The notes: a model not told the origin generated them from the letters alone. Counted from the first letter of the stretch, positions 1-64,000 are shown. The stretch: DNA of 64,000 nucleotides from Macrostomum lignano (GCA_002269645.1 NIVC01001367.1:186001-250000), one strand, 5' to 3'. Numbers and translations: made by a program.

Positions 1-490
1 TTACAAGGCTGAGATGCAACAAAAAGCGCTTATGCTTTTTCAAAGCTCTAAATGTTCCAGAAAACTTAATTAGAACGTGTATATTTTTTGTTCTCTTAGA
101 CTTTTTAAACTAACTGTAACTTTCCCTTGTAGAAAAATAGAAAAGTAAAGCTTTTTTGTTCGCTAAACAGGTGTGGCACCTTTAGCAGCTAATCACAGCA
201 AGCGATAAAAACGAGAAAACAGCATTGAACAGAGGGCGCCACACTGTACTAAGGTGGTGATTTATAAAAGTTGTTATAAATCGAACAGCTCACAATGAGT
301 GATTACTTGATATTTCTGACCCTAGCGCTTTGTAATTTTGGCACACAAATCGGCTGCTGAGTTTTCAGTTGCAAGCAAACTTTGAGTAAGAAGCAAAGGC
401 AACAAAGCACCAATGGGGCAGTCACGATTTGCACAGAAAGCAGAGTAACGCATAGCAGTGCATTTCTCTGAGATTTGCACTCCCGACACT

Positions 491-1972
491 TCAGTCTGCA
501 TCCTTGTCTTCGAGCTGCACCAGGAACAACTTCTGCACCAAGCGGGTGAAGCTGGAGCTGGCCTTCAACAGCGAGGTTGGTTTCCTTTGCCAAGCAACGC
601 CGACCAGGTAGACCGGGATGCCGGTCAGGATAATAAGGATGCCCATGACGCTCTCCTGGAAGGCGCCAATGAAGGTGTTGGTGCACAGCAGCACGGTGAG
701 CAGGGTGTACACCACTGGGAACACGATGGGCACCCGAATCGGCCGGGGCGCGAGCGGTCGCGTGATGCGGAAGTACAGCACGATGAAGACAGACAGGCCG
801 ATGGCCAGCCAGTTGACGAAGCCCATGTAGTTCATCAGCATGTAGATGTCATCGGCCACCAAGTAGACGAGCGACAGCAGGCCAACAAGCAGCACAGCTG
901 GCAGCGGTGTCAGCAGCTTGCGCTGGATCATGCAGAGCACGGCTGGCATGTGGCCCTCTTCAGCGGCGGTGTAGAACAGCCTGGACGTGGTGAGCATGAT
1001 GCCGTTGACGCCACCGAAGGTGGACAAAGACACGAAGACGGGCATCACCATGGCCAGCGGGCCGAACAGCTTCTGTGCAAACAGAATGGCAACAGCTGGA
1101 GTGGAGACGAAGATGCTGACTGGCACGGTGGTGAAGTAGGCGGCGTTGGCCAGGACGTAGACCACGGTGACCAGCGCGCAGGAGATGAAGATGGCCAGAG
1201 GCAGGTCCCGCTGCGGATTCTTCATCTCGCCAGTGACGCAGTTCAAGTAGTTCCAGCCATTATAAGCGAACAGGCCGGAGTAGAAGGCCCGCACAAGATT
1301 GCCGATGCCGAGCGTGGTGTCAGCGAAGGCATCATTGAAGGCCTCAACGCGACCGCGGCAAACCTGGGCAACGCCGGCAGCGATGATACCCAGCAGGGCG
1401 ATGGTCTTGCCCCAGGTGCAGACGTCCTGGATAATGGTGGACGCGCGGACGCTGCAGCAGTTGGCGAAGGTGATGATGGTGATGCAGAGGGCAGCCAGCA
1501 GCTTCTCAGTAATGATGGGCGCCTGGCAACCTGTGAAAATTGGCTCCAGGACGTACTTGGCGAATGTGAGTGCCACAATGGTCTGGCCGCAGGGCCGCAT
1601 GACGATGATCTCGCACCAGACGCGCAGGAAGCCGAGGAACGGGCCGAACGCGTCCAGAACATAGGCGTAGTCAGCGCCCGACCGCTGAATCATCGTGCCC
1701 AGCTCCGCGTAGCTGTACGCCCCAAAGAAGCTGAACACGCCGCAAGCGACCCACACTAGCAGGGAGGCGCCTACGCTGTTTACCTCCTTGAAAATGCCAG
1801 TCGGGCTAACAAAGATCCCGGACCCGATGATGGAGCCGACAATGATGCTGACCCCATTGATGAGGGTGATGCGCCGCTTCAGCTGCACCGGGTCCTCTGA
1901 AGAGGCGAGCTCCTCTCCCGAAGCCGCCGCCTTTTTACCAAGGCTCTCCGTTGACTCGCAGGCCTTCGGCAT
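491..1972 (-). CDS. SLC7 family L-type amino acid transporter light chain (LAT/y+LAT-like), 493 aa, single coding exon
   Basis: Intact ORF with LKRRITLINGVSIIVGSIIGSGIFVSPTG (TM1), FSFFGAYSYAELG, YSGLFAYNGWNYLNCVTGEMKNPQRDLP, about 12 hydrophobic segments and the extracellular Cys (PIFTGCQAP) typical of heavy-chain-linked light chains. A 5'UTR intron is at 1973-2066 (G|GTAAGT ... CTCTGTAG|ATG). Confidence 0.95.
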   Translation of the reverse strand: MPKACESTESLGKKAAASGEELASSEDPVQLKRRITLINGVSIIVGSIIGSGIFVSPTGIFKEVNSVGASLLVWVACGVFSFFGAYSYAELGTMIQRSGADYAYVLDAFGPFLGFLRVWCEIIVMRPCGQTIVALTFAKYVLEPIFTGCQAPIITEKLLAALCITIITFANCCSVRASTIIQDVCTWGKTIALLGIIAAGVAQVCRGRVEAFNDAFADTTLGIGNLVRAFYSGLFAYNGWNYLNCVTGEMKNPQRDLPLAIFISCALVTVVYVLANAAYFTTVPVSIFVSTPAVAILFAQKLFGPLAMVMPVFVSLSTFGGVNGIMLTTSRLFYTAAEEGHMPAVLCMIQRKLLTPLPAVLLVGLLSLVYLVADDIYMLMNYMGFVNWLAIGLSVFIVLYFRITRPLAPRPIRVPIVFPVVYTLLTVLLCTNTFIGAFQESVMGILIILTGIPVYLVGVAWQRKPTSLLKASSSFTRLVQKLFLVQLEDKDAD

Positions 1973-3949
1973 CTACAGAGAGCAGAGGCACAGACCGGGA
2001 AACTCAGCTGGTCATCACTCAACAGAACTGAAGCAGGCCTGGCCCAGGTAAATTAAATATACTTACCTACAAACTCAATAGTCCTACGCGAATCAAAACT
2101 CGAATATAGTAGTTCCAGTCAAGGTGAGAAGCAGAAAGCAATTTCATCAATGGCGCATGAATGAAGCAGTGGGGCTGAATGCGAGCCTCTCTAGGCGTTT
2201 CATTGCTTTTTAAATTAGAAAAAACTCGCTGGTTGAGTGGAGGCGCACGCGGCAGCCAAGTGAATTTGTAGGTCGGGGTAGCCCCGGCGGCCAATGAGAC
2301 CCGCCTGTCTCTAGCCAGAGGAAGCAACTGGTAAGGACTAGTTCAGCCCCTCACAATGCTCGCCTATGACCCCGGGGAGAGCAGAGAGGGTGGGCGAGAG
2401 CAGAAGAAAGGCTGATTTTGGCAACCATTTGCTTGGCTACCGCAGGTTGGAGTGCGAGCCCAGATGGCGGACCGCATCGGGTCAAATATTCAGCTCCAGA
2501 CAATCGAAATTCAAACCAAAATAACATGCTGCTATACTCGAACAATGTGAAACAACATTATAGAGTGCAGATTCTGTGTCTAGAATAGATAGATAAAAAA
2601 GGAACAGCTTTGTCAGGGCGAGGTGAGTCAAATGTGCTCCATAAATAGCAAAAATATCTAGGAAGTTTGACCAGATTCCAAAGCACAGAATAGCCTGGCG
2701 AATCGCGGGCAAAAAATAGTAAATAAAAAGATGCAGTAGGAGGTGCAGAGGGGTGGCAGAGTACAAGACTAGAAATAGCTGACGAAACAGGCATAAATCC
2801 AGCAAGAGGCTAGACTGGGCATTTTCATACACAACCAACTGACCTATTAAGTAGAGATGCCAAGCTGGGCACAACAATAAAGAGGACAGGCTCTTGGCTG
2901 AATGCTGACAGACACAGACATGAGAGATTCGCCCGAATCGGCACAAACCACGTGATGCAGGGGTAGAGAAGTAACCAGCCTTGGCTGTCTGTTTTCTATA
3001 AGTAGCGCACAAGTGTAGCTGAGAACTACACAGCATAAAGAGAACACTGCCACATTGTGCATCATTCTCATGGCCCCTCCAAATGTAATAAAAGTTCAGA
3101 CTGACGCCAATGCCAAGACTTGATTGACAAGGCTGTTTGCTATAGAAAATAAAAATATTTAGACAAACAAGTTTCAAAATGCACACACAATGCTACTTAT
3201 AATAGCATTAGATTGGTTTCACTGATGTTTCATAAGCATGTAGCAAGCCAATCAGCTTTCATAAAAAACTTTTCTATAAAAAAGAGCATAAAAATCCAAT
3301 GGCTTTGATGAATTGCAGTTTTGCATCTTAAACCTATATCAAAGACAATAAATGAATACATATTTGCATGTGATTTGCTACATCATATGCCTTTTTATTT
3401 ACATGTATAACTAGCAAATTGAGCTGGTGGTGAAATCAATTTTTTTCTTGTTTCCTTTCTCCTCCATTCTTTCTTGCTTTGCTCCTTTGTTATAAACAGG
3501 TCCCCTAAATGGCCAAAAAGGTCTTTCTAATACAAAATCCGATTGTTTCATGCTAGCAAACCCATCTCCAACTTAATTTTATAGCACAAGACAATGTGTG
3601 TTGATTACATAGCTTTGTTTTATATGCATGACATGGTATTACAAAATAAGAAACATTAGAATAGATTATTTGGGCTGTTTTTTAAGTTGATTTTTGAAGT
3701 AGTTAAATAATACCAAACATGCTAAACTTAGTTTTCAAAATTTGATCCTACCTACTATTAGCCAATATATAAACCTATTAAAGACTTAGCACTCAATATA
3801 ATTTTTTAATTTTGAAAAAAACTCAATCAAGTTAATTATAAGTCTAAATCTATTATAATCATATATGCCCAATACTCTGCCAAGTGGCAAGATATATGCC
3901 CAAGGCATACATATGCAACAGTTGGCCAAGTCTACCAATCTGGCCAACC

Positions 3950-4100
3950 AAGGTGTCACAAAAATGCCACCCGAATAAATACCCAAGTAGTACTAAGTAG
4001 ATAGCAAGGCATTTTGCCTTAATAAGAAAGTCATAGTTACTCATGCCATTTACCCAAAGTTACATTAACTTTGCTTTAGGGTTTCTTTTACTTGTAAAAG
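3950..4100 (-). repeat. Inverted copy of the ~150-bp unit at 6400-6560, containing a 28S-rRNA-like segment (3992-4055)
   Basis: The reverse complement aligns by eye with 6400-6560 (AAAGAAACCCTAAAGCAAA...GGGTAAAyGGCAkGAGTAACTwTGACT...GGGTGGCATTTTT). Confidence 0.75.
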
Positions 4101-5602
4101 AAATTGGCCAAAAACTGTCACATTTTTTGTCAAAACTAAGTTGCACAGCCAACCAACTTTCGGAGATTGCATATGTATGGCACAAGGTAAGTCACAAAAA
4201 TGCCAACCTAAAAATGGGTAAAAAAGAAAGGAAGAAAAAAAGCAAAAGAGGAAAGAAAAAAAGGCAAGGAAATAGAAAAACAAAGGGAAAGAACCAAAAC
4301 AGGCCCAGCAACTGAGGATCTGGGAGCAGAATAGTTGCCAGTTATAAGGTTTCATATATTATGTATTATGTAGACTAAGTAAAACTGAGCTCAACTGCTT
4401 CGATCATTAGCAACAAAATATGCATATATACTCTTGTTTTTAGCCACAGCTGGCAAAATTTATAGACACCCAAAAACAGAGACCATGTTGTAGCTAAAGA
4501 TAACTAAGTCACAACTAGATGCTGGTAAGTCACAACCAAAGAGAAGTAAGTTGCAGCTAAAGACAAGTATTCAAAGGCAAAAGACCCCCACCCCCAAAAA
4601 AGGGCCTTTAATGTTGCAGCTCCAAAAAGGTCTTCTATTACTGCAATCCTAGAAAATAAACTAAGCTACAATTTTTGGAATAGCCAGGTGAAATTTTAAA
4701 GTTGGATATGTAATGATTATAATAATAGAAACAATTATACTGTTTTGATCAGTATATAAAATTTAATACCACTTATTTTATTTAGATAAAAATATTTTGC
4801 CTTAGTATTTTATCTAATAAAATATAATCTAGATACTATTCATATTTAAAGACAAACAATTCAATATAAATACTACAAAAATTTTTAATTTTATATAGGT
4901 CATAAATGCTATATTTAATAAGAAAGGCTATATTTGGAAAAAAATTGACTTGAATTTAAGACATGCAAAAAGGAGGAAAATGACATATTTTTTATTACAT
5001 CCAATTTGTTATTATTGTCAATATATTGATTATTGACTCTTTAACAATAAAAATAAATTGAAAAAAATTGTCAACAAGTTGGCATGTACATAAGGAATTT
5101 TGGCATATATTAGTTATAAAATGGCATTTTTGCAAAATATATTCTGGAATATACAAAAGGCTTTCTTGGCTATGGTATATAAGACAATGTATAAATAAGG
5201 CTTTTTATAATAAAAACTTATTTAGGCAAACTAGAAAAAATCATCTATTACTTGTTCCATTTTATAAATAGTTTACTTTCTAAGCCTAGGATAGAATTCA
5301 TTGTATTAGGTATGTCCAATAGAATTATATAATTTTTATCATGCGCAAAATATTGTCTACTTGTCACACTTTATGATTTCAGAACTTACTAGATTGCAAA
5401 TTACAAATTAGTAAAAATGAGTAATTTTTATTAATTGACTACAAGATGCCAATAAAAATGGAAGTTACACTTATTTTATTTTTTTGTTCTCTAGAACTAG
5501 TTCTATTTTTTAAATTAACTTAAAACAATAGACTAGATGGTTTTCTTAGAAAGCTAAATTTAAATTCCTACCAAATTTGTCTTATTAGGATATTCATTTT
5601 TG

Positions 5603-5604
<2 letters not shown>

Positions 5605-5640
<36 letters not shown>
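5605..5640. repeat. (TA)n microsatellite
   Basis: Run of TA dinucleotides. Confidence 0.9.
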
Positions 5641-5643
<3 letters not shown>

Positions 5644-5914
5644 ATATATATTACTTTGTTATTATTACTGTTTTATATATGTCATATTATTATTATCTTC
5701 AAATATTACTTTAATTAACAATTTGAATCAATTTGACAAAATAGAAAACAATAAAAAATGAAAACCAAAAAATATTTTCCAAAGAACAAATGTATAGCAA
5801 AATTGTAAAAAGGAAAAATAATTTAGCATTTAGTATTTTTATCTTCATTCTTAGCAAAAGCAATATCATCATTTTGCAAATTGCAATATCTTAAGCATAT
5901 TTTTTTAAAAATTG

Positions 5915-6915
5915 GCAATTGCCAAGTTTAGTTTGGTTAATTATTTTGACTCCAGAAAAGTAATCTATGAACTATTTTAAGTACAAATAAATACTTTTAA
6001 GAGACTTAAGGCTGATTAAGCATTAATTATATGCTTCAAAACTTGTCATAATGTATCTGACACTAGAAAGCTGCAATAGTCTATGGCCAAAATGTTTGAA
6101 CATTTTTTTACTTGAAAAAGGGTCTATGGTCTAGTCTAAACATCAATGATTTTCAATAAGTTGACAAATAACAAAAAACAAAAAGTAAAGTCGTAAATTT
6201 AGCAAGGCTATATGCTGCATGCCACATGCATGGGACTTCACAAGCCTTATTTGAAACATACTTAGAGGAATTGTGGTGTCAATTAAACCCAATAAAACCA
6301 TTTGGGAATATTCTATATTGGATTCCTACTACTGTAGTGCCCTATTGCAGCGCATGGCTTAAGTACACCAGACGCCTACACAACCTGCGCCACGCTGTGA
6401 AATGACTTACCTGTGAAAGAAACCCTAAAGCAAAATTAATGCAGTTTTGGGTAAACGGCAGGAGTAACTTTGACTGTCTTATCAAGCCTAAATGCCTCGG
6501 CATCTAATTAGTACTACGCCCGTATTCTATGGGGTGGCATTTTTGCGACTTACCCCTGGTCCACCACCAATGCTGCGCCGCGCAGGCTGATCCGCGCCGG
6601 ACGCCGTCCGCCAAAATGCCCATGCACTGCAATCAGGCTGTAGTATATAAAGCTTTTGCTGTTTGTTGGCCATTTGACCATAAACAATAATATTTTTTAT
6701 TTGTTTCTGTAAAGACATGTTCACTTATTAATGTTTTGGCCATAGACTGTTATAGCTTTCCAGTGTTAGATATATTATAACAAGTTTTGAAACATAGAAT
6801 TAGTGCCTAATTAAGAAAAAGTCTCTTAAAAGTAGTTATTTGTACTTAAAATAGTTTGTATAATACTTTTCTAAAGTCAAAATAATTTACAAATAGAACT
6901 TGACAAGTGCCAAAA
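5915..6915. mobile_element. Decayed foldback/TIR-like element: imperfect inverted arms ~5915-6110 and ~6715-6915
   Basis: The arms align as reverse complements (ATTATTTTGACT..AGAAAAGTA...ACTATTTTAAGTACAAATA...CTTTTAAGAGACT...TTCAAAACTTGT.ATAAT.TATCT.ACACT.GAAAGCT...AGTCTATGGCCAAAA). No TSD was identified. Confidence 0.6.
6449..6512 (+). other. Diverged 64-nt fragment resembling eukaryotic 28S rRNA (helix 69-71 region); not an rRNA gene
   Basis: GGGTAAACGGCAGGAGTAACTTTGACTGTCTTATCAAGCCTAAATGCCTCGGCATCTAATTAGT versus the conserved 28S GGGTAAACGGCGGGAGTAACTATGACTCTCTTAAGGTAGCCAAATGCCTCGTCATCTAATTAGT. The flanks are not rRNA-like. Confidence 0.75.
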
Positions 6916-8930
6916 AATACACATTTGCACTTTTTGATATAATTTTCTAACACATTTTATTTTTAAGTTTTATCATATAATCTCATTTTTAGCTCAATGG
7001 CAAAATGTATTAGATTTTTTGCAGGTTTTCTATCTTAGATCTAAGCCAAGACTTATATAAAATAGATAGTTTAAAAGCCAAAGGAAGATAGATAAGCCAA
7101 GCTGCCAAGGTAAATTAAAAAACTATATTTTAAAATCATAAATGCTAGGCCTAAGCAAGGATTTTTTAATTATTTAAATAATAAAGCTTATTATATAAAA
7201 ATGATTTCAAGATTAGAGACTTCAGTGAAAAAATGTAGAGGCCTATTTACTAAAAAAATGCAATTCTAAAATCAAACTTCTAAGAGTTAAAATGGTTTTA
7301 ATCTATTAATTAGGCCTATGAAAATCTAAAAGGTATAGGACCAAGACCACCACCATATACCAAGACTGCTATACTTGAAGGAGCTAGGGAAGAAATTTGG
7401 CTCAATATCTTATTAGATAGTGATAGAGACAAGATGAGTAGGTAGAAGAAGTAGCAGGACAAGGCTACAAGAAAGGAACCTATGAGAGGAATAGTAATGC
7501 TAGAATATTGGTAGGCCTAGCTCCCCCTCAATACCAGTAGTCAATAATAGCTATGGCAGTCTTAGTTATATACCATCTAAAATAGACAAAAATCTAGAGT
7601 GGACGTGGTCAATTGATTAAGACAAATAAAAAGTAAAGAATCAGACAGCTAATTTAATTATTCTTTTAGACAAAATTTCCTAGACTTGTAGGTTTTTTTT
7701 TAAATACTGAGGTAAAAATTAGATAGTGGCTTAGACACACTCTTGGGAATTGGGATAAATTGACTGTAATTTTTATGTATTTCAGAAAGTTTTATTAAAA
7801 TTTATACAAAAACAGAAAATAAATTTGACAATTAAAAGGCCCAATGTCGTTTGCATTTTTAAATTTTTCAAAATGGAAAAAACAAAATTTGACAATAAAA
7901 AGACCCTTCAAAAACTGTTAAATAAATTTCCTTAATGTTATTTTTTAAATTCAGTGTTTTTGTTTTTATTTCTAAATTAAAGGTGGTTTTTGAAAAGGCA
8001 ATCTTCTGTGACAATATAATTGCCCCCCCCCAGGGGATGTTGTCTAAGTCAATACAGTCTCCTGTGACAGCAGGTTCCGCGAAAGCCCAGCGCGCCCGAG
8101 ACAACGAGTAGTTGACTTAGGGCACCCAAAGACCCGACTGCAGCAGGGCGCCAATGTGAAAATTTTACTCAAGCCGCGACAGCGGCTGCAGACGGCGCAG
8201 GTACGGGAATTGATCGAGAACAAGTCAAAGCACGGCAAATCTTGCGACGCGTTAAGTCAAGGACCAAGGACGACTAGAAATTACCGTTGTATACAAGTCT
8301 TGAAGTCTTGGGCGCAGGAGGAAAACGTTCGATTTGCGGTATCTATTGGGTAAAACAAACGTATTGAGGAACTGCTCAGGAAAGTTGACTCTAGCACTAG
8401 CATTTTGTCACTAACGAAAACAGCACTACGACAGCACTCTTTTTACAAGAGCTTACAAGAGCTTTTCGACTCGCAGGCCGATTTTACCATTAAATGTCAT
8501 TCTGCCAGTGCCCTCCATCATTTCAGATAAGTACATGATGTCATGGATTGATAAATTGCATGTTTTTGTGATCTACAATGTAAATGCATTCAAAAATAAT
8601 TTTTTCTCAACACAATACTGCCACCTGGTTTTGATGCGCTGCATGGCTCCTTGTCTCTATTTTTCCAAACTTCTTTTTCTTCTCGACCCATCACGGCTCT
8701 GCGCTGGAGTGACTCGGCGCTCCTGGAAGTAAAGCCGACATATACTGTACTAGGGAGTCTAACTGTGGATCCCATCCAGTGAGTTGTTGACATGCTGCAT
8801 AACAGTACTCACACCGGAGTGACTTTTTGAGGAATAGCTCAAACACTAACGTGATGCGTGAGAAAGCTGCAATTAAAATGTTTGCTGATGTATTTAGACA
8901 GTGAGAGATCCGTCAGACCAGCTAAAAATT

Positions 8931-10328
8931 TCACGTGAACAGCGGCATTTTTAAGCGCAAAGCGCAGTCGATCAGCATCGGCCCGGCCGCACGCAGCCGG
9001 CAAAGCAGCGCCACGCCTCGAAATCCGTGCGCGTCGCCCCGCGCGAATTCCACAGTGTCAAAAAAGCCGTCAGCCGCTGACGTCGCCAAGTCGAAGGCGC
9101 CGGGCACCAGCGCCAGTTCGAAGTCCGCCTCCAGCGGCCCGGCGGCCGGGCCGTCCGTGTCGACCAGCTTGAGGAAGACGGACGTCAGGCCTGCGGTGGA
9201 CGGCTCGTCAGATGCCGGGTACAGGTGCACCTGCCACAGCCAACCGGGCAGCGGGGCGCAGCTGAACAGCGGCGAGAAGGCCGCCTCGCCAGGCCGCCAG
9301 GCCAGCCGGTGCCAGTCGGCTAGCTGCCAGCGAATGCCGGCCGGGTGGCAGTTTACGTAGCGGCCCTGCTCGTCCGTCTGGCACGTCGGCGGCAGCGGGG
9401 GCAGCTGGCTGATTGGTACGGTGGTCAGGATTGCGGCAGAGCAGGCCACTGTCAGCGAATCGGCGGTCCCGGGGGCGTCATCCAGGCTCAGGGCGAACTC
9501 GAAAATGCCTGGGTAGAAGGCGCCGAAGGTGCGCTTGGCCACGCCGCCGCAAGCGCAGCTCAACTCGGCGAACAGGCGGCCTTCGGGGAACTCGACAGGC
9601 TCCAGACGGGCCGCCTTCACCAGCACCTACTCGTTGGAAATGAGGGACTTGCTCAGTCTGTAATCAGTCTGTAATGACCATTTTGAAATGACCAGACAGT
9701 AATGATATCTGCAATGATCTCTCTTTATTGTCAATTTTGTCCATAATGTCCAATGTCCATTGAATTACCCGCGCACCTGCATCCGCTGACCCTTCCTTCG
9801 CAGCTGGCAGACCCAAGACACGCCCGGCAACAAAGGGTCTGCAAACTCCGGGCTCAGCAGCTGCCGCACCGAGCGGGCGCCCCGCGACCAGCGCGGCACG
9901 GTCCAGGCAAAGCGAGTCAGCCGGTCCGTCGCCCGCCGCTCGGCGGCTCGATCAGCGCAGCTCCAGTCAGCCACCGTCAGCGGGTTCTCAGACTCTCGCG
10001 CCGCCCGGAACAGCCGGGCGGGCAGGTCGCCGCCGCCCTCCGCCTCCGAATAGTCGGCGGAGATCTGGCCGCTCAGCGGCAGCCCTCGAAGGCGCCTGCC
10101 GGCCGACTGAAGGCCGGGGCTGGCGGCCGGCGGCTCTGGCGGTGCGGCACTTGCCGGACGATCCTGCCAACTGAAGAAACAAAGGGCGCCGAGCGCGAGG
10201 AGGCAGCTGGAAAAGATGGCGGCAGCGACCGTCCGCGGCTCGGCCCGCAACTGAGTGGCGAGCAGCAGCGGCGGCAGCGTCAGAGCCAGCAGCAGCAGAA
10301 GCAGCAGCTTCAGAGTCTGCGCCTGCAT
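8931..10328 (-). CDS. Membrane-anchored protein with two MATH (TRAF-like) domains, ~415 aa, 2 exons (10328-9777, 9626-8931)
   Basis: Phase-0 intron 9776-9627 (CAG|GTGCGC ... GTAG|GTG). Two N-terminal hydrophobic stretches are followed by MATH-like motifs RFAWTVPRWS..LLSPEF..VSWVCQL and IRWQLADWH..FSPLFS..WLWQVHLYP..LTSVFLKL..EADFEL..HGF. An alternative ATG is at 10340. Confidence 0.75.
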
Positions 10329-10704
10329 GGCGGAGTGCATGCAAAGATCCCGCCTCAGTCTGGGGGTGCCTCTCGCATCTGAGTCTGCTCGCGTCGGTCT
10401 CCCAGGAGCAGAGCTTTTATGTGAGAACTGAGTGAGCAGCCTGGCGGGTTGGGGGTGCCCGGTAACCCCCAAGACTGCATTGTGCCGCCCCAGGCCTGTA
10501 CAGCTCGGTAGTTTGCATTGTGACTTGGACCCCTCTGAGCGCACAGCTGTGTGCAGAAATGCGAGCAACTTGAGTAGATTTTTGAGTCGCTTCTTAAGCA
10601 TCTATAATTCTATATTGTGTAAATTCTTTAGAAACTGCGAAAGCTGCGTATTGAAACGCATAAAAATTCTCATTTTGTTTAAATACGCTTTAGAAAGTTT
10701 GGGA

Positions 10705-11315
10705 GTCACTGACTGTAATTAAGGAACAGTCACAGCTCACAATGAGAGTCACTGACTGTAATTGAGGAACAGTCACAGCGCACAATGAGAGTCACTGACT
10801 GTAATTGAGGAACAGTCACAGCGCACAATGAGAGTCACTGACTGTAATTGAGGAACAGTCACAGCGCACAATGAGAGTCACTGACTGTAATTGAGGAACA
10901 GTCACAGCTCACAATGAGAGTCAGTGACTGTAATTGAGGAACAGTCACAGCGCACAATGAGAGTCACTGACTGTAATTGAGGAACAGTCACAGCGCACAA
11001 TGAGAGTCAGTGACTGTAATTGAGGAACAGTCACAGCGCACAATGAGAGTCACTGACTGTAATTGAGGAACAGTCACAGCGCACAATGAGAGTCAGTGAC
11101 TGTAATTGAGGAACAGTCACAGCGCACAATGAGAGTCACTGACTGTAATTGAGGAACAGTCACAGCGCACAATGAGAGTCAGTGACTGTAATTGAGGAAC
11201 AGTCACAGCGCACAATGAGAGTCACTGACTGTAATTGAGGAACAGTCACAGCGCACAATGAGAGTCAGTGACTGTAATTGAGGAACAGTCACAGCGCACA
11301 GTGAGAGTCACCGAC
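10705..11315. repeat. 43-bp tandem repeat (~14 copies) with an internal inverted repeat
   Basis: Unit GAGAGTCACTGACTGTAATTGAGGAACAGTCACAGCGCACAAT; TGACTGT/ACAGTCA stem in each unit. Confidence 0.95.
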
Positions 11316-11419
11316 TGCAATCAATGAGTCATCTGTCACTGGCGAATTGCATTAAAAATGAGCTGCAAGCAATAAATATTCATTCAACAGTTCCAGGCCG
11401 AGGCAGAATGAAATTCCTG

Positions 11420-11683
11420 CAGCCAATCAGTGATCAGATTTACTTTTAATCATTAGCAGCCAATCAGTGATCAGATGTACTTTTAATCATTAGCAGCCAA
11501 TCAGTGATCAGATGTACTTTTAATCGTTAGCAGCCAATCAGTGATCAGATGTACTTTTAATCATTAGCAGCCAATCAGTGATCAGATGTACTTTTAATCA
11601 TTAGCAGCCAATCAGTGATCAGATTTACTTTTAATCATTAGCAGCCAATCAGTGATCAGATGTACTTTTAATCGTTAGCAGCC
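11420..11683. repeat. 37-bp tandem repeat (~7 copies)
   Basis: Unit CAGCCAATCAGTGATCAGATGTACTTTTAATCATTAG. Confidence 0.95.
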
Positions 11684-11717
11684 ATGAACATTTTGCAATT
11701 AGAACTGTGGCGGCAGC

Positions 11718-12032
11718 TCACAGCTGCTCATCGGTCTCGGACGGCTCCGAGTCGATCGTCTCCTCCCGCTCGTCTCGCTCCGCCTCGGCCGCCGCAGCTG
11801 CCACTGTCGCCGCGGCCACCACCATGGACGGCGGCAGCGCGGCCTCGAGTCCGCCCGCCTCGGCCGCCCCTGACTGCAGATTCTCGGCCGCGATTCGAGC
11901 AGCCCGACTGGGCAGCCACACCTGCACCAGGAAGATGAGCAGGGCGTCCGCGCCCACCGCCAGCACCAGAGAGATGACCAGCACGAGGGCCGTGTACACT
12001 ATGGGCATGGTGTCCATGCGGCTCTGGGATCT
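11718..12032 (-). CDS. Terminal exon, or ~99-aa single-exon ORF, with one transmembrane helix and an acidic tail
   Basis: GC-rich coding-like segment behind an acceptor (TTCCGCAATTCTCAG|) reads MDTMPIVYTALVLVISLVLAVGADALLIFLVQVW...AERDEREETIDSEPSETDEQL*. No family was recognised. Confidence 0.5.
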   Translation of the reverse strand, partial: RSQSRMDTMPIVYTALVLVISLVLAVGADALLIFLVQVWLPSRAARIAAENLQSGAAEAGGLEAALPPSMVVAAATVAAAAAEAERDEREETIDSEPSETDEQL

Positions 12033-12188
12033 GAGAATTGCGGAACCTGCAAATATGTATCCCTTGCCTGCGCTGCAAACTGCTGACTTTGATAGATTTT
12101 CCCGGCCTGGGCCATAGACAGGGAATTCCGATATTCCAGATGTGTGAGGTACGAATGCGAGTACGTCTAGCATAAATACTTTAACAGG

Positions 12189-12797
<609 letters not shown>

Positions 12798-12809
12798 AAA
12801 TAAATAGCC

Positions 12810-13940
12810 TTAGTTATCTGCAGCAGTCAGAGAATATTCACAAGGCAAACACACGGACCTCTGCCTCGAACGGCGAGTGACAGCTGGAGCGATTCTGAAG
12901 TCCACTGTTACACTGACGGCTCTTTGAGGCATGGTCTTTCAGGCTTCGGAGCTTGCGTCTTCTTCAAGGGAGAAGTGGTGTGGAGCTACTCCCAGCACAC
13001 TGGGCCCAACTCCAGTGTTTTTCAGAGCGAGGTGCTTGCCATCAGCTCCTGCGGGCAGAGCTGCGCCGAAGGCAGCTTAGCGGTCGGAAATTTATTTTTC
13101 ACTCTGACAGCCAAGCAGCCCTTCGGGCCCTCTGCCGCTGCACCACCAGCTCCAGGTCCGTCCTGGACTGCAACACCCAGCTCAACGGGCTTGCGCTAGG
13201 CAACCAGGTGGAGCTCAGATGGATCCTGGGCCACGCTGGTTTCCTCGGCAACGAGCGCGCCGACCTGCTGACCAAGGCTGGCTCCGCCGGCGCGCTGCTG
13301 GGGCCGGGAGCCCCCATCCCCGCCTCGGTGATCAACTCCCGCGTTAAGCGCTGGACTGATTCCGAGCATCTCCACAGGTGGCACGACACCCAGAATTGCA
13401 GGCAATCCCGTGCTGCCGTCCCCTGTCCCTCCCCTCTCCTGCGTAGAGCCCTCCTCAGGCTCAACCGCAGAGACCTCAGAGCAGTCAGCATGGCCTTCTC
13501 CGGGCATGGCTGCTTCTCTCGCCACCGCTTCCTTCAGGGCCAAGTACCCGAGGAGCGGTGCCCCTTCTGCCGCTCAGGCAGTGAAAACGCCGAGAATTTT
13601 ATCTGCCACTGCCCGGTCTTCACCAGGGCCAGGCTCACTCACCTCGGGCCAAACCCGGTTCTCTCCGACGTTTGCAGGCCCGAGAGCATCCCGCTGCTCG
13701 CCCGGTACCTCAGGGACACGGGACGAGCTGAGTTCTTCCCCACCGCCGGTGAGGAGGACCGCGCTGCAGGCGAGACCAAAGGAAGTCATTGGTCGCCAGG
13801 GGCTAGCGGAATGGGCGGTCTCCTCCGCCTCCTCGCTGCATCCGCCGGACGCCCTGCATCTGAAAAAGCCAAATAGACGCCTCGGTCCTGAGACAAAAGT
13901 TTAAAAATACCCATCCCCATCCTCATCCCCACCCCCACAC
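12810..13940 (+). mobile_element. 5'-truncated non-LTR retrotransposon: RNase H domain plus C-terminal Cys/His motif, one frameshift
   Basis: VHCYTDGS..SGFGA..SVFQSEVLAI, a -1 frameshift near 13053, then IFHSDSQAAL..VELRWILGHAGFLGNERADLL and CPFCRSGSENAENFICHCPVF. The stop at 13876 is followed by a CCCAT/CCCCA-rich tail. Confidence 0.9.
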
Positions 13941-14689
13941 ACAGCCTGTCAGGACAAACTTTCGTCCCGCTCCAGCAATGCTCCAACGATGCTCCAGCAA
14001 TGCTCCAGCGCTCAGGTACCGTGAAGTCCCAGGGGTAAAAGAGGCAGTCAAGATTCCCATTCCGACCCTCCGCTAATGCAGAGCCCCCTGCCTATGCCAA
14101 GCCTGCGAGGCTCTCAGCCGAAATGAGGAGCAGCACGGGTTGCAGACTGCAGTATGGAGGACTGGTGCGCTGAGCCATGGAGAACCAGAGCAGAGCTTGG
14201 AGTGGCAACTCCTTTTCGATTCCCCAATTGCCCCACATTTTACTAAAGATCTCATTAGTTTGAAATGGTTGGACTCGTTATTACAGACTTTGGTCTTTTT
14301 GGAATTGTCCTGCAGTTTTTGAGCAAACCTGCAGCGTATTCTAAGCAGTAGGCTAGGAACAAATGCCGACAGGAGTTTTGAAGAAAACTATATTTTCATG
14401 TTTTAGGAAAGAGAAAGAGGAGATGAGGGATGAGAGATGAGACGATAGGAGAGAAGAGACAAACTTTGAGCGGGCCGGATTGCTATTGTGAAGCTTCAAA
14501 GCACCCGAGAGAGCTGACCCGAATAGAGAGGCTTCTTCAATTCCTGGTCCAACCAAACCGAAGTGATGGGATCTTTTGTTAAATGAAGTTTTTGACTCGC
14601 ATCTAGAGACGTGTTGCACGTGTTCGTCATGTCAGAAGTCAGCGCCGCCGTCCATTTCTTCAGCGTGCTCTTCAAAGCTTCCATTCGGC

Positions 14690-15420
14690 TGGAAGCTGCC
14701 ACAGCGATGCAGCAGTTTTTTATTCCCTAATCCCAAAAACTCCAAGGCAGCGCACAGAGAGATTCGTTGGCCGCCGCAATGACCTCACGGTGGTAAAGAA
14801 GCGACCTCGCAGGCTTCTTCATCGCTCCAAACGAATGAAAATCAGCGATGGTGAGGTCTGGTGAATGAGGTGGGTGACTAAGCAGCCGAAAGCCGAGCCC
14901 TTGCACTTTTCTTGTGGTGGCCGAGGCAGCGTGAAGGCGAGACTTGTCGCACAAGATGCAGGGCTTGCCGCATGATGTGGCGCTTCCTGAGGCCACAACT
15001 CGATCTTGCACGTAGGCGGCATTGATGGTGGCCTTTTCTGCCAGGTAGTCGGCCATCAGAACCCCGAAGGCGTCAAACCACACAGTGCACCTGGTGTTGC
15101 ATATCCATGCAGACTTCATTGGCTTTGTGTATGGCTGACGGCCCCTGGGCCCCCACTGCATAGGCTGCTGTTTGGTCATTGGTTAATTAAACATTGTCAG
15201 TGGTTTCATCCATGCTGATTAGAAGTCGTTTAAGCTGTTGCCTGACCTTCAAGTTCTCCGTGGCACACTGAATTCGCTGCCTTTTGTTGTCCGGGGTCAA
15301 ATTGTCCGGGCACCCACTTGGCGCAGACTCTTGACCTGTTTATCTCCTTGAGAATGCGACTTGCAGAAGCAATGGAGATGCCACAGACCTCCTCGACTTC
15401 ACGCACTGTGACACTGACAG
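14690..15420 (-). mobile_element. Decayed mariner (DD34D-type) transposase relic
   Basis: Frameshifted fragments VTVREVEEVCGISIASASRILKE..RVCAKWVP, VWFDAFGVLMADYL..TINAAY and CDKSRLHAA..LGFRLLSHPPHSPDLTIADFHSFGAMK. Confidence 0.85.
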
Positions 15421-15784
15421 ATTTGCTACAAAAACGCGTCCTAAAAGGCAGTATTCTACAGCCCAATATAAAATGTCACCCTACGATGGCCTCATGATAG
15501 TATGCTCTCGATCGGGAAAGCTGCTTTATCGCATTGTAGATTTTGTACTTTATCCTAAGATTAATTTTTGCTTCATGGGTAGGCGGTTTAACAGTACTGT
15601 TTGTACCCTCCAGCGCCAGTCCCAGTCCTTCCCTTCAGTCGCAGTACCGCAAAATTTCCGCACTCTAACGTAAGACGCGATCGCGTAGAAAACTCAACTA
15701 TAAAAACTCTTTTCCAATGAATGGAACAGGGGACTTCGCGCTCTACTGGCCGAGCACGGCAACCTGAAAGTCCAGCATCCCAGC

Positions 15785-15995
15785 GCTCATTAACATAACC
15801 GCAATGCTGCAGCAGCTGGGCTCACTGCTCATTAACATAACCGCAATGCTGCAGCAGTTGGGCTCACTGCTCATTAACATAATCGCAATGCTGCAGCAGC
15901 TGGGCTCACTGCTCATTAACATAACCGCAATGCTGCTGCAGCTGGGCTCACTTCTCATTAACATAATCGCAATGCTGCAGCAGCTGGGCTCAGGG
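15785..15995. repeat. 42-bp tandem repeat (~5 copies)
   Basis: Unit GCAATGCTGCAGCAGCTGGGCTCACTGCTCATTAACATAACC. Confidence 0.9.
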
Positions 15996-16772
15996 CAAGC
16001 TGAAGAGATTGGGGCGATAGAAAGCAATCAGATATTAAAAAAGTGGGCAGTGCCTCAGGCATCAGCATCTCAATCTAGTCTCTCAATGCAATCTCCATCA
16101 ACTTCGATTGCACTTCCTCATGCGCTGCAGCCGGCTATTGAAGCACCTGGTAAAATTGGCTGAGTTCGAGAAAATGCAGCTGCTCATTCATTGATTTTGT
16201 TAGAAATAACCGGAAATCGCACAGGTGAATAAGGAGGAGCCCCCACCAGCCTGATGCCAGAATTGAAGCCTCGTGTGCTCGTATCTGTGATCTGTACAAC
16301 TTTGTACTCTAAGACGTGCAGTTGTACATCCTTGTGCAAACTGAAGAACTGCAGCCGGCCTGCTGTTGACTGAAAATTGGGATTTGGGCAGGAGCTGTGG
16401 CTTGAATCATTCAACTCCAAAGCTCTGCTCTAAGTCTCCATGGCTGAGCTGGCGGGGTGGGGCTGCCAGCGACTCAGCTGGCATCGATCCAGCCGCCACC
16501 GGTATCGGCTCGGGTTGGCAAATTCATCCCCTGTTCTCCCATTGTTCTTCCTCACCGCGAGTTGGGAAGAAATTCCCCTCTCTCCCCTCCTTGGCTGTTG
16601 CTGGAGGGGGCGGAGGCTGGGCGGGAGCGATGAAGAGTAAAAGCAAAAACCAGCTGCCCGGGACTTGGCTGCGGGTCCGAGAGAGGCTGCTGGAAAAGAC
16701 GGTCGAAGAGGCGAAGCAGAAGCTGATTCCTCTGAAGCTGATTGACCCGAGCCACCGAGCTTCACTCAGGCC

Positions 16773-19700
16773 ATGGACTCCACCTCGAGAGCGGCGTCCT
16801 TGGTGACGCTGGTGCCGGAGATGGACGAGGAGGAGGAGCGCCAGCTGCTGAAGACCTTCGCCGACTCGCAGCTGGTCGTGCTTGACGACGTCGAAGGATA
16901 CGAGACGATTGGCCTGCCTGGGGGTGACGAACTGTAGTCTGCCCTGTGCTATCCGCCCTCTGCTATCCGCCCTCTGCTATCCGCCCTCTGCTATCCGCCC
17001 TCTGCTATCCGCCCTCTGCTATCCGCCCTCTGCTATCCGCCCTCTGCTATCCGCCCTCTGCTATCCGCCCTCTGCTATCCGCCCTCTGCTATCCGCCCTC
17101 TGCTATCCGCCCTCTGCTATCCGCCCTCTGCTATCCGCCCTCTGCTATCCGCCCTCTGCTATCCGCCCTCTGCTATCCGCCCTCTGCTATCCGCCCTCTG
17201 CTATCCGCCCTCTGCTATCCGCCCTCTGCTATCCGCCCTCTGCTATCCGCCCTCTGCTATCCGCCCTGTGCTGTCCGCCCTGAGCTATCCGCCCTGTACT
17301 ATCTGACACACTGTTTTCAATGCGTCAGATGCCAGTCAAATGCCAGTCAGATGCCAATCAGATTCCAGTCAGATGCCAATCAGATGCCAATCAGATTCCA
17401 GTCAGATGCCAATCAGATGCCAGTCAGATGCCAGTCAGATGCCAGTCAGACGCCAGTCAGATGCCAGTCAGATGCCAGTCAGATGCCAGTCAGATGCCAG
17501 TCAGATGCCAGTCAGATGCCAGTCAGATGCCAGTCAGATGCCAGTCACATGCCAGTCAGATGCCAGTCAGATGCCAGTCAGATGCCAGTCAGATGCCAGT
17601 CACATGCCAGTCAGATGCCAGTCAGATGCCAGTCAGATGCCAGTCAGATGCCAGTCAGATGCCAGTCAGATGCCAGTCAGATGCCAGTCAGATGCCAGTC
17701 ACATGCCAGTCAGATGCCAGTCACATGCCAGTCAGATGCCAGTCAGATGCCAGTCAGATGCCAGTCACATGCCAGTCCGCCGCCGCTCCCCATTGCAGAG
17801 CTGTCGCACCAGCCGGCGCCAAAGCAGGAGGCCTACAAGTTCGACCCGGACGCTGGAATCAAGACCTTCCAGCAGTGAGTGGCGCCTCCCACAGATGCTG
17901 TTGAGTCCTGGGGAGATTTGGCAGATTGAATTTGTTTGCACAGCCCACCCCCGCGAGTTCCGGGATGAGAACCCCCCGCAGGAGCAGCAAATTCAGAGCA
18001 ATTAATGCGGCACGCAGGCGAGAGCCGCGGCCGGCTTCCCTACCGCAGCTGGGTCGCCCGTGTTTTTCCCCGAAAATGTTTGGCCAGTTTGATCAACTTG
18101 ATGGAGTTTCGCCCAATCGCCCTGTGCCAAGAGAGCACCGGTGAAATTTCCATGCAAACTGAATTCTGCCTTCCAGGTGGAAAACAGGCAATTTTTTGGG
18201 AGCTGGGAATTCAATCCTGGAGTCTGGGGCGGGCGGGGACGGACTGGCTGGGACAGGCGGGGACGGACTGGCTGGGACAGGCGGGGACGGACTGGCTGGG
18301 ACAGGCGGGGACGGACTGGCTGGGACAGGCGGGGACAGACTGGCTGGGACAGGCGGGGACGGACTGGCTGGGACAGGCGGGGACAGACTGGCTGGGACAG
18401 GCGGGGACGGACTGGCTGGGACAGGCGGGGACGGACTGGCTGGGACAGGCGGGGACAGACTGGCTGGGACAGGCGGGGACGGACTGGCTGGGACAGGCGG
18501 GGACAGACTGGCTGGGACAGGCGGGGACGGACTGGCTGGGACAGGCGGGACGGACTGGCTGGGACAGGCGGGGACGGACTTGCTGACCCCTTGCTCCCAT
18601 CTCCGCAGGCTGCCCAAAGTGACAGAGGCGATGGCCCGCGACATTCTGCTGCAGGCGGCAGCTGAGCAGTGCTGCCGAGGCCGGGACTTCATCAAGGATC
18701 TGCCGATCACCAAGGTTGAGAACACCTTGGCCTGGCACGTGAGTCTCACCCAACTGAGCTGAGTTTCTCCAACTTAAACTGCCGACCGATCCCTCCGAAT
18801 CAAGCGCTGGTCGTCTCCCTCGAACTCCGCAGTACGACTTGGAGTCCTTCCTGGAGGCCCGCTACACCTGCTGGACCTACAAGCCCTTCACCGGCCAGGA
18901 GGAGGTCGACGGCAGGGACACCGGCCGCGTCCCCGGGCCCTGGGATGTCGAGCTGAAGCCCTCCGACATGTTCAAGGACGAGGACAGGGAGGCCATCGTG
19001 CCGCACACCGGCACCGTCAAGGTGAGAGGATAAGTCTCTAAATCTCACTCTACCCGACACCCACTCTACACGACACCCACTCTACCCAACACCCACTCTA
19101 CCCAACACCCACTCTACACGACACCCACTCTACCCGACACCCACTCTACCCAACACCCACTCTACACGACACCCACTCTACACGACACCCACTCTACACG
19201 ACACCCACTCTACACGATACCCACTCTATCCAACACCCACTCTACCCAACACCCACTCTACCCAACACCCACTCTACCCCAACACCCACTCTACCCAACA
19301 CCCACTCTACACGACACCCACTCTACCCGACACCCACTCTACCCAACACCCACTCTACACGACACCCACTCTACCCGACACCCACTCTACCCAACACCCA
19401 CTCTACACGACACCCACTCTACACGACACCCACTCTACACGACACCCACTCTACACGATACCCACTCTATCCAACACCCACTCTACCCAACACCCACTCT
19501 ACCCAACACCCACTCTACCCCAACACCCACTCTACCCAACACCCACTCTACACGACACCCACTCTACCCGACACCCACTCTACCCAACACCCACTCTACA
19601 CGACACCCACTCTACACGACACCCACTCTACACGACACCCACTCTACACGACACCCACTCTACACGACACCCACTCTACACGACACCCACTCTATCCAAC

Positions 19701-22700
19701 ACCCACTCTATCCAACACCCACTCTACCCAACACCCACTCTACCCCAACACCCACTCTACCCCAACACCCATTCTATTTAACTTTTTTATTTAAACGAAG
19801 ACTCGCGAACCCCCCCCCCCGACCACCCGCCAGCCCTGCCACCACTGTCAGCAGCGCAGCCGGATCAGCTGCAACCGCTGCAAGGGGCGCCGGCAGGTGA
19901 AGTGCGGCGAGTGCAGCGGCCAGGGGCACAAAACGGCCGCGTACGGCGCCGTGGCCAGGCGGGCCGCCTGCTCAGCCTGCGATGGCCAGGGCAGGAAAAA
20001 GTGAGCGACTTCTGCAATGCCATCCACTCCGGACTCCTCTGCCATCCACTCCGGACTCCACTCTGCCATCCACTCCGGACTCCACTCTGCCATCCACTCC
20101 GGACTCCTCTCTGCCATCCACTCCGGACTCCTCTCTGCCATCCACTCCGGACTCCTCTCTGCCATCCACTCCGGACTCCTCTCTGCCATCCACTCCGGAC
20201 TCCTCTGCCATCCACTCCGGACTCCACTCTGCCATCCACTCCGGACTCCACTCTGCCATCCACTCCGGACTCCTCTCTGCCATCCACTCCGGACTCCACT
20301 CTGCCATCCACTCCGGACTCCACTCTGCCATCCACTCCGGACTCTACTCTGCCATCCACTCCGGACTCCACTCTGCCATCCACTCCGGACTCCACTCTGC
20401 CATCCACTCCGGACTCTACTCTGCCATCCACTCTGGACTCTACTCTGCCATCCACTCCGGACTCCTCTGCCATCCACTCCGGACTCCACTCTGCCATCCA
20501 CTCCGGACTCCACTCTGCCATCCACTCCGGACTCTACTCTGCCATCCACTCTGGACTCTACTCTGCCATCCACTCCGGACTCCTCTGCCATCCACTCCGG
20601 ACTCCACTCTGCCATCCACTCCGGACTCCACTCTGCCATCCACTCCGGACTCTACTCTGCCATCCACTCTGGACTCTACTCTGCCATCCACTCCGGACTC
20701 CACTCTGCCATCCACTCCGGACTCTACTCTGCCATCCACTCCGGACTCTACTCTGCCATCCACTCCGGACTCCTCTGCCATCCACTCCGGACTCCACTCT
20801 GCCATCCACTCCGGACTCCATTCTGCCATACACTCCGGACTCTACTCTGCCATCCACTCTGGACTCTACTCTGCCATCCACTCCGGACTCCTCTGCCATC
20901 CACTCCGGACTCCACTCTGCCATCCACTCCGGACTCCACTCTGCCATCCACTCCGGACTCTACTCTGCCATCCACTGCGGACTCCACTCTGCCATCCACT
21001 CCGGACTCTACTCTGCCATCCACTCTGGACTCTACTCTGCCATCCACTCCGGACTCCACTCTGCCATCCACTCCGGACTCTACTCTGCCATCCACTCCGG
21101 ACTCCACTCTGCCATCCGCTGCGGACTCCACTCTGCCATCCGCTGCGGACTCCACTCTGCCATCCACTCCGGACTCCTCTGCCATCCGCTGCGGACTCCA
21201 CTCTGCCATCCACTCCGGACTCCACTCTGCCATCCGCTGCGGACTCCACTCTGCCATCCACTCCGGACTCCTCTGCCATCCGCTGCGGACTCCACTCTGC
21301 CATCCACTCCGGACTCTACTCTGCCATCCACTCCGGACTCTACTCTGCCATCCACTCCGGACTCTACTCTGCCATCCACTCCGGACTCTACTCAAAATAA
21401 ATTTCAATCCTGCACACATAATGCAACAGACCTAAAGCAGATTTGGCCATAGAAAAATCAATTCTGCAGGCATAATGCAACAGACCTAAAGCAGATTTGG
21501 CCATAGAAAAATCAATTCTGCAGGCATAATGCAACAGACCTAAAGCAGATTTGGCCATAGAAAAATCAATCCTGCACACATAATGCAACAGACCTAAAGC
21601 AGATTTGGCCATAGAAAAATCAATTCTGCAGGCATAATGCAACAGACCTAAAGCAGATTTGGCCATAGAAAAATCAATCCTGCAGGCATAATGCAACAGA
21701 CCTAAAGCAGATTTGGCCATAGAAAAATCAATTCTGCAGGCATAATGCAACAGACCTAAAGCAGATTTGGCCATAGAAAAATCAATCCTGCAGGCATAAT
21801 GCAACAGACCTAAAGCAGATTTGGCCATAGAAAAATCAATCCTGCAGGCATAATGCAACAGACCTAAAGCAGATTTGGCCATAGAAAAATCAATCCTGCA
21901 CACATAATGCAACAGACCTAAAGCAGATTTGGCCATAGAAAAATCAATCCTGCAGGCATAATGCAACAGACCTAAAGCAGATTTGGCCATAGAAAAATCA
22001 ATCCTGCACACATAATGCAACAGACCTAAAGCAGATTTGGCCATAGAAAAATCAATTCTGCAGGCATAATGCAACAGACCTAAAGCAGATTTGGCCATAG
22101 AAAAATCAATTCTGCAGGCATAATGCAACAGACCTAAAGCAGATTTGGCCATAGAAAAATCAATCCTGCACACATAATGCAACAGACCTAAAGCAGATTT
22201 GGCCATAGAAAAATCAATTCTGCAGGCATAATGCAACAGACCTAAAGCAGATTTGGCCATAGAAAAATCAATTCTGCAGGCATAATGCAACAGACCTAAA
22301 GCAGATTTGGCCATAGAAAAATCAATCCTGCACACATAATGCAACAGACCTAAAGCAGATTTGGCCATAGAAAAATCAATTCTGCAGGCATAATGCAACA
22401 GACCTAAAGCAGATTTGGCCATAGAAAAATCAATCCTGCAGGCATAATGCAACAGACCTAAAGCAGATTTGGCCATAGAAAAATCAATTCTGCAGGCATA
22501 ATGCAACAGACCTAAAGCAGATTTGGCCATAGAAAAATCAATTCTGCAGGCATAATGCAACAGACCTAAAGCAGATTTGGCCATAGAAAAATCAATCCTG
22601 CACACATAATGCAACAGACCTAAAGCAGATTTGGCCATAGAAAAATCAATTCTGCAGGCATAATCAAATAAGAGTGCAATTTTCCCCACCCAATGTGACA

Positions 22701-25700
22701 CAAAGGACAAGCTGGCACTGAAAATAGGCCTCTTGTTTAGCACTTTAATGCTGCGCCAAATTCGATAAAGGAAAAGTGAGACTGACAGGTCTGGGCAGCT
22801 GACCCTTCTCAGATATTTTCAATGCCTCACGGCCTCGCAGCCTCAGCCATGAATGGCGGGGAACTCAAAATGACAGAATTGGGAAACAAATGCTGAGCCA
22901 AGGTGTGAAAATCTGCATTATTAAAAACTGCGTTGTTGCCAGAGGCAGCTAGATAATCTGCTCGCAGATTTTGAGACCGGCGTTCAATGTACTTTTGGAG
23001 AAAGACCTAGAGGAGGAGGCGTTGCCGGAGATGGGGCCGGTTGTCATGGCAACGCTGCATGCGAGTCTCCGATTTCGCAGCAATTAACTGAGTTTTCTGG
23101 GACCCGCACTACTGGGGAGACGCATTCCAGGAAACGGGAATCACGAAGTCAAGGCGGTGAGAAATTTGGCGGGACGATCCCGCCGGGGCAGCTGAGCCTC
23201 CCCCCCCCCCGGCACCGGAAGTGCAGCTGGAGGCAGCAGGTGAATTGGGAGGCTGTCGGGCTAGAAGGCGGCGTCCTAATTAGATTTCTGCCTCCGCCCG
23301 TGCACCCGAGTGACCGACTTTTCCTAGAAAGTCGCAGGGTGGCAAATGGCGGCTCTGATCCAGTGCCATTCACTCCCACTCTCACCCAGTGCCATTCACT
23401 CCAACTCTCACCCAGTGCCATTCACTCCCACTCTCACCCAGTGCCATTCACTCCCACTCTCACCCAGTGCCATTCACTCCCACTCTCACCCAGTGCCATT
23501 CACTCCCACTCTCACCCAGTGCCATTCACTCCCACTCTCACCCAGTGCCATTCACTCCAACTCTCACCCAGTGCCATTCACTCCCACTCTCACCCAGTGC
23601 CATTCACTCCAACTCTCACCCAGTGCCATTCACTCCCACTCTCACCCAGTGCCATTCACTCCCACTCTCACCCAGTGCCATTCACTCCAACTCTCACCCA
23701 GTGCCATTCACTCCCACTCTCACCCAGTGCCATTCACTCCCACTCTCACCCAGTGCCATTCACTCCCACTCTCACCCAGTGCCATTCACTCCCACTCTCA
23801 CCCAGTGCCATTCACTCCCACTCTCACCCAGTGCCATTCACTCCCACTCTCACCCAGTGCCATTCACTCCTACTCTCACCCAGTGCCAGTCACTCCAACT
23901 CTCACCCAGTGCCATTCACTCCAACTCTCACCCAGTGCCATTCACTCCCACTCTCACCCAGTGCCATTCACTCCCACTCTCACCCAGTGCCATTCACTCC
24001 CACTCTCACCCAGTGCCATTCACTCCCACTCTCACCCAGTGCCATTCACTCCTACTCTCACCCAGTGCCAGTCACTCCAACTCTCACCCAGTGCCATTCA
24101 CTCCCACTCTCACCCAGTGCCATTCACTCCCACTCTCACCCAGTGCCATTCACTCCCACTCTCACCCAGTGCCATTCACTCCCACTCTCACCCAGTGCCA
24201 TTCACTCCTACTCTCACCAGTGCCAGTCACTCCAACTCTCACCCAGTGCCATTCACTCCCACTCTCACCCAGTGCCATTCACTCCCACTCTCACCCAGTG
24301 CCATTCACTCCCACTCTCACCCAGTGCCATTCACTCCCACTCTCACCCAGTGCCATTCACTCCCACTCTCACCCAGTGCCATTCACTCCTACTCTCACCC
24401 AGTGCCAGTCACTCCAACTCTCACCCAGTGCCATTCACTCCCACTCTCACCCAGTGCCAGTCACTCCCACTCTCACCCAGTGCCATTCACTCCCACTCTC
24501 ACCCAGTGCCAGTCACTCCCACTCTCACCCAGTGTCAGTCACTCCCACTCTCACCCAGTGCCAGTCACTCCCACTCTCACCCAGTGCCATTCACTCCCAC
24601 TCTCACCCAGTGCCATTCACTCCCACTCTCACCCAGTGCCAGTCACTCCCACTCTCACCCAGTGTCAGTCACTCTCACTCTCACCCAGTGCCATTCACTC
24701 CCACTCTCACCCAGTGCCAGTCACTCCTACTCTCACCCAGTGCCAGTCACTCCCACTCTTACCCAGTGCCAGTCACTCCCACTCTCACCCAGTGCCAGTC
24801 ACTCTCATTCTCACCCAGTTTCAGTCACTCTCACTCTCACCCAGTGTCAGTCACTCTCACTCTCACCCAGTGTCAGTCACTCTCACTCTCACCCAGTGTC
24901 ATTCACTCTCACTCTCACCCAGTGTCATTCACTCTCACTCTAACCCAGTGTCAGTCACTCTCACTCTCACCCAGTGTCATTCACTCTCACTCTTACCCAG
25001 TGTCATTCACACTCACTCTCACCCAGTGTCATTCACTCTCACTCTTACCCAGTGTCATTCACACTCACTCTCACCCAGTGTCATTCACTCTCACTCTCAC
25101 CCAGTGTCATTCACTCTCACTCTTACCCAGTGTCATTCACACTCACTCTCACCCAGTGTCATTCACTCTCACTCTCACCCAGTGTCATTCACTCTCATTC
25201 TCACCCAGTGTCATTCACACTCACTCTCACCCAGTGTCATTCACACTCACCCTCCCTCAGTGCCAGTCACCCTCGTCTCATTCCCGCTCGCTCAGGTGTC
25301 CGGGCTGTCGCGGCTCCGGTGAAATCGAGTGCCCGACCTGCCTTGGCCATAAGCAGCTGCTGTTCTCCATCAAGGTGAAGTGCGAGTGGCGCAAGCGGCA
25401 GGTGGACTTCATCGAGGAGAAAACCGACATGCCGGATGAGCTCGTGCGGGACGTGTCCGGAACAGTACTCTTTGCTGAAGAGGATGACAGCGTGAGCTGC
25501 CCTTACTCACTCACTCACTAACTCATTCACTCACTCACTCACTCACTCACTCACTCACTCACTCACTCACTCACTCACTCACTCACTCACTCACTCACTC
25601 ACTCATGAACTCACTCACTCACTCACTCACTCAATCACTCACTCACTCACTCACTCACTCACTCACTCACTCACTCACTCACTTGCTCACTTGCTCACTC

Positions 25701-26221
25701 ACTTGCTCACTCACTCATGAACTCACTCATGAACTCACTCATGAACTCACTCATGAACTCACTCATGAACTCACTCATGAACTCACTCATGAACTCACTC
25801 ATGAACTCACTCATGAACTCACTCATGACTCATGAACTCATGAACTCACTCACTCACTCATGACTCATGAACTCATGAACTCACTCACTCACTCATGACT
25901 CATGAACTCATGAACTCACTCACTCACTCATGACTCATGAACTCATGAACTCGATTCTTTATTCAGGTGTCGCCAATCCTGAATTTTCCCTACGCGCCGG
26001 TGAACGAGGCCTCTGCCAGGCTGGTGGCGGAGCAGGACAAGGCTGTGAAGGGGCAGCGGGTGATCAGGCAGCGCCACCGGCTCCGCGGAGTGCCCGTAGC
26101 CGAGTGCCACTTCCAGCAGCACTCGGGCGGCTCCGGCGTGTTTTTCGTTTACGGCTTCGAGAACCGGCTGTACATTGAGCAGTTCCCACGGGCCGGTAGC
26201 TGCTGCTGCTCGCTGCTCTGA
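16773..26221 (+). CDS. SSUH2: SSUH2 (ssu-2) homolog, 387 aa, 7 exons: 16773-16923, 17799-17874, 18609-18738, 18833-19021, 19834-20000, 25296-25491, 25967-26221
   Basis: All introns are GT-AG with matching phases and the CDS totals 1164 nt. The protein has [55 protein letters not shown], DnaJ-like CxxCxGxG repeats and the C-terminus [24 protein letters not shown], collinear with SSUH2 as recalled. Confidence 0.9.
16944..17295. repeat. 14-bp tandem repeat in SSUH2 intron 1
   Basis: Unit CTATCCGCCCTCTG. Confidence 0.95.
17325..17777. repeat. 11-bp tandem repeat in SSUH2 intron 1
   Basis: Unit ATGCCAGTCAG. Confidence 0.95.
18232..18581. repeat. 24-bp tandem repeat in SSUH2 intron 2
   Basis: Unit GGGACGGACTGGCTGGGACAGGCG. 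Confidence 0.95.
19050..19772. repeat. 16-bp tandem repeat in SSUH2 intron 4
   Basis: Unit CACCCACTCTAC(CCAA/ACGA/CCGA). Confidence 0.95.
20018..21392. repeat. 24/22-bp tandem repeat in SSUH2 intron 5
   Basis: Unit CTCTGCCATCCACTCCGGACTC(CA). Confidence 0.95.
21410..22663. repeat. 54-bp tandem repeat (~23 copies) in SSUH2 intron 5
   Basis: Unit CATAATGCAACAGACCTAAAGCAGATTTGGCCATAGAAAAATCAATyCTGCAsr. Confidence 0.95.
23040..23053. promoter_or_regulatory. Candidate RFX X-box
   Basis: GTTGTCATGGCAAC, one mismatch from the palindromic X-box GTTGCCATGGCAAC, in a non-repetitive island between two arrays. Confidence 0.45.
23359..25250. repeat. 26-bp tandem repeat (~70 copies) in SSUH2 intron 5
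   Basis: Unit CCCAGTGCCATTCACTCCCACTCTCA, with variants changing along the array. Confidence 0.95.
25505..25950. repeat. (CACT)n plus 12-bp ACTCATGAACTC repeat in SSUH2 intron 6
   Basis: Directly visible compound array. Confidence 0.9.
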
Positions 26222-26227
26222 CTGGCA

Positions 26228-26470
26228 ATCGTGTACAAGGAGCGTGATGAGCGTGAATGACTGGCGTTGTGAATCGTGTACAAGGAGCGTGATGAGTGTG
26301 AATGACTGCGGTTGTGAATCGTGTACCAGGAGCGTGATAAGCGTGAATGACTGCGGTTGTGAATCGTGTACCAGGAGCGTGATAAGCGTGAATGACTGTG
26401 GTTGTGAATCGTGTACAAGGAGCGTGATAAGCGTGAATGACTGGGTGGTGAATCGTGTACAAGGAGCGTG
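26228..26470. repeat. 45-bp tandem repeat (~5 copies) just after the SSUH2 stop codon
   Basis: Unit TGTGAATCGTGTACAAGGAGCGTGATAAGCGTGAATGACTGCGGT. Confidence 0.9.
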
Positions 26471-26852
26471 ATTTGCAAGAGCTTATAAATAAGGGAGTAG
26501 AAGTTCAAAAACGTAATCCACCCACAGCTGATCCAGCAATATAAACTTATTAGAACCTGGCCAAAACTCCTAAGCTGTCAATATTTAAAGCCTATTTCAC
26601 CTGTTCTCCTTCATTGGGCAAATACAACTGAGAAAAGAAACTCCTTGGTTCAAATCAGCACAGAATTTTGTGTTTCTTACTTTGCATGCCTCCTGTGCAG
26701 TTTAACTAAACAGCTCTGACCTCACAGAGGGGCCCTCACTGATCCAATGGAAATCAAATATTTGATGGGTGGTGACAGCTAAAATTATAAGAAATATAAA
26801 TGGGATCATTGTGTTCATTGCTATTTTCGCGATTGTTGGGATTATTGAGACT

Positions 26853-27025
26853 TTTGGGATCATTGGGACTGTTTGGGTTATTGAGACTGTTGGGATTATT
26901 GGGACTGTTGGGATTATTGGGACTGTTGGGATTATTGGGACTGTTGGGATTATTGGGACTGTTGGTATTATTGGGATCATTGAGACTGTTGGGATCATTG
27001 GGACTATTGGGATCATTGGGACTAT
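26853..27025. repeat. Degenerate 9/18-bp repeat
   Basis: ATTGGGACTGTTGGGATT units. Confidence 0.85.
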
Positions 27026-27137
27026 TGTTTTATCATATCACAGAGCGCCAGCCCATCATTTCGTGAATTTATCCAGCTGTTTTTATAAATTTAACAGCTT
27101 CATTCACGATTTGAAAGTTGAGAAGATTTTAACGTTT

Positions 27138-27270
27138 CTGAGAGACCCCATCGCCAATGGCGGCAAAGTTTCCGAGAGACCCCATCGCCAATGGCGGCAA
27201 AGTTTCTGAGAGACCCCATCGCCAATGGCGGCAAAGTTTCTGAGAGACCCCATCGCCAATGGCGGCAAAG
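27138..27270. repeat. 34-bp tandem repeat (4 copies)
   Basis: Unit CTGAGAGACCCCATCGCCAATGGCGGCAAAGTTT. Confidence 0.9.
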
Positions 27271-27722
27271 CAAAGAGGCGGAAGAGGTGCAGAAATTTTG
27301 CGAATGTCGAAGAAACTCGTCTGCGGGTTGCGCGAAATTCGATTTTTTATTCCGCACTTTTGCGAGGCCAAAGGAGGGTGCATGTTGACCGGAGACAGGG
27401 AGAGGCTCGCGGATATTTGACTATTAGGGAGTTCTGGACAGCAAAGATCGCTATTAAATGCACATTTACGCAACCAGTTTGCATGAACATCACAAAGTAG
27501 ACGACATTAATATGCAAAATGAAATACAGTTAGCAGAAGAACGCGATCAATATTATTTGCAAAAAGTTGAACTGCAGAGAAAACAAGACTTTCTAAGACA
27601 CAAGTCGGATCAAATTAAAGCAAGCAGTGGCTGGGCGATCACCAATGGACTGACAAGAAAACACAGTGCAGCAAAATGTGGGTTAGTTGAGGACAATGTG
27701 AACTCAAAACTCGGACACCAGC

Positions 27723-28493
27723 TCACACGTAGCCGTGAAGGAAGGGGCAGTCCGTGCCCTTCATGCAGAAGCCCGAGTGCCAGAACTTGCAGGTGGTCAG
27801 CTGCTGCTGGTGGCTGAACGGGCAGTCGCGGCGCCACAGCCTGCAGATGCCGGCCACCTGGTAGCGGCAGTAGTGGTTGCGGACGCCCAGGCCCGGGCTC
27901 TGCACCGGGTAGCTGCGCTCGGCCGCGCGGCTGCGCAGCCCCGCCTCCACCGCCGCCACGCTCGGCGCCTCCGTTGGCAGCCGCGGCGGCTGGCGCTGCA
28001 GGCCACCGAATTCGTTCTTGAGCGCCTTGACGCGGCGCAGCCAGTCCGTCAGGCTGTAGGCCTCGCCGTCCGGAGCCACGAAGCAGCAGACGCTGCCGCT
28101 TGACTTGGCCGCCTTCTGCTGCTGGAGGCTGCCGCGGCGACCTTGCGAGAGGCCAACAAAGGTGCGGCACTTGTCGGCGGCGTTGCACTCCTCGTGCGGC
28201 AGCTGCTTCGGTTTCTTCGTCAGCTGTGGAGACGATGGTGGAGGCGGCGGCGGCGGAGGCGGCGGCTTCTGGAGCTCCTGACAGCATGCGGGGTCGAAGT
28301 GGCCGCTGCTGTCGCCGCTGCTGTTGTTGTTGCGGTCGGCCAGGGGGCGGCGCTTCACGCTGACCAGGACGGAGACCTCCTCGCTCAGCTCGCTGTGCAG
28401 GCTGGCGTTCGGGCTGGCGGCATCGTCCGATTGGCTGCCGGGCGGCGCTGCGGGGCGCACCCGCTGGATCAGGCTGGCTGGCGGCTGCTCCAT
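27723..28493 (-). CDS. Single-exon protein with two C-terminal CCCH zinc fingers, ~256 aa
   Basis: CRYQVAGICRLWRRDCPFSH and CKFWHSGFCMKGTDCPFLH, preceded by a low-complexity N-terminus with a poly-Pro run. The start is placed at MEQPP (28493) because the ORF-track ATG overlaps a TATA box. Confidence 0.8.
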   Translation of the reverse strand: MEQPPASLIQRVRPAAPPGSQSDDAASPNASLHSELSEEVSVLVSVKRRPLADRNNNSSGDSSGHFDPACCQELQKPPPPPPPPPPSSPQLTKKPKQLPHEECNAADKCRTFVGLSQGRRGSLQQQKAAKSSGSVCCFVAPDGEAYSLTDWLRRVKALKNEFGGLQRQPPRLPTEAPSVAAVEAGLRSRAAERSYPVQSPGLGVRNHYCRYQVAGICRLWRRDCPFSHQQQLTTCKFWHSGFCMKGTDCPFLHGYV

Positions 28494-28534
28494 GGCTGGG
28501 CTGGGCTGCTCGCTGCCTGCCCCACCCGCTCGCA

Positions 28535-28575
28535 TTTATAGAGCTGGCCCGCCTCCCTGCGCCTAGCCCCGCCCC
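28535..28575 (-). promoter_or_regulatory. TATA box (28540-28535) and GC box (28575-28567) upstream of the CCCH gene
   Basis: The minus strand reads GGGGCGGGG ... CTATAAATG, about 42 nt before the ATG. Confidence 0.5.
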
Positions 28576-29186
28576 CAACTGTACATTGCCAGACTGTACA
28601 TTCAGAGAGATGTACATTAGGTGTGCCGTATGGTCTAGCAAATTTGAACACAGTTTTTCTACCCCAGAGTCAAACAGGTGGGTGCTGAGTTCCAGATCTA
28701 TTAGCAATATTGCAGCGCCAGAGTTGTGAATGGCATCCATGCCAAGCTGCCTATGCTAAACTATTGTGCAGGCCTCTGAAGTTAAGCAGCTAAGCTTCTA
28801 CTTCAACTGTGCGAGTTGATGGCGGCGTGAGCGAGACTGTGGGGGTGCGCGCTATTTCTGATTAGAAAAAGAATAAGAATCGGCGCCCGTGACTCAGCGC
28901 AGTGTTGAAAAGCATTAGCAATGCTGCGGTAGCTAGCGAGCGCTATGAACACGTCAATATACAGGAAAAGCAACTTTTATTAGAGCCAACTAAAAATGGG
29001 TTAAGCCGAGGAATTCAAGCGGAGAGTCGGCGGCGGACCGCCAACTCAAATTACGGGGCTGTGCATTTTTCTTTCGATTTACTTTTGTAATACAGCGGCT
29101 GAGCGCCACAATTGAAAAATGGGGAGTGCAAGTGAAATAATATGCGCGAATCGATGGTCTGCCGTCCCATCAAACAAAATCCTGCG

Positions 29187-32100
29187 TCAGCGCTGCTGGT
29201 CAAGGAAGCTGAGCATCTCGTCAATTCGCGCCTTCAGGCTGAATACCAGCTTCTTGTCCGCGCTGCTGCTGGTCACGGAGAAATTGCCCGTGATGGCGTT
29301 GCTCTGCGAGTGCGGGATTGAATAGTCTGCATTATGCTACTAGCAGTAGCAGCATGCAATACCCACCAAATTTTCATTTATCTGCACTACTCAGCAACAG
29401 TCAGAAGTGGGGGGGACATCACAAACCCGAAATATCACAAACCCGAAATATCACAAACCCGAATTATCACAAACCCGAAATATCACAAACCCGAAATATC
29501 ACAAACCCGAAATATCACAAACCCAAATTATCACAAACCCGAAATATCACAAACTCGAAGTATCACAAACTCGAAGTATCACAAACCCGAAATATCACAA
29601 ACCCGAAATATCACAAACCCGAAATATCACAAACCCGAAATATCACAAACCCAAATTATCACAAACCCGAAATATCACAAACTCGAAGTATCACAAACTC
29701 GAAGTATCACAAACCCGAAATATCACAAACCCGAAATATCACAAACCCGAATTATCACAAACCCGAAATATCACAAACCCGAAATATCACAAACCCGAAA
29801 TATCACAAACCCAAATTATCACAAACCCGAAATATCACAAACTCGAAGTATCACAAACTCGAAGTATCACAAACCCGAAATATCACAAACCCGAAATATC
29901 ACAAACCCGAAATATCACAAACCCGAAATATCACAAACCCAAATTATCACAAACCCGAAATATCACAAACTCGAAGTATCACAAACCCGAAATATCACAA
30001 ACCCGAAATATCACAAACCCGAAATATCACACGCGGTCACAGTCAGCATGCTGTTGCAGTTCAATTGGAACACAAGCGGCCGCAGTCAGCATGCTGTTGC
30101 AGTTCAATTGGAACACAAGCGGTCACAGTCAGCATGCTGTTGCAGTTCAATTGGAACACAAGCGGCCGCAGTCAGCATGCTGTTGCAGTTCAATTGGAAC
30201 ACAAGCAGTCAGCATGCTGTTGCAGTTCAATTGGAACACAAGCGGTCACAGTCAGCATGCTGTTGCAGTTCAATTGGAACACAAGCGGCCGCAGTCAGCA
30301 TGCTGTTGCAGTTCAATTGGAACACAAGCGGCCGCAGTCAGCATGCTGTTGCAGTTCAATTGGAACACAAGCGGCCGCAGTCAGCATGCTGTTGCAGTTC
30401 AATTGGAACACAAGCGGCCGCAGTCAGCATGCTGTTGCAGTTCAATTGGAACACAAGCGGCCGCAGTCAGCATGCTGTTGCAGTTCAATTGGAACACAAG
30501 CAGTCAGCATGCTGTTGCAGTTCAATTGGAACACAAGCAGCCACAGTCAGCATGCTGTTGCAGTTCAATTGGAACACAAGCGGTCAGCATGCTGTTGCAG
30601 TTCAATTGGAACACAAGCGGTCAGCATGCTGTTGCAGTTCAATTGGAACACAAGCGGTCACAGTCAGCATGCTGTTGCAGTTCAATTGGAACACAAGCAG
30701 CCACAGTCAGCATGCTGTTGCAGTTCAATTGGAACACAAGCGGTCAGCATGCTGTTGCAGTTCAATTGGAACACAAGCGGTCAGCATGCTGTTGCAGTTC
30801 AATTGGAACACAAGCGGTCACAGTCAGCATGCTGTTGCAGTTCAATTGGAACACAAGCGGTCAGCATGCTGTTGCAGTTCAATTGGAACACAAGCGGCCG
30901 CAGTCAGCATGCTGTTGCAGTTCAATTGGAACACAAGCGGTCAGCATGCTGTTGCAGTTCAATTGGAACACAAGCGGTCACAGTCAGCATGCTGTTGCAG
31001 TTCAATTGGAACACAAGCAGTCAGCATGCTGTTGCAGTTCAATTGGAACACAAGCGGTCACAGTCAGCATGCTGTTGCAGTTCAATTGGAACACAAGCGG
31101 TCAGCATGCTGTTGCAGTTCAATTGGAACACAAGCGGCCGCAGTCAGCATGCTGTTGCAGTTCAATTGGAACACAAGCGGTCAGCATGCTGTTGCAGTTC
31201 AATTGGAACACAAGCGGTCACAGTCAGCATGCTGTTGCAGTTCAATTGGAACACAAGCAGTCAGCATGCTGTTGCAGTTCAATTGGAACACAAGCGGTCA
31301 GCATGCTGTTGCAGTTCAATTGGAACACAAGCGGCCGCAGTCAGCATGCTGTTGCAGTTCAATTGGAACACAAGCGGTCAGCATGCTGTTGCAGTTCAAT
31401 TGGAACACAAGCGGCCGCAGTCAGCATGCTGTTGCAGTTCAATTGGAACACAAGCGGTCACAGTCAGCATGCTGTTGCAGTTCAATTGGAACACAAGCAG
31501 TCAGCATGCTGTTGCAATTTAATTGGAACACAAGCGGTCACAGTCAGCATGCTGTTGCAGTTCAATTGGAACACAAGCAGTCAGCATGCTGTTGCAGTTC
31601 AATTGGAACACAAGCAGTCAGCATGCTGTTGCAGTTCAATTGGAACACAAGCAGTCAGCATGCTGTTGCAGTTCAATTGGAACACAAGCAGTCAGCATGC
31701 TGTTGCAGTTCAATTGGAACACAAGCGGTCACAGTCAGCATGCTGTTGCAATTCAATTCATCAAAGCACTGCTCCAATCTGATGGCGGCGCCCGGCCACT
31801 CACCGAGGTGTCTCCCAGCGGCACGATGTTAGCCGAGGCCGGCACTTCGCGCTCATGCCGACCACCGTCTGCGCCGCTGTCAGCAGTCCGCTGCTGCGCC
31901 GCCGGAGCTCTGGCTCCGAGATCCGGGTCGCCGTCAAAGTCTGCCATCGAGCCTCTGTAGGAATCCGCCACGGAGTCTCTGCCCATCTCCACGCCGATGT
32001 TCTTGCCGCTAGCCAGGGACTTGCTGGACAGTCTGTTCGGCTTCTCTCCGGATTCCTCGAGCTGGACATCCGCATCCGGGTTCTGTCCCACGCAGGACTG

Positions 32101-35070
32101 GCGGGCCGACACTCGGCCAGGCTGGCTTAAGTCTATTAGCGTGCCGTCCGAGTTGAAATCTGAATATCGGCTTGAAATTTTCCCTTTTTCGCCGTCTGTC
32201 GGTTCCGTCCGCGGCCTGCCCGAGTCGTCACTTTCTGTCTGACGCGACCTTTTCTCCAAGCCCCTTTGGGCCGCCTTGCCGCCTGATGCTGATGGCTCCG
32301 ATGGCGCTTCTTCTGACCCCGACGGCGCTCCACCCCTACCACCGCGGCGGTCGGAGGCGGCCGCACCAGCGACCCGGCTCCCCGCATTGCCAGCATCCGC
32401 CTCACTTTCTGAGTCTGTCGCGGGCTTCGACTTTTTACCCCCCGGAGTCTCCGCCACGCTGCCCAGAGCGGTCGCCGCCCGCTGGCTGCTCTCCGCCCAG
32501 TCGGAGGTGCCGCGCCCGCTGTCCTCCATGTCCGCCGTGGAAGTTGCGGCTATTGAGACGCCGGTTTTTTGCGGAGCGAGGGCGGCTGCCACTGGCTGCT
32601 GGGTTGGTGTCGTGCTGGCGTCATCAGAGAGTCCAGCCTTGTCAACTGCGTCCGCCTGCGGAAGGCCTCGACCTTTTGGCGCTGCGCTCTTTGCATTTTC
32701 ATCTTCGTCTGATTTGTCAGCTCCGGCATTCGCCTTCGGACCGTCGGCTTCAGTTGGAGCTCCCTTCTTTCTGGCCGGAGCTCTGTCCCTCCCTGCCGGA
32801 GCCCGGCCTCTTGACTTTGCCGCATTTTTTTCTCTCATTCTAGCGGCCTCAGCCGCCGCCGCCTCTTTTCCGCCGGCTTCAAAGCCCAGCTGCATCGGGC
32901 TGAGCAGATGCCGGTCCATCACCAGCTGGCAGTCACTCAGGATGGGCGCCTGCTCGTTGAGGATGATCCTGCCGTCCGTCATGTCCAGCCGGACATCCTT
33001 CAGCACAAAGAAGTCCGCGATGGCTTTGGCGCCCAAGTCTTTGGCTGTCTGAGCGTCGAGCAGCACCCGGCCGGTCAGGCAGGGGGGCGGACTGCCCAGG
33101 TTCATCTTCCTGGCCAGTTGCAGGAAGAGGTGAAGTACACGTAGTTTTGAGGAGTAAAAAAATGAAATTCACTTTCGGTTTGCGGTGATGCGCAACGCCA
33201 TCGCATATTTTCGCCCAATTTGTCTCACCTGATCTCCTCAGCGGTTTCGGCGCTGAACAGCGGAACGCCACGGTCGATCAGCACCTTCTTGCCCTGCAGG
33301 ATCATGCTGCCCTGGATGAAGTACAGCCCGTTCTGGTCAAGAATGCAAGTAGCGTCCGTCAGCATCTGCACGCGGTCTTTTAACTCCTCTTTCTTTGGGG
33401 CGGGCAGCTGCGGGCTGCGGGCTGCAGGATCCCCCGAAAGCCAGGCCAGCGGTTGCTTTTGGTCACCGAGGCAGACGGAGCCGCCCTTCAGCAGGGGTGT
33501 CAGGTCGTCGAGCAGCAGCGTGCCGTTCGCGTAGATGATGTCGCGCGCCTCGCCCATCCTGTTCGCCTCCTGGCCCACGGTGGCCGGGCTGATGAAAACC
33601 AGCGAGTCGCTCACTCGAACCTCCTCGTTGGTGTCCTCCGGCAGCTGCATGCGCACATCCTGCAGCCAGACTGTGCCATCGCGGATGCTCAGGCCGGTGT
33701 TCTGCACCGAGAACCGGCCGCCCTGAACAAACAGACGCGGAGGCTCCGGCCTCTCCGGTGCCGGGATGCCGCACAGGGAGCCCAGAGGCAGCTCCGAGAT
33801 GTTTATCACTTGGCCGTCTGCATGCAGCACCGCGTCCTCCAGCAGAGGCGCGTTGCCGGCGTACACCGTGCTTCCCAGGCTGTACAGGGTGGCGCCGTTC
33901 AGCAGCATGTGGCTGCAGTCAGAGGCATCCTTGTACACCGGCTTGCCCGTGATGGTCACGTGGTCGGCATTCGAGCCCACAATCTGGCCGTTGATAATTC
34001 GGTGCCACGTGCGGCCGACGTGCAGAAGACCTCTGAGTATGGCGATGCAGTTGTCCTTCAGCACACAGCGGCCGTTCACCAAAACCACCTGGGAGACAGG
34101 TTTGAGTTGCGGATGCAGTTCTGTGCCAAACTCAATATCATATTAGCTTCTCCGCGGGTGGTTGGTTCAGACCTACGAGCGTATTTTAAAATTGACTTGA
34201 GCAATCTTGATCCCGCTGAGCCACTGACGGCAATGCAAAGCGGCCTTAAGCGGATGGGGTTTAGACAACAAGTTTTCTACGCTGCCTCACCTGATTGAGC
34301 TCTCCGCCTTCGCCCTTGACTTCCAGGCCGGTCTGATTGGCTGCGCTGCTCCGCTCAGCCTCAATGGCCGCGAGTTTGTCGTAGCTCGGCAGGAGCTGCT
34401 TCGCCTGGTCCAAATCGATGCTCTCGACCTGTGGTCGCCCTCGGGCGGCCGACTTCATGGGGACAACATCGGCGGCAAAGCGGATCTGCGGATCCTGCAT
34501 GATCGGCTTGTGGCCGTCGAGCAGCTCCGAGTTGCCATAGTACAGGTTGCGTTGGCTGTCCCTGGCCGCCAGGGACTCCAGGCCTTTCCGGTCCAATGAT
34601 TTGCCTGTCAGAGTCGGCGGCCCAACGGAAGGCTGCGCCTCCAGCTGCGACTTGGCCTGGAAGTACGGCACCCCATCGCGCACGATCACGTCCTCGCCCT
34701 GCAGAACCAGCTCGCCATCCGTCAGCAGCAGCTCGTTGTTCTCGTGCTTCGCCGACTTGACCCGAGCTACTAGAGTCCTTTCACTCGGCTCCTTCGCCTC
34801 GCTGCCGCCTGTCGCTGCCTTGGCAGCACTTGGTGCCGCGTCAGAGGCGGGCGCTGCGTCCTTGACGACCCGCTTCTTCAGCAGGGTCGGGGCTGCGGGC
34901 CGGACGTCTCCCTGCCGGTCTGAGCAGACGATGTCCCACAGCAGGGAGTCAGGCTGGCAGTCGCACTGGATGTGCACCTGGTTCTTCACCACACCGGGAT
35001 GCCTCTGGTGCGTGACTGACACGCGGCCGCTCTGTGCGAGGCTCCAGGAGAACCGCTTGTCCGGGTCCAT
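29187..35070 (-). CDS. Uncharacterised ~1020-aa protein, 4 exons: 35070-34291, 34088-33229, 33109-31804, 29303-29187
   Basis: Phase-matched GT-AG introns (0, 2, 0) and strongly GC-biased codons. It has repeated beta-type units (LLTDGELVLQGEDVIVRDGVPYF; YFIQGSMILQGKKVLIDRGVPLF; FVQGGRFSVQNTGLSIRDGTVWL), a long acidic/basic low-complexity region, and the C-terminal helix KKLVFSLKARIDEMLSFLDQQR. An acceptor precedes the ATG, so upstream exons may exist. Confidence 0.75.
29417..30030. repeat. 16-bp tandem repeat with higher-order variant pattern (intronic)
   Basis: Unit ATCACAAACCCGAAAT; the variant block CCAAATT/CCGAAAT/TCGAAGT/TCGAAGT recurs. Confidence 0.95.
30031..31752. repeat. 37-43-bp tandem repeat (~40 copies; constant core plus variable 0-6-nt linker), intronic
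   Basis: Core AGTCAGCATGCTGTTGCAGTTCAATTGGAACACAAGC; linkers GGCCGC, GGTCAC, AGCCAC or none. Confidence 0.95.
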
Positions 35071-35276
35071 GCTGTAAATTGAGTGGCTACCTGCCGCACG
35101 CAGCGCTGAACTGCTAGAGACAATTTCAGCTGTGTATGTTGCTTATAAATTCCACTCTAACTCAGGGGTTCAAGACAGAGGATCTTGCTGGGCAGGCGGG
35201 AAGCTCCCTAGTCTATGGCCAATCCATCTACTGATTTGCATGCAACTATCATCTTATTACCAAAAGCTTTCTATTA

Positions 35277-35499
35277 CACCTTTTCACGTTCAATTTTGAA
35301 CAAAGTCCAGTTCTAAAAAAACTAGCGGAAATTCAATTCAGACAATTCAGACTGGGGCAACAAACCCCAGTTCAAAACATTCTGCTACGGAAGCGAGGTT
35401 TAGCCATAGACAAAATTGTCCCCAGTCTGAATTGTCTGAATTGAATTTCCGCTAGTTTTTTTAGAACTGGACTTTGTTCAAAATTGAACGTGAAAGGTG
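35277..35499. mobile_element. MITE, ~80-bp TIRs, TA target duplication (Tc1/mariner-type)
   Basis: TA|CACCTTTTCACGTTCAATTTTGAACAAAGTCCAG... and ...CTGGACTTTGTTCAAAATTGAACGTGAAAGGTG|TA. Confidence 0.85.
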
Positions 35500-35990
35500 T
35501 ACCAAAAGCAACAAGAGTTGCTTGTTGACGGGAGGGTGCCCAATTGCGGTGGTAGGTTATGGAACTGTAACTAAAACCGAACTCAGAACTATAAGGCTCA
35601 TAACTATAGCTATAGTACCTTGTAGAGTGTAAAAAGAGCGTTGTACTATGTCACTCTCTTGTGTCCACTGTTCAGTGTACATTCAGCTGTACGCTACGTT
35701 TCACAGCTGAAGGCAGTTTCATGGATTTTCCATGGAATGTCTGGCGGGATTGCCGCAGGATTGCCACGGGATTTCAGCATTTTAATTTTTAGCATATAGG
35801 ATGCATAATACGATTTCAACGTGCATAAACTACACTTGATGAAGCTTTTTGAAAAAGCACGGTAACTCCGATAATCGCCGTGGACTTATTGGCTGTTCTG
35901 TCTGATCCAACTGTTCAGAAGTCAAGCGAGGTAAGAGTTTCATTTAATATTAGTTTTTGTAACTAAAACAGGTTTTCGATTGAGTATTTC

Positions 35991-36190
35991 TTAATTGAGT
36001 GTGTTACACGCTCAAGTTTGCGGAGACACGGGACTGTCACATCCTTACAGCGAGTGTTGATTTGAAAGTAAAATTCAGATAAAGTTGCTCGCTTGGCAAG
36101 TAAGATGATTTACTTTCAAATCAACATTCGCTATAAGGATGTGACAGTCCCGTGTCTCCGCAAACTTGAGCGTGTAACACACTCAATTAA
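35991..36190. mobile_element. 200-bp near-perfect palindromic MITE with TTAA at both ends
   Basis: TTAATTGAGTGTGTTACACGCTCAAGTTTGCGGAGACACGGG... mirrored by ...CCCGTGTCTCCGCAAACTTGAGCGTGTAACACACTCAATTAA; stem of about 85 bp. Confidence 0.85.
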
Positions 36191-36838
36191 TAAAACAGTT
36201 TTTTTTGCTTTTGAATTTGTTGTGTTCATAAAAAATCAACTAATCAAGTCCAATTGTAAAGGCTTAGTTTCAACAGAATTAATGACTTGAAAACTATTTT
36301 TATTGAAACCGGTTCAAATAGGCAAATAGTGAATCTGTGTTCAGCTTACAATACCATTCCAAAGCCTAAATTTCCCAATCTAGTGCTCCAAGCACTAGAA
36401 TCCTCCAAGCTCCAAGCACTGTAGCTCCTGCGCCAGACTGTGAACATGCTATAAGGAACTATGAATATTTTCTAAAAATAGCTTTAGCTGCTGGCTCTCC
36501 CATGGAAAACCCGTCTGTAGTGTACAGCTTTTTAGGCTATTCCAAGGCAATGCCGTGGAATATACTGGGCACTGCCATGGGGTTTCCACACCGTCCAACT
36601 TCTAAATTTGTTTCAAAACCTATCTGCTCTTTCAGGCTGAACGAGAACTGAGCAGTCTACTGCTTCGTGCATTTGAGGAAGAGACTGGCATCTCTTTGCT
36701 CGTATCCTTTTGCAAGCGATTTGCCAGGAGCCATATTATCAGGTATGCAGGAAAAAAGTGAAAAATACGTATCGAAAAAATACTTTTGCTTTTAGTAGAT
36801 ATGAACATTGATTCTCATATTATTTTATGCTTCATCAG

Positions 36839-38902
36839 ATGCCTGTGTTAGAGATTCTGACTCAGCCGGTTGAGCACCACCGTCCCCGCTACGAGTCGGA
36901 GATCTCAACCAACAAGATTGGCGGCCTGCTGCTCGGCCGCGGCTCAACGGGAAAGGACAACAGAGCCTTCATCAAGCTGAAGATCAGTGGAATCGACCCA
37001 GCAGTGCACCGCGAGCTGCAGTTGTTTGTGTGCGTGGCCAGTCAGAATGGAGAGCTGCATCCGTACTACCTGCACGGAGACGGCTGTAGAGATGGCTGCT
37101 TTTTCTGGGTGAAGCAAGTCGACTATCGGACCCCGAGTGAAATTGAAATAAAGTAATGCTCAAATTTTTAGAGCTTCTGTTAAAATATGTTTGCCAACTT
37201 TTAAGACAAGAGTAGCATAGAAGCTCGGGCGTATTGATCACGCCGCACTCGGATTTCAGGTTTTTCGGCACAGATTCAACGATAACGTCGCAGACAAGAT
37301 CGAGAAGTTAAACTCTTTAAGCGCAGCAGTTACTGTACCAGTGGGAGAGGCCACTAGAATTTAAAGGTACCGCAGATTCATTGCAGAACAGAAGGAAACG
37401 TTCATGATAGAGATGCTCGTTGTATTGCTTCCAGCTGCTCCCTATAGTTTCAGGAGAATCTGTCCTGTCATAGTTTTTAGGACACTTCATGGCTATGCTT
37501 TGCACGTTTACAATTTTATGGCTGTGCCCTGCGCTTATTCTATAACTGCTGCAAGGCTATTGCGCAAGTATAGCAAAAAGATGACTGACGCACTGGAACC
37601 GTCCGATCTTTCAGGTTCGAAAGGCTGGCTGTTATCCGTTGCAAGACGTCGTCTGATGCCATTCAGGAGGCACTGAAAAAGCGCGAGGAACAGGTTCAGG
37701 GCTATTTTTCCCCAACGGTGAGTTTTTATTAATTGGATAATATCTTCGTCCGGTACTTTACCTTGAATTCTCGAACTTGAATTGCTCATCCAGGTCTGAA
37801 CCAGCCGGCTCAGAAGTACAACGGCAGAAATTTGGGCTCGATTCGTCTGGTTTTCCAGCTCAGCTTCTCTGACAATGGCACTGGCTACTGCCACTACCTG
37901 CAGCCAATATTCAGTGATGTGATCGCCGATATCAGTACGTACGTTTTCATCTCTAAAATTTCTTCAGTTTCTTTTCACACTCTTTAGTAGCAGTTGGATC
38001 ATTTTCATTGGCTAGTTTTGGGCAGAAAGTCCAAACAAATAGTACGAATTATTTTGTTCTTTTGAGCCTCCGTTTCTCATTCTCTTGCTTGAGTTTCTGC
38101 TTCATCGAGCCCTACCGAGAGCTTTCTGGACAGTTTCAAGAAAATAATGAATTAGCCGTCACTACTGTAGTACTGTACTACTCATAGCTTCTATCAAGAG
38201 TTGACGTCAGTAACTCATTTTTAAATTCTCCAGAAGAAGTCAGGGTCATTTGCCCGGAGTCATTGAATCCTCCCGAAGTTGCGCCAAATGGAGGCGAAAT
38301 CGCCATCTATTGCACAAATTGTAAGGGCGCAGCTTTTGTTATTAGAGATACGAATTTGTTGATTGAATCGTGCTTTCTAAAGACGAGCCAAACATTTATA
38401 AATTGTTTCAGCACAAATGCCTATTAAAGAGGAAATTCGAGTGGTATTCGAGCTCAGTGTTGAGAGCAGTGAGACAACTGTGCGCGTTTCTGGCTGTGTC
38501 AAAAAAGTGATGAAGGTAAAACCTGTCTGCAGTTTATACTGACAGACAATAGAGGCTTTTGATGCGCCAGGTAACTTGACAAAAATCTGCGTACCTTGCA
38601 GCACCTCATCATCGTCACTGTGCCAGGCGTTCAGATGTACGTGAATACCGAGCGGACGAAGGCCAAAGTGCTCGTCGAACAGAACTTGGCCAAAACCGAG
38701 GACTCAACAAATTCGGCGCTTACTATCGCGTTCCTTCCTGGAGGCTGGAGCACAGGTTGTAAGCAACTCGCAGTTTCGAAATTTTGACTTTTTGATCCAA
38801 ATGAGCTCCAATGACGGAAAATAAATCTTCTGCTTCAATTAACAGGCCAGGACAGCTCGGAAGCGACCCGCTACTGCCTCGCTTGTGCAGGAAAAGACTT
38901 GA
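36839..38902 (+). CDS. Rel homology domain protein 1 (RHD + IPT + basic motif), ~316 aa, 7 coding exons: 36839-37152, 37615-37716, 37794-37934, 38234-38320, 38412-38515, 38602-38758, 38856-38902; apparent +1 frameshift near 37705-37712
   Basis: LEILTQPVEHHRPRYESE, LHPYYLHGDGCRDG, FERLAVIRCK, NLGSIRLVFQ..LQPIFSDVIAD, GGEIAIYC, KEEIRVVFE, HLIIVTVP, then RKRP. A non-coding exon lies at 36636-36742. The last-exon acceptor is ambiguous (38846 versus 38856). Confidence 0.8.
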
Positions 38903-39466
38903 CCTTCATGCCCCTGGCCGCGAATTGAATGCGAGCGCGAATCACTCGAAGTTCACGTCGGTGGCAGTCTGCGTTTTTTCAGCAGACAGCAATTTTCGAG
39001 TCAGGAGACTCAGACTTTCGGATTACATTCCAAAGGATCTTCTTTGTGCTAATGGAATTTATTTCCTGAGATGACTTAAAGAAACACAGCAACACTTACT
39101 CATAAAAATCTTATAGATATGGATCTTACTGGTAAATCTAAAAGAAATTGAGTAGAGAAGAGCAGAAATTTTTCTTTTATTTAGGCTCAATGAAATTTAC
39201 TTTTTTAAATTAATATATAAGTTATAAAAAAGGAATATTTTTCATTTTTTGTCTATTTTTTATTTTTATAACAACAGCAGGCAAAGGACACATTTGTTCC
39301 TCTCTGTATCCATAGTTTAAATTTAGCCTTTATCCATAGTGTCCTATCACACTGCATAGAGACATCCTAGAACAATTTAACGAGGATAGACACAGATTAT
39401 TGCCAGAACATGGTAAATGTAATCAAATGTGTTCTGTACCTGTGTAAATGTGTTTCAGCAACTCAA

Positions 39467-41574
39467 ATGTCCGAAGCGACTCCCAAGCTGTCTCTGTCCA
39501 TCGCTCATCAGCCGACGAAAATCCATCGATTTCGCTACCTGAAGGAGGTCAGCGATGGCCGCATGGGCAGTGTTCTGCGCAGCCGCGCTCCTGGAGGCAA
39601 GACTCCTGTTGCAGTGACTGCGACTGTCCAATCTGTGAGCCCCGGCTGCAAGCTGAAGCTGGTCGGCTGCACCGTATTCGAGGACCTGATGACGCACCCG
39701 TTCTACCTGACTGGGGACGACTGTCGGAACGGCGTGTTCGAGAAGGAGCTGAGCAGCGAATCCGGGCCATCCGAGCAGGAAGTGAGGTGAGTCTCAGTCT
39801 TTATCGCAGTCTAGTTTATCTGAGGAGTGTTCACTTTTTCCTTCTCGGAAGAAGTCGAGCATGGGTCAGTTTTAGAAGTGTGGAGAGGCAAGACTTTTTG
39901 CGAATTCCGTTCTCCTGTTGCGGACCCTGTATTTCTGGGCTTATGCTGGCCCACACAGCATAAAAAGTGAGCTAAAAGTGCAAGTATGACCATAAAGACA
40001 TTAGGAAACAAAGTATTAGAAAGAGATGAAGGATCTCCTGTTGCACCTACTACCTGATTGATGCATTCTGCTTCTACTCAGGCTGGAGAAGGTCGGCATC
40101 GTGTGCACTCCGAAAAAGCAGAGGAAGTCGAAAGGCAAGCCGAGCAGAGCCTCTGAGAATGGAGTTCCAGCACATATCGGCATGCAGAATGGAACCGCAC
40201 AAGAAGATAACTTTTACATGGAAAGAATTCAAAAGTACAACTTTTTTGGAAGTAAGTCGTGATTTAATAGACCTTCAAAACGCTGAATTTGTCTTTTCAA
40301 GAAGGCAAGCTTTCATTCATCCGCAGAGCCACCAAGGCAGAATCCATTCCAAGGCAAAGACATCAACAAACTCAGACTGGCCTTCCAAGTGTTTTATCAG
40401 CTGCCGGGCTTAAGCGACTGGCTCGCTGCGGACTGCAGACCTGTGTACACCGAAGTCATTGGAGATGCCAGTGAGTGAACTTTCCCTTTAACTTTGCGTT
40501 AGGTATTTGCAATCAGGTAGATGACCTGAGAGACTGTTTGACTTAGAACAAGAGCTTTTTCTTTTCAGAGATCTTCTCCAAAACGGAAATCGAGTTAATC
40601 ATTCCGGACTCGGTGTCGCGTCCCGACCAGGACGTGTGGCTTTACACGAAGGACGATCTGCCAGGTATGCAGCTTTTATTTTGAGTACCAAATTGTGCTT
40701 TTTTGAATGCCTGAATGCAAATAAATCTGATCACAATTGCAGTTCAGACCGTTTCCGAATTAACTGTGCGGCTGGAGCATGAATCAGAGCCGTTTATGAT
40801 TATTGAGCTGCAACCGAAGGAGTTGAAGAAGGTAAAGTCTCAGAGTTCATGTGTAAACTGATGCAGAAATGCGTTGTAAAGGACTGAGAATTGAGGAAGT
40901 CTATTGCGTTTGTTGGAACCGATGCACGTGTTTAATGACGCAATCTCAGTCAGGACTGAGTGAGCAGTATAGTTACCTATTTAATTTGTACTGTACATGA
41001 CGGTGGAACACATGCATGGGTTGTACGATTGCAGCCTCTGAAATCACTGGTTGTACTCGTAATCAAAATTAAGTTCTTTAATCATGCAATTCCGATAGCC
41101 TTTTGTCCCGGTTATGTTTTTCAGAAGCTGCTGAAGATTAGTAGTACTGAGAAAACCTTCGTCAGTTTGTCAGTTCGTGCGTTCATGTCTCTAAAGCGTG
41201 TTCCTAATTCCTTTACAGCACCTGGTAGTGTTCAACTTCGAGCAGCCGATCTTGACAAACGCTGTTTCCGGCTCATTTTCTGTGACTCTCGTGGACAAGA
41301 AGAATGATGACTCGAGCGAGCCGGTGAAACTGGAGCTGATTAATGATCCGTCAGGTAAACCGTTTGGTTACTAAATTTAATGCTGTAAATCCTTTAACAA
41401 TACTTTTATTATCCATGATGATTTTCAGGCTCAGGCCCTGCAAATAAGAAGATCAGGCGTGATGAGAAGCCAACTGTTTCTCAAGATCCCATGGATGAGC
41501 TTCTTGGCACTTTTCTGGATGGTAATGGAGACCTGCAGGAGCTGCCGGAGCTTTACGTGGAGCCTCGTGCTTAG
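39467..41574 (+). CDS. Rel homology domain protein 2 (RHD + IPT + NLS-like motif + acidic tail), 366 aa, 7 exons: 39467-39786, 40082-40251, 40327-40470, 40569-40664, 40743-40831, 41219-41354, 41429-41574
   Basis: Open 1101-nt CDS with phases 2,1,1,1,0,1. Motifs: IAHQPTKIHRFRYLKE, THPFYLTGDDCRNGVFEKEL (cf. RelA [20 protein letters not shown]), LEKVGIVCTPKK, DINKLRLAFQVF..PVYTEVIGD, HLVVFNF, NDDSSEP, NKKIRR, DPMDELLGTFLD. Confidence 0.88.
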
Positions 41575-44171
41575 AACTGACCGAATCATAAAGACCAAGA
41601 GTTGAGTGAAAAAAAGACTAAGGCTTTCCAACTTTTGTTTTACTCAGCATCAATGCTCTAATTTGAATTTTCCGCTGTCAGCATCGGCTGTTGGCTTTGA
41701 GTTTTTCGAGTCTGAAATTTTAACATTAACTCAGTCGCCTCAAGTTGGCTGTGCAATGCGACGCGGCGTTCTACTTGTTGAATATGTTGGTTCGCTTGTA
41801 CAAGTGCACATGCTGAGCTCGTAATTTTTCAGGAGGAATTCTTCCCTTTGTTTAATTTAATTTTTCTATCATCTGCAACAGCTAATCACTTTTTGGAAAT
41901 GCAGAGCCATAATGCCACTTTCTTCGGAACGCGTACAAGGACACTGATAATGCCAGCATTCTTCATTTAAGTTCTTAATATTGAGAGCGTACTATCTTGA
42001 AATGTCGTTGTTTGCAACTGTTTATTTATTTAATTTTTTAAAAGCTGAAGTATAGTCTCACTATTCCCAGAGCAAATTGCTTCGCTTTTGAATGCACACG
42101 CTGAGAGTACTCGCACAAGTAATGTACGCTAATAGCTCCATGTTCTGACGGCTTTTCCATGGTTTTTCCACTTCATTTTGTTCTCTCTATGTCTGTGTAC
42201 GTATAGTTTTGCGTGCATACACTGTACTCTCATTGTACAGCCTACTCTGTCGTTTGCGGAGTTCCTTATTTTCCTTTTAAAAGCGGCCAGACTGCTGCTG
42301 CATTATTGCAGTTTTGTCGCTGTTTTCGTCAAAAAAGTACTGCTTCGAAAGTAAGTGTTTTTTTTAACGATTTTGTCTTTAAATTAAAATTGAAACCTAA
42401 TTTCTTCCAGCTTGATCATTCACTCTATGTATTATTAGTGTTGGGCAAATTTTTTAAACGTAAAAAAATTCAAGCAGTGCTAATACATATGATTCGGCGT
42501 CTGAGAAATGTTCTCATTCCCAATTTTTCACGACTCACAATTACCCCCAACTTCACAATCACAAAAATTTGCATCCCCATATTGCATATGTTCGATTTTT
42601 CATAAATTGCTTCTTCCATAACTTTTGAATTGCTTGGTTGCGTGGTTAAAGTTGTGTCTGTGAGCAAATTAAATTGCCTGCTTTTCAAGCTTTTAATGAA
42701 ACTTTTATGTCTCTTCATGGAGTTAGTGGGCTTTGAAGTGTTTTGTTGGCCTTTCTGCCAAGCGTTGGCCGGAGACAGCGTTCATCTACATTTTTTAATT
42801 TTTTAGCTCAATATAGCTAGCCTCCAAATTAGTTTTCAGAAACTGGCACACGCTTACTGTATCACCGTTAAGTTAAAGGGCAAAAATAAAACTGCTAGCT
42901 CACAGTTGGTGCGCATAAAGTGCAACGGTTTTCAGGACACTCGCTATATCCATAAATCGTTTGCTGATTTTCAGAGGGAAGCGAAACACCTCAAAATGTA
43001 TATTCTTCATATTTCAGTCCCAAATACTATCCCAAATTGAGGTTGTGAAAGCGTGTGCACAATGTGAAGATTGAGACTCTTGTATAGATTAGGGATTGGG
43101 AAAAACTTGGGAGAGAGTTAAATAAAGGGTTGTGAAATATGAGGATTGTGGAGTTTAAAGTTGATGAAATATGGCGACTGCCAAGTTTAGTGCATACATA
43201 TTTCAAGCACGCACCGAATATGCCGCAGTGATTGATGCGTCCTGTGTGTATCCTGCGATGAATAAGACGCTTCACTTGTATGAGTAGCTAACCCAGAAAT
43301 CTCAGGTTATTTGGGGCTACAGGCTTCATCAAAGAACTGTCCTTTTTGATTTGCAGTGAACTGAAGGAGTCTCTTGGGTAGCAATGCTGGCAACTCTCGA
43401 ATAAATTAACTTCTAAGGGTCGATTTTGCACTGATGCACGGATGAGAATACATTTTCTGAAGAATATTTTGACTGCTCATTAAGCAAGCGATTAAGCAAC
43501 AAATAAAGCATTATCAAGTTACGAGTAGATTATCAAGTAAGCAGTATCGGTGGAACATCTGTATGGAATTAAAAAGCTGCTGTGGAGCAAAGCGTACATG
43601 TACTGGGTCACAGCTCGTGCGGCATTTCTGTGTCCAAGATGACTGCCAATCTACAGTGGGGTTACAAGGCTGGATTAAAATAAGGCATTAACAACAAGGC
43701 GTATCCCGGCTCATAATGGTTTAAGTTGTAAGAAGCGTTTAGAGGGACGTAATAATCGAACGTGTGCGCATAGTGCAGCCATTTTTCTGAGCAAAAAATG
43801 ACTTTTGAGGTTCCGCATGCGCTATTGTGACTTATAGTTTCGAAAACTTTATTGACTGAAACTGCTGACCTGTTCATTCACAAATTATGGTTTGCGAACA
43901 AAGCTTTGAGCGGCAATAAAAACCTGTTGATTCCGGAGAGTTCTTCTGATCACTCTACGTCTCTCCTCACTCTTCTTGGTCCAGCTCCCCGGTTCTCCTA
44001 CTCGTAGCTTTGTTTTCTCTTCTAAAATAGAATGTTTAGCAAACAATGAAAACTAAGAGGTTTAAATTCTGAGATTGTAATCGCTTTGAGTATCTAATAA
44101 GTTGCTCATTCTGAACCAACTGATTGCACTGCTCTTGCAGAACTGTATAGTTTCTAATTTTTAATCTGCTA

Positions 44172-44400
44172 TGGGTTGTGGCATAGTGGTCAGTTCGAGC
44201 GTCAGACTCACGACCGAGCTGTCGAGGGTTTGATTGAGACCCACTCAAAACAGTTTGTGTTTTTGAGCAAGACCACTTAACTCTGCATTGCTTCGGTGCA
44301 CCCAGCAATAAAATGTTTGCTAGAATTAGCCGGGGTTATTAAGGATGTGTGTGGCGACCCTCCTGACAGCTGCACAACAACTGCTTCCCCACGCCTTGCC
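44172..44400 (+). mobile_element. tRNA-derived SINE
   Basis: A box TGGCATAGTGG (44179-44189) and decayed B box GGTTTGATT (44227-44235), followed by TGTGTTTTTGAGCAAGACCACTTAACTCT..CACCCAG, which resembles conserved CORE/Meta-type SINE central domains. The 3' end is approximate. Confidence 0.7.
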
Positions 44401-44423
44401 ATATTTTTATCCAGCAAACGCAA

Positions 44424-46456
44424 ATGTCTGAACCGGCTCCCAAGCTGTCTCTGTCCATCGCTGATCAGCATCAGCCGACGAAAATCCATCGATTTCGCTA
44501 CCTGAGGGAGGTCAGCGATGGCCGCATGGGCAGTGTTCTCTGCGCAGCCGCGCTCCTGGAGGCAGGCATCCAGTTGAGGTGACTGCGACTGTCCAATCTG
44601 TGAGCCCGACTGCAAGCTGAAGCTGGTCGGCTGCACCGTATTCGAGGACCTGATGACGCACCCGTTCTACCTGACTGGGGACGACTGTCGGAACGGCGTG
44701 TTCGAGAAGGAGCTGAGCAGCGAATCCGGGCCATCCGAGCAGGAAGTGAAGTGAGTCTCAGTCTTTATCGCAGTCTAGTTTATCTGAGGAGTGTCCACTT
44801 TTTCCTTCTGGAAGAAGTCGAGCATGGGTCAGTTTTAGAAGTGTGGAGAGGCAAGACTTTTTGCGAATTCCGTTCTCCTGTTTCGGGCTCTGGGCTTATG
44901 CTGGCCCACACAGCATAAAAAGTGAGCTAAAAGTGCAAGTATGAACATAAAGACATTAGGAAACAAAGTATTAGAAAGAGCTGAAGGATCTCCTGTTGCA
45001 CATACTACCTGATCGATGCATTCTGCTTCTACTCAGGCTGGAGAAGGTCGGCATCGTGTGCACTCCGAAAAAGCAGAGGAAGTCGAAAGGCAAGCCGAGC
45101 GGAGCCTCTGAGAATGGATTTCCAGCGTATATCGGCCTTCAGAATGGAACCGCACAAGAAGATAACTTTTACATGGAAAGAATTCAAAAGTACAACTTTT
45201 TTAAAAGTAAGTCATGATTTGATAGACCTTCAAAACGCTGAATCCGTCTTTTCAAGAAGGTAAGCTCTCATTCATCCGCAGAGGATCCAAGGGAGAGGCC
45301 ATTCCTAGGCAAAGACATCAACAAACTCAGACTGGCCTTCCAAGTGTTTTATCAGCTGCCGGGCTCAAGTGACTGGCTCGCTGCGGACTGCAGACCTGTG
45401 TACACCGAAGTCATTGGAGATGCCAGTGAGTGAACTTTCCCTTTAACTTTGCGTTAGGTATTTGCAATCAGGTAGATGACCTGAGAGACTGCTTGACTTA
45501 GAACAAGAGCTATTTCATTCCAGAGATCTCTCTAAAATGGAAATCGAGTTAATCATTCCGGACTCGGTGTCGCGTCCCGACCAGGACGTGTGGCTTTACA
45601 CGAAGGACGATCTGCCAGGTATGCAGCTTTTATTTGGATTACCAAATTGTGCATTTTTGAATTCCTGAATGCAAATAAATCAGATCACAATTGCAGCTGA
45701 AAAAGTTTCCGAATTAACTGTGCGGCTGGAGCAGAAATCAGAGCCTTTTTTGATTATCGAGCTGCAGCCAAAGGAGTTGAAGAAGGTAAAGTCTCAGAGT
45801 TCATGTGTAAACTGATGCAGAAATACACTGCATAATTACGCAATCTCAGTCAGGGCTGAGTGATCAGCATAGTTACCTATTCAAAAGCACTGTAATAGAA
45901 GGTGGAACAGAAGCACGAGCTGTACGTTAGCAACCCCTCAAATCACTGCTTGCAATCCAACTTAAAGGTCTTCAATCATGCAATTGCGATAACCTTTTAT
46001 CCCAGGTATGTTTTCAGAGGCAACGGAAGCTTATTTAATGTCGATCAGAAAAATTTTGGTCATCTTGTCAGTTCGTGCGTTCATGCCTCTAAATGTTCCT
46101 AATGCCTTTACAGCACCTGGTAGTGTTCAACTTCGAGCAGCTGACCTTGACAAACGTTGTTTCCGGCTCATTTTCTGTGACCCTCATTGACAAGAGGAAT
46201 GATGACTCGAGCGAGCCGGTGAAACTGGAGCTGATCAATTTGTCAAACGATCCGTCAGGTAACCGTTTTGTTACTAAATTTAATGGCGCAAATCCTTACG
46301 CATTATTTTTATTTTCCATGATGATTTTCAGTCTCTGACCCTGCAACTAAGAAGTCCAGGCGTGATGATCCCATGGAGGAGGTCCTTCGCACTTTTGTGG
46401 ATGATAATGGGTACCTGCAGGTTCTGTCAGAGCTTTACGTGGAGCCTCGTGCTTAG
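44424..46456 (+). pseudogene. Rel homology domain protein 3, a recent duplicate of RHD2 with a +2 frameshift in exon 1 (pseudogene or assembly error); later exons 45037-45206, 45282-45425, 45524/45526-45618, 45697-45785, 46114-46258, 46332-46456
   Basis: Exons and introns align with RHD2. An extra CT near 44538-44541 gives a premature TGA. Exon 4 has a 1-nt deletion that is compensated only if the AG at 45524-45525 is the acceptor. Other indels are in frame and the terminal YVEPRA* is kept. Confidence 0.75.
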
Positions 46457-47681
46457 AACTGACCAAGGGTTTGGAATTGAGTGGAAAATACTTTCATATT
46501 TCATTTTTATCACACTCTTGCTCTAATTTAACTCTAATTTAATTTTTCTGCTTTCACGGTTGGCCGTTCGTTCTGAATTTTCTGAGCCTCAAGTTGGCTT
46601 TGCAATGCGACGTTGCGTTCTACTTGTTGAAGATTTTGGTTCGCTGGTACAAGTAAAAATAAAAGCTTTATATATTCCTATGAGAAACCCTTATTCCCTC
46701 TGTTTAGTTTCATCAGCAACAGCTAATCCCATTTTGAAAATGTAAAGCCATACATAATTCCACCTGCTTTGGAACGCGACAAAGCACACTGATAAACTTA
46801 CATTTTTAAGGTCCTCATTACGAGCATACTGAATTGAAATTCAAAGCGTCAAATATCGTCGTATGTATCCAAAAGAGGTGAAGAAGGTACGCTCGTAGTC
46901 TCCAAGTTTGTCTGGGGTTATCGGATATACCGGGGCATGTATACTTTTGATAAATTTGTGCCTTTTCGTGCCCCAACAAGGTGATGCTCTCTACTTGAAT
47001 CACAGCTACTCTTTGGCTTCCGCTGCTAGGACTGGACCTCAAGGACCTCAAATAACCTTGTATTTGCTCGTACAGTAACATAATTAATACAGTTTTAATG
47101 CATATGAGTACAATTAACCTACTAGAATAGATAGCTCCCGATTCAACGGTTTTTCCGCGGATTTTCCAGTTCTTCTGAACACGTTTTCAAAAAGTAAATT
47201 GCTCTCTGCATTGAGGGAAATTGTCTTCAATGTTCACTTTTAATATCCAGAAACCTTATCGGTGCACTCCACGCAATGTTTTTATCAATTTATTAATCTT
47301 GGATGTATTCTCAAATAAAAGGATTTTTTTCAAAACAAGAAGTGTTTGAAAAATGATTTCAAACAACTCAGACATTTGTCTGAAGCTCCACTCCGAGTGC
47401 ACAAAGTGAATCGAACGTTTTTTTGACGAACTACACCTGTGTATTGTGCGATTATTGTTATCAAAATAATTGGTCGTTAAGTTAGTTCATTTGCTAACCA
47501 TTAGAATCGGTAGGAATATATTACAAAAGTTATTGGGAGAAATTAAGTTCATAATGTTTTAGTACACACTGAAATTTATTAGCAGATCAGAAGTCTGGAT
47601 CTGTTGAATCTGTTGGCTCCTGAGCCAAGCAAAGTTGGAGTGCAGCAGCCGGTCCGGTCACCGCCTGCTGCGCACTGCAGC

Positions 47682-50600
47682 CTAGGCCAGCTCCCTGGCG
47701 TTCACGGTGATGCGACCGAAAGACTGTCCGAAGCGGCGACGGTGGCCTGCGAAAGTCAAAGGTGGGACAAGTTGGCGCTGTTTTGCCGTGCTCAGAAGCT
47801 TTTCGCATGCAGAATCCCAGTGCAGAATCCCAGTACAGAATCCCAGTACAGAATCCCAGTACAGATTCCCAGTACCGATTCTCAGTACAGAATTCCAGTA
47901 CAGAATTCCAGTACAGAATCCCAGAGCAGAATCCCAGTACAGAATCCCAGAATAGAATCTCAGAACAGAATCCCAGAGCAGATCCCTGGACGTAGCAATC
48001 GTGTACAAGACAATAATAAAAAATAGAAAAGGACTATATACAAAGTTCGAGCTACATCATCTCTGTTTTGAGATCCCAACTGCTAGAGAAAGTGTAGGTA
48101 TATCAGCAAGCAGATTTCCAGGTCTACAGAATTGCTTGAAAAAAATTGATTATCAGAGACAAATATGCTTAGTGCACATCTTATACTAAAATGTAAGTGT
48201 AGTCAGCGCTGTAAAAGTACCGTTAAGGAGACCAATTCATGTAGTTCAGAGATTTTAGGGAATTAGTAGCCAACCAACTTCTAATAAATTGTGGCCTATT
48301 TTGAGCGCCTTCTGCAGAAATGAGTCCGCCTGCTCACCTGGGATGTGTCCGTAATAGTTCGGCAGGAGCCCCTCGCACTTGCGGTAGATGACCCCCTCGC
48401 CACGCCTCCCCCGCAGGCGCCCCCGCCCTGCCTGGCCCGCCGCCTTTTCCTCGCCGACAGCCTCAGCGTCCGAGGCCTCAAGCCCGGCCAGCGCAGCCGC
48501 GTGCAGCCGCCTGGCCCGGTCGAAGTCCTCCAGAGCGTCGTGTGTGAGCACCGGGTAGGTGCCACCCAGGCGTTGCCGCAGGCGGGGCACAAAGCCGGAG
48601 TAGCCGGATATAAAGTAGCGCTGCTCGCTGTCCCGGTCCATCAGGTAGGGAGAGTATCCGGGGTAATAGTAGCGCCCGGACGGCGGCTCGTCCAGAAACT
48701 TCGGGTGCACCGAGATGGCCGTTTTGGGCTGCCAAGCGAAATTGAATGCCTGAGACTAAACTGTTCTGCATGCATGTATTTAAACTAGGTTTTGCTAATC
48801 AGATTGCCACACTTCGTCAAAAGTGGACCTACCTCTTTTCTAGCTGGGAACACTGTGGTCTGAAATAAATAGAAGAGCTGAGGTTAAATATCTGCTCAAG
48901 TCACTAAAATGAACAGAGCAGCTGAGCTGAATGTCTGCTCAAGTCACTAAAATGAACAGAGCAGCTGAGGCTGAATGTCTGCTCAAGTCACTAAAATAAA
49001 CAGAGCAGCTGAGGCTGAATGTCTGCTCAAATCACTAAAATGAACAGAGCAGCTGAGGCTGAATGTCTGCTCAAGTCACTAAAATGAACAGAGCAGCTGA
49101 GCTGAATGTCTGCTCAATTCACTAAAATGAACAGAGCAGCTGAGGCTGAATGTCTGCTCAAGTCGCTATAAAATGAACAGAGCAGCTGAGGCTGAATGTC
49201 TGCTCAAGTCACTAAAATAAACAGAGCAGCTGACACTGAATGTCTGCTCAAGTCACTAAAATGAACAGAGCAGCTGACACTGAATGTCTGCTCAAGTCAC
49301 TAAAATGAACAGAGCAGCTGACACTGAATGTCTGCTCAAGTCACTAAAATGAACAGAGCAGCTGAGGCTGAATGTCTGCTCAAGTCACTAAAATAAACAG
49401 AGCAGCTGAGGCTGAATGTCTGCTCAAATCACTAAAATGAACAGAGCAGCTGAGGCTGAATGTCTGCTCAAGTCACTAAAATGAACAGAGCAGCTGAGCT
49501 GAATGTCTGCTCAATTCACTAAAATGAACAGAGCAGCTGAGGCTGAATGTCTGCTCAAGTCGCTAAAATGAACAGAGCAGCTGAGGCTGAATGTCTGCTC
49601 AAGTCACTAAAATAAACAGAGCAGCTGAGGCTGAATGTCTGCTCAAATCACTAAAATGAACAGAGCAGCTGAGGCTGAATGTCTGCTCAAGTCACTATTA
49701 CAATTAAGATTTCCATGTCTCCAAAAAACTTGCCTCCGAGAAGCAGAGCTTCGGGTTGCCGCCCACTGTCTGCTGGGCGCGCAGGCGGATCAGCTCGTTG
49801 TTGAGGCCGGCCGCCTGCTGAGGGCTCGCTTCAGAGGCTGCCAGAGATTGGTTCAAAAAAGGGCTTGACGGCTGAGTAGAACAGACTCAGAGATAGACTA
49901 TTACCACTCTAAGCCACCTGGCATAATTTAGTAACTGCGCGGCATTGAGCACTGCAGCGATGAGAGAACAATTAAGGGATTAAGGCGAGTCTCAAGCTTG
50001 ACGGGGTCGTCATTAATTCTGTCCGCTCGCCTCGCTGCACAGAAGCTTGTTAGCAGTTTGGCAAAATGGTATAATGATAAAATTTTCTATTGTTTGAAGC
50101 TGTCTGTGAGTAGGGGTTAAATGAAGGGCATTTATAGCTGCAGAGTACGAGTACTCGGTCCCTAGGGAGCCACGAAAGCGTAATATAATAGTAAGTAAAA
50201 CACACGCTTCTATTTCGAGTAGCTTACATGTGCCTTTGTTGCATATGCTTTTTGCCTCCCAAATCTCAGTGGTGTTTTATCCAGAGGGTGAAAGTTTGGT
50301 CTGAAGTGTTTCTTGCAAATGATCACGGTCATGGGTCACGGTTTAATAACCTTCACATGTATTGCTTTTGTCAGCCCAGCTGAGAATAAAGCCACCCAAA
50401 ATGATAATCCTGCCTACGCCGACCGCGAAGGGCCTGGCTGCGTGCAGCCTTAGTCTATGGGCCATAGACAATAAAGGACAAGCAAAGTGATAAAAAGCCA
50501 TCCAATGTGAGAATCGATTGGTCTATGCGTCGTATTCTTTTATTTTTATACCTTCTGAGCTTCTGAGCCATATGACTAGCCAATCCTAGCTTATCCTTTA

Positions 50601-51441
50601 TAGTATATGGCTCATAGACTAGGCTGGACGCAGCTAGGCCCTTCGTATTCAGCGTAGGCAGGTTTCTCACATTGGATGGCTTTCTATCACTTTGCTTATC
50701 CTTTATAGTCTATGGCCCATAGACTAAGGCTGCACGCAGCCAGGCCCTTCGCAGTCAGCGTAGGCAGGATTCTCACTTTGGATGGCTTTATTCTCAGTTA
50801 GGCTGACAAAACCAATACTGTTAAGCCTTAGAAATGAGACAATAAGATTTAATTGGTGAAAATCTAGGGTAAAAACTAGCAAAAATAACAAAAACCATTT
50901 GATGAACTTGTGCAAGTATCAACCTTCAGTGCTAGCCATGGACAACTGAAAAACCATTTGATGAACTTGTGCAAGTATCAACCTTCAGTGGCTAGCCATG
51001 GACAACTGAAAAACCATTTGATGAACTTGTGCAAGTATCAACCTTCAGTGGCTAACCAAGGACAACTGAAAAGTTCCTTAATCTAAGTTTCTAGTGCGGC
51101 CTGTAGCCAACAGATTGTCACACGTTGAAAACCAGCTTTCGCGTACTTGAATTTCTTGAAGAAATCCCAGTTGATGTTAACAGGCACGCTGGAGTAGGGT
51201 TCGAAATCTACATTAATTGATTGATTAAAGTGCACTGCTTTGCCTGTAAACTACTCAGCCAGTGAATGCTTGGCAAACAGATACGAGTAGCTGATGGCTC
51301 ACGCTTAATCGGCGGCAGTCGCACCGGCTCCTGCGGCGACTCCTTCATGCGGGTCGACACGTTGAACCGCCTGGCCGCCGTCGAGTCGCCGTGAAATGTG
51401 TGCGCTCGACTCAGCATGTTGGAACTCGCTTTGTAGAACAG
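47682..51441 (-). CDS. CIMIP2/FAM166-family (ciliary microtubule inner protein-like) gene, exons 51441-51303, 49837-49734, 48728-48338, 47746-47682; 5' end uncertain
   Basis: Motifs YFISGYSGFVP..LGGTY, IYRKCEGLLPNYYGHIPG and RFGQSFGRIT. Phases match (1, 0, 1), and the second intron is GC-AG (GAG|GCAAGT). Confidence 0.75.
47809..47985. repeat. 13-bp tandem repeat (intronic)
   Basis: Unit CAGAATCCCAGTA. Confidence 0.9.
48890..49695. repeat. 44-bp tandem repeat (~18 copies) filling the GC-AG intron
   Basis: Unit GAATGTCTGCTCAAGTCACTAAAATGAACAGAGCAGCTGAGGCT; CTGCTC/GAGCAG stem. Confidence 0.95.
50359..50818. mobile_element. Foldback/MITE-like element with long imperfect TIRs and an internally duplicated right arm
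   Basis: GTATTGCTTTTGTCAGCC..AATAAAGCC..CCTGCCTACG..GAAGGGCCTGGCTGCGTGCAGCCTTAGTCTATGGGCCATAGAC is mirrored at the right end, where the unit occurs twice. Confidence 0.7.
50891..51070. repeat. 60-bp tandem repeat (3 copies)
   Basis: Unit AAAACCATTTGATGAACTTGTGCAAGTATCAACCTTCAGTGGCTAGCCATGGACAACTGA. Confidence 0.9.
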
Positions 51442-54169
51442 CTGCGGAATAGCGGAGCAGTGGTTCACCGAAAACTGACGTCAATTGCTTGTTTTTTTTA
51501 TTTTACAGTGTATTATTGCAGCCAGTGCACGGCGAGACTGCGCCTGGATTGGGTGTTGCGCAGTAATACACGCGGCGACACACTTATCGTCTTAACTCAG
51601 AGACGCACTAAAAAACGAGACGACTGGACGCTCAGGCTTAAGGCTTAGGCCTGGTGCACCGTTAACCTGGGCAGGGGCAATAAACAGCAAAGCAACATTC
51701 GTGGGTAGGAGACGCAATCCAGCCAGTCTAAGAGAGCTTGAGCAGGTTGTCAGGCTGGCCTCGAATTTGAGTAGCTGCCACTGTAGACTCCTGAGAAGAT
51801 AAATTGCTTCTCAAGCCCTCCGTCTGGCTTCGGCTGTAGAAGAGGGGTGGCTATTATATTTTTTATGCTAGTTTGTCTGCGATTTGTCTTTTGGAGCTTA
51901 TAAAGCCTGAGACAGATTCCTTCTAGAAGAAGAGTTATTTATAAAGAAGAGTTACTGCCAAATTTAATAATTGTCTTTATTTTGTCACCGGTGTTGGTTG
52001 CTGCTGCGGACATCACTGGAAGCTTCGTGTGTCTGTTACATGTATATTACATGCCTGACTTCTAAGGTACATTAAACATCACAGCTGTGTCTTCTCCACA
52101 AGGTCTGCCATGCATTTTTTTCTGCTTATAAAGCCTCTATAACGTTCTGCACAATAGTGCGGTAAATTGTCAAACTATGAAAACTGTGACCCGACTGGCA
52201 TTATTAAATCTATCAGCTTATCAACCCAAAGAAGACGGCGAAATGAAATGGCAGAGAATGTAAAAATGACACAACTTATACACAATGTGCACTACACACT
52301 TCTGACTTTTGAACCAGACTATGGGCGAGATAAGATTTATGGGTCTTGAGAGGTTTTATCAGCCTGTTCCAAGCAATAACACCTGTCTGTTACCTGTTTA
52401 TAATTACATGGAATTTAATAGAAGTGACGGCCCTAACCAACTTTTAGATTTTGACCTGAGCACATACATAGCTAAATATTAAAGTACGCGACTATTCTCA
52501 GTGTTGGTAATGTTATCCAGAATACTACTGCATATCACAAGCACAGCCATGCAATGCTGAAAACTCTTGCTATTTGAAAAACCACTATGGGGCTGTGAGT
52601 TTTTTAATTATTTTCATTCAGAAAGCATACAACTTCAAGAAAATCCTCATAATTATCTGATCGGCTCGGCTTCGACTCGACAATTAAGAGCGAACCTTAG
52701 GCTTTTGCCCGGATCGCGTGCGCTGCAGTCGCGCCGCTGAAGCTGCAGGACAGAAGCTCATTTTGCTCTCGCTTGTACCAGGTGTCAATTGGTCAGCTCG
52801 CTGCCAGGGATGCGACGCGCGTCGAACGCAGCGTCCCTGAGAGCTAGCTCGATCGTACATCTAGTAGGTCCCTACGTTTGTACAGCAGGGCGGTCTCCAC
52901 TATACTAGATTTGTATACAGCACTACAGGTTACTCAGATATTTTTTCAGATCCACTAAAACACTGGAATCTGGATGCACGTGTACATGCATACAAAAGTA
53001 CATCTACTCTTAACAAAAGTTCACGCATACATGTATATGACTCGTTTAAAGCGCATCGTATTCAGACCCTGATCTTTCTTCAGTGCAGCTGCCAGCACCA
53101 GGGTCTAAAGCACAGTAGGATCCACAGTATTTCGTCATGTGATTTATCATCCGTCTAAAATTCTGAATGAATTCAAGCACCGGCTGTTCGCGATATTTCC
53201 AGGTGCAGGTCTCTAAGAATACACACGTTCATATGTAAAGCTACCAGACCAACTGCATGAATCTTGATGTCAACCGAGCCAAAGAAAAAAATCTATATGA
53301 ATCGAATCAATTCAGGGAATTCTGTTACACATACTCGTCTGGTCGATACAAAATCTAGCTAGCTTTTGTTCATCGCATCATTCCGCTTACATTTCCTAGA
53401 AAGTAGTCTTAACAGGAAACTACTCGTACGTCTGTTAGTGTAAGTATAAGTACGCTCGTACTGTAATGTCTCTAGGGTATGGTAGTGGCTTTAGTATTTT
53501 ACACAGAACATAGTTATACAGAATATCAAGCATAGAATGTAAGGCCTATTGCCCTGTTATTTGCTTTCAAAGCCAAGCCAAGGCATATAGAAATTAGTTC
53601 CTAGGACCTAGCCCTAGTCATTTTGTCATTCATCACCCCACCTTTTATAGGTCGCTTCGTCATCTTAATTAATTAAGCATTCACCAACTGAAGAATTTCA
53701 AAATTTTCTAGTTTATTTATGCTATGTTTATTGCTATGCTAAATCATGTCCTTTTTTATAAAACATTAGCATTAGCCTATCTACCATTTAGATTTTTTAT
53801 TACAAAGTGAGAATCCAGATAATAGGCCTAGAAAATATTTGTTCTAAGAAATATTTGTTAATATTGTACTTTAGTAAAGTCTTTACAAGACTATTTATTT
53901 TACTTCTAGTCACAATTTTCTTACAGGCCTATGACAAAAGAATATAAAAACTTTACTAGGCTTAGCAAGCTAAAAATTCACTTTTTCTTAGAAAGGTTAT
54001 AGAAATTGGTTAAGGCCATGTTACTTCCAGGCTTCCAGGCTATCAGGAAGACTTCCAGGCTTATGCCTATGTTAGATATTATCTTATAATCTTTGTTATT
54101 AGCTATCATGATAAGCTTTTCAAAGTTTATAAAGATGCTACACTAGCCTAGTCAATGATTTATTGATAG

Positions 54170-55700
54170 TAGGGCCTATTTAAAGTTCTGTGACAAAGAA
54201 TTTCCCCTAATCTCAGCTCCTCAAACTGGCCAGCCATAGTCAACAAGGACAGCAGAGCTGATTGAAACCTATTAAGCTCTTGTTGAAAAGGATCCAAAAA
54301 TTAGTGTCTAGGCCTACAACCTCATTAACTTTTTGGAAGTTGGAAAAACAATAGTACACAAAATTTTGACTGAGGATTTGCACCTTTAAAATGTTTCTAC
54401 CCCTATTGGAATAAGTTTTAAAAACCCACGGATGCGCAACACTGGTGCCAAAATTGTGCCTTCAAATGTGCGACGCAACATCAAATTTTGTTGACTAGAG
54501 GGGGCAGCGACATGCGACAACACTGATGTCTGTTGACCAAATGACTAGGGGAGGGGGGATGCCACAGCAGCCACATTGCACGTTGCCCACCTAATCAATC
54601 ATGCACTTAGACTAGTCATCCTAGCCCCAAGGGGGGAGACCACATGACCCACATGTCTTCACATTTCATTTAGATTTTTATTTTTTATCTGTGTCTTACA
54701 TCATAAATAAAAGTATAAAACAAACATGACTGATGACTCACACTTCATTGCTCAACTTTTCCCAGTTCCCACAGACTCCAAGACCCACAGTAGATGTGTT
54801 GACTGCCGACTGTTGTCCATCAAACAATGCAGATGGGATTGCTGTTCGTTGGGAGTTGGGATGTGAAATTCAATGCGAATTCAATGTGGCACAACACACC
54901 ACTTGACACCATTGTCGCGCAACGTGACACCAGGAAAATCTGAAAATGAGATGGAAGGTCGTCTACATTTTGTCAACTTATTCCAATAGGGGTTTCTACT
55001 GTCTGGTTTCCAAATGCCCAATCCAAAGAGAACAAGACTACTTGTATCAATTGTGTATAACAAATTCGTAGGCTTTTTTACAAGGGCATAGAAAACTTTT
55101 GTGACAAGTATGTGGTGAAAGATGAGATATGGGTGTACCTGATCAATACTGGCACAAAGCAAAACAACAGGTGCTGGCTTGGCCAAGGGGATCATTGACC
55201 CCAGGTTGTTAGGCACTCAGTTGGCAATGCAAAAGACAATGCTTCTAGTTGCTTTTACTCCTAACAAGTGCTTCTCTATTGAATCCACAGCCCCAAAGCA
55301 AACTATTGATGCAAATGGCATAGTTGAGTTCATTTGGCACACTGGAGACCTATGGCATACTCTCAGGTCAAGGCCAATTCATCTTTTGGATGTTATTTGG
55401 CAGTGGGACAATATGCAACCTGATGTGGCTCATTCTGTGCAATAGTGCATAGAGTCCTATAGAGTTCAGCTGGTGTTTCAGAGTCCTTACAGCCTAGACT
55501 TCAATTTGTGTGACCATTTTTTCAGTTGGATGAAGACTGATTTTTCTAGGCAAGTGTTCAGTGACCACAATGAAGTTTGAGAAGCTACATTGCAATGGGC
55601 AAGAGGCCTTGATGAAGATTGCTTGAAAAGAGAGGTTCAGTGACTTGTTGACCATTTCCAAGCTATAATCAATATAAGGGGAGATTACATTACCAACTAG
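54170..55700 (+). mobile_element. Heavily decayed mariner transposase relic interrupted by a MITE
   Basis: GQP*STRT..LVEKDPKISV, LEVGKTIVHKILTEDLHL*NVS[insertion]TVWFP..VVKDEIWVY, KTMLLVAF, IWQWDNMQPD and SPYSLDFNLCD..RGDY are collinear with the mariner HTH and DDD catalytic motifs. Confidence 0.85.
54401..54991. mobile_element. 591-bp non-autonomous DNA transposon, 17-bp TIR, 8-bp TSD
   Basis: GTTTCTAC|CCCTATTGGAATAAGTT ... AACTTATTCCAATAGGG|GTTTCTAC. Removing it rejoins the mariner reading frame. Confidence 0.9.
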
Positions 55701-56457
55701 TATGTTATTGTGTTTTCTGATAGTTCTGACTGGTTTTCAAATACATTCTCACAACTTTCTGGATAGCCATATTCTAAGAATTCCTGTTTTTATTATTATT
55801 CCTATGATCCCATGCAGCTATATGCCTAGAATCAAAGTTTTTCTGCGTGCTTGATAAAGTGTCTAGGCTCATCTATTTTTAGGTTTATTCTAATATAGGG
55901 TGCAGACTGCAGATTATCAGAAAATCTAATGTGCAACATAAGCCAAATAAGAAAAAAAGATATGAGACAAAAGTTAAAAAATATAGACTTTGTCAACTTT
56001 TGCTTTTTCTAGGCCTAGTAGACAACTTTAAGCTTGGGGTTAACATTTTTTGGCCTAAAACATTAAAGCAATTCCGGTTTATGCTTGTAAGCCAAGGTAG
56101 ATATACTTGTAAAATCAGGCAGTTATAGATGCCATGCTTTGTATTTTCAACATTCAGAAAGCAGAAAAGGTTTTTTTATTTCCATTTAAATTTCCTTTTG
56201 AAGCTCCAAATAATTAATTGATTTCACCATACCTAAAATACCACATAGGGAGATATGCTTCTAATAGATACTACTAACAGTAGCATAGCTTCAGTTTAGT
56301 TGTAGGGTCTAGGGATGTTTGCCTTTTTAAATAAGCAGTCTATATATGCTCGTACTAGCTAGCAACTTGTATACTTACCATCATATTAGAAAATTAATTC
56401 CAACTACAACATAATTTGCTAAAAGTACATTCTTTGGCTCCCAGCCTCCCATGCAAG

Positions 56458-57547
56458 CAGTGTTGGGCACAATACTAAAAAAGTATCGATGAAAACCAAT
56501 ACTCCGATACCCTTTCTGAAAAAAGTATCGCCAATACCTGAAAGCCCGATACCCAAATTTGAGTATCGGCAATACCCTAATTCCGATACTCAATTCCAAT
56601 ACCCATTTTTTGCAAAAAGAATGCTTAATGAATATAGATGCATATTATTTAAGCCTCTCAGACCTTCTCCTAGATTTTAAAGGCAAATAAAGCAAGCTTA
56701 GCATTGTTTTAAATCACAAAGCCTTCAGTAAAAGAAATAGAATAAAATTAACGAATGAAAACCAACAGTTGCAGTTGCCACTTTAGTCGATCATTAACTA
56801 TTTACTACCCTCTGTAGTCATTCTTCTTTAAATCTTTACACCTATTAGCACTGTCATTCTTTTAGTATAGTGTGGCGGCCTGTCAGTCTGCAATTGGTGC
56901 ACCCATACACTTAGCCTCAGCCTTGTTTTTTGGATTGAGCACACTTACATGTACACATGTACTCAGCCAGCCAGACCGAATGCTTTAAGCCGAGGTAGAG
57001 ACTTTAAAGCCTTACCTCTGATTGGGCAACACATCGCCCCTTCACTCTCTATACATGTAAACCTAAGTAAATTGCGTCACTTCTCTTCCCTTTACTCAAC
57101 TTGTGGTCTCCTAAATATATTCTTCCAAAATAGTGGATTTATTTATTTATTGCTGTATGCAAATACGCATGCACATATGTTTGTATGTACGCATCATTCA
57201 CTAAATTGCTTGAGTTACTAGTGTAGCACTAGTGTATTTGCTTACTTTAAGAACTTACTTTAAGATCGAAAGTATTAATTGTTTCAGCTTCATTGGCCTA
57301 GAAGTGAAGTATTTACCAGGTATCATTACTTTCTGTAAAATTACGCAACTGTTTCATTCATTTTAACTAAATTTTGATTGTTTGCATACTCCAAATTTTA
57401 AAAGTATCGGACTATCGAACTATCGGGAAAATTTGAAAATTGTATCAGAAGTTACCGAAGTCCGATGCCGCCAAAAAAAGTATCGACTTCCGATACCCAA
57501 AAGGTATCGCCGATAGTATCGGAGCATCGTAATTGTGCCCAACACTG
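56458..57547. mobile_element. hAT-type non-autonomous element, 1090 bp
   Basis: TIR CAGTGTTGGGCACAAT / ATTGTGCCCAACACTG, 8-bp TSD CATGCAAG / CATGCGAG (7 of 8 match), and subterminal GTATCG/CGATAC repeats at both ends. Confidence 0.85.
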
Positions 57548-57601
57548 CATGCGAGCGCAGTGCAAGTCAAGCTGTTTGAATTTCAGCAGCACTCTGCCAT
57601 C

Positions 57602-59294
57602 ATGCTGCTTCAACGCAGCTTGCTCCCATTGCTGCCTGTGCTGCTGCTGCTGGCTGGCGAAGTCCCGCTTGCTGCTGCCCGCGGCGGCATGCGGGTGGAC
57701 ATCGACGAGGAGACCTGGCCGGAGGTGCTGGCTGGCGGCCGCTGGTTCATCAAATTCTACGCGCCCTGGTGCGACGCCTGCCGCAGCCTGGCGCCCACCT
57801 GGCAGAACCTGGCGGCCAGTGAGGACCTTCCGCGGGATGTCAGCATCGCCCAGGTGGACGTCACCAGGAACGAGGCCCTGGCTGGCATGTTCCTGGTCAC
57901 CGGCCTGCCTTCTCTGTACATGCTGCACGATGGCCAGTTCTGGCAGCACAGCGGCGACCGGTCACTGCCTGCGCTGCTGCGCTACATCCAGCAGGTGACT
58001 GCCGGCTGTGTGGGGCTGTGAGCGCGACTGCTCAGCTGCTCATGGGGTATGGGATGGCGGCCTGGGCTCAAGGTGTAATGGATCACTAAGTAAACTTGAA
58101 GTTGTCCAGAGATGGTATCATGATGAGGGTGGACTCTAATCTGGATAAGATGGAATCATGATGAGGATGGACTCAAATCTGGATGAGATGGGATCATGAT
58201 TAATGTGGACTCAAATCTGGGATGAGATGGGTTCATGATGAATGTGGACTCAAATCTGGATGAGATGGGATCATGATTAATGTGCACTCAAATCTGGGAT
58301 GAGATGGGTTCATGATGAATGTGGACTCAAATCTGGGATGAGATGGGATCATGATTAATGTGCACTCAAATCTGGGATGAGATGGGATCATGATTAATGT
58401 GGACTCAAATCTGGGATGAGATGGGATCATGATGAATGTGGACTCAAATCTGCGACGAGATGGGATCATGATGAGGGTGCACTCGAATCTGGGATGAGAT
58501 GGGATCATGATGAAGGTGGACTCTAATCTTGGACGAGATGGGATCATGATGAGGGTGGACTCTAATCTGGGACGAGATGGGATCATGATGAATGTGGACT
58601 CAAATCTGGGACGAGATGGGATCATGATGAATGTGGACTCAAATCTGGGATGAGATGGGATCATGATGAGGAGACTCAAATCTGGGATGAGATGGGATCA
58701 TGATGAGGAGACTCAAATCTGGGTTGAGATGGAATCATGAGGAGGCTTAAATTTGGATGAGGTGGGATCATGATGAGGGTGGACTCAAATCTGGGATGAG
58801 ATGGGAACACTGACTCAGCAAACGATTCTACTATGAGTAGGCAGTTGCGGCTAATACTTGCCACCCGAACTCAGGCCGAGTACGCCCGCCTGCCGCCGCT
58901 GCCGTGGTACCGGGTGCCCACAGCTCTGCACATGCGCTGTCTCGGCCGCCTCATTCAGGCCGCCGTCCGCCTGAAGAAGCTGCACACTCACCTGGTGGAG
59001 GAGCGCGGCCTGCCCTCCCCGCTGGCCTATCTGGTGCTGGCGCTGGCCACCCTGGTCTCCGGCCTGGTGGCCGGCCTCGTCCTCGTCTGCCTGTGCGACC
59101 TGCTGAGCGCCAGGCGGCGGCACCGGCAGCAGGAGGCGGCCGCAGTTCCCGGCGACGCGAAAGGCGACTCGGCGAAGGTGGACAAGCCGGATGAGGCCAG
59201 CGGCGAGGACTCGGACGAGCTGGCCGAGAGTCCCCGTCCGGCCACTTCCGGTCAGCAAGTGCGGAAACGCGGTGTCAGGAAGGAGACGTCCTGA
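57602..59294 (+). CDS. TMX1: Thioredoxin-related transmembrane protein (TMX1/TMX4-like), 270 aa, exons 57602-57994 and 58875-59294
   Basis: Signal peptide, WFIKFYAPWCDAC, IAQVDVT..LAGMFLVTGLPSLY..DGQFWQHSGDRS, TM helix LAYLVLALATLVSGLVAGLVLVCLCD and an acidic then basic tail; phase-0 intron. Confidence 0.88.
58110..58805. repeat. 39-bp tandem repeat (~17 copies) in the TMX intron
   Basis: Unit GGACTCAAATCTGGGATGAGATGGGATCATGATTAATGT with variants. Confidence 0.95.
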
Positions 59295-59811
59295 GCTGCT
59301 GCGGTGCCAGCGTCTGCTTGGTGACATTGAATGTTGCCCTCAGTGACTCCAGTGCCGGCCCAGGCTGCTGATTTTATAAGCTCCGGTCCCGGCATTTCCC
59401 CTGTTGTCAGTCAGTCAGCCTGCATGCTGCAATTACCAGGTGCTTTAAATAAGTTCATTGCTTGTCGAGTCAGTGTAGATCGCCTTGGGAGTTCCTCTTC
59501 AGCAGCCAAAAAATTTTTCAAAATAAACAAATTGAATAATTGCCAAACCTGCTCTGTCGGTGCGATTTTGCAAATTTTGCGATTGATTGCGCAATTCTTC
59601 TATTTCATTTCTGTGCACACTGTCTGCTGCAGCTTGAGTCGTCACCCAACAGGTTGGGATACTTGATAAAGTTTATGAAGAAATGTTTCTTTCAGTTCCG
59701 TCCTTCAACTGGTTTTACGTTTCGAATTGGGCACTCGAAATGGTCGTTGCCGATAGGATTTTCAGCTTTAGAAGTATGACAGTTTTGCAACCAATGTGTT
59801 CTGTGCCCGTC

Positions 59812-60352
59812 TGCCACTTTCAACTGGCTTTGATCTGTGACAGTGCGGTGTGCCAGCAACAACAGAGATGGCTGCCAATTTCAACTGGCTTTGATCTGTG
59901 ACAGTGCGGTGTGCCAGCAACAACAGAGATGTCTGCCAATTTCAACTGGCTTTGACCTGACAGTGCGGTGTGCCAGCAACAACAGAGATGTCTGCCAATT
60001 TCAACTGGCTTTGATCTGTGACAGAGCGGTGTGCCAGCAACAACAGAGATGTCTGCCACTTTCAACTGGCTTTGACCTGACAGAGCGGTGTGCCAGCAAC
60101 AACAGAGATGTCTGCCACTTTCAACTGGCTTGATCTGTGACAGTGCGGTGTGCCAGCAACAACAGAGATGTCTGCCAATTTCAACTGGCTTTGATCTGTG
60201 ACAGTGCGGTGTGCCAGCAACAACAGAGATGTCTGCCAATTTCAATTAGCTTTGATCTGTGACAGTGCGGTGTGCCAGCAACAACAGAGATGTCTGCCAA
60301 TTTCAATTAGCTTTGATCTGTGACAGTGCGGTGTGCCAGCAACAACAGAGAT
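59812..60352. repeat. 59-61-bp tandem repeat (~9 copies)
   Basis: Unit TTCAACTGGCTTTGATCTGTGACAGTGCGGTGTGCCAGCAACAACAGAGATGTCTGCCAAT. Confidence 0.95.
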
Positions 60353-61472
60353 TTCTGCTCATCAATATAAATCAATCATATCAGAGATGCGCCCTAATAA
60401 CAAAGTAAACTCTATAACAATAACGAGGTCCTCTAGAAAAAGCGTCTTCTAGAAATAACGGAATCGGAGTCGTATGCCCCTATCGGTTACTCTAGGGTAT
60501 CAAAATTAATCAATCAATAATCCTCTAAGTTTGTCGGAATCGGTCCGCAGATCCTATCCAATCCCTTAGGAATAGGGAGGCCTCAAATTCAATAGACTCA
60601 GTAAAATCAACTGATCAGTAACGGCCGGCAATAAAACCGCTCTCAATAATCAAATAACGAAGACTCAAACAAAGGCTCACTAATTAGTTTACTTCTCCCT
60701 CAGAGATATAGCCTCGCTTAGCTGCTTCGGCAAGCTCAAGATCTTTGGAGGCTGTTCTGAGTCTGAGATCTCAGCTAGGATTTTGGCTTGTATTTATTGG
60801 CAAGTTTTTCGACATACGACATACGTATTAATAGTAACATGATTTCTCTTTTGCTGTAAATAGTAAGACGATTCGTCTTTCATCATAAGTAGTAACATGA
60901 TACATCTTGCTATAGCATGCTTCATAGTTTCGCTGCGCATGTTAGAGTTCTTAACTGGTGATTGAAGACGGCAATCACTTTACTGGAACTAAAGTACTGG
61001 AAAGGAAGAGATGCGAACGGAGAAGCCAGCTTGCCAAAGTTGTCCGGCTCAATGGCTTTGTATTTACACGACTAATCGAAGTTAAATTGAAATTCGGATC
61101 GCATCAGCAGGCAGCTAATTAGGGATTTTGAAATTCCATACCGGGGTTTTCATTACTCGATCTCGCCAATTCTGCGCTGCGTTGACAGCGGATGGAGATC
61201 TGCATCAAAGTATCTGCCAATTCTTCAAATTGGCACTCATTTCTTGAAACTGGAAGCTGGGCTGCTGCGATGCGGAGGCGGCTTTCGGGATCGAACCAGT
61301 GCGAGATTGGCCTGAAGCATCTGAAGCATCAAATTTACCGCCAGCCCCAGCCGTGGTTCCGATTTCAATTTGCCGAATTGCTTCGATAAAAGGATTGAAA
61401 TTCTGCTTTCGAAAACCATCGGTGGAGCCTTACACGCCTCTAGTCCCTACCAGATCATTTATTAGCTGGAAC

Positions 61473-62037
61473 ATGCATTACCGGCGCCTTCTCACCGTTC
61501 TGCTAGTGTCGGTGGCTCTGGCATGCTCTGCGGCAACTCAGGGTGCGTCTGGCGTTTGTACTTGACGTACTGCTTGATAGCGGCTCTCGAGGCAGTTGAG
61601 ACCAGCCTCCCAGATCCTCAGGCTTGGCCAGCCTCCCAGATCTTCAGGCTTGGCCAGACCCAGATCCTCAGTCTTGATCCCCCTCTCAGATCCTCAGCCT
61701 TTGGCCCTACCAGATCTTCAGGCTCAGGTAAAATGGTTTTTTGCTGCTCAAAAGAGAAATCGCTCAACCCACAGAAGACAGCTATTTTGTGAGGGTCAGC
61801 GAGTCCGAGCTGCAGTTCATATGCGGCATCTGCCAGGAGTGCCGCCTGTGCAGGCAGCTGCCCGCAAGGCCGATTGACGAGGCGCTGCCCGGCCACAAGT
61901 TCGAAATCCACGTGGTGGACATGGACCCGAATCCGGTGAATCGGAGCAAGCGAATCGTCGACCTGACCAAGCCGGCCAGGTACCACTGCGGCAAGTGCCC
62001 CACCTGCTACTGCTACTACAGGGCCTGGAGGAAATAG
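61473..62037 (+). CDS. Small secreted 8-cysteine precursor, 110 aa, exons 61473-61542 and 61775-62037
   Basis: Signal peptide MHYRRLLTVLLVSVALACSAATQG and a phase-1 intron (G|GTGCGT ... CCCACAG|). The mature part has CGICQECRLC, an RSKR site and HCGKCPTCYCYYRAWRK*. Confidence 0.75.
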
Positions 62038-62436
62038 GGGCCACGGGTCGCCGAGTCAGCGTGATTTAAAAAAAATCAATCGACAAACTCTCGCGATAAC
62101 TTACTCAAGTGACAGTCGTTAAAATTTCGGATTGCCAGTTAATGTCAGGTTGCATGTATGGGCCTGAGTCTACATTGCTGTATGAAATATTGAATTCCAA
62201 TACATTGACTCAACTTCACTTGGAGTGGCAATATAGATGGTGAAAGAATGAAAAAGAAGGCAAGGTGTTTTTTGCGAGAGTTACAAGCGCATTATTAAAT
62301 AAATGTCAAGATGTTATTTGAGCATACATGTATCTAATAGGGACCAGAATAAAGGAAATTATGAACAAAGTGTCGGTGACATTCGTGAGTTTGTTCTTCA
62401 GGGCAGTTCTGAGAGAACCAGAACTCGCACTGTGCC

Positions 62437-62652
62437 ACACGCCATGCCAAACATGTTTGTAATCATGCAACATCACGCCATGCCAAACATGTTTGTAATC
62501 ATGCAACATCACGCCATGCCAAACATGTTTGTAATCATGCAACATCACGCCATGCCAAACATGTTTGTAATCATGCAACATCACGCCATGCCAAACATGT
62601 TTGTAATCATGCAACATCACGCCATGCCAAACATGTTTGTAATCATGCAACA
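62437..62652. repeat. 36-bp tandem repeat (6 copies)
   Basis: Unit CACGCCATGCCAAACATGTTTGTAATCATGCAACAT. Confidence 0.95.
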
Positions 62653-63154
62653 TGCAACAATATACTCGTAATCATACAAAATCGAGTTCGTGCACACAAG
62701 GTTGAAAATTTGCTGTCTATTTTTGCTGATATTGGAAAACAAAGATTTAAATGGACAACCGCTTCAATTGGACAACCAATCAATTAAATAGAAACCTACA
62801 TGTACTCCTAATCAACTAATTCAGACACGCTCTAGTTATCCTTCTTCACGACAGATTTTGATGCAGATTTCGATCCATACTTAAGAATGCAGAACGCATT
62901 CAATTGACTGTTTCCAGACACAATTTGCTCGGTGCGAGTTGGAAAGTGCATCCTACTGCTGTGCTCAAGCTTCGCCCTGGTGTTTAGCATATAGCAACCA
63001 GCTATCTTTGGTCTTGAGATCGGGCAGAAAATTGGCCTGTTCGAGCCCGGCAATATGAGCGGAATTCGCTCTTGGAGCAAACGAGGCGCGTTTACTAACA
63101 GCAGTTTGACGCCAGTTGGGTGGGCCTTCACCGCCTGGATGGCGATCTTTGGTT

Positions 63155-64000
63155 CGATGTATACATTTATCAGGGAGTGGGGTGGGTGTTTTGCGGGTTC
63201 GATATATACATTTATCAGGGAGTGGGGTGGGTGTTTTGCGGGTTCGATATATACATTTATCAGGGAGTGGGGCGGGTGTTTTGCGGGTTCGATATATACA
63301 TTTATCAGGGAGTGGGGTGGGTGTTTTGCGGGTTCGATATATACATTTATCAGGGAGTGGGGTGGGTGTTTTGCGGGTTCGATATATACATTTATCAGGG
63401 AGTGGGGTGGGTGTTTTGCGGTTCGATATATACATTTATCAGGGAGTGGGGTGGGTGTTTTGCGGTTCGATATATACATTTATCAGGGAGTGGGGTGGGT
63501 GTTTTGCGGGTTCGATATATACATTTATCAGGGAGTGGGGTGGGTGTTTTGCGGGTTCGATATATACATTTATCAGGGAGTGGGGTGGGTGTTTTGCGGG
63601 TTCGATATATACATTTATCAGGGAGTGGGGTGGGTGTTTTGCGGGTTCGATATATACATTTATCAGGGAGTGGGGTGGGTGTTTTGCGGGTTCGATATAT
63701 ACATTTATCAGGGAGTGGGGTGGGTGTTTTGCGGGTTCGATATATACATTTATCAGGGAGTGGGGTGGGTGTTTTGCGGGTTCGATATATACATTTATCA
63801 GGGAGTGGGGTGGGTGTTTTGCGGGTTCGATATATACATTTATCAGGGAGTGGGGTGGGTGTTTTGCGGGTTCGATATATACATTTATCAGGGAGTGGGG
63901 TGGGTGCTCTGCGGGTTCGATATATACATTTATCAGGGAGTGGGGTGGGTGTTTTGCGGGTTCGATATACATTTATCAGGGAGTGGGGTGGGTGTTTTGC
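63155..64000. repeat. 45-bp G-rich tandem repeat running off the window end
   Basis: Unit ATATATACATTTATCAGGGAGTGGGGTGGGTGTTTTGCGGGTTCG. Confidence 0.95.

Follow-up and report, generated by a model that had tools for sequence, protein, structure and literature searches.

Class II Rel proteins (insect Dorsal and Gambif1, c-Rel, RelA, and RelB) combine a two-domain Rel homology region with an RxRYxxE recognition loop, an HPHxLVGKxCxxG-like core, a VRLxFQ strand, and a basic nuclear localization signal (NLS) directly after the dimerization domain, and they carry no ankyrin repeats. Class I NF-κB proteins (p105, p100, and Relish) possess C-terminal ankyrin repeats, accompanied in some cases by a death domain, and a glycine-rich region. 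NFAT and NFAT5 (TonEBP) share the Rel-homology fold and have Ser/Thr for Cys in a Y-E-(S/T)-E loop, the NFAT recognition loop being RAHYETE. Flatworms are models for regeneration and parasitology, but their innate-immune transcription is poorly understood, and in planarians it has been difficult to identify clear homologs of NF-κB. An earlier note on the DNA analyzed here described NF-κB as generally reported to be absent from well-studied flatworms, a view that is outdated: a Schmidtea NF-κB-like gene has been subjected to knockdown (PMC6043800), and seven divergent Rel homology domain (RHD) transcription factors have been reported in Schmidtea mediterranea (PMC13563047). Knockdown of the one closest to Drosophila Relish was lethal and left transgene expression unchanged, and its immune role is unclear (PMC13563047).

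The locus described here lies in a window of 64,000 nucleotides that matches contig NIVC01001367.1 of the Macrostomum lignano assembly Mlig_3_7 at 100% identity, which establishes the flatworm host that the earlier note had only supposed. Positions 36839-46456 contain three plus-strand genes of seven exons apiece (RHD1, RHD2, and RHD3), with GT-AG at every internal splice site, as had been proposed. Further RHD copies in the window beyond this interval were looked for and none was found, and the gene calls surrounding the cluster included no ankyrin gene. The trio corresponds to BOX15_Mlig033322g1, g2, and g3 in the GenBank annotation of Mlig_3_7, the models of which are transcript-based and derive from RNA-seq genome-guided assembly (PMC5730564). 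In UniProt, the name “RHD domain-containing protein” is given to g1 (RHD1), as it is to many further members of the family, and no paper on the M. lignano RHD genes was found in the literature. Given its presence in both databases, the cluster is not the overlooked discovery that had been suggested; it is a real, lineage-specific, and modestly interesting expansion whose genes are already public. The public transcript models include incomplete and chimeric ones: g2 ends in intron 5, and a paralog model, P0002, joins exons from two tandem copies.

One of the three reading frames (RHD2) is intact, and those of RHD1 and RHD3 are disrupted in the Mlig_3_7 assembly. At the protein level, RHD1 is 24% identical to RHD2, which bears out the large distance claimed between RHD1 and the other two, and frame-corrected RHD3 is 88% identical to RHD2. 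The cluster pairs two deep subfamilies (RHD1 versus RHD2/3) within one transcriptional unit. It is probably best explained as a tandem array of a fast-evolving, M. lignano-specific class II Rel family in which one unit yields three mRNAs, RHD2 is functional, and RHD1 and RHD3 are decaying.

Inspection of the 40 bases 5′ of each start codon (36799-36838, 39427-39466, and 44384-44423, plus strand) revealed an AG acceptor 0–8 nt before each ATG. In RHD1, cttcatcag directly precedes the ATG at 36839; in RHD2, gtttcag is followed by caactcaaATG, with the start codon at 39467; and in RHD3, tatccag is followed by caaacgcaaATG at 44424. Suffixes such as g1–g3 mark genes that were separated out of one transcriptional unit, the cuts being made where trans-splicing or polyadenylation occurs (PMC5730564). 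The sequence context of the starts would fit a polycistronic unit resolved by spliced-leader trans-splicing. In the preferred reading, the array would be transcribed as the single unit Mlig033322 and then processed to three mRNAs.

RHD2 (BOX15_Mlig033322g2; 39459..41574, plus strand) has an uninterrupted open reading frame of 366 aa, with coding exons at 39467-39786, 40082-40251, 40327-40470, 40569-40664, 40743-40831, 41219-41354, and 41429-41574. The AG acceptor at 39457-39458 probably marks the 5′ end of its mRNA. The public RHD2 model is 284 aa in length and stops in intron 5 (gene call L001 4830-6230). The intron phases of RHD2 are 2,1,1,1,0,1, the pattern that the earlier note had assigned to all three genes; it applies to this intact copy, but RHD1 needs two frame corrections to conform rather than the one allowed. 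The RHD2 protein opens with the Rel homology domain, whose loop is IHRFRYLKE; a putative dimerization domain of Ig-like type follows, then the basic cluster KKIRR, and last an acidic tail of short length (DPMDELLGTFLDGNGDLQELPELYVEPRA). The motif HPFYLTGDDCRNG is common to RHD2 and RHD3. RHD2 is 91 and 89% identical to P0001 and P0002, respectively, and identity between RHD2/3 and other M. lignano RHD groups is 22–30%.

Splice and frame analysis placed RHD1 (BOX15_Mlig033322g1, PAA68869.1) at 36839..38928 on the plus strand, with exons at 36839-37152, 37615-37717, 37794-37934, 38234-38320, 38412-38515, 38602-38758, and 38846-38928. The motif HPYYLHGDGCRDG is present, the loop reads RPRYESE with Ser in the Cys position, and identity to the P0005-P0009 group is 37–41%. 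The two corrections, assessed by comparison with paralog P0004 and the paralogous locus L002, concern the 3′ end of exon 2, where 1 bp is lost near 37703-37708 (∼37705), and exon 6, where 7 bp are tandemly duplicated (CTGGAGG/CTGGAGC, about 38739-38752). With the annotated junction, the 1-bp loss leads to a stop at 37797-37799 and hence a 140-aa product; the annotated product (P0024) is 140 aa with the C terminus GYFSPTV. Because the 7-bp duplication shifts the tail, the basic motif RKRP (38861-38872) falls outside the reading frame here and is in frame only in P0004. Of the three basic motifs attributed to the trio, those in frame are KKIRR (RHD2) and KKSRR (RHD3). An ML2-based UniProt model from another assembly (P0170) is the same as RHD1 in exons 1 and 3; where exons 2 and 3 meet it has GCLLPNG, without the frameshift, and it keeps GGWST, so the 7-bp duplication is present there too. 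Exon 3 of RHD1 also has an alternative acceptor that is in frame, at 37805. As the main RHD1 model it would restore the reading frame on paper, but it was rejected, being absent from transcript-based junctions and having a poor polypyrimidine tract.

CDS alignment and translation placed RHD3 (BOX15_Mlig033322g3; P0003, partial, 302 aa) at 44424..46456 on the plus strand, with exons at 44424-44750, 45037-45206, 45282-45425, 45524-45618, 45697-45785, 46114-46258, and 46332-46456; paralog exon boundaries were compared by MAFFT projection. RHD3 had been presented as intact. Relative to RHD2, however, it carries two indels in exon 1, of +2 (about 44537) and −1 (about 44606), and one of −1 in exon 4 (about 45528), and it contains in-frame stops. 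As a result of the exon 1 indels, the first 39 codons, with the loop IHRFRYLRE, are read in a different frame from the remainder. The annotated transcript uses an upstream exon 4 acceptor, at 45502, which exactly offsets the −1 indel in that exon. P0003 is 100% identical to the window in exon 1 (3′ part) and exon 7, and its insert QELFHSRDLSKMEIE is window sequence 45502-45546.

These lesions could be read as artefacts of a short-read-polished PacBio/Canu assembly with 92–95% identical duplicated blocks, all three genes being intact. The low-complexity contexts of several indels (TTTTT at 37703-37708, a CCCC/CCC run, and CTCT) fit such a reading, as do the undisturbed GCLLPNG of P0170 and the redundancy of the assembly, which was hard to polish (PMC5730564). 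The RHD1 7-bp duplication is nevertheless shared by P0170 and so is not specific to one assembly, and the exon 2 difference amounts to about three changes within 10 bp, which is no simple homopolymer slip. RHD3 holds three separate non-3n indels against none in the four other RHD2/3-type copies, and the exact compensation provided by the acceptor at 45502 suggests that its exon 4 deletion is real. Moreover, the assembly was polished with Pilon using Illumina DNA and RNA reads (PMC5730564). Wholly intact genes are thus rather unlikely, but the “pseudogene” status of RHD1 and RHD3 is possibly in part an assembly or haplotype effect, given the indels in short runs (T, C, and CT) and the P0170 model without the exon 2 frameshift. 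On the preferred reading, RHD1 and RHD3 in this haplotype would be decaying copies or at best yield truncated products, and their disrupted frames are in keeping with birth-and-death evolution of the family within a genome that is partly duplicated.

Pfam RHD_DNA_bind (PF00554) was matched by RHD1 and RHD2 at 56 and 41.6 bits, respectively (curated cut-off, 27 bits), and by all 13 M. lignano family members scanned at scores above the cut-off; the precomputed PF00554 match of P0003 is marked “weak” in one gene listing. Pfam RHD_dimer (PF16179) found no match in RHD1, RHD2, or P0001, so that of the RHD-plus-IPT architecture put forward in the earlier note, the Pfam check returned the first domain for RHD1 and RHD2 and not the second. 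RHD_dimer matched 4 of the 16 members of alignment A4, three of these probably being canonical references. Profile-PDB alignments, by contrast with the Pfam result, extend into the dimerization domain. The AlphaFold model of P0001 had a pLDDT of 79.9 when computed from 114 sequences, mostly canonical Rel (an 8-sequence alignment gave 46.5), and in residues ∼215–320, assigned to the putative dimerization domain, pLDDT was mostly >85. A candidate IPT/dimerization domain is supported by these two lines, the profile alignments and the structure predicted for P0001 (91% identity to RHD2).

Class assignment was addressed with both sequence and structure. A family profile matched RelB (E = 4.9e-21), c-Rel (5.7e-17), p65 (6e-15), and p50 (about 1e-12), and the closest non-Macrostomum proteins among the matches listed were insect Dorsal, RelB, and c-Rel (E = 1e-16 to 1e-12). 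Foldseek searches with the P0001 model returned RelA (1e-17, TM 0.75) and c-Rel (TM 0.80, ∼320 columns), the superposition covering both domains of the RelA/c-Rel fold, together with the isolated p65 and p52 dimerization domains (TM 0.67–0.69); TonEBP (7.7e-12, TM 0.55) and NFAT (9e-11, TM 0.40) ranked lower. An NFAT/NFAT5-type identity had appeal from the YESE-like loop, since R-x-R-Y-E-S-E, the sequence found in RHD1 and the P0006-P0011 group, carries Ser at the position of the NFAT Thr, and RHD_DNA_bind covers NFAT as well. Yet a single-sequence query retrieved no NFAT chain up to E = 10, the family profile reached NFAT at E = 0.09–1.2 over 24–26 loop residues alone, with negligible similarity beyond the loop, and the structural match was poorer (TM 0.40–0.55 versus 0.75–0.80 for RelA/c-Rel/RelB at 1e-17). 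Furthermore, the named nearest relatives are all Dorsal, Rel, or p100, and the cluster proteins lack the N-terminal regulatory region of NFAT. An NFAT identity, which is highly improbable, was therefore rejected. The evidence supports assignment of the cluster proteins to the Rel/Dorsal type (class II), in agreement with the Rel/NF-κB character that had been read from the HPxxLxGxxCRxG motif.

The cluster proteins share with class II Rel the features set out above, with a putative dimerization domain, and find their best sequence and fold matches there, but identity is only 18–25%. In Rel/NF-κB proteins, DNA is contacted by the Arg, Arg, Tyr, Cys, and Glu residues of the loop R-x-x-R-x-R-x-x-C-E. 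Here, Arg, Arg, Tyr, and Glu are kept, and Cys is replaced by Ser in RHD1, Lys in RHD2 (RFRYLKE), and Arg in RHD3 (RFRYLRE); the loop is also 2 residues longer after Glu. The loop Cys is absent from every aligned M. lignano member, and its loss is a trait of the whole family rather than of this cluster. Motif and Pfam scans detected neither RRxS (in RHD1, RHD2, or RHD3) nor ankyrin repeats in the cluster proteins, as anticipated, and the latter absence sets them apart from class I NF-κB. The proteins start 8–20 residues before the recognition loop, and RHD2/3 contain an insert of ∼40 residues between N-domain strands (about 120–165, low pLDDT) relative to class II Rel. KKIRR and KKSRR, as putative NLSs, align with the NLS of c-Rel and Dorsal in A4. 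Only 0–60 residues follow the NLS position, or 0–45 counted from the basic cluster to the end of the reading frames, leaving no long C-terminal transactivation region. At the C termini of RHD2/3, as of several paralogs, stands a short motif of acidic and hydrophobic residues (DELLGTFLD…, DLLTSFA, and DALRSIGLEEDFMAFL) that, judged from the alignment, may be a minimal activation motif.

The search for more copies revealed that the expansion extends beyond a local three-gene event. Compact RHD proteins of M. lignano alone form at least about a dozen deep clusters at 50% identity, and all of the best 16 representative clusters (E < 1e-28) are from this species. Word-based homolog searches returned M. 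lignano proteins only, distant relatives being reached only via exhaustive profile search, and no Schmidtea protein was identified in the 36 source-checked clusters of the best 150 representative matches listed. A neighbor-joining tree without support values, which leaves out NFAT and other flatworm sequences, groups all M. lignano sequences into one clade and places RHD1 and RHD2 in separate subclades. The other RHD proteins of the species (among them Mlig001933g1/g2, Mlig011721g1, Mlig000125g1/g2, Mlig020664, Mlig028098, and Mlig026896) fall into this clade and share the compact build, the Cys-less loop, the basic tail, and, on other contigs, the arrangement in tandem arrays; adjacent-gene runs include PAA90847-90851.

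Among five RHD2/3-type copies in the window and L002, the open reading frame (∼1.1 kb) is kept in four, and the intact copies have canonical splice sites at all six introns. Exon indels among these copies are all multiples of 3 (6, 3, 9, 3, and 9), a rule that most intron indels break. Among the RHD2/3-type copies, dN/dS is 0.65–1.04, and exon divergence (4.5–7.4%) is near intron divergence in several pairs. Values of dN/dS near 1 are also seen in decaying genes. These rates, the partial or chimeric public models (g2 and P0002), and a dimerization domain too divergent for Pfam would be expected if the RHD2/3-type subfamily, RHD2 included, consisted of transcribed but functionless recent duplicates under neutral drift. 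Such drift is unlikely in view of the frames, splice sites, and 3n exon indels retained, the confident P0001 model in both domains, and the DNA-contacting Arg/Arg/Tyr/Glu, HPxxLxGxxCxxG core, and basic cluster conserved between subfamilies of only 22–30% identity. The family evolves fast, yet intact copies hold their reading frame.

In the preferred reading, RHD2 would be the functional member of the array, RHD1 would come from a deeply separated subfamily, and RHD3 would be a young RHD2 duplicate. RHD2 is predicted to adopt the canonical two-domain Rel homology fold and to dimerize via its Ig-like C-terminal domain, with κB-like DNA contacted by the Arg-x-Arg-Tyr-x-x-Glu loop and a linker Lys; KKIRR would mediate nuclear entry and the short acidic/hydrophobic tail activation. 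The proposal that such proteins form heterodimers with altered DNA specificity and IκB-independent control is speculation. A broader scenario, doubtful at present, is that M. lignano swapped the usual one to three Rel/NF-κB genes for a large, rapidly diversifying network of compact, Cys-less Rel proteins in trans-spliced polycistronic tandem arrays, in which co-transcribed members of deeply distinct subfamilies (RHD1 and RHD2, for example) could form combinatorial dimers with new DNA specificities, rewiring innate-immunity or stress transcription in this lineage, with birth and death of copies under diversifying selection.

The practical gain is modest: a full-length RHD2 model (366 versus 284 aa in the public record), a map of the broken copies and their lesion sites, and the placement of the cluster in its wider family. 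Because M. lignano has transgenesis and RNAi, its Rel expansion would, once documented, be a tractable entry point. The expansion could show how Rel signaling has been remodelled in flatworms, including whether it functions without a redox-sensitive Cys, a protein kinase A site, or long activation domains.

Three plus-strand genes of seven exons each, RHD1, RHD2 and RHD3 (GenBank BOX15_Mlig033322g1, g2 and g3), were recovered when the models were rebuilt directly from the window sequence, as the earlier note had proposed; no further RHD copies were found in the window by tblastn. The coding exons of RHD2 lie at 39467-39786, 40082-40251, 40327-40470, 40569-40664, 40743-40831, 41219-41354 and 41429-41574 (+). 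Splice and frame analysis revealed GT-AG boundaries in all introns, the predicted phase pattern of 2,1,1,1,0,1 and an uninterrupted ORF of 366 aa. RHD3 (44424-46456, +) has the same seven exons, and in a CDS alignment against RHD2 its exon 1 differs by indels of +6, +2 and -1, exon 4 by -1, exon 6 by +9 and exon 7 by -21. Two of the exon 1 indels, +2 and -1, leave the opening 39 codons, including the recognition loop IHRFRYLRE, out of frame with the rest and followed by stops. This is why the GenBank product P0003, a "partial" protein of 302 aa, begins only at CTVFEDL. Between RHD2 and RHD3, a unit of ∼67-70 bp is present as a single copy (43041-43110); ∼10 tandem copies of it occur at 13429-14100 of L002, the paralogous locus NIVC01000020.1:337347-364600.

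RHD1 (36839-38928, +; seven exons) carries two lesions relative to P0004, its paralog encoded at L002. The end of exon 2 reads GGCTATTTTTCCCCAACG rather than GGCTGTCTTCTCCCCAACG, a loss of 1 base, and translation across the normal exon 2/3 junction yields an ORF ending ...GYFSPTV-stop that matches the 140-aa GenBank product P0024 exactly. In exon 6, a 7-bp tandem duplication (CCTGGAGGCTGGAGCACAG in place of CCTGGAGCACAG) shifts the last exon, giving the tail QDSSEATRYCLACAGKDLTFMPLAAN instead of ARTARKRPATASLVQEKT. RHD1 therefore requires two frame corrections where a single one had previously been allowed. The NLS-like motifs KKIRR and KKSRR are in frame, but RKRP is out of frame in the window sequence as a result of the shifted tail.

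The assembly was produced from PacBio reads with Canu and polished with Pilon, and the genome is rich in near-identical duplications, so indel errors are possible and all three genes might in reality be intact. P0170, a UniProt model of RHD1 from the older ML2 assembly, is informative here: its exons 1 and 3 match the window exactly, yet it reads GCLLPNG where exons 2 and 3 join. The frameshift in exon 2, missing from P0170, is thus either haplotype-specific or an error. However, the same protein contains GGWST, so that the 7-bp duplication has been seen independently. Moreover, the RHD3 transcript model takes the acceptor at 45502 rather than 45524, which adds the extra "QELFHS" of P0003 and offsets the exon-4 indel exactly, arguing that this deletion is genuine. 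Intactness of all three genes is considered improbable, and two of the three cluster genes, RHD1 and RHD3, are frame-broken in this assembly.

RHD1 and RHD2 both matched Pfam RHD_DNA_bind (PF00554; cut-off 27 bits), at 56 bits (E 6e-15) and 41.6 bits (E 1.7e-10), respectively. The proposed domain check was thus only partly borne out, since neither protein matched RHD_dimer (PF16179); no Pfam ankyrin match was found in either, in keeping with the claimed lack of ankyrin repeats. RHD_dimer was matched in 4 of 16 scanned sequences (3 of the 16 being canonical references), and the predicted dimerization domain of these proteins has diverged beyond detection by this Pfam model. With RHD1 as the sole query, matches among PDB sequences up to E = 10 included c-Rel, p65 and p50 but not a single NFAT chain. 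When eight family members were combined into a profile, it retrieved RelB (4.9e-21), c-Rel (5.7e-17), p65 (∼1e-14), p50 (∼1e-12) and Gambif1 (7e-12), with alignments to Rel chains extending into the dimerization domain. A structure was modeled for P0001, an RHD2-type paralog 91% identical to RHD2, from an alignment of 114 sequences. Both β-domains were confident (mean pLDDT 79.9, pTM 0.68), with a disordered insert at residues ∼122-168. Foldseek placed RelA, RelB and c-Rel first in the PDB (E ∼1e-17, target TM 0.75-0.80, ∼320 columns) and also matched the isolated dimerization domains of p65 and p52 (TM 0.67-0.69).

An NFAT-type identity was rejected: NFAT chains reached E 0.09-1.2 against the family profile over the loop region only, and TonEBP (E 8e-12, TM 0.55) and NFAT (E 9e-11, TM 0.40) both fell below Rel in the Foldseek ranking. 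The Pfam and profile matches, together with that ranking, identify the cluster proteins, as judged from sequence and modeled fold, as two-domain Rel homology proteins of the Rel/Dorsal type that lack ankyrin repeats, in line with the Rel/NF-kB type first suggested. The HPxxLxGxxCxxG motif, the Cys-less loops and the absence of RRxS also hold.

BOX15_Mlig models derive from genome-guided RNA-seq assembly (StringTie/TACO), which divided M. lignano "transcriptional units" into separate genes, taking trans-splice and poly(A) sites as the boundaries (PMC5730564). Given this procedure, the labels g1, g2 and g3 of Mlig033322 indicate transcription of all three genes, as a single precursor. An AG acceptor lies 0-8 nt before each start codon, which fits a putative spliced-leader trans-splicing step. 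The public models themselves are poor. That of RHD1 is truncated (140 aa) and that of RHD3 partial. The g2 CDS (39459-40861) reads past the donor of exon 5 and ends within the following intron (stop at 40859-40861) after 284 aa, and therefore lacks ∼93 residues, namely the end of the dimerization domain together with the basic cluster and acidic tail; the seven-exon RHD2 model of the earlier note is better than this database entry. P0170 is a fusion of RHD1 with RHD2 exon 1, and P0002, another RHD2-type protein, is chimeric, its exons 1-3 coming from one tandem L002 copy and its exons 4-7 from the copy after it.

The surroundings are dense in long minisatellite arrays (10703-31758 and 48876-64000; periods 4 to 118 bp, each up to 1.9 kb), in line with the 15% of tandem repeats reported for the M. 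lignano genome. C-rich arrays at 19046-25930 account for a strong negative GC skew (-0.2 to -0.58). Downstream of the cluster, a minus-strand gene call (47682-51417; 233 aa, faint CMI2B-like Pfam match) extends across two minisatellites, one with a 44-bp unit (48876-49697) and one with a 60-bp unit (50890-51072).

RHD2 is most likely a dimeric, kappaB-type DNA-binding transcription factor. DNA would be contacted by the loop Arg-x-Arg-Tyr-x-x-Glu and a linker Lys, dimerization would proceed through the Ig-like domain, KKIRR may direct nuclear import, and the short acidic tail may activate transcription. Vertebrate NF-kB is under redox control; lacking the loop Cys, RHD2 is predicted to be insensitive to it.

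The source is indeed a flatworm, the free-living Macrostomum lignano: window 34632-56456 matches NIVC01001367.1:220632-242456 of its Mlig_3_7 assembly (GCA_002269645.1) at 100% identity with no gaps, which places the whole window at about 186001-250000 of this contig. The cluster is real, Rel-type and already in the public annotation. The supposed absence of NF-kB from well-studied flatworms is outdated given reports from Schmidtea: a 2018 review cites an NF-kB gene expressed in intestinal phagocytes, with lethal knockdown (PMC6043800), and in a 2026 paper a conserved NFAT5 is reported alongside seven divergent RHD factors (PMC13563047). A 2024 survey did not find p50/p105 in Platyhelminthes (PMC11432056). 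A literature search found no paper on the Macrostomum RHD family, and the expansion appears undescribed, though machine-annotated.

Protein searches with the spliced window models returned matches solely from M. lignano. When 1.84 billion representatives were searched exhaustively with a profile, the best 16 of 256 matches at E up to 1e-3 were without exception from M. lignano (E below 1e-28), and insect Dorsal, RelB, c-Rel and a p100-like protein came next (E 1e-16 and weaker). The notion of an overlooked lineage-specific expansion stands as to lineage but not as to public annotation. All M. lignano proteins formed one clade in a rough neighbor-joining tree without support values that left out NFAT and other flatworms; RHD1 fell among proteins of the P0006-P0011 type, RHD2 among those of the P0014-P0023 type. 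Other clusters contain runs of adjacent genes, e.g. PAA90847, 90849, 90850 and 90851, which share a 986-kb contig, and the window cluster belongs to a far larger M. lignano family. All members aligned share a Cys-less recognition loop and a basic cluster at the alignment position of the Rel NLS, with at most ∼60 residues beyond it, often bearing an acidic/hydrophobic motif; the "minimal" architecture is therefore a family trait and not peculiar to this cluster. Three UniRef entries of ∼250 aa from M. lignano (A0A1I8JHQ7, A0A1I8HQK5 and A0A1I8IFN0), which share the 90%-identity cluster of P0020 with RHD proteins, are named "Inositol-pentakisphosphate 2-kinase", probably through mis-annotation or a chimeric gene model.

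L002 shares 92-94% identity with the corresponding part of the window and differs in layout, with RHD copies at 2656-4794, 8149-9451, 10007-11948 and 15302-17254 (L002 coordinates): an RHD3-like copy and downstream sequence precede a 5′-truncated RHD1 and two further RHD2/3-type copies. The RHD1 copy, the source of P0004, lacks exon 1 and starts within exon 2 directly after a 44-bp minisatellite. Each of the three RHD2/3-type copies has seven exons and canonical splice sites; the ORF is full in two, and the third stops three codons early. Exon indels among ORF-intact copies are all multiples of three (6, 3, 9, 3 and 9), and intron indels in those copies are mostly 1, 2, 4, 5, 7, 8 or 13; non-triplet exon indels (2, 1 and 1) are confined, among the compared copies, to window RHD3. 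Pairwise dN/dS between RHD2/3-type copies was 0.65-1.04 at dS 0.06-0.10. Such sequence comparison points to a reading frame that is kept, with weak amino-acid constraint or diversifying selection, and frame retention at such dN/dS values typifies a young birth-and-death family.
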